Program-made: the position numbers and the translations under genes
Notes under the pieces: generated by a model
Database searches by the model: none
Seen by the model: the letters and a program-made list of their open reading frames with translations, nothing else
Told to the model about the DNA's origin: nothing
Shown here: positions 1-36,582 of the stretch, in pieces
How positions within the stretch are numbered: the first letter of the stretch is position 1
How the letters are laid out: each line of letters starts with the position of its first letter
Source of the DNA: Pseudomonadota bacterium
GTDB lineage: Bacteria; Pseudomonadota; Gammaproteobacteria; Burkholderiales; JALYOK01
Length of the DNA stretch: 36,582 nt
Reading direction: 5' to 3'
Assembly: GCA_031406045.1 (NCBI GenBank)
Contig: JANOGO010000279.1
Location: forward strand, 1 to 36,582

Positions 1-32
1 TCGAATGTAATCTTCCCGTCGCCGTCTCAACT

Positions 33-115
33 GTCATTCCCGCGAATTCGGCAATCCATTTGGCAATTGCAGTAACCAACGCAGTATGGATTCCCACCTT
101 CGCGGGGATCATAAC
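33..115. repeat. REP-like palindromic intergenic element with two degenerate arms in inverted orientation
   Basis: Left arm GTCATTCCCGCGAATTCGGCAATCCAT (33-59) and right arm ATGGATTCCCACCTTCGCGGGGATCATAAC (86-115) are imperfect reverse complements. The GTCATTCCCGCG / CGCGGGnATnAC core resembles dispersed palindromic repeats that generate spurious RGND-type peptides. Both overlapping track ORFs carry such strings (MDSHLRGDH on +, CRIRGNDS on -). Confidence 0.4.
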
Positions 116-259
116 TCATGGCATCGCCACGAGCCTTATCCGGCGTGCCTGTTGGCGATGCATGGCCTGCGAGGCAGTATCCATAAGCCTCTCCAGCCTG
201 CCTCGAAATTATTCTCAAATCAGTTATTCTTGCGCTTCGTCTTGTTAACCAAGTTGAAT

Positions 260-337
260 ATGAAAGTCGCAATCGTGCGCGCGGGGATCGGCGGGCTGAG
301 TTTGGCCTTGATGTTGTCGCGACGGGGAATCGAATGA
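260..337 (+). pseudogene. N-terminal remnant of an FAD-dependent monooxygenase/oxidoreductase (25 codons then stop)
   Basis: ATG at 260 encodes MKVAIVRAGIGGLSLALMLSRRGIE followed by TGA. This is the Rossmann dinucleotide-binding N-terminus (consensus VAIVGAGIGGL) with the first glycine replaced by Arg. No continuation of the protein is visible in any frame. Confidence 0.35.
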
Positions 338-400
338 ACGGGCCCGAGCAAGTCATTCCATTCCTCGAAAGCGAAGCCATTTCGCTCCGCTACAAACGCT

Positions 401-546
401 TAGGAAGCTCTGAATAAGTTCGAGTTCTAAATGAGACAAGGCGCGAACAAAAAATATCGACGCAGCATATGGTTGATATGTAAGGCGATATTTTTTGTGA
501 GCAACGTAGGATCATCACGAAATCGGGCTTATTCAGAGCTTCCCTA
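401..546. repeat. Nested inverted-repeat element (MITE-like or long hairpin)
   Basis: GGAAGCTCTGAATAAG (403-418) is the perfect reverse complement of CTTATTCAGAGCTTCC (528-543). Inside it, ACAAAAAATATCG (447-459) is the perfect reverse complement of CGATATTTTTTGT (486-498). There is no credible ORF inside. Confidence 0.5.
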
Positions 547-608
547 GCAGGATTCGATCCGCAAGCCTGGCAAGCGGCCGCTAAACGTCATGCGGAAAAG
601 GTTTCAAC

Positions 609-1031
609 ATGAGTATTTGGACAAAACGCCCGGACATCGTTGACATGCAACGCATCCACCTCAACACCGCAGTCGATCGCCTCGGCATCGAGTTTGTCGA
701 CGTCGGCGAGGACTGGATTTCTGCGCGCATGCCGGTCGATGCGCGTACCGTGCAACCGATGGGCATATTGCACGGCGGCGCCTCGGTCGTGCTCGCCGAA
801 ACCCTCGGCAGTTGCGCCGCGAGCTATTGCGTCGATATGGACAAAAACTATTGCGTGGGTTTGGATATCAACGCCAACCACATTCGCGCCGCGCGAAGCG
901 GCTGGGTGCTAGGCGTTGCGCGGCCTTTGCATGTTGGAAAATCTACGCAGGTGTGGGAAATTCGTGTGACCGATGAAGAAGAAAAATTGGTTTGTGTTGC
1001 GCGCCTTACGATGGCGGTGCTCGCGAAATAA
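609..1031 (+). CDS. Hotdog-fold thioesterase, PaaI/YbdB/YdiI family
   Basis: The 140-aa ORF contains MPVDARTVQPMGILHGGASVVLAETLGS, the signature region of PaaI-type thioesterases. An AAGG Shine-Dalgarno lies about 8 nt upstream of the ATG. Confidence 0.85.
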   Translation: MSIWTKRPDIVDMQRIHLNTAVDRLGIEFVDVGEDWISARMPVDARTVQPMGILHGGASVVLAETLGSCAASYCVDMDKNYCVGLDINANHIRAARSGWVLGVARPLHVGKSTQVWEIRVTDEEEKLVCVARLTMAVLAK

Positions 1032-1037
1032 GCATAC

Positions 1038-1065
1038 GGCAGATAACGGCTTCGCCTCATCTGCC
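1038..1065. terminator. Weak hairpin between convergent genes; possible bidirectional terminator
   Basis: GGCAGAT (1038-1044) pairs with ATCTGCC (1059-1065) around a 14-nt loop, with moderately T-rich flanks on both strands. The stem is short, so support is weak. Confidence 0.25.
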
Positions 1066-1095
1066 CTATGAGTTCTACTTATTATTTACGCTGCG

Positions 1096-1429
1096 CTACC
1101 CGGCAAGTCGTCCAGTTGCCTCGTGCACCGGTTTGCCCTCCCCGGAGCGGAAAAATTCCACGCCCTTAGAAGCGTTTAGTGCGAAATAGGTGTTTGCATC
1201 TCTGAAGCCCGGAATTTTCGCCTCGATCTCGTCGATGCGCTTTTGTGCCTTGTCTCGCGCGGATAAGCGCCTGGTTCAACGTCTGCCGCTCGCAAAAAAG
1301 CGCAAGCTGCGCCGGTGTGGTTCGAATTCGATCGTAAACGGCCGCAGCCTCGTTAACCTTCAACTGGGCAAAACCGTTGGTCGAACAAACCATAACGATA
1401 CAACCTAAAGCGGCATAATGCGATTTCAT
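1096..1429 (-). pseudogene. Small secreted protein apparently split by a 1-nt frameshift
   Basis: The frame from the ATG at 1429 gives a signal peptide (MKSHYAALGCIVMVCSTNGFAQ) and plausible sequence up to ...LNQALIRAR, then an Arg-rich junk-like tail ending at 1166. The adjacent frame is open from 1275 to 1096 and reads DKAQKRIDEIEAKIPGFRDANTYFALNASKGVEFFRSGEGKPVHEATGRLAG. The total span is 334 nt, which is 3n+1. Confidence 0.35.
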
Positions 1430-1560
1430 CGTTTTTAGCTCTATTGCGGTTTGAAATGCCAGCAAGCGTAGCCCACTGAAATGGACTCCTCGGTTCTTGT
1501 TTAGTGGTCAGGTTTAACCATCTCCACTTTGGCACCCTCCGCTTGATAGACAATCGCAGA

Positions 1561-2592
1561 TTAATGCGTTAAATCTTTGACGTACCAATCCATTGCAGTG
1601 CGCAGGCCATCGCCGATGCGGTGGGTCGGTACGTAGCCGAGCAGATTTTGTGCCTTGCTGATATCGGCGAGCGAGTGGCGCACGTCGCCGGCGCGAAAGT
1701 CTTGGTACTTCGGTTTGAAATTTTCCAGATGCGCGAATCGTTTGACCAGCAAGCTGCGCTGCATGTCGAACAATTGATTCAGCGTAGTGCGCTCATTCAC
1801 CGCGACGTTATAAACTTGATTGATCGCGTCTTTGTTGGTTGTCGTGGCAGACAAAATGTTTGCCTGAACGACATTCTCGACGTAGCAAAAATCACGGCTC
1901 GTTTCGCCGTCGCCGTTTATCAACACGGTTTCGTTTTTAATCATCGACGCGATCCATTTTGGGATCACTGCGGCGTAGGCGCCATCCGGGTCTTGGCGCG
2001 GGCCGAAGATGTTGAAATAGCGCAGGCCAATGGATTCCACATCGTAGCAACGTCCGAACACGTCGGCGTAGAGTTCGTTGACGTATTTTGTCACGGCGTA
2101 GGGCGAGAGCGGTTTGCCGATCTGGTCTTCGATCTTGGGTAAGCCGGGATGATCGCCATAGGTCGAACTGGAAGCCGCGTAAACAAAGCGTTTTGTCTTG
2201 GCGTCGCGGGCGGCGACCAGCATGTTGACGAAACCGGTGACGTTGCTGTGGTTGCTCATGATCGGATCTTCGATCGAACGCGGCACGGAGCCGAGCGCGG
2301 CATGATGCAACACATAGTCGGCGCCCTTGCTCGCTTCGTTGCAAGTAGCCAGGTCGCAGATGTCGCCGCGAATGAAATGAAAGTGCTTCCACGCGGCGCT
2401 GCCGACCAGTGTTTGAACCTGATCGAGGTTGCGTTGATGGCCGGTAGAAAAATTATCCAAACCGACGACCGATTGGTTCAGCCGCAGCAGCGCTTCGACT
2501 AGATTGGAGCCGATAAATCCGGCGGCGCCCGTCACTAGCCAGCGATGGCGTTTAGATTTGAGTTGCTCGACTATTTGTTCGTATTGAGTCAT
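1561..2592 (-). CDS. wbpP: NAD-dependent UDP-N-acetylglucosamine(uronate) 4-epimerase, WbpP/TviC (VipB) type SDR
   Basis: The 343-aa ORF has the N-terminus [14 protein letters not shown]...[15 protein letters not shown] and the catalytic YxxxK in [13 protein letters not shown]. It lies 22 nt downstream of the partner dehydrogenase. Confidence 0.88.
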
Positions 2593-2614
2593 TCGTTAGC
2601 GATAGGAAATAATC

Positions 2615-3895
2615 TTAAAGGCGCCACAAACTCAAACCCGATTCCTTAACGGCCTTCGGATCGAATTGGCATTTGACGTCGATGAAGCAACCGCCATTTT
2701 TGACTTTGCTCAAATAATCCTTCATCGGCCGCGCTAAAAATTCTTTGTGCGCGACGGCGGCGACAATCGCATCGGCTTGCGGCAATTCATCCCAACTGCG
2801 CAGCGTTACGCCGTATTCGTGTTTCGCTTCGGCAGACTCGGCCATTGGATCGTGCACTTGAACGTCGATGCCGTAGGACTGCAATTCCTGAATGATGTCG
2901 ATGACTTTTGAGTTGCGCAAATCCGGGCAATTTTCTTTGAAGGTGAGACCCAGCACATTGACCTTCGCACCTTTTACTTGCGAGCCGGCGTTGATCATCT
3001 TTTTCACCGTTTGTTCGGCGATGTGTTTGCCCATGCTGTCGTTAATGCGCCGGCCCGCGAGAATCACTTGGGGAATGTAGCCAAGCATCTCGGCTTTGTG
3101 GGTCAGATAATAAGGATCGACGCCGATGCAGTGGCCGCCGACCAAGCCCGGACGGAACGGCAAGAAATTCCATTTGGTGCCGGCGGCCTTCAGCACTTCC
3201 ATCGTGTCGATGCCGATGCGATCGAAGATCAGCGCCAGTTCGTTCATCAACGCGATATTAAGATCGCGCTGCGTGTTCTCGATGACCTTCGCCGCTTCCG
3301 CGACCTTGATGCTGGATGCGCGATGCACACCAGCGGTAATAATGCTTTCGTACAGCTGCGCGACTTTTTCCAGCGTGTCGGCGTCGTCGCCGGACACGAT
3401 TTTTAGAATTTTCGTCAGCGTGTGTTCTTTGTCGCCGGGATTAATGCGCTCTGGCGAATAACCGACATGGAAATCTTTCAGCCATTTCATGCCCGAATGT
3501 TTTTCCAATACCGGAATGCAAACTTCTTCGGTCGCACCTGGATATACCGTAGATTCGTACACCACGATCGCACCTTTTTTCATGTACTTGCCGACGCTCG
3601 TGCTGGAGCCGACCAAGGGTGAAAAATCCGGTTGATGAGCGATGTCTACCGGCGTGGGCACGGCAACGATAATGTAATCCGCCTTAGCAAGTTCCTTTGG
3701 ATCGGTTGTGACGGTGAGGTGCTTGGCCGCCTCAAGCTCGGCGGATGGCAACTCACCAGTCGGATCGATGAAGCGTTTGTAACTCGCGATTTTATCTTCG
3801 GAAAGATCGAAGCCGATGGTTTCACGGCGTTTACCGAATTCGACGGCAAGTGGAAGGCCTACATAGCCCAGTCCGACTACTGCAACAACACTCAT
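2615..3895 (-). CDS. wbpO: UDP-N-acetyl-D-glucosamine/galactosamine 6-dehydrogenase, WbpO/TviB (VipA) type
   Basis: The 426-aa ORF has the N-terminal Rossmann VVGLGYVGLPLAVEFG and the catalytic cysteine motif LVGGHCIGVDPYYL typical of nucleotide-sugar dehydrogenases. Confidence 0.88.
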   Translation of the reverse strand: MSVVAVVGLGYVGLPLAVEFGKRRETIGFDLSEDKIASYKRFIDPTGELPSAELEAAKHLTVTTDPKELAKADYIIVAVPTPVDIAHQPDFSPLVGSSTSVGKYMKKGAIVVYESTVYPGATEEVCIPVLEKHSGMKWLKDFHVGYSPERINPGDKEHTLTKILKIVSGDDADTLEKVAQLYESIITAGVHRASSIKVAEAAKVIENTQRDLNIALMNELALIFDRIGIDTMEVLKAAGTKWNFLPFRPGLVGGHCIGVDPYYLTHKAEMLGYIPQVILAGRRINDSMGKHIAEQTVKKMINAGSQVKGAKVNVLGLTFKENCPDLRNSKVIDIIQELQSYGIDVQVHDPMAESAEAKHEYGVTLRSWDELPQADAIVAAVAHKEFLARPMKDYLSKVKNGGCFIDVKCQFDPKAVKESGLSLWRL

Positions 3896-3997
3896 GCAAA
3901 CATCCTCTTAAGTAGGTGGGACAATTTATTTGCCGCGGATTGGTTCGGCTGCATCGATTGCGAAGCGAACTACGGCTAAAATGGTGTTACCAAGCGG

Positions 3998-4012
3998 TGG
4001 CAGCATGTTAGC
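3998..4012 (+). promoter_or_regulatory. Candidate sigma54 (-24/-12) promoter upstream of the protease gene
   Basis: TGGCAGcatgtTAGC has GG and GC at the canonical 10-nt spacing of TGGCAC-N5-TTGC. It sits about 95 nt upstream of the ATG at 4107. It has two mismatches to consensus outside the invariant dinucleotides. Confidence 0.25.
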
Positions 4013-4106
4013 CTAACGAACCTTGGCGGGTCGTTGGGAATCTTCGTTATATTAGCGACTAATGCTCGGAATAATAGAACATTTTGTAATTTGTAAAAGG
4101 ACAATT

Positions 4107-4910
4107 ATGCATATCCATGCGCTCGTAGGACTTCGTCAACTGACTGTTCTGAAAACAATTATCGCCATTTTTTGCGGCATCATCGGCGTCGTTTTGCCGG
4201 CCCGCGCCGACTTGCCGCAAACCATCGAAAAAGTTCGCGGTTCTGTTGTTGGAGTCGGAACTTACCAGAAAACCCGCACGCCCGCCATGAATATGCTCGG
4301 CACCGGGTTCATCGTCGCCGACGGTCTGCATGTGATCACCAACGTCCATGTGAAGCCGCCATTCCTCGATACCGAGCAGCGCGAGGTGATGGTTGTGGTG
4401 ACCGGACGTGGCAAAGAGGTTCAAGTTCGTGAAGTGGAAGAAGTCGCGAGCGATCCCGATCACGACGTCGCGTTGCTGAAAATCAAGGGGGCGCCATTGC
4501 CCGCGATGATCCTCGGTGATCCGTCCGGCGTTCGGGAAGGGCAACAATATGCGTTCACCGGTTTTCCGATTGGCGCGATTTTGGGCCTTTATCACGTTAC
4601 CCATAAGGCAACGATTTCGTCGTTGACCCCCATCGTTATTCCAAGCCGAGGCTCAAGAGATTTGGATGTGAAATCGGTGGCACGCTTACGCAAAGCCTTC
4701 GACGTATTTCAACTCGATGCGACGGCCTATCCAGGCAACAGCGGCAGCCCGCTTTACGACCCGGCTACCGGGCACGTTGTTGGGGTGTTGAATATGGTTT
4801 TCGTGAAGCAAACCAAAGAAAACGTATTATCCGACCCGAGCGGAATTGCTTACGCAATCCCGATTAGTCACGTGACCACCCTACTCAAACGGGCGAACGT
4901 CAAATATTAG
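4107..4910 (+). CDS. Secreted trypsin-like serine protease (S1 family, no PDZ domain)
   Basis: The catalytic triad context is visible: GTGFIVADGLHVITNVHV (His), HDVALLKI (Asp) and AYPGNSGSPLYD (Ser). The signal peptide is LKTIIAIFCGIIGVVLPARA/DL. I prefer the ATG at 4107 (AAAGG 7 nt upstream) over the track start at 4062. Confidence 0.8.
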   Translation: MHIHALVGLRQLTVLKTIIAIFCGIIGVVLPARADLPQTIEKVRGSVVGVGTYQKTRTPAMNMLGTGFIVADGLHVITNVHVKPPFLDTEQREVMVVVTGRGKEVQVREVEEVASDPDHDVALLKIKGAPLPAMILGDPSGVREGQQYAFTGFPIGAILGLYHVTHKATISSLTPIVIPSRGSRDLDVKSVARLRKAFDVFQLDATAYPGNSGSPLYDPATGHVVGVLNMVFVKQTKENVLSDPSGIAYAIPISHVTTLLKRANVKY

Positions 4911-6379
4911 CCGGCGCGCCCGTAAATATCGCCAAAGCGCACGATATCGTCTTCTTCCAGGTAGGCGCCGGTCTGAATCTCGATAATCTGCAATGGGATT
5001 CGTCCGGGATTCTCGAGCCGGTGGCGATTGGTTTTCGGAATGTACGTCGATTGATTTTCTTCCAGACAAAACTCTTGATCGCCATTGGTAATTTTTGCCG
5101 TCCCGGCAATCACCACCCAGTGTTCGGAGCGATGATAGTGCATTTGCATCGATAGTTTTTGGCCTGGTTTCACGACGATGCGTTTGATCTTGTAGTAGAG
5201 ACCTTCTTCCAAAATGGTGTAGCTGCCCCAGGGCCGAGCGACGGTCAAATGGGTTTCGGTCAAATGTGGATGGCGCGCTTTTACTTCGGAAACTAAGCGC
5301 TTTAAGTCGGCGACTTTGTCGCGCGGGCAAATCAGTGTGGCATCGCGGGTTTGTACCACGGCGAGATTTTCCACGCCTAACGCGGCAATGGTGCCACCGG
5401 TGGTCCAGAGCAAATTGTTTTGAGAATTCACCGTTAGCACGTCGCCTTCGATCATATTGCCTGCTGCATCTTTGTCGCGTTGCTGGTAAATCGCTTCCCA
5501 ACTGCCAAGATCGCTCCAGCCCATCTTGATCGGCACGACGGCGATATTTTTGCTGTGTTCGAGAATGCCATAGTCGACCGACAGATCCGGCATCGCCTGG
5601 TAGATTTCCTTTTTGGCCACCGCATCGCCGCCTTCGGCGAGATTGATTGCGGCTTCGTAAATGGCCGGCTGCAGGTCGCGCAACATTTGCATGAAGGTTT
5701 CCGCGTGAAACACAAACATGCCGCCGTTCCAGTAATGGTTGCCCTGAGCGAGGAGTTTGACGGCGGTGTCGGCGTCGGGCTTTTCTACGAAACGTATCAC
5801 CTTGCGAACCGGTAACTGTTTCGCGCCGGGAAGTTTAATCTCGTCGCCCGCTTGAATGTAGCCGAAACCTGTTGCCGGTTCTGTCGGCTCCATACCGAAC
5901 AACGCAATTTGGCCTTGGCTCGCGGCTTGCTCCGCTGCGCGCCACGCGGCGAGGAATGCTGGCCCATCGGCAATCGCATGGTCCGATGAGAACACACCGA
6001 TGATCGCGCTGGGCTGTTCTTTGACGATGCGTGCCGTGGCCCAGGCAATGGCGGGCAAGGTATTGCGGCCGACCGGCTCCGCCAGCACTTGGTCAGCCAA
6101 GCGCGCATCCACGGCGTGTAACTGGCCGGCGACTTCGAAGCGATGGTCGACATGGGTAACGGTGGTGACGTGTTGGCTTTTGACCATCGGCAGCAGCCGG
6201 CGCATGGTGTCCTGCAGCAGCGATTCTTGACCATTCAGCGCCAGTAACTGCTTCGGCATGGTCGCCCGCGACAACGGCCACAGACGCGTTCCCGACCCGC
6301 CGGCAAGGACGATCGCACGGCGGTTCAATTCGGTATCGTTAGTCATGGCGCTGATGGCGGATTCGGCCGGTGAATTCAT
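4907..6379 (-). CDS. manC: Bifunctional mannose-1-phosphate guanylyltransferase / mannose-6-phosphate isomerase (type II PMI)
   Basis: The 490-aa ORF has the N-terminal nucleotidyltransferase motif LAGGSGTRLWPLSR and a C-terminal cupin HYHRSEHWVVIAGTAKI. Confidence 0.9.
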   Translation of the reverse strand: MNSPAESAISAMTNDTELNRRAIVLAGGSGTRLWPLSRATMPKQLLALNGQESLLQDTMRRLLPMVKSQHVTTVTHVDHRFEVAGQLHAVDARLADQVLAEPVGRNTLPAIAWATARIVKEQPSAIIGVFSSDHAIADGPAFLAAWRAAEQAASQGQIALFGMEPTEPATGFGYIQAGDEIKLPGAKQLPVRKVIRFVEKPDADTAVKLLAQGNHYWNGGMFVFHAETFMQMLRDLQPAIYEAAINLAEGGDAVAKKEIYQAMPDLSVDYGILEHSKNIAVVPIKMGWSDLGSWEAIYQQRDKDAAGNMIEGDVLTVNSQNNLLWTTGGTIAALGVENLAVVQTRDATLICPRDKVADLKRLVSEVKARHPHLTETHLTVARPWGSYTILEEGLYYKIKRIVVKPGQKLSMQMHYHRSEHWVVIAGTAKITNGDQEFCLEENQSTYIPKTNRHRLENPGRIPLQIIEIQTGAYLEEDDIVRFGDIYGRAG

Positions 6380-6581
6380 GGCGGGACGTCTCGTTCGGAA
6401 ATGGAGTTCTTATTGTAGTCGAAGCGCGGCGAAATCAAGCTCTGGGTTTTGCAACGGCGATCGTTCAGAGGCACGTCAAATGGCGATTTGCCGGGCATAA
6501 GCCTGAAAGCCCTTTATGGACGGCTTTCTACAGCCATATCCCTTGGAGAACCAATCAGGATAAGCGTCTTCAGGCGATGTC

Positions 6582-9044
6582 TTATTCGTTGCTACGTGAG
6601 CGGGTGCGTTTCGCCTCAACACGCTGAGGTTCGTCCGACCACTTAACCAGCGCTATAAACAACATCAAATAGAACAACACGGCGACGCGGGGAAATTCGA
6701 ACAGACTATTAAACGTGCCGACTGTAACGAAGCCAGCGAGCGATACCAGCATTGCAAGGGCGATGAGTTGTCCGCGGCTGACTAGCATCAATAAGCGGCA
6801 CGCTGCATAAATAATCAGGGTGACCAGCAAAATTAATCCAAGCCAGCCTTGCTCAAAAAAAGTATGTACCCAAATACTTTCGATATGCCACGGCCAGAAA
6901 TTACTCACAGAAAATAACCAGTGGTCGCCGCCTTGGCTGAATTCGCCGTTTTTCAGCAAATTATTGCCGCTGACATCGGTCAAGCGAACATTATCGATAT
7001 CGATATGGGTTCCGCCGATCGGGTTGACCAGCCAGGCCTGTACCGGTTTTTTGCCGAAGCGATGCCATGCTCCCAAATTACGGCTTTGGAACGGTATTTC
7101 CAAGCGTTGCCATGAACCGTCATTCTTTTGCAGTGGCAAAATTTTGGTTTCGCAATTTTCCGAGTACAACAACAACGATTCGCATAGGCCGGCTTGCACC
7201 CGCGCCTTCGAAAAAGTCGTGCGCACATCGAATGAAAACATCAGACTGCGATATGGCTCGGGGTTGATGCGCTGTGCGTAATATAGCGTCACGCCGCCGA
7301 GACTATCGTGGGTACCGCCGACGCGAAGGAAGGTATTGCCCGGTTCGTCCATCAGGGTAAATGTTCCAGGGGGCGTGGTGCGGGGGCTGCGCCAGAAAAA
7401 TAAACTAGGAAAGCGGCCGACGCCCATGCCAAAAAATTGTGTGACGAGGGTGCTATCCATCATGTTCAGCGTATCTTGCCAATGCACCATACGGTCGCGA
7501 ACCGCACCGGAGCGATCGGAAAACCGCGCGCTGACAAAATAAGAATTGCCGGCAATGGGCACGCTCATGAAAAATATCAGGCTGACGAACGCGAGCATCG
7601 AGGCGTGCGGAACATTGGGCCGCCACAACGGCCGTTTCACCATTCGATTCAGGCTTACCAGCACCAGCACGAACACCACGGCGCTCAACGCTGCCCACAT
7701 CGCTGGCATCCCGCCCCAGTGCTTGCCGACGAATGGCGTCACTACGGCGGTTGCAAGAAATCCCGACCACGCCATACGATGTTTCGACGCGCGGGGTTTC
7801 AGGACGGTCAGCGCGACACCGATAAAACCGATCAAAAAAGTAATCGCATAGGCGATATACACGCCTTTTGCGAAGAACTGAATCAACACGAAGCTCGCGA
7901 TAATTAACGCAATCGCGAGCGCAATTCCAACCGCACCACCACCGCGAACCTCAGCTTTACGTCCCAAGAAAAAGCTTAACGCCATAAATCCCAATATTGC
8001 CGCGAGCGAGCGATAACCGCCGGATGCAAAAACGGCAAAGCACAGCACGCTCATCAGAATAACCGTTACGACCACCAGTAAGGCGCGTCTCGTGCTGAAA
8101 ACGCCGGTCGCTTTCTGCCGAACCATTGCGCCGAAGGCCAACATGAAGATCATCACGATGCAGGCGACATAGAGGCCGCGTGAGAAAGTCACCATGATGG
8201 TGTAGCTGCCCAACGCTAACAGCGCCGCCGCCGCGAACACTTTTATCAGCGGCCGCTGTTCGCTTAACCAAAGCAACGTGAACGGCAACGCCAGCGCCAG
8301 ATAACCGTCAATCGCGCCGCCGCCGACATGCATGGACCCAAAGGTCGATGTGACGCGATAATTTTCGGAAAAATTCGTCAGGCCGGGGAAGGCGATACGT
8401 TCCCAAATAGCAACACACACCACGCCGGCCAGACCCGCCAATATGCCGGGAACCCAATAATTCGACAGCGCTTTGGCGTTGCTCCCTAGATCGGCTCGCA
8501 CAAGGAATAAAAATGCGATCGCCCACGCCAAGCTCTTGCCGACGCGAAATCCGTTGTACCGGCTGTAGTAGTTGGCGAAGGCATTGCTATCTATTGGCTC
8601 TAGGGGCGCTACGCCAATCACAGTGCTGATAATGAAAACGACAACAAAGGTGGAAATGAGAAACGCCGCCGCCGGCGCCAGCCGTGCCGGCCGGCCGCCA
8701 CCGCTGCGCAGCGATCCGATTGCGACGGTGACGAGGAAAAAAAGATCGACCTCGTCGAAAAAAAAACGACCCGACCACGGCGCTAAATTCAGAGCGGGCG
8801 CAAGCGCCGGAACAAAAAACAGCCACAGTCGCGGTTCTCGCCAGAGGATCGCGGCGTAACCGATCAAGGCGACAACGAGTAAGAGCGGAAAGATTGGAAA
8901 GCGATACGCACCATAAGCCGCGACGGCGATCAACGCCGCCGCGAGCGGCGCGGCCCAGATCAGGCGGGAAAACTTAACGGGTTGGTGAGCGATACCGTTT
9001 TCGACCGGCGGCATAGCTCGATTTCCCAGTGAAAATTTACGCAA
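6582..9044 (-). CDS. Large polytopic Wzy/O-antigen-ligase-like membrane protein with an embedded soluble beta-rich domain
   Basis: The 820-aa ORF has many hydrophobic helices and a Wzy_C-like stretch (IMVTFSRGLYVACIVMIF). A hydrophilic segment of about 230 aa (roughly nt 6810-7502) contains IDIDNVRLTDVSGNNLLKNGEFSQGGDHW, which looks like a carbohydrate-binding module, ahead of the last helices. The track start at 9044 is TTG; an ATG at 9014 is an alternative. Confidence 0.7.
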   Translation of the reverse strand: MRKFSLGNRAMPPVENGIAHQPVKFSRLIWAAPLAAALIAVAAYGAYRFPIFPLLLVVALIGYAAILWREPRLWLFFVPALAPALNLAPWSGRFFFDEVDLFFLVTVAIGSLRSGGGRPARLAPAAAFLISTFVVVFIISTVIGVAPLEPIDSNAFANYYSRYNGFRVGKSLAWAIAFLFLVRADLGSNAKALSNYWVPGILAGLAGVVCVAIWERIAFPGLTNFSENYRVTSTFGSMHVGGGAIDGYLALALPFTLLWLSEQRPLIKVFAAAALLALGSYTIMVTFSRGLYVACIVMIFMLAFGAMVRQKATGVFSTRRALLVVVTVILMSVLCFAVFASGGYRSLAAILGFMALSFFLGRKAEVRGGGAVGIALAIALIIASFVLIQFFAKGVYIAYAITFLIGFIGVALTVLKPRASKHRMAWSGFLATAVVTPFVGKHWGGMPAMWAALSAVVFVLVLVSLNRMVKRPLWRPNVPHASMLAFVSLIFFMSVPIAGNSYFVSARFSDRSGAVRDRMVHWQDTLNMMDSTLVTQFFGMGVGRFPSLFFWRSPRTTPPGTFTLMDEPGNTFLRVGGTHDSLGGVTLYYAQRINPEPYRSLMFSFDVRTTFSKARVQAGLCESLLLYSENCETKILPLQKNDGSWQRLEIPFQSRNLGAWHRFGKKPVQAWLVNPIGGTHIDIDNVRLTDVSGNNLLKNGEFSQGGDHWLFSVSNFWPWHIESIWVHTFFEQGWLGLILLVTLIIYAACRLLMLVSRGQLIALAMLVSLAGFVTVGTFNSLFEFPRVAVLFYLMLFIALVKWSDEPQRVEAKRTRSRSNE

Positions 9045-9065
9045 CCACCTGCAAATGCATTGTTT

Positions 9066-9734
9066 TTAGCTCTGCCATTTACCGGCTTTAACCAGCATGT
9101 CTTTTAGACCGGACAACGGGAATCCGCCCGCGTAGGCTTTTCGCGCGTAATCGCGAGATTTCTCGTAGTCTTTTAAATTGAAATAAAGCAAACCCATGTT
9201 GTAAAACAAATTCGAATTGTTCTTCAATTTCTGCTCGGCCAATTCATAGTGTGGAATCGCTTCTTTGAAGCGCTTCACCCGTGTGCTGGATAGGTAATTC
9301 GCGTAAATCATTCGCACCATCCCGTCCGCGGGACGCCAACGTATCGCGCGATCAAACCAGCAGTCCACGCTGTATTTAGAACCGGCTGGTTTTGGTGTAT
9401 TTTCTCGCCACGAAAGGCGCACGATAGCGTTCAATGCGCGATGATGGTTTGGAAACGCGTGTAAAACGTAGGTGATGTCCCCCGTCGGGCGCGGCGTTTC
9501 TTCCTTGAAACCGCCGACAAGATTTTCAACTCGTCCGTTGAAATGGTGCAAATTGACGACCGGCAGTTTGTTGCGGTAGTCGGACGGATCGGTATAGTCA
9601 TAGGGACCATACCCGCCATCTCTACGCTCGATCGGCCCACACGCGTCGTACTCGGCAAGCGCGGTGAGGGGAACGGAAAAAATCAATATGCCAATGATAT
9701 TTTGAAGGTATTTCAACATAGGTTCATCACTCAT
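9066..9734 (-). CDS. Secreted protein of unknown function with C-terminal TPR-like repeats
   Basis: The 222-aa ORF has the signal peptide MLKYLQNIIGILIFSVPLTALA/EY. Its C-terminus has TPR-like helices (NLFYNMGLLYFNLKDYEKSRDYARKAY). It lies 21 nt upstream of the ligase-like gene on the same strand. Confidence 0.6.
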   Translation of the reverse strand: MSDEPMLKYLQNIIGILIFSVPLTALAEYDACGPIERRDGGYGPYDYTDPSDYRNKLPVVNLHHFNGRVENLVGGFKEETPRPTGDITYVLHAFPNHHRALNAIVRLSWRENTPKPAGSKYSVDCWFDRAIRWRPADGMVRMIYANYLSSTRVKRFKEAIPHYELAEQKLKNNSNLFYNMGLLYFNLKDYEKSRDYARKAYAGGFPLSGLKDMLVKAGKWQS

Positions 9735-10017
9735 TCACGGTTAAGGCCAGGAGCAAAAATTGTTCCAAAGCTATAAAAATTCCAACGTCGAAACGAAGAC
9801 GTAAGTCATAGTTGTAAAGTTCAGGAACGCGAATCAGATCGTTAGGGAGAGGAGCCCATTAACTTCTTAGCTTGGGATACTTAACGTTGTAGCTCAATTT
9901 TTTCATGATGTCATTTTACCCTGTGGTGTTCGTTAAGCCCATCCCCTTGATTCCCGAACTAAAGGCATGAATTATCGGGCCTATCTGGATTAATCGGAAG
10001 ATCATGCTATCGTAACG

Positions 10018-10029
10018 ATGTCTAGACAT
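10018..10029. promoter_or_regulatory. Perfect 12-bp palindrome; candidate operator in a divergent promoter region
   Basis: ATGTCTAGACAT is its own reverse complement. It lies in the 488-bp AT-richer gap between divergent genes. A 5-1-5 palindrome ATCGTAACGAT sits immediately upstream (about 10008-10018). Confidence 0.25.
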
Positions 10030-10222
10030 TAGATTTTGATTGAAGTTGCGCTGCATCCGCCGCGAGCTGGACCTTCTGAGGTCAGGACGCGATTGCGAAA
10101 GACAGTCGCCCGCCGCGCGTTTCGTTTATACCGCCGTAGGGTATCATTCGCGGCAAAGCGCAACGCCGTTTTTACGCGAGCACCAACCCTAAGCTTTTTT
10201 TCCCTTAACTAATTTCACGTTT

Positions 10223-11818
10223 ATGGGTGAATTAATTCACGATTTAATTGCTGCTTCGGCTCGGCGCGCGCCGAATAGAGCGGCTTTAGTTTATCAAAAA
10301 CAATCTGTTACATTTACGGGGCTGGATAGTGCCGTCAGCGCGGCAGCGCAGCTTTTCCTGGGCCATGGGTTAAAAAAATCTGAGCGGGTTGCGACGTTTA
10401 TTGAGAAGCGGGTTGAGAATATCGTCGGTATGTTTGGCGCCGCCCGAGCCGGCGGCGTGTTCGTGCCGATCAATCCGCTGCTCAAGGGCGAACAAGTCGT
10501 TTACATCATGAATGACTGCAACGTTCGGGTGCTCGTGACCTCGTTGGATCGCCTAAAGTTGTTAGCGCCATACGTTAAAAACTGTCCCGATTTGCGAGCG
10601 GTAATCGTCGTAGATCGCGGCAGTAACGTCATGCCTGAATTCGCCAACTTAACCGTAATTGAATGGGAAAATGGATTGGCCACAGCGCCAAGCCAGCAAT
10701 GCCATCGCGTAATCGACGGCGACATGGCGGCGATTCTGTACACATCCGGTAGCACCGGCAAGCCCAAAGGCGTCGTTTTATCACACCGGAATATCGTTGC
10801 CGGTGCGAAAAGCGTTGCGCAATACTTAGAGTTGACGTCCGACGATCGCATTTTGTCGGTATTGCCGCTGTCGTTCGATTACGGATTCAATCAGCTCACG
10901 ACGGCGTTTTTGGTCGGCGCAACGGCGGTCTTGATGAACTATTTATTCCCTCGCGACGTGATCAAAGCGGTTGCGGAGGAAAAAATAACTGGGCTCGCCG
11001 CCGTTCCGCCGCTGTGGGTGCAGCTTGCGCAGTTGCCGTGGCCGCAAGCCGTTGTCGACCATCTGCGCTACATCACCAATTCCGGCGGGCATATGCCCGA
11101 GCCTACGCTTAAGGCGTTGCGCCAAGCATTACCGAAAACTACACCTTTCCTGATGTATGGCCTGACCGAGGCATTCCGCTCGACTTACCTGCCGCCCGAT
11201 CAAGTCGAAAAACGGCCTGATTCGATCGGCAAAGCCATTCCCAACGCAGAAATTTTAGTGGTGCGCGAAGACGGTACGGAATGCGCCGCGGACGAGCCGG
11301 GCGAATTAGTGCATCGCGGCGTTCATGTTTCCCTCGGCTACTGGAATGATGTTGAAAAAACCGCCGAGCGCTTTAAGCCAGCGCCCGGCCAACTCAGCGG
11401 GTTGGTGATGCCGGAAATGGCCGTTTGGTCCGGCGACACGGTTAAACGTGATAGCGAAGGTTTTTTATATTTCATCAGCCGCCGCGACGAAATGATCAAA
11501 ACCTCGGGATATCGCGTCAGCCCAACGGAAGTGGAGGAGGTGATTTACGCAACGGGATTGGTCAGCGAGGTAGCGGCGTTCGGCGTTGCCCATCCCACGC
11601 TTGGTCAAGCAATTGTCGTGGTTGTGATGCCTAAACTATCCCAGCAAATGTCGCCGGAGGCGCTGCTCGCAGCGGCCAAATCGGAATTACCGGCCTTCAT
11701 GGTGCCGCATAAAATCATTGTCAGCACGGAAAGTTTACCGCGTAATCCGAATGGGAAAATCGATCGAAAAGCCTTAGCCCAAGGCGCACAAGATCTTTAT
11801 GAAGCTGCCAAGGCATGA
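10223..11818 (+). CDS. Acyl-CoA ligase (AMP-forming), exosortase A system-associated type
   Basis: The 531-aa ORF has the adenylate-forming motifs ILYTSGSTGKPKGVVLSHRN, GYRVSPTEVEE and PRNPNGKIDRKAL. It is adjacent to its usual PLP decarboxylase partner. Confidence 0.88.
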   Translation: MGELIHDLIAASARRAPNRAALVYQKQSVTFTGLDSAVSAAAQLFLGHGLKKSERVATFIEKRVENIVGMFGAARAGGVFVPINPLLKGEQVVYIMNDCNVRVLVTSLDRLKLLAPYVKNCPDLRAVIVVDRGSNVMPEFANLTVIEWENGLATAPSQQCHRVIDGDMAAILYTSGSTGKPKGVVLSHRNIVAGAKSVAQYLELTSDDRILSVLPLSFDYGFNQLTTAFLVGATAVLMNYLFPRDVIKAVAEEKITGLAAVPPLWVQLAQLPWPQAVVDHLRYITNSGGHMPEPTLKALRQALPKTTPFLMYGLTEAFRSTYLPPDQVEKRPDSIGKAIPNAEILVVREDGTECAADEPGELVHRGVHVSLGYWNDVEKTAERFKPAPGQLSGLVMPEMAVWSGDTVKRDSEGFLYFISRRDEMIKTSGYRVSPTEVEEVIYATGLVSEVAAFGVAHPTLGQAIVVVVMPKLSQQMSPEALLAAAKSELPAFMVPHKIIVSTESLPRNPNGKIDRKALAQGAQDLYEAAKA

Positions 11819-13050
11819 GCACAAATAAGCCAAGCCACGCGCCACGCAATCATTGGCGCAGCGAAAACGGCTGCTTGCAAGTCAATGGCGTTGCACTGAC
11901 GCGCCTGGCGGCGCGTGTCGGGCAAACGCCGTTTTTCGCCTACGATCGCGAGCTATTGCGCGAGCGAGTAGCGCTATTACGTCAGCACATTCCAGCCGAT
12001 ATTCATTTGCATTACGCAATGAAAGCGAACCCGATGCCGGCCGTGGTGCAATTCATGGCGCGTTTGGTAGACGGTTTGGATGTTGCCTCCGGGAATGAAC
12101 TACGCGTTGCGTTAGATTCCGGCATGAATCCGGAACTGATCAGCTTTGCCGGTCCGGGCAAAAGTGAGCGCGAGTTGACGTCGGCAATTGCGGCGGGCAT
12201 TACGATTAATTTGGAATCGCCCCACGAGATGGAAACCGCAGCGAAGTTGGGCGTGGCGCTGAATATTCGTCCGCGCGTGGCGGTGCGTGTGAATCCTGAT
12301 TACGAGCTCAAATCGTCCGGTATGAAAATGGGCGGCGGACCCAAGCAATTCGGTATCGATGCCGAGATGGTTCCCGAAACCCTCACGCGGATGAAATCCT
12401 TACCGATCGATTTTCAGGGATTTCATATCTATAGCGGATCGCAAAATCTGCGCGCTGAATCGATTCAAGAAGCGCAGGAAAAAACTTTAGAGCTAGCGTA
12501 TCGACTATCCGAGTACGCGCCGACGGCCGTGCGCCTGCTGAATATCGGCGGCGGCTTCGGCATTCCGTATTTTCCCGGCGAAACGCCGCTGGATATCGCT
12601 GCGGTGGGTGACAATTTGCGTCGATTAATGCCCGAGGCTAAGCGTCGTTTCCCGCACGCTCAATTGGTGATCGAATTGGGTCGTTATCTAGTGGGCGAAG
12701 CGGGAATTTACGTGTGCAAAATTATAGATCGCAAGATTTCCCGTGGTCATGTTTTTCTCGTGACCGACGGCGGCTTGCATCATCAGCTTGCGGCTTCCGG
12801 AAACTTCGGTCAGGTGATACGAAAAAATTATCCGGTCGCGATCGGCAATCGCATGAACGAAACACCGTCAGAAACCGCCTCGGTGGTGGGGCCGCTTTGC
12901 ACTCCGCTTGATTTGCTCGGCGACAAGATGGAATTTCCGCATGCGGAAATCGGCGATTTGGCCGTCGTGTTTCAGTCGGGTGCGTATGGGCTGACCGCCA
13001 GCCCGACGGCGTTTTTAAGTCATCCGGCACCGCTCGAAGTATTAGTCTAA
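11815..13050 (+). CDS. Pyridoxal-dependent decarboxylase (Orn/DAP/Arg decarboxylase fold type III), exosortase A system-associated type
   Basis: The 411-aa ORF has the PLP-lysine motif HYAMKANP, plus GGGFGIPY, ELGRYLVGEAG, GPLCTPLD and SGAYG. Its start overlaps the ligase stop as ATGA. Confidence 0.88.
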   Translation: MSTNKPSHAPRNHWRSENGCLQVNGVALTRLAARVGQTPFFAYDRELLRERVALLRQHIPADIHLHYAMKANPMPAVVQFMARLVDGLDVASGNELRVALDSGMNPELISFAGPGKSERELTSAIAAGITINLESPHEMETAAKLGVALNIRPRVAVRVNPDYELKSSGMKMGGGPKQFGIDAEMVPETLTRMKSLPIDFQGFHIYSGSQNLRAESIQEAQEKTLELAYRLSEYAPTAVRLLNIGGGFGIPYFPGETPLDIAAVGDNLRRLMPEAKRRFPHAQLVIELGRYLVGEAGIYVCKIIDRKISRGHVFLVTDGGLHHQLAASGNFGQVIRKNYPVAIGNRMNETPSETASVVGPLCTPLDLLGDKMEFPHAEIGDLAVVFQSGAYGLTASPTAFLSHPAPLEVLV

Positions 13051-13077
13051 ATAACGCATATATGCAGGGAGAACGGC

Positions 13078-14916
13078 TTGGCCGGAATTTGTGGTTGGCT
13101 CAATAACACGGCGAGTGCATCGCCACCGAATTTGGAGTTGATGGCAAACGCGTTAGTGCGATTCGATGGTGCTCGCCCGCAATCGTTGTCCGAACCATGG
13201 TGCGGTCTGACGGCCGCTGATTTGGGCGCCGCTCAATTTCTGATTGAAGAAGGCCATTTGCTGATCGGTTTTTCCGGCGCGCCAAATTTCGCGAATCGCG
13301 AACTGAACGACCTCGCCGCTGCGCGTGGCCGCGGCACGGCGTTGGCCGAGGCCTATCGGCGCTGGAAAGACGATCTGGCTATTCACCTGTTGGGCCAATA
13401 TTCGGTCGCGATCATCGACCAAAACGAGCAATCGCTTTATCTTGCAGTCGATCGTTTTGTGACCCATCCATTGGCCTACGCGTTGGAATCGAGCGGTATC
13501 CGTTTTGCGTCTAACCTTGATTCGTTGAACATCGAGCAAGGTTTGCAACTGAGTCCGCAATCGATTTTCAACTACGTTTATTTTCACGTTATTCCCGGGC
13601 CGGGAACGATTTACCGCGACGTCAAGCGCTTGCTAGCAGGCGAATCTTTGAGTTTCAAAAACGGTCAAGCCGAACCGCGGCGCTATTGGCGGCCGGAGTT
13701 TATTGAAAATCAACATTCATCGTTCGACGAACTTAAACAGGATTTTCTCGGCGCTTTACGCGCTGCGGTAAAGAGCACATCGGACGGTCACAATTGCGGC
13801 GCGTTCTTAAGCGGCGGCACCGATAGCTCGACCATCGCCGGCTTGCTCGGCGAGGTCTCCGGCGCTTCGGCGCGAACCTATTCGATCGGATTTGAAGCGA
13901 CGGGCTACGACGAAATGGATTACGCTCGTCTGGCTGCAAAGCATTTTAAAACGGACCATCACGAATATTATGTAACGCCCGCCGACGTGGCGGAAGCGAT
14001 ACCGAAAATTGCGCAGGTTTACGATCAACCATTCGGTAATTCCTCGGCCGTCCCGACGTATTTTTGCGCGCGCTTCGCCAAACAAGACGGCATTGATTTG
14101 CTGCTAGGTGGCGACGGTGGCGACGAACTTTATGGCGGTAATGAGCGCTATGCGAAGCAGCATGTTTTTGCGCACTATGCGCGGGTCCCAGGCGTGATCC
14201 GTTCGGTGTTGATCGAGCCGTTAATGGCAATGCCTGGCGTCGACAGTATCATGCCGTTACGCAAGGCCAAGAGCTATCTGCAGCAGGCAAAAATATCGAT
14301 GCCGGCACGGATGGAAACCTATAACTTACTCGATCGCTTTGGTGTCAGCAAAGTCCTTGCGCCGGAATTTCTCGCAACCGTTCAAACCGATGCGCCGCTG
14401 CGGCATTTAACCGATGTTTATAACGACGCTCACGCGCGTACTTTAATCAATCGCATGTTGGCGCTTGATTTCAAATTGACGCTGAGCGACAACGATTTGC
14501 CGAAGGTTTCGCGGATGTGCGAATTGGCGCAAGTGAATGTCGCCTATCCGATGTTGGACGATGGCGTACTAGATTTTTCATTGCGGCTCGCGCCCGGCTT
14601 GAAATTGAAGGGTACTAAGCTGCGTTATTTTTTCAAAGAAGCGCTGCGCGGATTTTTGCCGGATGCGATTCTTACGAAGTCGAAACACGGCTTTGGATTG
14701 CCGTTCGGCCCTTGGCTTCGCGATCACGCGCCGTTACAGCAAATTGCCTATGGCAGTCTTGAACAACTCGGCGATCGTGGCATTATTCGCAAGGAATTTA
14801 CCCGCGAACTGATCGACGTCGTGCGCTCGGGGCATGCCGGTTACTATGGAACAATGGTATGGGTGCTAATGATGTTGGAGCTTTGGCTCTCCCATCACCA
14901 GCCGGCAAAAGGTTAA
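13078..14916 (+). CDS. Asparagine synthetase (AsnB)-like amidotransferase with a non-canonical N-terminus
   Basis: The 612-aa ORF has the PP-loop AFLSGGTDSSTIAGLL and a GATase-II-like N-domain. It uses a TTG start with an AGGGAGA Shine-Dalgarno 5 nt upstream. The N-terminus is MAGICGW, so Cys is residue 5 and not residue 2. Confidence 0.85.
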   Translation: MAGICGWLNNTASASPPNLELMANALVRFDGARPQSLSEPWCGLTAADLGAAQFLIEEGHLLIGFSGAPNFANRELNDLAAARGRGTALAEAYRRWKDDLAIHLLGQYSVAIIDQNEQSLYLAVDRFVTHPLAYALESSGIRFASNLDSLNIEQGLQLSPQSIFNYVYFHVIPGPGTIYRDVKRLLAGESLSFKNGQAEPRRYWRPEFIENQHSSFDELKQDFLGALRAAVKSTSDGHNCGAFLSGGTDSSTIAGLLGEVSGASARTYSIGFEATGYDEMDYARLAAKHFKTDHHEYYVTPADVAEAIPKIAQVYDQPFGNSSAVPTYFCARFAKQDGIDLLLGGDGGDELYGGNERYAKQHVFAHYARVPGVIRSVLIEPLMAMPGVDSIMPLRKAKSYLQQAKISMPARMETYNLLDRFGVSKVLAPEFLATVQTDAPLRHLTDVYNDAHARTLINRMLALDFKLTLSDNDLPKVSRMCELAQVNVAYPMLDDGVLDFSLRLAPGLKLKGTKLRYFFKEALRGFLPDAILTKSKHGFGLPFGPWLRDHAPLQQIAYGSLEQLGDRGIIRKEFTRELIDVVRSGHAGYYGTMVWVLMMLELWLSHHQPAKG

Positions 14917-15006
14917 TATTTAAAGCGATGCTTGGTGAGCCGCATGGCTATTGGTTTACAGGGCATGCATCGTCGAACGCCGCTCTAGTACTACCTCTCA
15001 GGGCTG

Positions 15007-15984
15007 CTATGAATAGGCCGGATTTGGCGACGGCCGCCAGATGTTTTGCAGCAAACGCACCTGCAGCCGCGATCTAAGTTTATCCCACGGCGCGTAGCGC
15101 GGTAGTTGAAATAAATCGGTAGCGGCGCTAGCCGCGCCGCTGGCAGTCGATACGGCCATCTTAAAACCCGCATCTTTAACCATCTGCGCGTGGCGCGCTG
15201 CGTAGTCAAGATCGGGGCGACCGTTCGGATAGGCAAACAAATTAATTTTTTCTTTCAGGATCGATTCCAGCGTCGCCTTGCTTTCCGCCAATTCGGAACG
15301 AACTTGCGCATCGTCGATTTGCGTCAGAATCGGATGATTCACGGTGTGCGCGCCGATTTCAATGTTGGCCCGACGCGCGGCGATCACCTCGGCGGAAGAC
15401 AGCATCAGGTCAGCCGGTAACGTCGCGCCGATTAGCGAAGTCAACTCGTTCACTCGCGCCAAGCGCTCGGCGAATGGCAAATACTTCAGTTGATCTAGGA
15501 GCTTTGCAATAGCTTGGCCACGCGCCGCGTCGCTTGCGATCGAGTGCACGCCAAGCTGCAGCGCGCTAGCGTCGATCGATGAACCAGGGGCACGACGCAC
15601 GGCCTCAATCACGCTGTCGTTCCACATCCGGCCACCATCAAGAAATCCAGTTGCGACGAAAACCGTCGCCGGCAAACCATAGCGCTGCATCACCGGTCCG
15701 GCGACCGTGAAGTTGTCACGATAACCGTCATCGAACGTAATGCACGCTGCGCGCGGCGGTAGCGAGCGTTTGGCCAAGCGCTCGATTGCCTCCGATAGCG
15801 GCAACAGGTTGAATCCCTCCGCCAAGGTTTTCATATGACAATCGAACACTTCCGCCGTTGGCGTATAGGGCGCGAGCGGGTCGGCGCGATCCAGCACGCG
15901 GTGGTACATCACAATCGTGAGCCGGCCACGGCTACCACCAGGGGAAAGTAATGTCGCCAGCAGCGGGAAAAAAGTATTCAACAT
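15007..15984 (-). CDS. Polysaccharide deacetylase (NodB homology domain)
   Basis: The 325-aa ORF has the NodB motifs ACITFDDGYRDN, IEIGAHTVNHP and LFAYPNG. Confidence 0.85.
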   Translation of the reverse strand: MLNTFFPLLATLLSPGGSRGRLTIVMYHRVLDRADPLAPYTPTAEVFDCHMKTLAEGFNLLPLSEAIERLAKRSLPPRAACITFDDGYRDNFTVAGPVMQRYGLPATVFVATGFLDGGRMWNDSVIEAVRRAPGSSIDASALQLGVHSIASDAARGQAIAKLLDQLKYLPFAERLARVNELTSLIGATLPADLMLSSAEVIAARRANIEIGAHTVNHPILTQIDDAQVRSELAESKATLESILKEKINLFAYPNGRPDLDYAARHAQMVKDAGFKMAVSTASGAASAATDLFQLPRYAPWDKLRSRLQVRLLQNIWRPSPNPAYS

Positions 15985-16017
15985 CGGTTTGGCACAGCGC
16001 GTATTCGTAACTTCATA

Positions 16018-18225
16018 TTATCGCTCGAAGGCGCCAAGATCCAAGCGCTTGTTGATTTTCCGTGGCATGGATTGCAGTGGGTGGACATACTGAAATGTTG
16101 GTGTCAGGCTGACGCTATTGGCCTGTCCCGCGTCGATGCCGGCGTCGACGGCTTTGGAGTCATGTCGTAATCGGTAGTCGTAATGATCGGGCGCGACGAA
16201 TTCCGATTTGTCGATAGCCAAATTATTTTTCAATTCGCCCGGTCCTTCGAGCAATTTCCCGGGGCCGGCAAAGAGATTATTCACAATTTTTGCGATTTTT
16301 GTTCCGGACTGAATGCGGATAAACCGGCCTTCTTTTGGGCCGTCGTTAATCACCGAATTGCTCGCGAAGTAGAATTCATGGCTGCCTTTTTTAAGCCCTT
16401 CTTCACCGTAGGAGACGATCGTGTTGTTCTCAGTTTTTGGGCTTTGTTGAATGACATTGCCGACCAGATAGGCGAGCCCGCCGTCCGGTAAATTGATCTC
16501 GTAGCTTGCCGTACCGTCGACTTCATCGACGAATCGATTATAAAAAATTTGATTAGTCATCGCGCGGCTTTTCAAATTGTGGCCGATTTTTGCGTGATGC
16601 AGATTACTAAATTTAACCGTCAGACTACGCACCCGCCCAACGTAAATATTATGCGATTGCCCGTCGCCATAACCATTGTGGGCGAATTCACTATGCTCGA
16701 TCACAATATCGCTGTCCTCGTTTACGCCGGTAAGAATGCCATTTTCGTTATGGTGAAAATAGCAGTTGCGGATCGTTAGATTTTTTCCTTCGAGGCGAAT
16801 ACCCGCGCCGTTTCGATCCGGCACTTTGGCGCCGGAGAATTCGATATGTTCCAGTATCGTATTGGTGCCGCGAATAATCCACGTTCCCTTTCCAGCAACA
16901 TTAACGCCTTTCGCATTGATATGCGCACGTCCGCCGACAGCGCGAATGGTTAAATTATTTTGTGGCCAAATCGCTGCATCACTTGAGTATTCGCCGGCAT
17001 CGATTTGGATGGTCTGTCCATCCTTAGCCACCAGCGCGGCCTCGCTTGGCCGGTGAAATTTATGACCCGGACCGATACATAAATCGGCCTCGCATTTTCT
17101 TGTGGTTTCTTTGAAGTCCGCTGCCGGAAGCTTGTAGACCCAGGTGTTGTCGCCGGCGTGGTTATAACCGATGAACAGGTCATAATTGGCAACATATTGC
17201 CAACGGCTGTAGATCCCCGCCGATTTAACGTCGCCGTTCGATCGCAACGGAAATGGCGCATCGCCGGTGGAGTTTTCAAATTTTCTGACCTGCCAATCGT
17301 TGGTACTGAATGCCCACACGTTTCTCCCGCCACCCCACATCACCATGCGCTTACTCGGCGGATGATAAGCCATCCCGGAACCGCTCGGCCAATCGATCGC
17401 GCCGGCAGCGAGCGCTTTTCGCCGCTTACTTAATTTTTCCAGGGAATAAAAATAAATTTCTTTAAGCGAGGTCCTCAATTGCACGAAAATCCGCTGTTCG
17501 GGATCGATAACGCCCGCGGCGGTGGCGATGGAAGGATCGAGTTGCGGGTGCAGCTTCCATGTATCCGCAGCGGGATCGTAAGTCATCAAGCCGGTGCCGG
17601 TACCGATGATGATTTGACCGGTCACAGGATCAAAATCGGAATTGACCTGCAACACATAGGTCGGCGCCTCCGATGCACGCTTCCAATTTTTTGTCGCGAG
17701 ATCGAATAAATAAGCGTGAAGATCGTACGGGCTACCGTTGCCGTAAAAGCTCCCGCCGAATTTGAACATTTGGTTCTGCGCCGGAAGATAAACTAGACCA
17801 TCGTAGGTATGGCTGGAAACCGGCGCCTCCGAATCGACTACTGAATACTCGCCTGGCCTAGTACTCTTGACCATCTTGCTCGGTTCGGTGGTGCGCTGCC
17901 AGCGGGGTGGATTTAAGCTGAATTCATATACCTCGTTCCCGCCGTAGTCGCTGTGGCCACCGCCGGTGACGATTAACACATTTCGTTTTGTGTCGAACGC
18001 TGCGCCGCCCCACGCCGCGACAACGCCGCGCGGCCCGATGACTCCCCATGCCGGATGATTCGATTCAGCAGGGAAGACTTCACGCATCGCCGTGTTCGGA
18101 ATTTCACGCCATTCACCCGGCTTCAGCGAAGTAAAAAGTTCATCGTTTGCAACAGCAATCGTGCTTGCAAACAAAGTGCCCAATCCGATCAAAATGCATC
18201 TAAGCATGGCGAACTTTGGCTGCAT
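16018..18225 (-). CDS. Secreted two-domain protein: Kelch-like beta-propeller plus right-handed parallel beta-helix (pectate-lyase fold)
   Basis: The 735-aa ORF has a signal peptide (MLRCILIGLGTLFASTIAVA/ND) and a repetitive N-terminal half with GG...W Kelch-like blades. The C-terminal half has beta-helix repeats (NLTIRAVGG, GIRLEGKNLTIRNCYFHHNENGILTG, IEHSEFAHNGYGDGQSHNIYVG, HHAKIGHNLKSRA). An alternative start at 18207 is possible. Confidence 0.75.
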   Translation of the reverse strand: MQPKFAMLRCILIGLGTLFASTIAVANDELFTSLKPGEWREIPNTAMREVFPAESNHPAWGVIGPRGVVAAWGGAAFDTKRNVLIVTGGGHSDYGGNEVYEFSLNPPRWQRTTEPSKMVKSTRPGEYSVVDSEAPVSSHTYDGLVYLPAQNQMFKFGGSFYGNGSPYDLHAYLFDLATKNWKRASEAPTYVLQVNSDFDPVTGQIIIGTGTGLMTYDPAADTWKLHPQLDPSIATAAGVIDPEQRIFVQLRTSLKEIYFYSLEKLSKRRKALAAGAIDWPSGSGMAYHPPSKRMVMWGGGRNVWAFSTNDWQVRKFENSTGDAPFPLRSNGDVKSAGIYSRWQYVANYDLFIGYNHAGDNTWVYKLPAADFKETTRKCEADLCIGPGHKFHRPSEAALVAKDGQTIQIDAGEYSSDAAIWPQNNLTIRAVGGRAHINAKGVNVAGKGTWIIRGTNTILEHIEFSGAKVPDRNGAGIRLEGKNLTIRNCYFHHNENGILTGVNEDSDIVIEHSEFAHNGYGDGQSHNIYVGRVRSLTVKFSNLHHAKIGHNLKSRAMTNQIFYNRFVDEVDGTASYEINLPDGGLAYLVGNVIQQSPKTENNTIVSYGEEGLKKGSHEFYFASNSVINDGPKEGRFIRIQSGTKIAKIVNNLFAGPGKLLEGPGELKNNLAIDKSEFVAPDHYDYRLRHDSKAVDAGIDAGQANSVSLTPTFQYVHPLQSMPRKINKRLDLGAFER

Positions 18226-19411
18226 TGGTAACGAAGTCTCTGCCGGCGAGGATGCGTTCGAAAAGCTTCATTTGCAGCGCCGAGGTTTCGCGCCAATCGA
18301 ATTGCTCTGCATAGCGCCTCGTGGAGCCTCGATCTGGATAGCTCGAGAAAAGTTTATGTACTCCTTGGGCAACTGATTCAGCCGAGCGTTCCGGCAATAA
18401 AATGCCGGCTTCGTGGCGACTCACCACCTCGGGATTTCCGCCGACGCTTGTCGCAATCACCGGCGTGCCGCAGGCCATTGATTCGAGTAATACATTGGCC
18501 CATCCTTCGCGGCTGGAGGCGAGTATCAGCGCATCGGCCGCTCCGTAGTAGGTCTTGAGCTTGTCCTGTGGGATGCTGGCGACAAATTCGATTCGATCCG
18601 CGACGTTGGCGACATGACATCGACGCCGCAGATTGTCTTCTTCGTTGCCGCTGCCGATAATGACCAATCGATATTCGGCTAACTCACGCATCGCGTCGAT
18701 TACAAGATGGTGGCCCTTCAACTCCAAAAGATTGCCGACCGATAACAAAACCTTGCTATGCCAGCCCAACTCTTTCCTGGCGCGAGCGCGGTCGATGGGT
18801 TGAAACAACGTCAGATCGACGCCGTTGCGAAGCACGTGTATTTTTTCGGCAGCCGCGCCGAGGTCCACCATCCGTTTTTTCAGCCCTTCGGAAACGGTGA
18901 TAGATGCGACGGCACTGTCGGCGGCCTTCAGTATCATTTTTCGCGGCGCAGCGAAACCTGGGATCAGATTGATATCGGTGCCGCGCGCCGTAACAATGAC
19001 TGGTTTATTCAGCCATTTTCCCAACAGTGTTGCTGCGACACCGTCGGGATAGTAGTAGTGCGCGTCGATCAGATCAAAATCGAATCCATCGCGGATTATT
19101 TTTCTTAAAACCGGGTAGCTCGCCCGCGCGAGAAATTGTGGCGCCGCGTTCATTCCGATTTTGGGTAGCTGCAAGTAACGCGGGTGAAGAATTGAAATGC
19201 CGTTGCGTTGTTCAGATTTCGGCACACTAGCGAACTTCGCGTAGTGACCAAAACGCTTTGCGGCAAACGGAAACCATGGAACCGGTGCGACGACCTTCGC
19301 CGCGAGACCAGCAAAATCCGCCAACAGATGCCGCAAGCGGGTTTCGACGAAAATACCGTGACCAGGGGTTTCGGCGTTGGGGTACAGCGTCGAAAAGGTG
19401 AGTATCTTCAT
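18200..19411 (-). CDS. Glycosyltransferase, GT4 family (GT-B fold)
   Basis: The 403-aa ORF has the C-terminal EX7E region SSREGWANVLLESMACGTPVIATSVGGNPEVV. Confidence 0.88.
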   Translation of the reverse strand: MKILTFSTLYPNAETPGHGIFVETRLRHLLADFAGLAAKVVAPVPWFPFAAKRFGHYAKFASVPKSEQRNGISILHPRYLQLPKIGMNAAPQFLARASYPVLRKIIRDGFDFDLIDAHYYYPDGVAATLLGKWLNKPVIVTARGTDINLIPGFAAPRKMILKAADSAVASITVSEGLKKRMVDLGAAAEKIHVLRNGVDLTLFQPIDRARARKELGWHSKVLLSVGNLLELKGHHLVIDAMRELAEYRLVIIGSGNEEDNLRRRCHVANVADRIEFVASIPQDKLKTYYGAADALILASSREGWANVLLESMACGTPVIATSVGGNPEVVSRHEAGILLPERSAESVAQGVHKLFSSYPDRGSTRRYAEQFDWRETSALQMKLFERILAGRDFVTNAAKVRHA

Positions 19412-19450
19412 CGCTCTAAACCGGCTGCGAGAGTAGCTTCGGCGCTACTC

Positions 19451-21379
19451 CTAGACTACGGCGCTCTCACGTTCCGGGAGAATGGCGCTGCCTTTGTTTA
19501 GGCCGAGGAATGAATCGAACATCAACACCGACCAGAGCGGGGTGCTGTGATCGCGCATGCCAGACTCATGCTGTTCCAGCATTTGTTTTAAGTAGTCGGG
19601 ATTGAGGTAACCAGTTTCGGCGAGCCGCGAACTCATAACGCTGCTGCGCAGTTTCGCGCGCAACGGGCCGCGGAACCAATTTGCAAGCGGCACCGCGAAT
19701 CCCATTTTTGGGCGATACAGAATCGAATCCGGCAGGTAGGGCTCCAACGCTTTTTTCAACACGTATTTTCCCTCTTGACCGCGCAGCTTGAAGTCCTCGG
19801 GTAAACCGGAAAGCCATTCGAGCATGGGATGATCTAACAACGGTTCACGAACTTCCAGCGCGTGAGCCATGCTGGCGCGATCGACTTTCGTCAATATGTC
19901 CCCGGGTAAATAGGTTTTGGTATCCAAATATTGAATCAGCGATAGGCCGCTCTGAACCGGGGAGCGCTTAGCATGCCGCTGTAACACCTCAAACGCCCGG
20001 TAACCTTGCAGTTCGCGTTGAAATCCCGGAGTGAATAGCTGGTTGCGCATCTCGTCGCTCGTCAGCGAGACGGTATGAAAATAGGCTTCGACGGAATTGC
20101 GCGCGAGCGCTTGCAGCGTGGTCTTCGCGCGAAACATTCGTGGTGCCCAATCTGCTTTTGGATACAGTTTGCCGACAATGTTGAATAGCGGTCGGCGCAA
20201 GCCAAGCGGCATAAATGAACGAATCTTTTCTTCGTTCATATGCCAACGATAGCGCCGGTAGCCACCAAAATTTTCGTCGCCACCATCGCCGGAAAGCGCA
20301 ACAGTCACCGATTTACGCGCTAATTGGCAGACGCGGTAAGTCGGCATTGCCGAGCTATCGGCATACGGCTCGTCATAAAGCGATGCCAGCGTATCGACCA
20401 AAGCAAAGTCATCAGGATCGACCTGTTCAACGCGATGATTGGTTTGATAGCGCTGGGCGACTTCTCTAGCATATTGCGATTCGTTAAATTTCGGATCGCC
20501 AAATGAAATTGAACAGGTATTGACTGGATCCTTCGAAAGACCCGCCATCATTGCAACCACGGCGCTAGAGTCGACGCCGCCGGAGAGAAACGCGCCGAGC
20601 GGAACTTCTGAGACCAGGCGAATCTTTACTGCTTCCCGTAAACGCTCAACCACTTCGGCCAAGGCGTCCTTCTCGCTGATCGGGCTGATCGGATTAAAAG
20701 TCAGGTCCCAATATTCCTTGCTCGCCGGCAGTGGTCTTCCACGCTGAATCGTTAAGGTATGGCCTGGATTTAACTTGAACGCTTGCTTATAAATGGTGCG
20801 TGGCTCGGGCACATAGCCGTATGCGAAATAATCTTCAACCGAGCGCGGGTCAATTTCTTGCGATAGCTTGGAATGGCACAACAGCGACTTGAGTTCCGAC
20901 GCAAAAATAATCGTGTTGTCGGGCATCGCAGCGTAAAACAACGGTTTGACGCCGAGCCGATCGCGGGCTAGGAAAAAAGTTTGGCGATTGCGATCCCATA
21001 GCGCAAATGCAAACATGCCGCGAAAGCGCGATACGCAGGCTTCGCCCCATTCTTCCCAGGCATGCACGATGACCTCAGTATCGGATTTTGTACGGAACTG
21101 ATGGCCTCGAGCGATGAGCTCGGGCATTAATTCTTGGTAGTTATAGATTTCGCCGTTGAATACCACGACAACACTGTGATCTTCATTGAATAGCGGTTGT
21201 TGCCCGGTAGACAAGTCGATGATGGAGAGGCGCCGATGGCCGAGGCCGACCCCTGGTTCAACGTGGATGCCGCCCTCATCGGGGCCGCGATGGAATTGCA
21301 CTTGGTTCATTCGCTCGAGCAATGAACGCGAAATTTCTTTAGTGCCGCCAAAATCAAAAATGCCGACGATGCCGCACAT
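19451..21379 (-). CDS. Asparagine synthase (glutamine-hydrolysing)-type amidotransferase, exosortase A system-associated
   Basis: The 642-aa ORF has the canonical Ntn N-terminus MCGIVGIF and the PP-loop AFLSGGVDSSAVVAMM. Confidence 0.9.
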   Translation of the reverse strand: MCGIVGIFDFGGTKEISRSLLERMNQVQFHRGPDEGGIHVEPGVGLGHRRLSIIDLSTGQQPLFNEDHSVVVVFNGEIYNYQELMPELIARGHQFRTKSDTEVIVHAWEEWGEACVSRFRGMFAFALWDRNRQTFFLARDRLGVKPLFYAAMPDNTIIFASELKSLLCHSKLSQEIDPRSVEDYFAYGYVPEPRTIYKQAFKLNPGHTLTIQRGRPLPASKEYWDLTFNPISPISEKDALAEVVERLREAVKIRLVSEVPLGAFLSGGVDSSAVVAMMAGLSKDPVNTCSISFGDPKFNESQYAREVAQRYQTNHRVEQVDPDDFALVDTLASLYDEPYADSSAMPTYRVCQLARKSVTVALSGDGGDENFGGYRRYRWHMNEEKIRSFMPLGLRRPLFNIVGKLYPKADWAPRMFRAKTTLQALARNSVEAYFHTVSLTSDEMRNQLFTPGFQRELQGYRAFEVLQRHAKRSPVQSGLSLIQYLDTKTYLPGDILTKVDRASMAHALEVREPLLDHPMLEWLSGLPEDFKLRGQEGKYVLKKALEPYLPDSILYRPKMGFAVPLANWFRGPLRAKLRSSVMSSRLAETGYLNPDYLKQMLEQHESGMRDHSTPLWSVLMFDSFLGLNKGSAILPERESAVV

Positions 21380-21382
21380 AGG

Positions 21383-22549
21383 TTAGCTTTGCATAGCTGT
21401 TTGTCTAACTTTTCTTTCTAGCACATGCGCATAGACTTGCATATAGCTATCCATCATGGCTTCCATGCTAAAACGTGTCTCAGCGCGTAATCGACCTACC
21501 TGGCCATGCTGGCGTCGCATTTGGCTATCCAGCACGTAGGGTTTAATTGCCTCGGCAAGCGCAACTGGATTGGCCGCCGACACCAAGCGGCCGGTTACGC
21601 CTTCTTCGACTAATTCTGGGTTACCGCCAACCGCGGTCGCGACGATCGGCAAACCGGTCGCCATAGCTTCTAGAATGGTATTGGAAATGCCCTCTGCCAA
21701 CGACGGCAGTACGAAGATATCGATGCCACGCATCACGGCAGCGACGTCGCCACGTGGACCCGGAATCCATGCGAGATGACGTAACCCGGCTTCGTTCAGC
21801 AGGTGTTCGCATGTGGTTCGAATTGGGCCATCCCCTATCATCGCGAGCCGCAGATTTTGCTTGTCCTCAGGTAATATCGAAGCCAGGTGAATAAAAGCGC
21901 GTGTAAGGTTAATTTGATCTTTAACTTCTTGCATGCGGCCAACCGTTCCGATAACGATGGCCTCGCGGGCAGAAAAATTCGGTTCGGGTAGATCCTCGCG
22001 CCCTTCCGCAGCAGGATGAAACACATGGCAATTCACCCCGTTATAAATTTGCGTGATTCGCTCCTGCGATACGCCAATTTTTGTTACCAGATAGGATTCA
22101 AGATCTTTCGACAAAGCGATGTATCGATTGACCATTGGGCGATGTAGGCGTCGAAGCCACTGGCCTTTGCGATTGCTGCCATCCAAATCGCCCATGTCGC
22201 GACCGTGCTCGCCGTGAATGCGAGCGGCAACGCCATTAAGCACGGCGGGCAACATGCTGTCCAATCCCGACATGCCGCGGCTATGCACGATGGCCGGCTT
22301 GAGCTTGCGAATCAATTGAAATAATCGTCCGTGGGCGCCCCAATCCCGACCCTCTTTGCGATGGATGGCAAAAACCTCAACAGATGGATCTTGGATGCGA
22401 TCGCGAAAATCGGAATAGTCGGTCATGCAAATAATCGCATGCCGGTAATGGTTCGCGAGGCCGTGGTTGAGCAAATTGATCAAGCCGTTTTCTAAGCCGC
22501 CCATCGCGAGCCGATGAATAACATGAGCGATCAGGATTGGTTGTGCCAT
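21383..22549 (-). CDS. Glycosyltransferase, PEP-CTERM/XrtA system-associated (GT4-like)
   Basis: The motif is LAEGISNTILEAMATGLPIVATAVGGNPELV. I place the start at the internal ATG at 22549 (MAQPILIAHVIHRLAMGGLENG). This removes the 137-nt overlap that the full track ORF (to 22693) would have with xrtA. Confidence 0.85.
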   Translation of the reverse strand: MAQPILIAHVIHRLAMGGLENGLINLLNHGLANHYRHAIICMTDYSDFRDRIQDPSVEVFAIHRKEGRDWGAHGRLFQLIRKLKPAIVHSRGMSGLDSMLPAVLNGVAARIHGEHGRDMGDLDGSNRKGQWLRRLHRPMVNRYIALSKDLESYLVTKIGVSQERITQIYNGVNCHVFHPAAEGREDLPEPNFSAREAIVIGTVGRMQEVKDQINLTRAFIHLASILPEDKQNLRLAMIGDGPIRTTCEHLLNEAGLRHLAWIPGPRGDVAAVMRGIDIFVLPSLAEGISNTILEAMATGLPIVATAVGGNPELVEEGVTGRLVSAANPVALAEAIKPYVLDSQMRRQHGQVGRLRAETRFSMEAMMDSYMQVYAHVLERKVRQTAMQS

Positions 22550-22556
22550 ATCCCTG

Positions 22557-24140
22557 CTAGTTATTTTTTGCTGCACTAAGCGTCGATTCAATTGATTGGA
22601 ATACCGCCGGAACAAATTCGCGCAAGGTTTCTCGCGCTGAGTCCGGCTTCCCGTCGAATGGCAGGTAAATAAAAATGGCGGCAGCGTCGTCACCTTTGCC
22701 TAAAAGCTTTGCCTTAGCCTGATAAATTTTTGCGAGATAACTATTACTGGTGTGCGTACCGCCGATCCAATACCAATGCCAAACGAGCAGGTTACCGCGT
22801 CCGGATCGCAGTGTCGACTCGGCAACCGAAATTTGACCGTTGGGTGAAGCAATCGATGTCGCGTCGTCCGATGTCAGGCCCCAACGCTGGTCTTGGGTAC
22901 TGACTAATTGGTTATTGGTATTGATCACCTCGGCACCTTGGTGCTGGTTTCGATAGAACTTAATCGATACTTCGACACGCTTGCCATCGCGCTCGAAACC
23001 CTGCTTCGCTGCACCCGATGCGTTGAGGTAATGAGGTTCCCAGTCGGTAAGCGGATGGGTTTCGATTTTCCATCCTTGCGGCGCGTTCGGCGCTGCCAGT
23101 GCTAGTTTTGTCGAATCGGTCGCCACGACATCCAAGTTCCGGGCGTATCCAGGCCAAATTGCAATTGTAAGCGCGCTTAGGGCTGCGAATAGCAAAGTCC
23201 TGGGGGAAAAACCTAATGTGATTTCGTTTGATTGAGTTTGAATGGATTTTTCGGCGTCGGGAACCTCATCAGGTTCACGCCATTTGGCGCCTATCCAAAA
23301 CAACAGCATCATCACAAAACCAAAGAAGACCCATCCGTAAATCACATGGTCGACGCCGGTCGCTAGGCGATTATTGCTCAGATGCCCGATCATCACGATT
23401 ATATAAGCACGCAAACCATTCGCGATAATCGGCACAACAATCGACAACCCGATAAAGACCACGCGCCGCCAAAGGCTGCGATAGGTAAGGTACGAGAACA
23501 AGCAGCCCAACGTCAGCGAAGCGATTAAATATCGAAGCCCACTGCAGGCCTCGACAACGGACCAACTCCCGCTCGGAACGGTAAAGAAGTTTCCCTCGCG
23601 GAATACTGGAATTCCGGTGAGGCGAAGTGCTGTCACGGTGAAGTCGGCGGTGAAACTCATCATCGGCGCGAGCAGAAAATCGCCAACCGGCACGGCAAAC
23701 AGCAAAAATAGTAGCGGGAACAGCATTGACATAAAGACGCGATACCCAAGCACGGCCCAAACCAACGCCGGTACCATCGCGACTAACGCATACTGCGACA
23801 CCACTAGCGCCTCGACCGAGTCCGAGACCAGCCATAACAAGCCGAGCCCTACCAGGGCGGCTACCCCCCAGGCGCTTGGCGACGGTGCAATAGCGAGAAT
23901 TTTGTCGCGCTTGATCCAAATCAAGTAAGCGCTGATCGGGAAAATCAGAAAACCGTGAGCGTAAGTTTCCGATCGGTTCCAGATTGAAACCGTCGAGGTC
24001 GCCGTCTCGAGGTGCCAAGCGAACAGCCAAACAAGCAAAGCCCCCATTAGCGTTAAACAAAAACCCCAACTTACCGCGCCCGGTGGGTTGGGCGAAGGGC
24101 TGGCCTCCGGCCGCAGGTGCAGTGCTCTTTCAGGTTTCAT
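22557..24140 (-). CDS. xrtA: Exosortase A (XrtA) fused to a C-terminal EpsI-family domain
   Basis: The 527-aa ORF has a polytopic N-terminal roughly 300 aa carrying the exosortase signature residues: Cys in VVEACSGLRYL, Arg in IANGLRAY and His in GVDHVIYGWVFF. After one more helix, the C-terminal roughly 215 aa is soluble and EpsI-like (LLVWHWYWIGG...YLAKIYQAKAKLLGKGDDAA). Confidence 0.9.
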   Translation of the reverse strand: MKPERALHLRPEASPSPNPPGAVSWGFCLTLMGALLVWLFAWHLETATSTVSIWNRSETYAHGFLIFPISAYLIWIKRDKILAIAPSPSAWGVAALVGLGLLWLVSDSVEALVVSQYALVAMVPALVWAVLGYRVFMSMLFPLLFLLFAVPVGDFLLAPMMSFTADFTVTALRLTGIPVFREGNFFTVPSGSWSVVEACSGLRYLIASLTLGCLFSYLTYRSLWRRVVFIGLSIVVPIIANGLRAYIIVMIGHLSNNRLATGVDHVIYGWVFFGFVMMLLFWIGAKWREPDEVPDAEKSIQTQSNEITLGFSPRTLLFAALSALTIAIWPGYARNLDVVATDSTKLALAAPNAPQGWKIETHPLTDWEPHYLNASGAAKQGFERDGKRVEVSIKFYRNQHQGAEVINTNNQLVSTQDQRWGLTSDDATSIASPNGQISVAESTLRSGRGNLLVWHWYWIGGTHTSNSYLAKIYQAKAKLLGKGDDAAAIFIYLPFDGKPDSARETLREFVPAVFQSIESTLSAAKNN

Positions 24141-25414
24141 GCGGGTTTTCGAATCGGGAAACGCAAAATTCGCGGATCGTTGGATGCCGCATCGCCATCC
24201 GTTTTTGTTTGATCGGCGAGCGACGGATCAAGCGCCAAACCAATGCGCGATAGATTTGCATTCCAACTATAGTCCTGAATAACCCGCGTCCGCGCGCGGC
24301 AGCCGATCAACTCGCGTTCTTGGCTTTTCAAGTGTGCGGAGATTTCGTCGAGGAATTCAGTGGCATTTTTCGCGATCACGATCTCAAGACTAGCCTTTGC
24401 GCTCACGCCTTGCGCCGCTTCGCTGGAGGCAATCACTAACTTCGCCATCGACATCGCCTCAAGCACTTTGTTTTGCGTTCCGCGCGCGATTCGCAGCGGC
24501 GCGACAGCGATGGTAGCGTGGGCAAGGTAAGGGCGAATATCGGGCACCGAGCCGGTGACAAACACGCCCGGCAACTCGGCAAGACGCTTAACGCGCGGAT
24601 CGGGCCGAGAACCAACAATAAAAAAACTTACGCGAGGGTTCTTTGCGTGCAGTCTTTTAAACACTTCGTAGGCGAACCATTCGACGGCGTCGACATTCGG
24701 CCAATAGTCCATGGCACCGGTAAACGCTAAAACCGGGTTGTCGTTTTGGTACGGGTTCTCGAAATTTTTCGATGGCGCAAAGTAATCGGTATCGACGCCG
24801 TTATTGGCATGAGTAATGCGTGCAGCCGATTCCGGTGCGAGCGATTGCAACAGTGCGGCTTCATTTTCGTTGACTAATACGGTCGCGTCGTAGTTCAGGG
24901 CGATATGGCGCTCGAAGTCAAGCAATCGATTTGCCTCACGACGATAAATCCACGACAGCGGCCACGATTTACTCTTCGCATACTGCGCCCATTTATCAGA
25001 ATCAACGTCGACCAGATCCGCAACGCGAGTCAGCGACGTTTCGTCGGGTAAATACTGCGCCATCGCAGATGAAAATACGACTGCATGCGTTATCTTATCG
25101 GTTGCCAATTTTTCGCCGACCCATTGCTGCAGACCCGCGTCGAAATAGTAAGGCAAGGTCAGTGCGTTACCGGTAAACAATCCGCGCAAGCTTTTTAGCC
25201 GTGCCGACTTCGGATTGAGGCCGGCAAAATAACTGTCGTGGCAATATTCCTTGACCTTGTCGACGTACTGCCAATCTTCTTGCGCATCGACGAACGAGCC
25301 GAGATGAATTTGGTAGTGTTGCGCGAGATATTTCAGAAGATTAAAAGACCGAACCTTGTCGCCCTTGTTGGGCGGGAAGGGGATGCGATGCACCAGCAGT
25401 AAAAGGTGGTTCAC
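24137..25414 (-). CDS. Glycosyltransferase, PEP-CTERM/XrtA system-associated (second family)
   Basis: The 425-aa ORF has the N-terminus LLLLVHRIPFPPNKGDKVRSFNLLKYLA, characteristic of this family. Its stop overlaps the xrtA start as ATGA. Confidence 0.85.
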   Translation of the reverse strand: MNHLLLLVHRIPFPPNKGDKVRSFNLLKYLAQHYQIHLGSFVDAQEDWQYVDKVKEYCHDSYFAGLNPKSARLKSLRGLFTGNALTLPYYFDAGLQQWVGEKLATDKITHAVVFSSAMAQYLPDETSLTRVADLVDVDSDKWAQYAKSKSWPLSWIYRREANRLLDFERHIALNYDATVLVNENEAALLQSLAPESAARITHANNGVDTDYFAPSKNFENPYQNDNPVLAFTGAMDYWPNVDAVEWFAYEVFKRLHAKNPRVSFFIVGSRPDPRVKRLAELPGVFVTGSVPDIRPYLAHATIAVAPLRIARGTQNKVLEAMSMAKLVIASSEAAQGVSAKASLEIVIAKNATEFLDEISAHLKSQERELIGCRARTRVIQDYSWNANLSRIGLALDPSLADQTKTDGDAASNDPRILRFPIRKPA

Positions 25415-25419
25415 CTGGG

Positions 25420-26511
25420 CTAACCCAAATATTTGACGATGTACGGGCCAATTTGATTGGCAAGCGCCAAAGGCATGGTCTGCCAGGCCTTAATGAATAG
25501 CTGATATTTTGGGTTAAGCGGATTTTGATCGGGCACCTGCTTTGCGCGGTGTAATTGATATTCGTAACTCAGTGGTGTGGGCTCGAAGCCCCAATTCTTT
25601 TTGAAATGATAAGGACCGGTGGCAAGTTTGCTGCGGCCGTAATCGAATAGCTTACAGCCGCGATTGACCGCGCGCTGCATCAGATCCCAGTACTTAAAAT
25701 CGTTTGCGGCGTAATCTCTCGCAGCCAAATCATCGCCAGCGTAATACGGTAACACTTCATCGCGAAAGTAAAACGTCAATACGCTGCTCAGCGGCTTCTG
25801 GTCTGGACTGACAACGGTTAGCACTTCGCAATCGCGGCCGAAAACCTCTAACAAAAGTTGAAAGTAGCGTTTCGACAGCGCCGGCGTTCCATGTCGGTGG
25901 ACGTTGTCGGAAAATAACGCAAAAAATCGATCGGCGTTTTTGTCGATTTCACTGCGCAACTCGGCTTTGATTCCCTTGCGCACCATTGCCCGTTGCTTGC
26001 GCGGGATCGCGAGCATGTTTTTCTCGTGGTCGGTGAAGAGTTCTTTGCGAAAGGTTACGTAAAGATCTTTGTGTGCCCAATCGGGATGGGTCGCAGCAAA
26101 GCTCCGATATTCGAGATGATCGACGTTTAGATCGGACGCAAGTTTTTGTGCGGCTTGATCGAGTGCTTCGCGCGCTTGCTGGGATGTCGCGACGATGCCG
26201 CCGTAAACGCAAAAAGGAAGCGAACAAAGTGAATGGCCAAACAACCAGCTTTTCACTTCCGCGAGCGGCAGGACACCAACAACGTTGCCGTTCGATTCCG
26301 CCATTAGAAAATGCGTGCGATGGCCGAAGGCTTTTTCCATGATCGTTTTCCAGCCCGCGCGGTGAAAGAACGTTGCCTCGGGACAACCGAACACAAATGC
26401 ATCCCAGTGCGCCATATCCGCACCCGTTAAGGCTCGAACAGAAATGTTGCCGGCAACTTCAGCTTGAGTGTTGGGCTCGAAGTTGGCTGTCGCAAGTGCG
26501 ATGCTACTCAA
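25420..26511 (-). CDS. FemAB-related protein, PEP-CTERM system-associated
   Basis: The 363-aa ORF matches the size and position (directly after the system deacetylase) of the FemAB-like family of these loci. GNAT-duplication-like sequence is present. The assignment rests on context plus overall resemblance. Confidence 0.8.
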   Translation of the reverse strand: MSSIALATANFEPNTQAEVAGNISVRALTGADMAHWDAFVFGCPEATFFHRAGWKTIMEKAFGHRTHFLMAESNGNVVGVLPLAEVKSWLFGHSLCSLPFCVYGGIVATSQQAREALDQAAQKLASDLNVDHLEYRSFAATHPDWAHKDLYVTFRKELFTDHEKNMLAIPRKQRAMVRKGIKAELRSEIDKNADRFFALFSDNVHRHGTPALSKRYFQLLLEVFGRDCEVLTVVSPDQKPLSSVLTFYFRDEVLPYYAGDDLAARDYAANDFKYWDLMQRAVNRGCKLFDYGRSKLATGPYHFKKNWGFEPTPLSYEYQLHRAKQVPDQNPLNPKYQLFIKAWQTMPLALANQIGPYIVKYLG

Positions 26512-27359
26512 GCCGCCGCCTTAAGAAAAATCTGATCGACGCGGCCCCAACGAAAATCTGTAAGCAATTTACGCAAGCGCGATTCGGTTTTACCTAAATT
26601 GACGTAATGACGAAAACGCGTCTTCAGCGTCATGCCATTCGGGCGCGGCTGATCGGGATCAATTTCCCACGGGTGGCAGTAGAAAATACAGGGCTGCCGA
26701 TCTATGTCATTGACTCGATTGATCGACCAACGCGATAACTGGTAAGGCAGTAAACGAAAATAACCGCCACCCGCAGCCGGCAGATTTCGATTAAATAGGC
26801 GAATCGTCGTAGCGGGCAACTCGATTAACGGTTTTGTTTCGGTCGGCCGGAACGCAAAGCGCGGCGCGTCCGGCATACCATAGTGGTCGTGGCGGATCGG
26901 ATAAATGCTGGAGCTATATTGATAGCCGGCCTCACCCAAGGTATCGAGTGCCCAGAGATTGTTTGCGCCGATCGAAAAACTTGGCGCACGGTACCCGACG
27001 ACCGGCTGGCCGCCTAAGTCTTCGAGAATCTTTTTTGCTCGAGTAATATCGTCGAGGAATTCCGCATGGGTCAAATCCGTTGCGCGCTGATGTCCGTAGC
27101 CGTGGCTTGCAAGTTCATGACCGCCTGCGATGATGCGTTTAACCATCTCCGGATAACGTTCGGCGACCCATCCCAACGTGAAAAATGTCGCCGTGGCTTG
27201 GCTGTCGTCCAGCATGCCTAACATCCGGTCGACATTGCGTTCGACACGACACGGTTGTTGATCCCAACCCTGACGTGGGAAATGAGGCGCTAACGCCGAG
27301 ACCTGAAAATAATCTTCGACGTCGATGGAAAAAGCATTGCTAATTGGCAGCGTGGACAT
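26508..27359 (-). CDS. Polysaccharide deacetylase, PEP-CTERM locus subfamily
   Basis: The 283-aa ORF has NAFSIDVEDYFQV near the N-terminus and ELASHGYGHQR. It overlaps the FemAB-like gene by 4 nt. Confidence 0.88.
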   Translation of the reverse strand: MSTLPISNAFSIDVEDYFQVSALAPHFPRQGWDQQPCRVERNVDRMLGMLDDSQATATFFTLGWVAERYPEMVKRIIAGGHELASHGYGHQRATDLTHAEFLDDITRAKKILEDLGGQPVVGYRAPSFSIGANNLWALDTLGEAGYQYSSSIYPIRHDHYGMPDAPRFAFRPTETKPLIELPATTIRLFNRNLPAAGGGYFRLLPYQLSRWSINRVNDIDRQPCIFYCHPWEIDPDQPRPNGMTLKTRFRHYVNLGKTESRLRKLLTDFRWGRVDQIFLKAAA

Positions 27360-27371
27360 AGGGTGTTTAGG

Positions 27372-28517
27372 TTACGCAACATGGCGTTGTTGAGTCGGTC
27401 CAAGCCATTCATGCAATACCGCGGCGATACGCGGCGCGGCATTACCATCCCAAAACTCCGGCGATTTACCGGACTTCCCGCCCGTTTTCAGTACGTTGTT
27501 TACCGCGGCAAAAATTTTCTGTGGATCGGTACCGGTGATCGTGTTAGTACCTTCGCTGACCGTGATCGGCCGCTCGGTGTTGTGCCGTAAGGTAATACAG
27601 GGCACACCGAGCGCCGTAGTTTCCTCTTGAATACCGCCGGAATCCGTGAGCGTTAGCCGCGCATCTTTCATCAACCCCAGCATTTCCAAATAGCCCTGCG
27701 GCGGCAGCAGCACAATATTTGCGGCGTTGATCAAATCCATTAAGCCGTAGCTCTCAATGCGGCCGCGAGTGCGTGGGTGCGCCGGAAAAATGATCGGCAA
27801 CGTTTCACTGATTTTTGCGGCCGTAGTTATTAAGGACCGCAAAATATTGATGTCATCGACGTTCGACGGACGATGCAAGGTCAATATACCGTAGTCGCTT
27901 TTTCCCTTCAGGAATGCCTCGGAGACGCCCGACTGGCGCAGAGTTTCAGACATCGGCGTAGCGTGCGGCAACTGGCTTTTCAAGGTATCGATCATCACGT
28001 TGCCGACAAAATGAATGCGCTCGGCGCCAATGCCTTCGCGCTGAAGATTTGCCGCTGCGTCGCGTTCCGTGGTGAATAAAATATCGGAGATTTGATCCGT
28101 CAGGACGCGATTAATTTCTTCCGGCATACCGCGATCGTAGCTGCGCAATCCGGCTTCGACGTGAATGACTTTGATGCCCATCTTGGTCGCGACCAGGGCG
28201 CAGGCAATGGTCGAATTGACATCGCCGACGACCAGCACGGCATCGGGGGCTTCTTGTTCCAGCACCGGTTCGAAGCGGCGCATAATCTCGGCGGTTTGCA
28301 CGGCGTGGGAAGCTGAACCAACATCTAGATTGATATTCGGTCTGGGTATGCCCAGCGCCGCAAAGAATTGGTCGTTCATGGCGTTGTCATAGTGCTGGCC
28401 GGTGTGCAGCAAGCAAACGTCGAATGGGTCTTGACCGGCTTTCAGGGCTCTAATGACCGGCGCGATTTTCATTAAATTGGGCCGGGCACCGACCACGCAG
28501 AGAATTTTTTTACCCAC
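27372..28517 (-). CDS. wecB: UDP-N-acetylglucosamine 2-epimerase (non-hydrolysing)
   Basis: The 381-aa ORF has KILCVVGARPNLMKIAPV, HVEAGLRS and the Epimerase_2 layout. It uses a GTG start. Confidence 0.9.
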   Translation of the reverse strand: MGKKILCVVGARPNLMKIAPVIRALKAGQDPFDVCLLHTGQHYDNAMNDQFFAALGIPRPNINLDVGSASHAVQTAEIMRRFEPVLEQEAPDAVLVVGDVNSTIACALVATKMGIKVIHVEAGLRSYDRGMPEEINRVLTDQISDILFTTERDAAANLQREGIGAERIHFVGNVMIDTLKSQLPHATPMSETLRQSGVSEAFLKGKSDYGILTLHRPSNVDDINILRSLITTAAKISETLPIIFPAHPRTRGRIESYGLMDLINAANIVLLPPQGYLEMLGLMKDARLTLTDSGGIQEETTALGVPCITLRHNTERPITVSEGTNTITGTDPQKIFAAVNNVLKTGGKSGKSPEFWDGNAAPRIAAVLHEWLGPTQQRHVA

Positions 28518-28519
28518 TT

Positions 28520-29578
28520 CTATTGATCCTTAATTGCGACAACTTTATCGCTGCTTTGATGGTCGGTTTGGAAGCGTTTAAGGCCGGCGACGGAGAGCAC
28601 TTCGCGCATCAGCTTGAGCATCGTTACCACCGAGCGCTCTACCTGCCCCAACCGCTTATCCAGGTTAGCTAAGTTGGCATCTAATTCAAGCTGCTTAATT
28701 TGCGCGACAGGAGAATTCGCACCATAACTGACCGGATTAATTCCCGAAGGCTCGTGGAACGGCACCGCCATTTCATTTTTGATTTCGCCGACCACTTCGT
28801 TGACGGCGGACGCGTTGATCTCGTGCAACTCTTCCAGATAACCCATCAACAACAGCCGATCACACAAAGTGTTGATCTTGCGCGGAATGCCAGCGGCATA
28901 GTCATGAATCGCGGCCAATGCGTCGTCGGTAAAGTGCGGATCGTGATTCCAGCCGACCGTGCGCATGCGATGTTCGACATATTCTCGCGTATCTTGCGCA
29001 TCCATAGGGCCAAGATGGTAAGAAGCCGTCACGCGCTGGCGTAATTGCTGCATGCCTTCGCTTGCCATCGTATAGCGAAACTCCGGTTGGCCGAGCAAGA
29101 AACTTTGCAGCAAAGATTTTTCCTGGGATTGGAAATTCGACAACATACGCAGTTCTTCTACCGATCGCGGTGTTAAATTTTGCGCTTCATCGACGATCAG
29201 CAACGCACGTTTGCCGAGATTTTGGCAATTGATCAAAAAGTTTTCCAAGCGTTTGAGTATCGTTGCCTTGTTATTGTCCTCGTGCGGCAAGCCGAATGCC
29301 GCAGCGACCATTCGCAGCGTATCGTCGGCGTCGAGTTGGGTGCTGACGAGTTGTGCGGCAACGAGATTTTCGCCTTGAAGCTTCTTAAACAAATGCCGCA
29401 CCAGGGTCGTTTTACCGGCGCCGACTTCACCCGTGATGACGATAAACCCTTCGCCTTGATGTAACCCATACTCGAGGTAGGACATCGCCCGCTTGTGTCC
29501 CTTACTCCCATAGAAAAAGGTCGGATCCGGACTTAGTTGGAATGGTTTAGCGCGTAGATGGTAGAAAGCTTCGTACAT
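28520..29578 (-). CDS. AAA ATPase of the PEP-CTERM locus (ExeA-like)
   Basis: The 352-aa ORF has Walker A ITGEVGAGKTTLV and Walker B LLIVDEAQNL. Confidence 0.85.
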   Translation of the reverse strand: MYEAFYHLRAKPFQLSPDPTFFYGSKGHKRAMSYLEYGLHQGEGFIVITGEVGAGKTTLVRHLFKKLQGENLVAAQLVSTQLDADDTLRMVAAAFGLPHEDNNKATILKRLENFLINCQNLGKRALLIVDEAQNLTPRSVEELRMLSNFQSQEKSLLQSFLLGQPEFRYTMASEGMQQLRQRVTASYHLGPMDAQDTREYVEHRMRTVGWNHDPHFTDDALAAIHDYAAGIPRKINTLCDRLLLMGYLEELHEINASAVNEVVGEIKNEMAVPFHEPSGINPVSYGANSPVAQIKQLELDANLANLDKRLGQVERSVVTMLKLMREVLSVAGLKRFQTDHQSSDKVVAIKDQ

Positions 29579-29587
29579 GATGGTTTC

Positions 29588-31183
29588 CTAGAACCTCACC
29601 GTTAGCGTGCCGATAAAAGCGTTTTCATCGTAATCATTTGCGTTGAAGTTGGAGTCGCGGCGCGAGAATCGATATCCGATCGTGCCGTTAGCGGTAAGGG
29701 ATAGTTTTCGAGCAATACCCACATTCAGCGACGTGAGATTGTCGGTCCGGCCGATATCCACCAAACGAAAGCGCGATAAATTCAGGCCAACATTGGCGTC
29801 ATTGCGTGGCGATAGATGGTAAGTCCATGTCGAGCCGACACCAGATTGTTTAATGATTTGGCTAAGTGCGAAGTCTCCTGAACGGTTTAAGAAGCTTACC
29901 GTTTGGGCCGTTGAGGAATCTCGAACCGAATCGAAAGCGTTAAGCCGTAGTTCACTTTTCGGAAAATCCATCGTGAACGATCCCTGCCATTTTTTTTCAA
30001 TGAACGCGGTATTCGTTTGAAAATTGACGCCGTCAGCAGAGTCAGGGTTTCGGCCTTGGGCGATCTCTACGTTAACTTGCGCATCGATTTGTCGCTGTAA
30101 TTCCTCCGGAGACGCGCCAGGATTCTGGCTTCGCACCTCGGCTTCGATCCGCGATCGCGTTGTACTACCGAACGGAAGGGCGAATTGTGACCGGCTCGTT
30201 GATAAATTTTGCTGATAGGAAATATCCCACGCGGTACGCCGCGTGGCGTGCTGAAACGTAAGCGAATAGGTGTTGCCAAAATAGCGTCGCCCCACGGAAA
30301 ACGTTAGCGATGTCCGGCGCAGAGGACGCCAATCGGCCCCGAGTGACCAAAACGCACCTTCCGGTTTTTCACCAGACGTTACATAATCGTTCCGGTCGTA
30401 GCCGAACGAGCCTGTTGCGAATAGGCGTGGATTGATTCGGTAGCGCAAATTTCCCGTTAGGCTTTCATAACTCGTATCGGAAGAACGTTCGAACTTAATA
30501 TTTTCTTGTCGATATTCTCCACCCCAGCCCCATTCGTTGAACGCGGGACCGCTATCGAGTTTGAGCAGGAATGCATTGCCGGTACTATTGGAAAGCGTCG
30601 AGCTATTGCCGTTGCTGCTCAATTCGCTGAACGTGTAGCGTGCCTCGGCCGTTGCTTCCCGGCCGAATTTTTTGCGAACATAAGGTGAAATCGAATACGA
30701 ACGAAAGGTTTGATTATTATTATTCTGCGATGAATTAGCGCCGATCGCACCGAACGCGGACACCGCCGTTTGATTAATATTAGCGCGAGTATCGAGAAAA
30801 AGTAAGTCTTCAACAAACTCAAAATCAGCTAAGCCATGAAGCTGATGATTCAGGGTATTTCGATTGCGATCTCGCAGGTAAAAGTAGTTGTTGAGCGAAT
30901 AGTCGATATCGACATTGGATCGCGCTGCTTTATTTTTAATCGAAAAACCGGGGTTGATTTCGGTGATAAATTCGGAGCGCTGGGCGTCACCTCGGCTGAG
31001 CGTGACGTTATCGGTGTAGGTTTCGCGGAGCAGGACGCGCGGCTGAAATTGCCAGCCGCCCTGTCGCTCAACCGCTTCAGCCGGGGCGCTCGCTGTTTCC
31101 CCGTAGGGATCGGCGGTCTGCGCAAACGAGATCGTGTTACATGCGAGCAAAGCCAGAAAAATTAAGGCTGAACGCCTGCCCAA
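29588..31183 (-). CDS. PEP-CTERM system-associated outer-membrane beta-barrel protein
   Basis: The sequence shows alternating beta-strand patterns throughout and a C-terminal ...GTLTVRF with terminal Phe. I prefer the TTG start at 31183 (GAGG 5 nt upstream), which gives the signal peptide MGRRSALIFLALLACNTISFAQ. The track ORF extends to 31276. Confidence 0.75.
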   Translation of the reverse strand: MGRRSALIFLALLACNTISFAQTADPYGETASAPAEAVERQGGWQFQPRVLLRETYTDNVTLSRGDAQRSEFITEINPGFSIKNKAARSNVDIDYSLNNYFYLRDRNRNTLNHQLHGLADFEFVEDLLFLDTRANINQTAVSAFGAIGANSSQNNNNQTFRSYSISPYVRKKFGREATAEARYTFSELSSNGNSSTLSNSTGNAFLLKLDSGPAFNEWGWGGEYRQENIKFERSSDTSYESLTGNLRYRINPRLFATGSFGYDRNDYVTSGEKPEGAFWSLGADWRPLRRTSLTFSVGRRYFGNTYSLTFQHATRRTAWDISYQQNLSTSRSQFALPFGSTTRSRIEAEVRSQNPGASPEELQRQIDAQVNVEIAQGRNPDSADGVNFQTNTAFIEKKWQGSFTMDFPKSELRLNAFDSVRDSSTAQTVSFLNRSGDFALSQIIKQSGVGSTWTYHLSPRNDANVGLNLSRFRLVDIGRTDNLTSLNVGIARKLSLTANGTIGYRFSRRDSNFNANDYDENAFIGTLTVRF

Positions 31184-31241
31184 GGCGGCCTCTAATTTAG
31201 CGATTACGATTTGCCGATGAAGGAACTTCCGTGCCGGCCAC

Positions 31242-32237
31242 CTATTGCTTGCCATAGGAGCCGTAATAGGACCCATAGTAGTTGTTCCCGGGCATGAAAC
31301 TGCCTTTGTTAAGGAGCGTTCCTACGATATCGCAATGCTCGAGATGTTTGAGTGCTTCGCGCAGCGCTTCATGGGTGGTTTTTTGCGCTTCGACTACGAC
31401 CACAATTTGCCCCATATAGCTGGCCAACACACGCGCCTCGCTGGTTGCGAGTAACGGGGGCGAATCGAAAATAATCACGCGGTCGGAATATCGCTGGCCC
31501 ATCTCCTCAATCAAGCGGCGCATCGCCACGCTCGCAAGTAATTCTGTCGAATAACGATGCCCACGGCCCGCAGGAAGTAAGGTGAGTTTTTCAACGTTGG
31601 TTTTGATCAGTACATCAGAAAGTTGTAACGACTCATCCAACAATAAGTCCATCAGCCCGCGATCTGCTTTAAGCCCGAGCAAGCCCGGAACCGACGGTTT
31701 GGCGACGTCCGCGTCCACCAATAGCACGGTGTGATCCATCTCCATCGCGATACTCATCGCGAGGTTAACAGAACTAAAGCTCTTGCCTTCGCCCGGAAGG
31801 GAACTGGTCACCATTATCAGGTTGCCGTTTTTTACCGGCGCGACGCCTTGATTGAAGGCATTCATCAACAGCGGTCGTTTAATTTGCCGGTATTCTTCGG
31901 CGATCGTGCTGCGCTCGCCATCGGGCGTGATCATGCCCGCCTGCTTGAGTCGGGCGAGGTTGATCATGCCCTGCGGTGAGACTTGCGATAGCGTGGGTTC
32001 ACGGCGCGTTTTCGCAATATCTAACATTGACGGCGCGGCATGTTGCGCGGCGGTTGGGGGCGCGACTGGATTTTGCGGCGCTTCAACGTCGGGCAGTTGA
32101 GCCTGCAGTTTTGCAGCGGCACGTTCAATGGCCGATTCCCCGTGGCTGGCGGGTGTGCCAGTATCAGCCGGGATCACCGGGGGTAATACCCGGCCCGTTT
32201 CCGCTATTCGCCCGGCTGCGCGTTCAATTAGGCTCAA
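31242..32237 (-). CDS. epsG: BY-kinase (chain-length-determinant tyrosine kinase), cytoplasmic subunit, EpsG type
   Basis: The 331-aa ORF has Walker A TSSLPGEGKS, Walker A' VLLVDAD, Walker B VIIFDSPP and a C-terminal tyrosine cluster NNYYGSYYGSYGKQ. Confidence 0.85.
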   Translation of the reverse strand: MSLIERAAGRIAETGRVLPPVIPADTGTPASHGESAIERAAAKLQAQLPDVEAPQNPVAPPTAAQHAAPSMLDIAKTRREPTLSQVSPQGMINLARLKQAGMITPDGERSTIAEEYRQIKRPLLMNAFNQGVAPVKNGNLIMVTSSLPGEGKSFSSVNLAMSIAMEMDHTVLLVDADVAKPSVPGLLGLKADRGLMDLLLDESLQLSDVLIKTNVEKLTLLPAGRGHRYSTELLASVAMRRLIEEMGQRYSDRVIIFDSPPLLATSEARVLASYMGQIVVVVEAQKTTHEALREALKHLEHCDIVGTLLNKGSFMPGNNYYGSYYGSYGKQ

Positions 32238-32277
32238 GTCTACTTCCTTTGTTTGCTCAGGTATTTGGTTGCTAAAG

Positions 32278-33942
32278 TTACAGGTTGGTCAAAGTTCGAA
32301 CTTTAGTGATGATGCCTTCTTCTTTCAGCAGATTTGCGGTCATGACTGCCCCGTACACGCACAGCAAACCCAGGCAAGTCATGGCGTAGACCAAGGTCCT
32401 GCGGCGTGATTTTCGTTTTTGCTCGGGCGTCCAGATCATTGAAACGCTACCAAGTAGCGGCAATCCGGTGAATTCACGCAGCGCATCACGATCGCTAAAC
32501 ATCGGGCGAACTTGGCTCATTGCAAAGGCGAGCGCTAGGCCGGACAGCAGCCCACCGAGCAAAACTAGGGTGTAGAGTAACGGACGATTCGGGCTGCTCG
32601 GCGTAAGCGGCACGCGCGGCGGATCGATCACGCGAAAGTCCAAACCGCCGGTGCCGGCGTCCATTTCATTCGACATCGTTGCCGATTCGCGGCGAGCCAA
32701 GAGTTTTTCGTAATTCGCTTTATTGACTTCGTAGTCGCGATTAAGCTGGCTCAGTTCGGCTTCAATTTGCGGAACCATGTTGGCTTGGTTTTTTAAGTCC
32801 GACAATCGGCTTTGAAACTCATTTACTCGCGCCCGCATCGAAGCGGTATTCGCTTCGGCTTCACCCAGCGCGACTTTTAATTGCTGGAACACCGGATTAA
32901 GGTTTTGCCGCCTTGTCAATCCCCCGCCTTTTTCGCCGGAGATTTTTGCTTCCTCGGCACGCTTGGCCTGCTCGATTTCTTCTTCGGCTTTTGATGTCTG
33001 ATCTTCTTTCTCTTTTTGCGTCTGCAATTGAGCGAGGATCCGCTTGGTGGCAATGATGTCCGGATGCTGCTCGGTATACTTGAGGCGGTAGGCGTCTAGA
33101 TTTTTTTCCAGCGATTGAATCCGTTCATCCAGCTCCGGATTGCGTTTCGCGTTCGAGCGGTTTCTTTCCGCATCAGCTACCTCCGAGGGCATCTCGTCCG
33201 GCATCAACACGGGGTCCTCGCCTGCGACCTGAGATTTAATGGCATCGCGAGCGTTTTCAACTTCCTTTAATTCCAATTGAGCTTGATTGAGTCTGGCCGA
33301 CGCGTCCGACAAACGGCTGTAATAATTTTGCTTGTCATCCGGCATGATTCCCAAATTCTTTTGCTTAAAATCCTTAAGGGAATTTTCTGCCACAACCAAT
33401 TTCTGTTCATAGGACTTAATTTGCTCGTCCAAAAAGCGCCGCGCCGACTCGCTGTCTTTGCGCTTATCGCCCAGGCTGCTTTCCACAAAAATGTTAACCA
33501 GCGCCTGCACTACTTTTTTCGCTTGTTCCGGATGAGAATCCCAATAAGTCAACGAAAACAGATTGTCTTTACCGGTACCGATCAGTTGAATCCGGGCTTG
33601 CAACGAATCGATTAACTCTTCTTTCTCGGAGTTATTTCTCGCTTTAATATCGAGATCGGAGTTTCGTAGTACTTTTTCCAAATTAGGGCGCGTGATTAAG
33701 GTTCGCGCGATCATCCCCACTTGTTGATCCAAGTTTGGCTTCACCGCGAGTCCGGCCATCAGCGGACCCAATATCGACGTCGTATCGACATAAATCCGCG
33801 CCGACGCTTCGAAGCGGCTCGGCATGGAAAATATCAACCCCCAGCCAATCAGCGAGACCAGCCATGCTGTCGCGAGCGCATACCAGCGGTGACGCCACAT
33901 CGACCGTAAATAACCGCTTAGCTGGGCAATAATTTCATGCAT
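32278..33942 (-). CDS. epsF: Wzz-like polysaccharide chain-length determinant, EpsF type
   Basis: The 554-aa ORF has an N-terminal TM helix (WYALATAWLVSLIGWGLIF), a long coiled-coil periplasmic region, and a proline-rich segment (PPRVPLTPSSPNRP) before the C-terminal TM helices. Confidence 0.85.
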   Translation of the reverse strand: MHEIIAQLSGYLRSMWRHRWYALATAWLVSLIGWGLIFSMPSRFEASARIYVDTTSILGPLMAGLAVKPNLDQQVGMIARTLITRPNLEKVLRNSDLDIKARNNSEKEELIDSLQARIQLIGTGKDNLFSLTYWDSHPEQAKKVVQALVNIFVESSLGDKRKDSESARRFLDEQIKSYEQKLVVAENSLKDFKQKNLGIMPDDKQNYYSRLSDASARLNQAQLELKEVENARDAIKSQVAGEDPVLMPDEMPSEVADAERNRSNAKRNPELDERIQSLEKNLDAYRLKYTEQHPDIIATKRILAQLQTQKEKEDQTSKAEEEIEQAKRAEEAKISGEKGGGLTRRQNLNPVFQQLKVALGEAEANTASMRARVNEFQSRLSDLKNQANMVPQIEAELSQLNRDYEVNKANYEKLLARRESATMSNEMDAGTGGLDFRVIDPPRVPLTPSSPNRPLLYTLVLLGGLLSGLALAFAMSQVRPMFSDRDALREFTGLPLLGSVSMIWTPEQKRKSRRRTLVYAMTCLGLLCVYGAVMTANLLKEEGIITKVRTLTNL

Positions 33943-33986
33943 AGAACGACCTTGTAAGAATTATCGTGGTGACAGTCGAAATGGAA

Positions 33987-34625
33987 TTAGAACCAGCTTT
34001 CTGGAATCACCAGTACATCGCCCGGACGCATTTCAACGTTCGCCGAGATATCGCCTTCTTTAATCAAATCTTCGAGGCGCACAGAAAACTGCCGGCTTTT
34101 ACCATTCACCGCACGTAGAATGCTTGCGCTGTTGCCGTTGGCAAATTCGGTTAGGCCGCCGACCGCAATCAGAACATCAAGCAAAGTCATGCGCTCTTTG
34201 TATGGTAAGGCTTGCGGTTTTGCTGCCTGGCCAACAACGCGAATTTGCTCGCTGAAGGGTCCGGCAAAATTCGTCACCATGACCGAAACGATGGGGTCTT
34301 GAATATATTTCGACAATGCTTTTTCGATATCGCGAGCCAGTTGGCTGGTAGTCTTGCCGCTGGCGTGGATATCTTCGACCAGCGGCGTGGTGAATTTTCC
34401 GTCCGGCCGTACCGGAACAGTGGTCGAAACCTCCGGATTGCGCCACACCACGATATTTAAAACGTCTCCCGGGCCAACTAAATAGTCCGTCCCGGCAGCC
34501 GAGTCGGCGCGCGCCGGCGCTAATGGATGTCCCTGCTGAAATGCGCAGCCCGCGAACAAAAAAGCCATAAAAAACGCTACAATCGGAGCAAGTTTAAGTG
34601 GGGATTTAGACTTAAGCGCTTTCAC
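33987..34625 (-). CDS. epsE: Wza-like polysaccharide export outer-membrane lipoprotein, EpsE type
   Basis: The Poly_export motif is YLVGPGDVLNIVVW. The lipobox LFAGC lies in VKALKSKSPLKLAPIVAFFMAFLFAGC. I prefer the GTG start at 34625 (GGAG 9 nt upstream). The track ORF extends to the ATG at 34691. Confidence 0.85.
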   Translation of the reverse strand: MKALKSKSPLKLAPIVAFFMAFLFAGCAFQQGHPLAPARADSAAGTDYLVGPGDVLNIVVWRNPEVSTTVPVRPDGKFTTPLVEDIHASGKTTSQLARDIEKALSKYIQDPIVSVMVTNFAGPFSEQIRVVGQAAKPQALPYKERMTLLDVLIAVGGLTEFANGNSASILRAVNGKSRQFSVRLEDLIKEGDISANVEMRPGDVLVIPESWF

Positions 34626-34712
34626 CAGGGGTTCTCCGGAGAGTTGATTAGAAGACTGCCGAATTTGAATTTTACGCAAATTTTGATGCATTTTCGGGGC
34701 AGCACACAGTCA

Positions 34713-34740
34713 AATTTAGCGTAAACACGCGCATTGTCAA
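34713..34740 (-). promoter_or_regulatory. Candidate sigma70 promoter of the EPS operon
   Basis: On the minus strand the sequence reads TTGACA (34740-34735), a 16-nt spacer, then TAAATT (34718-34713). It lies upstream of epsE. Confidence 0.3.
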
Positions 34741-34966
34741 CCCTTTAGCCTTTTAGCCGCAAGTGTTTTTTGTCGACTCGGGTTTTTCGTAAGCGCTCAA
34801 ACCTTTTCTTTACAACCGTGTACACGAGAATTAAAATGAAGAGTATTAGAAAACGTTGTATCCTGTTTAAAATTAGTGCAAAAGCTAGATAAAACCTAAA
34901 TTAGCCCCGATCAACGCAAAACGGTCAGCTGTTTGGCGTTAAATTGGGACCTCGAGCTGCTTCCAT

Positions 34967-35764
34967 GTGACCTCGATACTAAGGCTGGGTCAAAAAATGG
35001 TCATTTCATCAAAGAAAAACGAGTTGTCCGGCGACACCATTATTCGGGTGCCGTTAGGCTTTCGGGCCGCCGGACCACTCATGCAGGAAAGGCCTGATGT
35101 TGCCGATACCCTTGAGCATGTTGTGGATCGTAAAGAGTTCAAAATACGGCTAGCCGACACCCACGGCCAGCGCAGTTCCGCGAGCATGCTGATCAAGAAA
35201 ATGTATTCTTGGCGCGGCTATCAGACGGCGTTTAACGCTGAAGAGCAGCCCAATCGCATGACGCTGGTTGCGTCCAGTGACGATCAAACCATCGGCACCA
35301 TAACGATTGGTTTCGACTCGCCGATTGGTCTGTTGGCCGACGATCTTTACCAAGTCGAACTCAACGCGTTGCGTTCCCAAGGGCGGCGCCTCTGCGAATT
35401 CACCAAACTCGCCGTCGACGGCGAAATCAAATCCAAGCAAGTGTTGGCGGCTCTGTTTCATATCGCCTTTATTTATTCCTTCGATATCCAGAAATTCACC
35501 GATTTGCTAATCGAAGTAAATCCGCGCCATGTTAAATACTACGAGCGCATGCTCGGTTTTGCCGGTTGGGCCGAAACCCGAATGAATCGCCGCGTCAATG
35601 CGCCGGCCGTATTGCTGCGCTTGGAACTGGATTACGTCCGCGCTCAGATTAATCGATTCGGTGGCAAGCCCGAATCGGCCAGTTCGGAAAAATCGCTGTA
35701 TCCGTTCGCATTTTCGCAAGGTGAAGCGGTTGGAATTTCAAATCGCCTGGCACACCTGAGTTAA
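34967..35764 (+). CDS. N-acyl amino acid synthase (FeeM/LuxI-like GNAT), PEP-CTERM/exosortase system-associated type
   Basis: The 265-aa ORF (GTG at 34967; alternative ATG at 34997) contains CEFTKLAVDGE...LIEVNPRHVKYYERMLGF...VNAPAVLLRL, which resembles the FeeM-type N-acyl amino acid synthase core. It diverges from the eps operon. Confidence 0.78.
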   Translation: MTSILRLGQKMVISSKKNELSGDTIIRVPLGFRAAGPLMQERPDVADTLEHVVDRKEFKIRLADTHGQRSSASMLIKKMYSWRGYQTAFNAEEQPNRMTLVASSDDQTIGTITIGFDSPIGLLADDLYQVELNALRSQGRRLCEFTKLAVDGEIKSKQVLAALFHIAFIYSFDIQKFTDLLIEVNPRHVKYYERMLGFAGWAETRMNRRVNAPAVLLRLELDYVRAQINRFGGKPESASSEKSLYPFAFSQGEAVGISNRLAHLS

Positions 35765-35810
35765 CCCAATTCCTATTGCCCCCGAAAGTCGCAGGCCACG
35801 GAGTGAGTAA

Positions 35811-36582
35811 ATGATCAGATGTAAGCGCTGCCTTTTGCCAGGAACGGCTCCAGGCGCGGATCTTGACGGCGCCGGTACATGCGGATATTGCCGCACTTAT
35901 AAGCCGGTCGACGCCCGAGTGTCGGAAACGCTGCGTAAGGCGCGCGAAACCGATCTGGAGCGTGCCATCACTGAGAGCCGCGGGCAGGGCGAATACGATT
36001 GTTTGGTGTGCTTAAGCGGCGGCAAAGACAGCGTCTATTTGCTGCACAAACTCAAAAAAGAGTATGGCCTGCGAGTGTTGGCGTACACCACCGATATCGA
36101 TATCGGTGAAATCGCCTGGAACAACATTCACCGCTGCGTCGAAAAACTCGATGTCGAACACGTTGTCTACACGCCGGAAAAGGAATTTTATCGCCGGCTG
36201 TTCCGCTATTTGCTGAAAAACCAAGAGGAACGCGGCGCCGTCCATACCGTATCGTATGTTTATGCACCGTTATTCGAAGGCAACGCGATTAAGCTCGCGG
36301 TGCAAAAAGGTATCCCGCTGATTTTGGCCGGCTATTCGCCCGGCCAGCCCGATCCGGAGCGCATGGAATATGAATTTCCACCGCTCGCCATTTCCGAAGT
36401 CGATTGGACGCCGCCGGAATTGAAGGCAAGCGGCGAATTCGACGAGGCCGATTTGCTACGCTTTTGGAATCCCAATCGCTATCCCGCCGGGACCAAAATG
36501 CCGCGCTATATCGCGCCGTTTCACGCCTGGGAATACAACCAAGACACGATCATGAAAAAAGTGGTCGAACTCGGGCTGATCG
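35811..36582 (+). CDS. PP-loop ATP-pyrophosphatase with N-terminal zinc ribbon (N-acetyl sugar amidotransferase/WbpG-like); 3'-partial
   Basis: This ORF is not in the track because it runs off the window. ATG at 35811 with GGAG about 8 nt upstream. The translation is MIRCKRCLLPG...CGYCRTY (CxxC...CxxC) followed by the PP-loop CLVCLSGGKDSVYLLHKL. The frame stays open to the window end (257 codons). Confidence 0.8.
   Translation, partial: MIRCKRCLLPGTAPGADLDGAGTCGYCRTYKPVDARVSETLRKARETDLERAITESRGQGEYDCLVCLSGGKDSVYLLHKLKKEYGLRVLAYTTDIDIGEIAWNNIHRCVEKLDVEHVVYTPEKEFYRRLFRYLLKNQEERGAVHTVSYVYAPLFEGNAIKLAVQKGIPLILAGYSPGQPDPERMEYEFPPLAISEVDWTPPELKASGEFDEADLLRFWNPNRYPAGTKMPRYIAPFHAWEYNQDTIMKKVVELGLI

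Follow-up and report, generated by a model that had tools for sequence, protein, structure and literature searches.

Several biosynthetic modules have been described in which the side chain of aspartate or glutamate serves to attach the amino acid to an ACP, before α-decarboxylation gives β-alanine or GABA, i.e., those of BtrJ/I/K, FlvN/L/O and CtaD/E/F (PMC11350588). The decarboxylase of the first module, BtrK, is an L-glutamyl-[BtrI ACP] decarboxylase, i.e., its substrate is ACP-tethered glutamate. The BtrK/DAPDC clade also includes SbnH, AcsE, FigC and MccE, which act on conjugated amino acids; SbnH, FslC/FigC and MccE are relatives that use amide- or phosphate-linked amino acids (PMC7857480). 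For the ligase and decarboxylase families associated with exosortase A (XrtA), a preliminary description of the present locus had stated that no substrate was established, and this was upheld by a full-text literature search, which found no paper on these families. Among stand-alone adenylation (A) domains, VinN activates the side-chain carboxylate of (methyl)aspartate, and VinN-like A domains normally need a carrier.

The stretch of DNA analyzed here (36,582 nucleotides, referred to as the window) carries on its plus strand genes for a ligase (TIGR03098; 10223-11818; 531 aa), a decarboxylase (TIGR03099; 11815-13050; 411 aa) and an AsnB-like protein (Pfam Asn_synthase; 13078-14916; 612 aa). 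The first two are joined by an ATGA stop/start overlap (11815-11818), and the second and third are separated by a 27 nt gap (13051-13077) in which no terminator was found. A Shine-Dalgarno sequence read from this gap (AGGGAGA, 13066-13072, plus strand) is separated by 5 nt from the TTG with which the AsnB-like gene begins, and most orthologous loci have an equivalent purine-rich, Shine-Dalgarno-like stretch ahead of the start codon. The three genes are real: comparison with orthologues in L006, L008 and L009 gave dN/dS values of 0.03-0.085 for each of them, and their order is repeated in dozens of genomes. These low ratios were found in a lineage without a linked ACP. The coupling of the genes and the three family identifications given in the preliminary description, i.e., its observation, were confirmed, while its interpretation is partly supported. 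In our preferred reading, the trio is half of a widespread, uncharacterized cassette that probably makes a small amino-acyl group (β-alanyl or GABA-like) on a carrier, for decoration of exopolysaccharide.

The ligase scored 808.2 bits against TIGR03098 ("acyl-CoA ligase, exosortase A system-associated"; cutoff 592.35). All FadD-type models scored far below their own cutoffs, ruling out a FadD-type fatty-acid ligase, the identity that the preliminary description had named as fatal to its proposal. The best solved relatives were NRPS A domains and, for the pocket segment, VinN was the best match (84 bits, against 51 for the next). The pocket motifs are SFDYGF (10871-10888), ITNSGG (11072-11089), YGLTEAFRS (11156-11182) and NGKIDR (11750-11767), all on the plus strand; TEAFRS was invariant, and the specificity-code Asp235 and Lys517 were retained, in all 69 family ligases examined. 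In VinN, D230, F231, S299 and R331 are the determinants of side-chain (β-amino-acid-mode) recognition of 3-methylaspartate and aspartate (PMC11253843). These residues correspond to D/Y/S/R in the ligase, and the β13-β14 loop has the same length in both proteins, with a gap-free alignment. VinN K330 is replaced by Phe in the exosortase-A-associated family, so the substrate may differ from aspartate or 3-methylaspartate. As judged from these alignments, the ligase is predicted to be a stand-alone NRPS-type adenylation enzyme with a VinN-like pocket.

The decarboxylase scored 625.7 bits against TIGR03099 (cutoff 478.45). It is a fold-type III PLP decarboxylase whose PLP-lysine motif, HYAMKANP (12010-12033, plus strand; K70), is intact, as had been reported. 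It is not the housekeeping LysA, an identity that would have undermined the earlier proposal: its score against the lysA model TIGR01048 was 239.1 bits (cutoff 297.9), and the genuine lysA product of a related genome (531.6 bits) was only 29% identical to it. The closest solved relative was BtrK (7RU7/2J66; 274 bits, E = 2e-80), with 165 bits for the best DAP decarboxylase (LysA). The window enzyme and BtrK share the motifs CTP(L/E)D, HH..AAS and SGAYGL.xSP..FL.HP, where genuine LysA has CESGD, NDLIRPALY and SNYNTRPRP; in the window these include GPLCTPLD (12889-12912) and SGAYGL (12976-12993), both on the plus strand. The phrase "amine-generating decarboxylase" used previously is therefore probably a misdescription, since the closest characterized relative uses a carrier-tethered rather than a free amino acid.

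Homology to BtrK does not by itself prove a carrier-tethered substrate. By the logic of SbnH and FslC/FigC, the side chain of Asp, Glu, Orn, Dap or DAP might instead be joined, by the ligase or the AsnB-like enzyme, to a carboxylate or amine on a sugar precursor or polymer, and the conjugate then α-decarboxylated without any carrier. The presence of enzymes acting on conjugated amino acids in the BtrK/DAPDC clade (PMC7857480) and a weak FslC match are consistent with this scheme, which would also account for loci in which the ligase and decarboxylase occur but an ACP is lacking within 10 kb. However, the 274 bits obtained with BtrK compare with 46 for the N-citrylornithine decarboxylase 7KH2, the ligase is an NRPS-type A domain and not an NIS synthetase, and both of the checkable lineages lacking an ACP near the ligase (Nitrosospira and the MAG of the window) have ACP genes elsewhere in the genome. 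We therefore consider a carrier-free route of this type unlikely.

In agreement with the preliminary description, no ACP or α/β hydrolase was found in the window by tblastn (E ≤ 1e-5), and an HMM built from 25 cassette ACPs gave a best E-value of only 5.6 on its six-frame translation. However, a MAG with a 99%-100% identical copy of the window locus carries, at an unlinked locus on another contig, the rest of the cassette, i.e., an 83-aa ACP, a second ACP, hydrolase 2 (TIGR03101) and hydrolase 1 (TIGR03100); the link between the contig with the partner ACP (JANMLK010000328) and the window locus rests on MAG binning. Because the ACP operon of this lineage also contains PDH-like E1 and E2 genes, its ACP may take a different acyl group. 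The ACP is likewise at a locus separate from the ligase in Nitrosospira; in many other loci it adjoins the ligase. L007 encodes TIGR03100, TIGR03101 and a PP-binding protein, in line with the earlier statement that an ACP and two α/β hydrolases accompany the ligase and decarboxylase elsewhere. Similarity of the hydrolases was limited to generic esterase and S33 matches.

The AsnB-like protein matched Pfam Asn_synthase (253.9 bits) and fell below the cutoffs of TIGR03108 (285 bits; cutoff 817) and TIGR01536 (213 bits; cutoff 267); NCBIfam release 20 has no model of its own for this family. The synthetase motifs, i.e., the PP-loop SGGTDSS (13810-13830; residues 245-251), GGDGGDE (14107-14127) and KHGFGLPFG (14683-14709), all on the plus strand, are invariant in the family. 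By contrast, the GATase profile matched residues 88-150 only, and the glutaminase site lacks conservation at Arg49, Asn74, Glu76 and Asp98. The N terminus reads M-A-G-I-C-G-W, with the cysteine at position 5 and not 2. An ATG, TTG or GTG start codon lies four codons 5' of the Cys codon in all 44 orthologous loci. The four residues ahead of the cysteine form a conserved leader, and the codon at its end is frequently not one that can initiate translation. Among more distant members, about 8 of 47 have another residue in place of the cysteine. The AF2 model (pLDDT 90.8) was closest in fold to TsnB9 (7YLZ; TM 0.77/0.81), followed by β-lactam synthetase and AsnB. These features point to an AsnB-superfamily amide synthetase with an intact PP-loop/adenylation site and a degenerate glutaminase half. 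With regard to the earlier label "AsnB-like", one reservation is that the protein differs from a normal glutamine-dependent AsnB. The window also encodes a canonical XrtA/PEP-CTERM amidotransferase (19451-21379, minus strand; TIGR03108, 1088 bits, cutoff 817; N-terminal MCGI), a glutamine-dependent paralogue that is 28%-29% identical to the AsnB-like protein.

The proposal of the preliminary description amounts to an ACP-independent pathway. The decarboxylase would convert a free amino acid to a free amine, which the ligase and AsnB-like enzyme would link to a carboxylate, for example the GalNAcA uronate, with the AsnB-like enzyme taking the place of the ACP and hydrolases. The absence of the latter across 36.6 kb, the tight coupling of the trio and the presence of TviB/TviC-type genes for UDP-GalNAcA (1561-3895) all fit this proposal, as does the dead glutaminase domain, because of which the AsnB-like enzyme would need another amine. 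Against it stand the presence in the same MAG, on a separate contig, of two ACPs together with TIGR03101 and TIGR03100, the similarity of the decarboxylase to an ACP-dependent enzyme, and the carrier normally needed by an A domain of the VinN type. Moreover, the suggested link to the uronate genes (WbpO/WbpP type) lacked neighborhood support, no scan placing TviB/TviC homologues within 10 kb of the cassette in more than 3 of 80 loci. Nor does the AsnB-like gene occupy the position of the ACP and hydrolases: related loci have the ACP/hydrolase block between a TPR gene and the ligase, on the upstream side of the latter, whereas the AsnB-like gene is found downstream of the decarboxylase. Among 37 well-flanked loci (8 kb or more on each side), 12 had the AsnB-like gene together with ACP and hydrolases (i.e., 12 of the 26 with an AsnB-like gene), 14 the AsnB-like gene only, four ACP and hydrolases only, and seven neither. 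We regard the ACP-independent pathway as very unlikely.

The ligase gene was directly upstream of the decarboxylase gene in 64 of 67 loci. In 39 of 73 decarboxylase loci, spanning Nitrosomonadaceae, Oxalobacteraceae and unclassified lineages, the AsnB-like gene came next downstream in the same orientation; because this held whether or not an ACP was nearby, the gene is a frequent third member of the cassette and not a substitute. Conversely, in metagenome loci the decarboxylase was directly upstream of only 18 of 52 AsnB-like genes and was missing from 9 of 22 well-flanked AsnB-like loci, and the AsnB-like gene of Sulfuricella denitrificans comes after PrsK/PrsR, with neither the ligase nor the decarboxylase in the vicinity. 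Since this family does not always accompany the pair, its role may be independent: the ligase and decarboxylase would then form a two-gene unit, and the AsnB-like protein would be a separate XrtA-locus enzyme that could, for example, amidate or lactamize a uronate, or work with the deacetylase with which its gene is often convergent. However, the recurrence of the trio across these lineages, the retention of a rearranged AsnB-like gene within the cassette (L016, L114, L145 and L154) and the short, terminator-free gap in the window argue for a single pathway, and we consider this division of the trio doubtful.

Several flanking genes also recur in other loci. A polysaccharide deacetylase (PF01522, 79.3 bits; 15007-15984, minus strand), the last gene of the XrtA operon, converges on the AsnB-like gene; homologues occur near the decarboxylase or AsnB-like gene in many loci, and within 1.5 kb downstream of the latter in 12 of 63 metagenome loci. 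It is a candidate source of a free amine acceptor. On the other side, a TPR protein (9066-9734, minus strand; TPR Pfam hits) is divergent from the ligase, followed by a large Wzy/O-antigen-ligase-like membrane protein (6582-9044, minus strand; weak Wzy_C match). The Wzy-like gene recurs together with the TPR gene and the cassette, with homologues in the same relative position in L005, L006, L018, L028, L055, L060, L071, L075 and L078; in the last four, the TPR gene adjoins hydrolase 1 (TIGR03100) and the order is Wzy-like/TPR/hydrolases/ACP/ligase.

Returning to the carrier-dependent reading, homology suggests the first two steps. The ligase would adenylate an acidic amino acid (most likely L-aspartate, although possibly glutamate) at its side-chain carboxylate and load it onto the ACP as a thioester; the BtrK-like decarboxylase would then strip the α-carboxylate, giving β-alanyl-S-ACP (or 4-aminobutyryl-S-ACP). 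Genomic context points to two further steps. The amino-acyl group might be transferred, probably via the α/β-hydrolase-fold proteins, to exopolysaccharide or to a lipid- or nucleotide-linked precursor, the acceptor being most plausibly an amine exposed by the adjacent deacetylase. Finally, the AsnB-like enzyme may adenylate a carboxylate and couple it to an amine, rather than to ammonia derived from glutamine; this amine could be the terminal one newly formed on the side chain or one carried by a sugar. We give an even chance to this whole scheme, from side-chain loading to AsnB-like amide formation, in which the trio represents the adenylation/decarboxylation half and the remaining genes are unlinked in this organism. 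The general idea of an amide-linked decoration, put forward previously, is plausible.

Among known systems, the BtrI/BtrJ/BtrK module of butirosin biosynthesis (Bacillus circulans) resembles the cassette in its fold-type III PLP decarboxylase, its small stand-alone ACP (for the window, in the same genome bin) and, as proposed here, ATP-dependent side-chain loading of an acidic amino acid and transfer of an ω-amino-acyl group to a sugar amine (PMC11350588). However, BtrJ is an ATP-grasp enzyme whereas the window ligase belongs to the ANL/NRPS A-domain family; homologues of BtrO/V, BtrH and BtrG are absent; the ACP gene is unlinked; and the setting is an exopolysaccharide/exosortase locus in Proteobacteria rather than an aminoglycoside cluster. 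The β-amino-acid starter modules VinN/VinL/VinO (vicenistatin) and FlvN/FlvL/FlvO (fluvirucin) share the stand-alone A domain with a VinN-type pocket (amino-group Asp, adjacent bulky aromatic, Ser299, shortened β13-β14 loop and Arg331), an ACP and a PLP decarboxylase for a tethered aspartate-type substrate (in the window, by homology), and a further ATP-dependent amide-forming enzyme. They differ in having Lys at VinN position 330 where the window ligase has Phe, in their glutamate mutase, VinK-type acyltransferase and PKS, all absent here, and in that VinM is an A domain whereas the second ATP-dependent enzyme here has the AsnB fold; the cassette hydrolases have no detectable specific similarity to VinJ. 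With the exosortase A accessory families (TIGR03098, TIGR03099, TIGR03100, TIGR03101 and ACP, in TIGRFAMs/NCBIfam), the agreement extends to a ligase and decarboxylase that exceed the curated cutoffs and adjoin XrtA, and to hydrolases and an ACP in the same MAG; in this lineage, however, the cassette is split over two loci, has an AsnB-like third gene, and has an ACP operon with added PDH-like E1/E2 genes and a second ACP. Finally, the AsnB-like protein shares with non-canonical members of its superfamily (the hydroxyamidotransferase TsnB9, β-lactam synthetase, carbapenam synthetase and lasso-peptide cyclases) the two-domain fold and, as predicted, PP-loop carboxylate adenylation followed by amide formation, and with β-lactam synthetase and the lasso cyclases an N-terminal domain that is no longer a glutaminase, although identity is only 13%-18% and the N terminus, M-x-G-[LIV]-C-G-W, is specific to its own family.

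The window contains a textbook exosortase A (XrtA/PEP-CTERM) exopolysaccharide locus. Its XrtA operon is long and confined to the minus strand, running from 34691 down to 15007, with genes for the export protein (TIGR03027), the chain-length determinant (TIGR03007), the tyrosine autokinase (TIGR03018), the outer-membrane protein (TIGR03016), the ATPase (TIGR03015), WecB, the XrtA deacetylase (TIGR03006), the FemAB-like protein (TIGR03019), the glycosyltransferases stp1 and stp2, a GT4 enzyme and a beta-helix/kelch protein. The same operon also encodes an XrtA-EpsI fusion of 527 aa (22557-24140; XrtA by TIGR03109, 345 bits), the canonical amidotransferase TIGR03108 (19451-21379) and, at its end, a second polysaccharide deacetylase (15007-15984). 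The stp2 ORF (21383-22693, minus strand) overlaps that of XrtA-EpsI by 137 nt, and its GTG start is probably over-extended, because the stp2 profile match begins only at residue 53. Among window ORFs of 80 aa or longer, none carries a PEP-CTERM tail. A FeeM-type N-acyl amino acid synthase (34967-35764, plus strand; PF21926, 176.7 bits) is encoded divergently from the XrtA export gene; it is a further type of acyl-ACP-using enzyme, and its product could be an amide that is lipid-like or diffusible. The window's left edge carries a hotdog-fold thioesterase of the EntH/MenI/PaaI type (609-1031, plus strand; TIGR00369, 133.7 bits); EntH-type enzymes are proofreaders of carrier-protein thioesters.

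Convergent on this operon, and meeting it at the second deacetylase, are three plus-strand ORFs encoding a ligase (10223-11818), a decarboxylase (11815-13050) and an AsnB-like enzyme (13078-14916). The preliminary description of these as coupled genes was borne out in every detail: the first two overlap by 4 nt (ATGA), and the third has a TTG start preceded, at a distance of 5 nt and inside a 27-nt gap, by the Shine-Dalgarno sequence AGGGAGA. Compared with orthologues sharing 72-88% protein identity, all three genes had dN/dS values of 0.03-0.085. Scans for sigma-70 promoters and terminators gave nothing over background. The family calls also held, the first two proteins being full-length members of TIGR03098 and TIGR03099, respectively, and the third having an Asn_synthase domain with a PP-loop.

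The decarboxylase scored 625.7 bits on TIGR03099 (cutoff 478.45), and its PLP-binding lysine, K70 in HYAMK70ANP, is invariant across the alignment. Among solved structures its top relative was the L-glutamyl-[BtrI ACP] decarboxylase BtrK, at 274 bits and E 2e-80, compared with 165 bits for the best diaminopimelate decarboxylase, about 50 for ornithine decarboxylases and 46 for N-citrylornithine decarboxylase; BtrK was the carrier-dependent enzyme in this comparison, VinO, FlvO and CtaF being absent from the PDB and left out. These scores speak against a rival scheme, an SbnH/FslC-type route in which conjugation would come first and decarboxylation second. A housekeeping LysA, the reading that the preliminary description had named as fatal to its own, was rejected: the protein scored 239.1 bits on the LysA equivalog TIGR01048, under the cutoff of 297.9, is 29% identical to the genuine LysA of a related genome (531.6 bits on the same model), and carries BtrK-type motifs. 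The LysA motifs CESGD, NDL[IM]RPxLY and NYNxRP, which from DAPDC structures we take to touch the distal end of DAP, are missing; where the related genome's LysA reads CESGD, NDLIRPALY and SNYNTRPRP, the window protein has GPLCTPLD, DGGLHHQLAAS and SPTAFLSHP, and at these sites it has CTP(L/E)D, HH..AAS and SP..FL.HP in common with BtrK. In a related genome (locus L173, GCA_965186115.1, 9747-11272), the hydrolase operon has a canonical lptM-lysA pair only a few kb away, and therefore the window's lineage has a separate housekeeping DAP decarboxylase.

The ligase adjoins the decarboxylase, with XrtA in the same window, and the two genes are directly adjacent, ligase upstream, in 64/67 informative loci. 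It scored 808.2 bits on TIGR03098 (cutoff 592.35), covering profile positions 1-516 of 517. A FadD-type fatty-acid or general acyl-CoA ligase, likewise foreseen as an objection, was rejected because no curated cutoff was reached; all FadD-type NCBIfam models were far under cutoff, the best being NF006182 (330 bits vs 663). The best solved relatives were NRPS adenylation domains. In an alignment to GrsA-PheA, whose sequence was validated through its ten code positions, Asp235 and Lys517 are kept in all 69 family ligases. The specificity code reads D-Y-(S/N)-A-T-S-M-..-K, and, relative to GrsA and LgrA, the beta13-beta14 loop lacks two residues. When the pocket segment (residues 205-377) was searched alone, VinN scored 84 bits, against 51 for the next structure, and the loop aligned without gaps. 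D230, F231, S299 and R331 of VinN correspond to D, Y, S and R of the ligase, the ungapped pocket alignment setting SFD-Y-G/TN-S-G/TEAF-R-S against WD-F-G/TN-S-A/TECK-R-I in VinN. TEAFRS is invariant in the 69 ligases, and the Lys330 of VinN is not matched, being Phe in all 69. Apart from this Lys, the ligase has the VinN-type features, namely Asp at GrsA position 235, a bulky side chain at 236, Ser at 301 and a loop that is shortened and contains an Arg; a review (PMC11253843) lists them as those with which VinN recognizes 3-methylaspartate and aspartate through the side-chain carboxylate.

The preliminary description had proposed a rival model of amide synthesis free of ACP, with the AsnB-like enzyme standing in place of the ACP and hydrolases. 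Its statement that the window has no ACP is correct: no ACP remnant was found in the 489-nt spacer between the TPR gene and the ligase, nor elsewhere in the whole window. This spacer, which contains no gene, is conserved only among near-identical strains. The partners it named from other XrtA loci are real, one genome locus (L007) carrying TIGR03100 (hydrolase 1), TIGR03101 (hydrolase 2) and an ACP, and many related loci have an ACP gene close to the ligase. A MAG, GCA_031372535.1, contains a contig (L004) 99-100% identical to the window over 6.6-13.5 kb, and a second contig, JANMLK010000328, with the gene order ACP (83 aa), fused PDH-like E1, lipoyl E2, second ACP (89 aa), hydrolase 2 (TIGR03101, 267.5 bits, cutoff 202.75), hydrolase 1 (TIGR03100, 313 bits, cutoff 168), GNAT-like protein and GT4. 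Subject to the caveat that this second locus is tied to the window only through MAG binning, the organism probably has a split cassette and not a variant without carrier and hydrolases. A search of PDB sequences for a VinJ-like relative of hydrolases 1 and 2 gave only generic esterases and S33 peptidases. The ACP-headed operon on this contig (L172, 6045-11575) recurs in other loci of the window's lineage (L169-L171, L174 and L010, 2504-8092), with an E1 alpha+beta protein of 662 aa that is TPP-dependent in type, an E2 of 365 aa and a GNAT-like protein of 282 aa. An E1/E2 pair that feeds an ACP would be reminiscent of the QncN/L/M glycolyl-ACP system, and therefore a second acyl unit may be made on a carrier.

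Gene neighbourhoods were compared in 80 genome loci around TIGR03099 homologues, with neighbours mapped by tblastn within +/-10 kb; in this and the corresponding metagenome scan, the 80 loci were those most similar to the query. An AsnB-like orthologue lies directly downstream of the decarboxylase in 39/73 loci, including ones from unclassified lineages and from Nitrosomonas, Nitrosospira, Nitrosovibrio, Massilia, Pseudoduganella and Noviherbaspirillum. Of the 37 loci flanked by 8 kb or more on both sides, 12 had both the AsnB-like gene and the ACP/hydrolases, 14 the AsnB-like gene only, 4 the ACP/hydrolases only and 7 neither, so the two are not mutually exclusive. The idea that the AsnB-like enzyme replaces the ACP and hydrolases therefore fails, with 12 of the 37 loci having both and the partners of the window's own genes present on the MAG contig. 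Loci of Oxalobacteraceae commonly run Wzy-like, TPR, hydrolase 1, hydrolase 2, ACP and, optionally, a FemAB-like GNAT and a DegT aminotransferase on one strand, with ligase, decarboxylase and AsnB-like on the opposite strand; the window has the same frame, with the Wzy-like gene at 6582-9044 and the TPR gene at 9066-9734, followed by the ligase. Nitrosospira has the three genes after PrsK/PrsR and an ACP-hydrolase 2-hydrolase 1-GT4-TPR block at a separate locus.

Some features of these neighbourhoods touch on regulation and on additional partners. In Nitrosomonadales (Sulfuricella denitrificans skB26, L001, 6386-11839; also L003, L013, L025 and others), the three genes or a lone AsnB-like gene lie directly downstream of PrsK/PrsR (TIGR02916, TIGR02915), an adjacency that suggests sigma-54/PrsR control; upstream of the ligase in the window, a search for the sigma-54 consensus gave nothing over background. 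In certain Oxalobacteraceae, genes for a DegT-type aminotransferase and a FemAB-like GNAT (Acetyltransf_6) come after the AsnB-like gene on its own strand (L024, 7594-9704; L031, 13247-15381; L103, 6867-8956), making a five-gene operon with the ligase and decarboxylase. A trypsin-like serine protease (PF13365) is encoded among the sugar-nucleotide genes of the window (4062-4910, plus strand); in 8/80 genome loci a homologue maps no more than 10 kb from the cassette, and one adjoins PrsK/PrsR in Sulfuricella. The uronate that the preliminary description had offered as a possible substrate gained no backing, a neighbourhood association of TviB/TviC with the cassette not being supported.

A further rival holds that the AsnB-like gene is independent of the ligase/decarboxylase pair. 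When the AsnB-like subfamily was itself used as query in 80 metagenome loci, the decarboxylase was directly upstream in 18/52 and present in 13/22 well-flanked loci. Where the order is rearranged, the AsnB-like gene is often still within the cassette (L016, L114, L145, L154), and a homologue of the convergent deacetylase is a further recurrent neighbour. The tie of the AsnB-like gene to the ligase and decarboxylase is frequent, not obligate.

The AsnB-like protein has an Asn_synthase domain (254 bits) and the PP-loop SGGTDSS, and falls under the cutoffs of both TIGR01536 (213.3 vs 267.1 bits) and TIGR03108 (285.2 vs 816.9). Its subfamily, whose members are about 612 aa long and number in the thousands, has no NCBIfam model of its own. 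The synthetase motifs SGGTDSS, GGDGGDE, DNDLPKV and KHGFGLPFG are invariant in it, whereas across 116 members there is no conservation of Arg49, Asn74, Glu76 and Asp98, the residues of the glutaminase site. The AF2 model (pLDDT 90.8) has a complete two-domain AsnB fold, and the nearest structures were the hydroxyamidotransferase TsnB9 (TM 0.77/0.81), then beta-lactam synthetase, AsnB and carbapenam synthetase. The subfamily N-terminus is M-[SA]-G-[LIV]-C-G-W, the window protein beginning M-A-G-I-C (leader codons to Trp, 13078-13098). In all 44 loci, an ATG, GTG or TTG start lies four codons ahead of the Cys codon, mostly after a purine-rich, Shine-Dalgarno-like stretch. A start immediately before the Cys was rejected, because many loci have TTA, GTA, TTT, ATC or ATA as that codon and the distance from the Shine-Dalgarno sequence suits the upstream start. 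Since the starts lie upstream and the codon before the Cys is often not a start, the Cys could act as an N-terminal nucleophile only after loss of a four-residue propeptide. In true amidotransferases the equivalent Cys directly follows the initiator Met and is the N-terminal nucleophile. The leader M-S/A-G-L/I/V before Cys-Gly-Trp may be a relic or, like that of B. subtilis PurF, a short propeptide. The Cys is replaced in about 8/47 distant members and is also missing in one from Nitrosomonas (L056). From these sequence features, we conclude that the protein is likely to be an ATP-dependent amide synthetase taking its nitrogen from a source other than glutamine, and the annotation "asparagine synthase (glutamine-hydrolysing)" is probably wrong for the subfamily.

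We therefore prefer, at about an even chance overall, a four-step carrier-protein mechanism, in which the first two steps follow specific homology and the last two follow context only. The ligase would adenylate the side-chain carboxylate of L-Asp (or Glu) and load it onto the cassette ACP, and the decarboxylase would convert the tethered residue to beta-alanyl-S-ACP or 4-aminobutyryl-S-ACP. The alpha/beta-hydrolase-fold proteins might then hand the group to the polysaccharide or a precursor, the acceptor likely being an amine freed by the neighbouring deacetylase, and the AsnB-like enzyme might form a further amide with a non-glutamine amine. We also considered, as a very improbable extension, that the cassette places an amine-terminated handle (beta-alanyl or 4-aminobutyryl) on the exopolysaccharide as the nucleophile, long looked for, for attachment of PEP-CTERM proteins by exosortase A, and that this handle might be extended or capped by the AsnB-like protein or by the FemAB-like one associated with XrtA. 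Sortase, which uses the Fem-built cross-bridge amine of peptidoglycan, offers a parallel to such a handle.

As family members, the ligase and decarboxylase are ordinary, their families being catalogued but uncharacterised, and the arrangement in the window is probably a split form of a known cassette. The full-text literature searched contained no paper on these families, and Haft 2006 (PMC1569441) does not mention the cassette genes. What appears to be new, having no counterpart in the full-text literature searched, is the reading of the cassette, from sequence, as a putative BtrIJK/VinNLO-type carrier-protein pathway in exopolysaccharide decoration; so does the recognition that an AsnB-like subfamily, its cysteine masked, is often the third member of the cassette. 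The analysis defines a large subfamily in which the cysteine is masked and dispensable, and ties to well-understood logic two families that the literature searched had catalogued without a proposed chemistry. Under the model, Betaproteobacteria that form flocs and biofilms (nitrifiers, Massilia, Competibacter-type wastewater organisms) would be expected to put an amino-acyl group on their XrtA-dependent polysaccharide, which, if true, would be among the first biochemical handles on the PEP-CTERM/exosortase system. Tethering by the side chain followed by alpha-decarboxylation was previously seen only in antibiotic pathways, i.e., those of butirosin, vicenistatin, fluvirucin and closthioamide. 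There, Glu or Asp is adenylated (BtrJ, CtaD, FlvN), tethered through its side chain to an ACP (BtrI, CtaE, FlvL) and alpha-decarboxylated (BtrK, CtaF, FlvO) to give GABA or beta-alanine (PMC11350588), and the exosortase A cassette, with its ligase, ACP and decarboxylase, fits this scheme of the BtrIJK, CtaDEF and FlvNLO modules part for part.

Follow-up and report, generated by a model that had tools for sequence, protein, structure and literature searches.

Genes at the right-hand end of the window

The window, the whole stretch of 36,582 nucleotides that was analysed, ends in two plus-strand genes encoding a predicted synthase of N-acyl amino acids (NAS) and an enzyme of the PP-loop ATP pyrophosphatase type, both transcribed away from an exopolysaccharide (EPS) operon (Table 1). 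The first gene of this divergent operon, designated epsE in the sequence-only reading, codes for an XrtA/PEP-CTERM export protein (TIGR03027, 244 bits against a cut-off of 180; Pfam Poly_export plus SLBB), and a complete XrtA locus lies upstream of it within the window. Matches above cut-off were obtained to TIGR03109, 03027, 03007, 03018, 03016, 03015, 03006, 03019, 03087, 03088, 03108, 03098 and 03099, and the locus comprises exosortase A with export, chain-length, kinase, FemAB, deacetylase, glycosyltransferase and amidotransferase families. No PEP-CTERM substrate gene was found in the window, the sole pattern match being a spurious antisense ORF.

Table 1. Features of the divergent NAS and EPS genes (positions in the window).
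Feature	Position	Strand	Basis
XrtA/PEP-CTERM exopolysaccharide export gene	33987..34625	-	TIGR03027; Poly_export + SLBB
Candidate sigma70-like promoter, EPS export operon, TTGACA-16-TAAATT	34713..34740	-	consensus scan, 10/12 matches
Conserved block CCCTTTAGCCTTTTAGCCGCAAGTGTTTTTTGTC with TTTAGCC repeat, between the divergent promoter candidates	34741..34778	.	7-locus alignment
Candidate sigma70-like promoter, NAS operon, TTTACA-17-TAAAAT	34809..34837	+	consensus scan, 10/12 matches
Conserved 5' leader of NAS	34953..34996	+	includes GTG 34967 and AAGG ribosome-binding site
NAS, FeeM-type, 255 aa	34997..35764	+	PF21926, 2G0B
NAS Glu134 codon, aligned with catalytic Glu of FeeM	35396-35398	+	alignment
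PP-loop ATP pyrophosphatase, NASAT-like	35811..36582	+	257 of 370 codons inside window
PP-loop enzyme Zn-ribbon cysteines	35820-35831, 35880-35891	+	motif positions
PP-loop SGGKDS	36015-36032	+	motif positions

The features from which the sequence-only reading started (an ORF of 265 aa, a 46-nt gap, paired CxxC motifs and SGGKDS) are each present where it placed them. The first ORF, 34967..35764 (+), has 265 aa when counted from GTG and contains both EVNPRHVKYYERMLGF and KLAVDGE. The second opens at ATG 35811 (+), 46 nt past the TAA of the NAS ORF and behind a GGAG Shine-Dalgarno sequence; it encodes CKRC at residues 4–7, CGYC at 24–27 and SGGKDS at 69–74 (36015–36032), and is still open at the window end, 257 codons in. 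The NAS start has nonetheless to be corrected from GTG 34967 to ATG 34997, which shortens the protein to 255 aa. GTG 34967 was rejected because gene callers use ATG 34997 in four independent assemblies, NAS homologues are 255–256 aa long, and the leader, while conserved at the nucleotide level, differs among seven aligned related loci by indels in the stretch from GTG to ATG whose lengths do not divide by three. No RNA element was matched in this leader in Rfam at E≤1. For the export gene, GTG 34625 (212 aa) is the likely start: the gene is called as 212 aa on L001 and L002 (loci are designated by L numbers), GGAG lies 8 nt ahead of this GTG, and conservation fades upstream of it. The longest export ORF extends to 34691.

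The synthase belongs to the FeeM family

The NAS matches PF21926 from position 2 to 158 of the 158-position model (176.7 bits against a cut-off of 27; E=3.6e-52) and gives a weak match (E=3.9e-12) to FeeM (PDB 2G0B), the N-acyl tyrosine synthase of the eDNA fee cluster. In the alignment, Glu134 of the segment RRLCEFTKLAV falls opposite the Glu in the 2G0B segment KKLAEVVQFAM. The catalytic residue is Glu95 in FeeM and Glu103 in Nas354, where mutation abolished activity (PMC4897644). With PF21926 and the catalytic Glu common to both proteins, the earlier proposal of a FeeM/LuxI-fold N-acyl amino acid synthase is well founded, and the enzyme is predicted by this homology to make an N-acyl amino acid from acyl-ACP or acyl-CoA. 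In all, 2679 NAS homologues were found.

The same reading had described the family as restricted to genomes with PEP-CTERM/exosortase systems, which is a description of TIGR03694 and not of the window NAS. Against that model (cut-off 111.95 bits) the NAS gives no match at E≤0.01, while two positive controls in the same library score 219.7 (L059) and 226.8 bits (L088). BLASTP similarity to the L059 member (E=0.37) is not significant apart from a CE(F/I)xxLAV motif. The absent profile match and the non-significant pairwise similarity together rule out membership of TIGR03694; the window NAS is of a different GNAT family, though the published PEP-CTERM link of NASs recurs at this locus. Members of the FeeM family also occur outside this context, as in the fee cluster and Nas343/354, and FeeM-type enzymes produce N-acyl aromatic amino acids. 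The NAS of Methylomonas LW13, annotated as a PEP-CTERM/exosortase-system enzyme, we take to be a TIGR03694 family member. Knockout of this PEP-CTERM-associated NAS abolished a polysaccharide band (PMC11072679). The view that product and role are unknown is thus partly out of date, in that products of FeeM-type enzymes are known and a knockout phenotype has been published.

The PP-loop enzyme is related to N-acetyl-sugar amidotransferases

The full 370-aa PP-loop protein scores 120.3 bits against TIGR03573 (E=1.2e-34), below the cut-off of 203.2, and matches the LpNASAT structure 8WEX by sequence (E=7e-8) and by profile (E=1.5e-11) at 20% identity. An AF2 model (pLDDT 83.9, pTM 0.84) has 8WEX as its best Foldseek match, full-length over 393 columns (E=1.6e-12, TMq 0.61), the remaining PP-loop enzymes reaching a TM of only ~0.3. 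N-acetyl-sugar amidotransferases (NASATs) are distinguished by a CXXCXn[GN]XCXXC tetracysteine together with an SGGXDS PP-loop (PMC10607449), and the protein carries both, as C4KRC7 ... G22-T-C24GYC27 and S69GGKDS74. These residues show little or no variation among 20 orthologues, which form a tight group (mean column identity 76%) without a dedicated model in Pfam or NCBIfam. By profile and predicted structure, the protein is a sub-threshold relative of the NASATs with the NASAT fold; it has the Zn tetracysteine, the SGGXDS motif and the overall fold in common with WbpG, WbuX and LpNASAT.

A four-gene operon extends beyond the window

The suggestion that the operon continues past the window proved correct, since contigs with identical proteins carry two more genes. 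In four independent assemblies an identical NAS is followed by genes for the 370-aa PP-loop protein, a 589-aa acyl-CoA-ligase-like protein and a 374-aa thioester-reductase-like SDR, with gaps of 46 and 15 nt and an 8-nt overlap between the last two. The ligase is FadD11-like (PF00501). The reductase has an NAD_binding_4 domain (TIGR01746, 146 bits against a cut-off of 213), and its closest solved structure is that of MxaA (4U7W, E=1.4e-29), an NRPS terminal reductase domain that releases an amino alcohol. Six related MAG loci from Burkholderiales (L005–L010) have the same order of NAS, PP-loop and ligase; the reductase is next in all five that reach far enough (L006–L010), and past it in each of these five is a convergent PEP-CTERM substrate gene. 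No convincing carrier-protein gene was found by the ligase and reductase among 101 loci, which leaves the substrate of the reductase uncertain.

The PP-loop enzyme might be an ordinary NASAT supplying the XrtA-linked EPS with an acetamidino sugar, with the NAS having a separate function in a shared neighbourhood. Its top family and structure matches, TIGR03573 and 8WEX, are of that kind, and genes for enzymes of N-acetylated amino-sugar precursors (those for WecB, TviB-like and TviC-like proteins and polysaccharide deacetylases) are present in the window. We nevertheless regard this as improbable. The score is far under the cut-off (120 against 203 bits), the identity to 8WEX is low, and the invariant partners, a fatty-acyl-CoA-ligase-like protein and a thioester reductase, have no obvious part in sugar amidination. 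WbpG/WbuX loci, which lie in an O-antigen/glycan context, typically include a HisH/HisF-like pair that supplies ammonia. The PP-loop enzyme has neither this context nor such a partner: no GATase or His_biosynth gene, and no HisH/HisF-type ammonia supplier, is present in any Pfam-annotated locus (L001, L002, L016–L018), and its constant partners are of lipid type. In Rubrivivax gelatinosus, moreover, the PP-loop, ligase and reductase genes (the trio) adjoin lipid-export-type ABC and LolA-like genes, away from EPS genes.

The divergent control region

A control region shared by the two operons, as proposed earlier, is reasonable: two candidate sigma70-like promoters stand back to back in it and are conserved in 7/7 loci. 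The length given for it, 275 bp, holds as the distance between the longest ORFs (34692–34966), but with the likely starts (export GTG 34625 and NAS ATG 34997) the interval is 371 bp. The minus-strand promoter candidate sits in the most conserved intergenic block of the seven loci, and both hexamers of the plus-strand candidate are conserved in every one of them. The block between the two is nearly invariant in the seven aligned loci and is a candidate site for a shared regulator. A sigma54-like element noted by eye (TGGCGT-N-TTGG, at ~34933–34950) was dropped because it falls in a non-conserved part of the intergenic alignment.

This arrangement invites the suggestion, along the lines of the sequence-only reading, that regulation of the divergent eps promoter is the task of the NAS product, acting as a diffusible lipoamino-acid signal comparable to an acyl-homoserine lactone. 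The fold of FeeM is that of LuxI and the closest structures to TyzA are FeeM and BjaI (PMC10404671), and the back-to-back promoter candidates with a conserved block between them would suit such a circuit, as would the polysaccharide band lost in the Methylomonas LW13 NAS knockout (PMC11072679). That phenotype fits a structural role just as well, however; no LuxR-type or other receptor gene lies in or beside the operon, and the MacB-type ABC, LolA-like and DUF1302 genes of related loci suggest delivery of an envelope lipid as much as release of a signal. A signalling role of this kind therefore seems to us very unlikely.

Conservation of gene neighbourhoods

We surveyed 80 metagenomic loci centred on the PP-loop gene. 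Contig scans with the single NAS protein returned close relatives only, and more distant contexts were obtained by exact-protein look-ups. The trio is nearly invariant across the 80 loci: of 23 loci whose downstream DNA spans 4.5 kb or more, 21 have the ligase and reductase downstream and co-directional, and in the other two they are rearranged. A same-strand NAS lies directly upstream of the PP-loop gene in 14/48 loci, at gaps of 46–260 nt, and a NAS is found anywhere in the locus in 17 of the 27 loci of at least 8 kb; true PEP-CTERM tails likewise occur in 17 of these 27 long loci. Three kinds of synthase occur upstream, namely a short FeeM-type, a long FeeM-type that is 25% identical, and a TIGR03694-type without significant pairwise similarity; members of the last immediately precede PP-loop orthologues in L059 and L088. 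Because non-orthologous NAS types replace one another upstream of the PP-loop gene, the comparison points to a functional link between NAS and trio. Comparative support of the same kind goes to the suggestion that the neighbouring adenylating enzyme works on the NAS product, since PP-loop orthologues lie directly behind three NAS types in other genomes.

The coupling is not obligatory. No NAS was seen in 10/27 long PP-loop loci, Rubrivivax gelatinosus IL144 and Aquincola sp. S2 carry the trio but no NAS within 10 kb of it, and the trio is absent from 6/6 more distant NAS orthologue loci. NAS and trio could be recruited separately to the XrtA neighbourhood, giving adjacency without a shared pathway. 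In one rival account the trio would be a self-contained fatty-acid route, running by way of acyl-CoA to a fatty aldehyde or alcohol and including a step that adds nitrogen. It would make no use of the NAS product, an N-acyl amino acid that would stay unmodified, the two being only co-regulated members of the XrtA regulon. The loci in which no NAS is nearby are in keeping with this, as are the likeness of the ligase to long-chain fatty-acid CoA ligases, that of the reductase to acyl-CoA reductase-type SDRs (PRK07201), and an FAD_binding_4 oxidase that is often an extra member (16/27 long loci). Three unrelated or distant NAS types directly upstream of the same gene are hard to explain on such terms, however, and the closest solved relative of the reductase acts in NRPS termination on an aminoacyl thioester. 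We consider this account unlikely.

In 5/6 of the more distant NAS orthologues (L013, L014, L015, L100 and L101; identity of such orthologues to the window NAS 55–63%) the partners are ThiF-nitroreductase genes matching the Rv1355c family. Two of these ThiF-nitroreductase loci are again divergent from an export gene, and PEP-CTERM genes are present in 5/6 distant orthologue loci. The export gene adjoins the NAS in the window, in L005–L011, and in L015 and L100. PRK14852, a model of 989 residues, is matched by the window NAS in its N-terminal part and by the L013 ThiF-nitroreductase protein in its later part.

A proposed tailoring pathway and its relatives

Starting from the gene identities observed at the level of family or fold, the structure of the operon and its conserved neighbourhoods, we infer the chemistry of every step, along with the substrate and a link to the function of XrtA. 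We give about even chances to the reading that the four genes act together to tailor an N-acyl amino acid lipid, one linked to the XrtA system. The FeeM-type NAS would transfer a fatty acyl group from acyl-ACP or acyl-CoA to an amino acid, probably an aromatic one by analogy with FeeM, OxzA and TyzA. The AMP-forming ligase would convert a carboxylate to a thioester; this could be the fatty acid for the NAS or the carboxylate of the N-acyl amino acid, and we favour the latter, as the free acid. The MxaA-like reductase would then take the thioester to an N-acyl amino aldehyde or alcohol, and the PP-loop enzyme, by analogy with NASATs, would adenylate the amide (or carboxyl) oxygen, with nitrogen swapped in to give an amidine or amide. 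The tailored lipoamino acid would act in the XrtA/PEP-CTERM matrix system, and would play the same part as the acyl-oxazolones expected from the ThiF-nitroreductase genes that occupy the same genomic slot in sister lineages.

These acyl-oxazolone systems are the nearest parallel. OxzA/OxzB of Pseudoalteromonas rubra, and TyzABC and TrzAS of Mycobacterium tuberculosis, likewise place a FeeM-fold NAS beside ATP-dependent tailoring enzymes. A NAS, an ATP-dependent ThiF cyclase and a nitroreductase-type desaturase yield acyl-oxazolones (PMC10404671, PMC12856293), and in the OxzAB/Tyz pathways it is the NAS product that the ATP-dependent enzyme tailors (PMC10404671). The window-clade operon, by contrast, has neither ThiF nor nitroreductase but a NASAT-like PP-loop enzyme, an AMP-forming ligase and a thioester reductase in their place, and an oxazolone is therefore not its expected product. 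As in the fee cluster, the NAS would be the first enzyme of a multi-gene lipid pathway, although it has other partner genes and lacks an adjacent ACP gene. The pairing of an adenylating enzyme with an NAD_binding_4 reductase recalls NRPS/PKS terminal thioester reductases such as MxaA and carboxylic acid reductases, in which the same two catalytic parts serve carboxylate reduction via a thioester; here, however, each part is a protein of its own, and there is neither a carrier-protein domain nor a gene for one nearby.

A link between NASs and PEP-CTERM has already been published (Craig, Cherry and Brady 2011, J Bacteriol 193:5707, as cited in PMC4897644 and PMC11072679). The oxazolone papers make no mention of PEP-CTERM or exosortase, and we found no description of the trio in the PEP-CTERM, floc-formation or oxazolone papers searched. 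This set of partner enzymes beside a NAS seems not to have been described previously. The locus joins two literatures that do not cite each other, on acyl-oxazolone biosynthesis and on PEP-CTERM/exosortase systems. The latter are common in environmental and floc-forming bacteria, and two questions about them date from 2006–2011: to what XrtA attaches its substrates, and why NASs travel with exosortase loci. The NAS is not alone here but heads an operon with three probable tailoring enzymes, and the trio recurs with three kinds of synthase beside PEP-CTERM and lipid-export genes.

More speculatively, and with the odds against it, the trio may be an undescribed route from N-acyl amino acids to a new class of nitrogen-modified lipids that works in the exosortase A system. 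Reduction of the carboxylate to an aldehyde and conversion of the amide to an amidine could, for example, be followed by cyclisation to a 2-alkyl-imidazole-type head group. Such a lipid would be the nitrogen counterpart of the acyl-oxazolones, and might be, for instance, the long-sought acceptor or anchor for XrtA-cleaved PEP-CTERM proteins, or alternatively a matrix-organising lipid exported by the adjoining MacB/LolA-like transporters. The proposed tailoring pathway would in any case provide a non-sugar substrate for one branch of the poorly characterised NASATs, a family whose function is described as little known (PMC10607449). The four-gene set makes a concrete expression construct, and Rubrivivax gelatinosus IL144 and Aquincola species, among them A. 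tertiaricarbonis RN12, are culturable carriers of the trio. The operon sequence itself was found only in DNA metagenome runs, from freshwater sediment.

The synthase and its exosortase A locus

The right end of the window carries two + strand ORFs (34967–35764, and one starting at 35811), as the sequence-only reading had described, the first with the motifs KLAVDGE and VNPRHVKYYERMLGF as quoted. The GTG at 34967 was rejected as its start in favour of the ATG at 34997, giving 255 aa: this ATG is the choice of gene callers for four independent assemblies, homologues are 255–256 aa long, and, when seven related loci are aligned, the GTG-to-ATG stretch shows indels of lengths not divisible by three. 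The product is a FeeM-family N-acyl amino acid synthase (Pfam PF21926, E=3.6e-52; E=3.9e-12 to FeeM itself, PDB 2G0B). In the alignment with FeeM, its Glu134 takes the place of the catalytic glutamate, and a related enzyme loses activity when the corresponding residue is mutated (PMC4897644). The family had been said to be confined to genomes with PEP-CTERM/exosortase systems, but that description fits TIGR03694 (PEP-CTERM/exosortase system-associated acyltransferase), of which this synthase is not a member; it has no match to the model at E≤0.01, whereas the same library gives 220 and 227 bits for two genuine members from other loci. BLASTP against one TIGR03694 member was likewise not significant, apart from a common CE(F/I)xxLAV motif.

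Family-model matches identify the remaining window as a textbook exosortase A locus with a second lipid or amino-acid module (see table). The asparagine-synthase-like protein of that module (612 aa; TIGR03108, 285 bits, below cut-off) aligns only from model position 103, so it may be without the N-terminal glutaminase part. Two large ORFs in the EPS locus match nothing in NCBIfam at E≤1e-3.

The synthase was also proposed to share a 275-bp control region with the divergent export gene. The sharing is a fair, if putative, description, because two predicted back-to-back sigma70-like promoters are kept in 7/7 aligned loci and flank a conserved block, although the region measures 371 bp with the likely starts. 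That the product is a diffusible signal regulating the eps promoter is, in our view, very improbable.

Features of the window and related loci (L001–L003, contigs with an identical synthase; L016, L018, L019, L021 and L030, loci with PP-loop orthologues; L013–L015, L100 and L101, loci of more distant synthase orthologues)
Locus	Position	Strand	Feature	Details
Window	neighbour of synthase	−	XrtA/PEP-CTERM export protein	TIGR03027, 244 bits
Window			Exosortase A locus genes	chain-length determinant, tyrosine kinase, TIGR03016 outer-membrane protein, ATPase, WecB, deacetylase, FemAB-like protein, stp1 and stp2 glycosyltransferases, XrtA-EpsI fusion, XrtA amidotransferase
Window	10223–14916	+	Second lipid or amino-acid module	acyl-CoA ligase, PLP decarboxylase, asparagine-synthase-like protein
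Window	within 10223–14916	+	Exosortase-A-associated acyl-CoA ligase	TIGR03098, 808 bits
Window	within 10223–14916	+	Exosortase-A-associated PLP decarboxylase	TIGR03099, 626 bits
Window	6582–9044	−	Large ORF	820 aa
Window	16018–18225	−	Large ORF	735 aa
L001–L003	15 nt after PP-loop gene		AMP-binding enzyme (ligase)	589 aa, FadD11-like
L001–L003	8-nt overlap with ligase gene		NAD_binding_4/thioester-reductase-type SDR	374 aa
L001	13696–14535		Reductase, internally deleted	279 aa
L002	13705–14829		Reductase	374 aa
L016	AP012320.1 365535–376131		PP-loop/reductase/ligase trio (Rubrivivax gelatinosus IL144)	beside ABC/FtsX/LolA-like genes, EryCIII-type glycosyltransferase, PEP-CTERM gene
L018			PP-loop/reductase/ligase trio (Aquincola sp. 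S2)	beside PrsK/PrsR, PrsT-like TPR protein, MMPL, DUF1302 genes
L018	11270–12904		FAD_binding_4 (GlcD-like) oxidase
L030	1481–2782		Long FeeM-domain protein	directly upstream of PP-loop orthologue
L019	8281–9870		Long FeeM-domain protein	directly upstream of PP-loop orthologue
L021	2195–3538		Long FeeM-domain protein	directly upstream of PP-loop orthologue
L013	10001–15253		FeeM-type synthase and ThiF-nitroreductase cluster
L100	8001–15124		FeeM-type synthase and ThiF-nitroreductase cluster
L015	10001–20071		FeeM-type synthase and ThiF-nitroreductase cluster
L101	4378–12019		FeeM-type synthase and ThiF-nitroreductase cluster
L014	10001–12836		FeeM-type synthase and ThiF-nitroreductase cluster
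L014	8509–9822		Class-III aminotransferase	divergent from FeeM-type synthase
L099	6508–7833		Class-III aminotransferase	divergent from FeeM-type synthase

A NASAT-like enzyme, a ligase and a reductase

The second ORF, preceded by a GGAG ribosome-binding site, begins 46 nt past the synthase TAA stop and encodes the cysteine pairs and PP-loop noted earlier (C4xxC7, C24xxC27 and S69GGKDS74). It leaves the window after 257 codons; the full-length protein on contigs with an identical synthase is 370 aa. No Pfam domain exceeds threshold, and the N-acetyl sugar amidotransferase (NASAT) model TIGR03573 scores 120 bits, below its cut-off of 203. The tetracysteine zinc motif and SGGXDS that form the NASAT signature (PMC10607449) are nevertheless present, and an AlphaFold model (pLDDT 84) is a full-length match to the Legionella NASAT structure 8WEX (E=1.6e-12, TM 0.61), whereas other PP-loop enzymes match the Rossmann core only (TM about 0.3). 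We regard an ordinary sugar amidotransferase role in EPS synthesis as quite unlikely. Orthologues are highly conserved (the window protein is about 70% identical to those of Rubrivivax or Aquincola), and a library-wide search at E≤1e-30 recovers relatives in 114 clusters (50% identity), down to about 30% identity.

The operon was predicted to run past the window end, and contigs with an identical synthase do carry two further genes. The closest solved structures to the ligase are FadD5, FadD13 and oxalate-CoA ligase; the reductase has MxaA, an NRPS terminal reductase, as its nearest (E=1.4e-29). The order synthase, PP-loop gene, ligase is kept in six related Burkholderiales MAG loci (L005–L010), and in all five that extend far enough the reductase gene follows and a convergent PEP-CTERM gene then adjoins the operon end, such that XrtA-system genes bracket the operon. 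Compared with L002, conservation in L005–L010 is much higher for the synthase and PP-loop protein (83–89% identity) than for the ligase (58–72%) and the reductase (66–75%). L001 is otherwise identical to the window, but its reductase lacks residues about 199–330, and the genes after it are DUF6932 and HTH genes rather than the PEP-CTERM gene of the related MAGs; strain variation or an artefact of assembly may account for this.

Recurrent pairing with three kinds of synthase

We surveyed 80 metagenomic loci, each with a PP-loop orthologue at its centre, mapping neighbours by tblastn. Ligase and reductase genes lie co-directionally downstream in 21 of the 23 loci with enough downstream DNA, and are rearranged in the other two. 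Of the 48 loci in which at least 1 kb of upstream sequence is available, 14 have a synthase gene immediately upstream on the same strand, and such a gene is present somewhere in 17 of the 27 loci that are 8 kb or longer; a genome has few such genes among thousands, so chance adjacency would be of the order of 1% per locus by rough estimate. Three kinds of synthase occur: short FeeM-type proteins like that of the window, long FeeM-domain proteins (433–529 aa) that share just 25% identity with it, and TIGR03694-type proteins whose pairwise similarity to it is not significant; one locus (L088) has two kinds in tandem. In the long proteins the FeeM domain is N-terminal (E about 1e-45) and the unassigned C-terminal half spans about 200 residues; synthases with a PilZ-like C-terminal domain have been reported by Thies et al. 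(PMC4897644).

Genuine PEP-CTERM tails were found in 17 of the 27 long loci. Other common neighbours are MacB-type ABC/FtsX, LolA-like TP_0789, DUF1302, an EryCIII/MGT-type glycosyltransferase and a FAD_binding_4 oxidase. The oxidase is a frequent fourth member (16/27 long loci), often between the PP-loop and reductase genes, and is absent from the window operon.

Synthase and trio need not occur together. In R. gelatinosus IL144 and Aquincola sp. S2 no synthase gene lies within 10 kb of the trio, and the trio is absent from 6/6 loci of more distant window-synthase orthologues. Both strains are cultured and are usable genetic hosts for the trio. In Aquincola sp. S2, a 328-aa gene divergent from the PP-loop gene has a C-terminal PEP-CTERM tail.

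A possible pathway

We give about an even chance to a single pathway acting on the synthase product. The synthase would N-acylate an amino acid; the ligase would form a thioester, preferably of the N-acyl amino acid carboxylate or alternatively of the incoming fatty acid; the MxaA-like reductase would convert this to an aldehyde or alcohol; and the NASAT-like enzyme would use ATP to replace an amide or carboxyl oxygen with nitrogen, yielding a tailored lipoamino acid for the XrtA matrix system. Any specific product structure is much less likely than the one-pathway reading. The trio could instead form a separate fatty-aldehyde/alcohol pathway that shares only its regulation with the synthase, which we consider unlikely.

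Association of such synthases with exosortases was already reported (Craig et al. 2011, as cited by later papers), and knockout of a PEP-CTERM-associated synthase in Methylomonas leads to loss of a polysaccharide band (PMC11072679). ATP-dependent tailoring of synthase products is also known. The curated libraries and literature searched describe neither the NASAT-like/ligase/reductase trio, recurrently paired with synthases of three types, nor Oxz-like clusters in PEP-CTERM neighbourhoods. The trio chemistry is directly testable.

Oxazolone-type clusters at PEP-CTERM loci

Beside the distant synthase orthologues (54–63% identical), ThiF and nitroreductase-like genes, fused or split and matching the Rv1355c family, come next in 5/6 loci. 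This is the architecture of OxzAB of Pseudoalteromonas and TyzABC and TrzAS of M. tuberculosis, in which the synthase makes N-acyl-Tyr/Phe/Trp, the ThiF enzyme performs an ATP-using cyclisation and a flavin enzyme desaturates the product to an acyl-oxazolone (PMC10404671, PMC12856293, bioRxiv 10.1101/2020.06.11.147165); these three papers do not mention PEP-CTERM or exosortase. All five clusters stand among PEP-CTERM protein genes, so acyl-oxazolones may belong to the exosortase system in Betaproteobacteria-type genomes. In L015 and L100 the synthase and the XrtA export gene are again divergently oriented, with the cluster directly beside the export operon. Compared with this arrangement, the window clade retains the synthase and its position, whereas the tailoring set differs. 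L099, which like L014 has a divergent aminotransferase gene, resembles a degenerate L014 arrangement, with short unassigned ORFs in place of the ThiF and nitroreductase genes.
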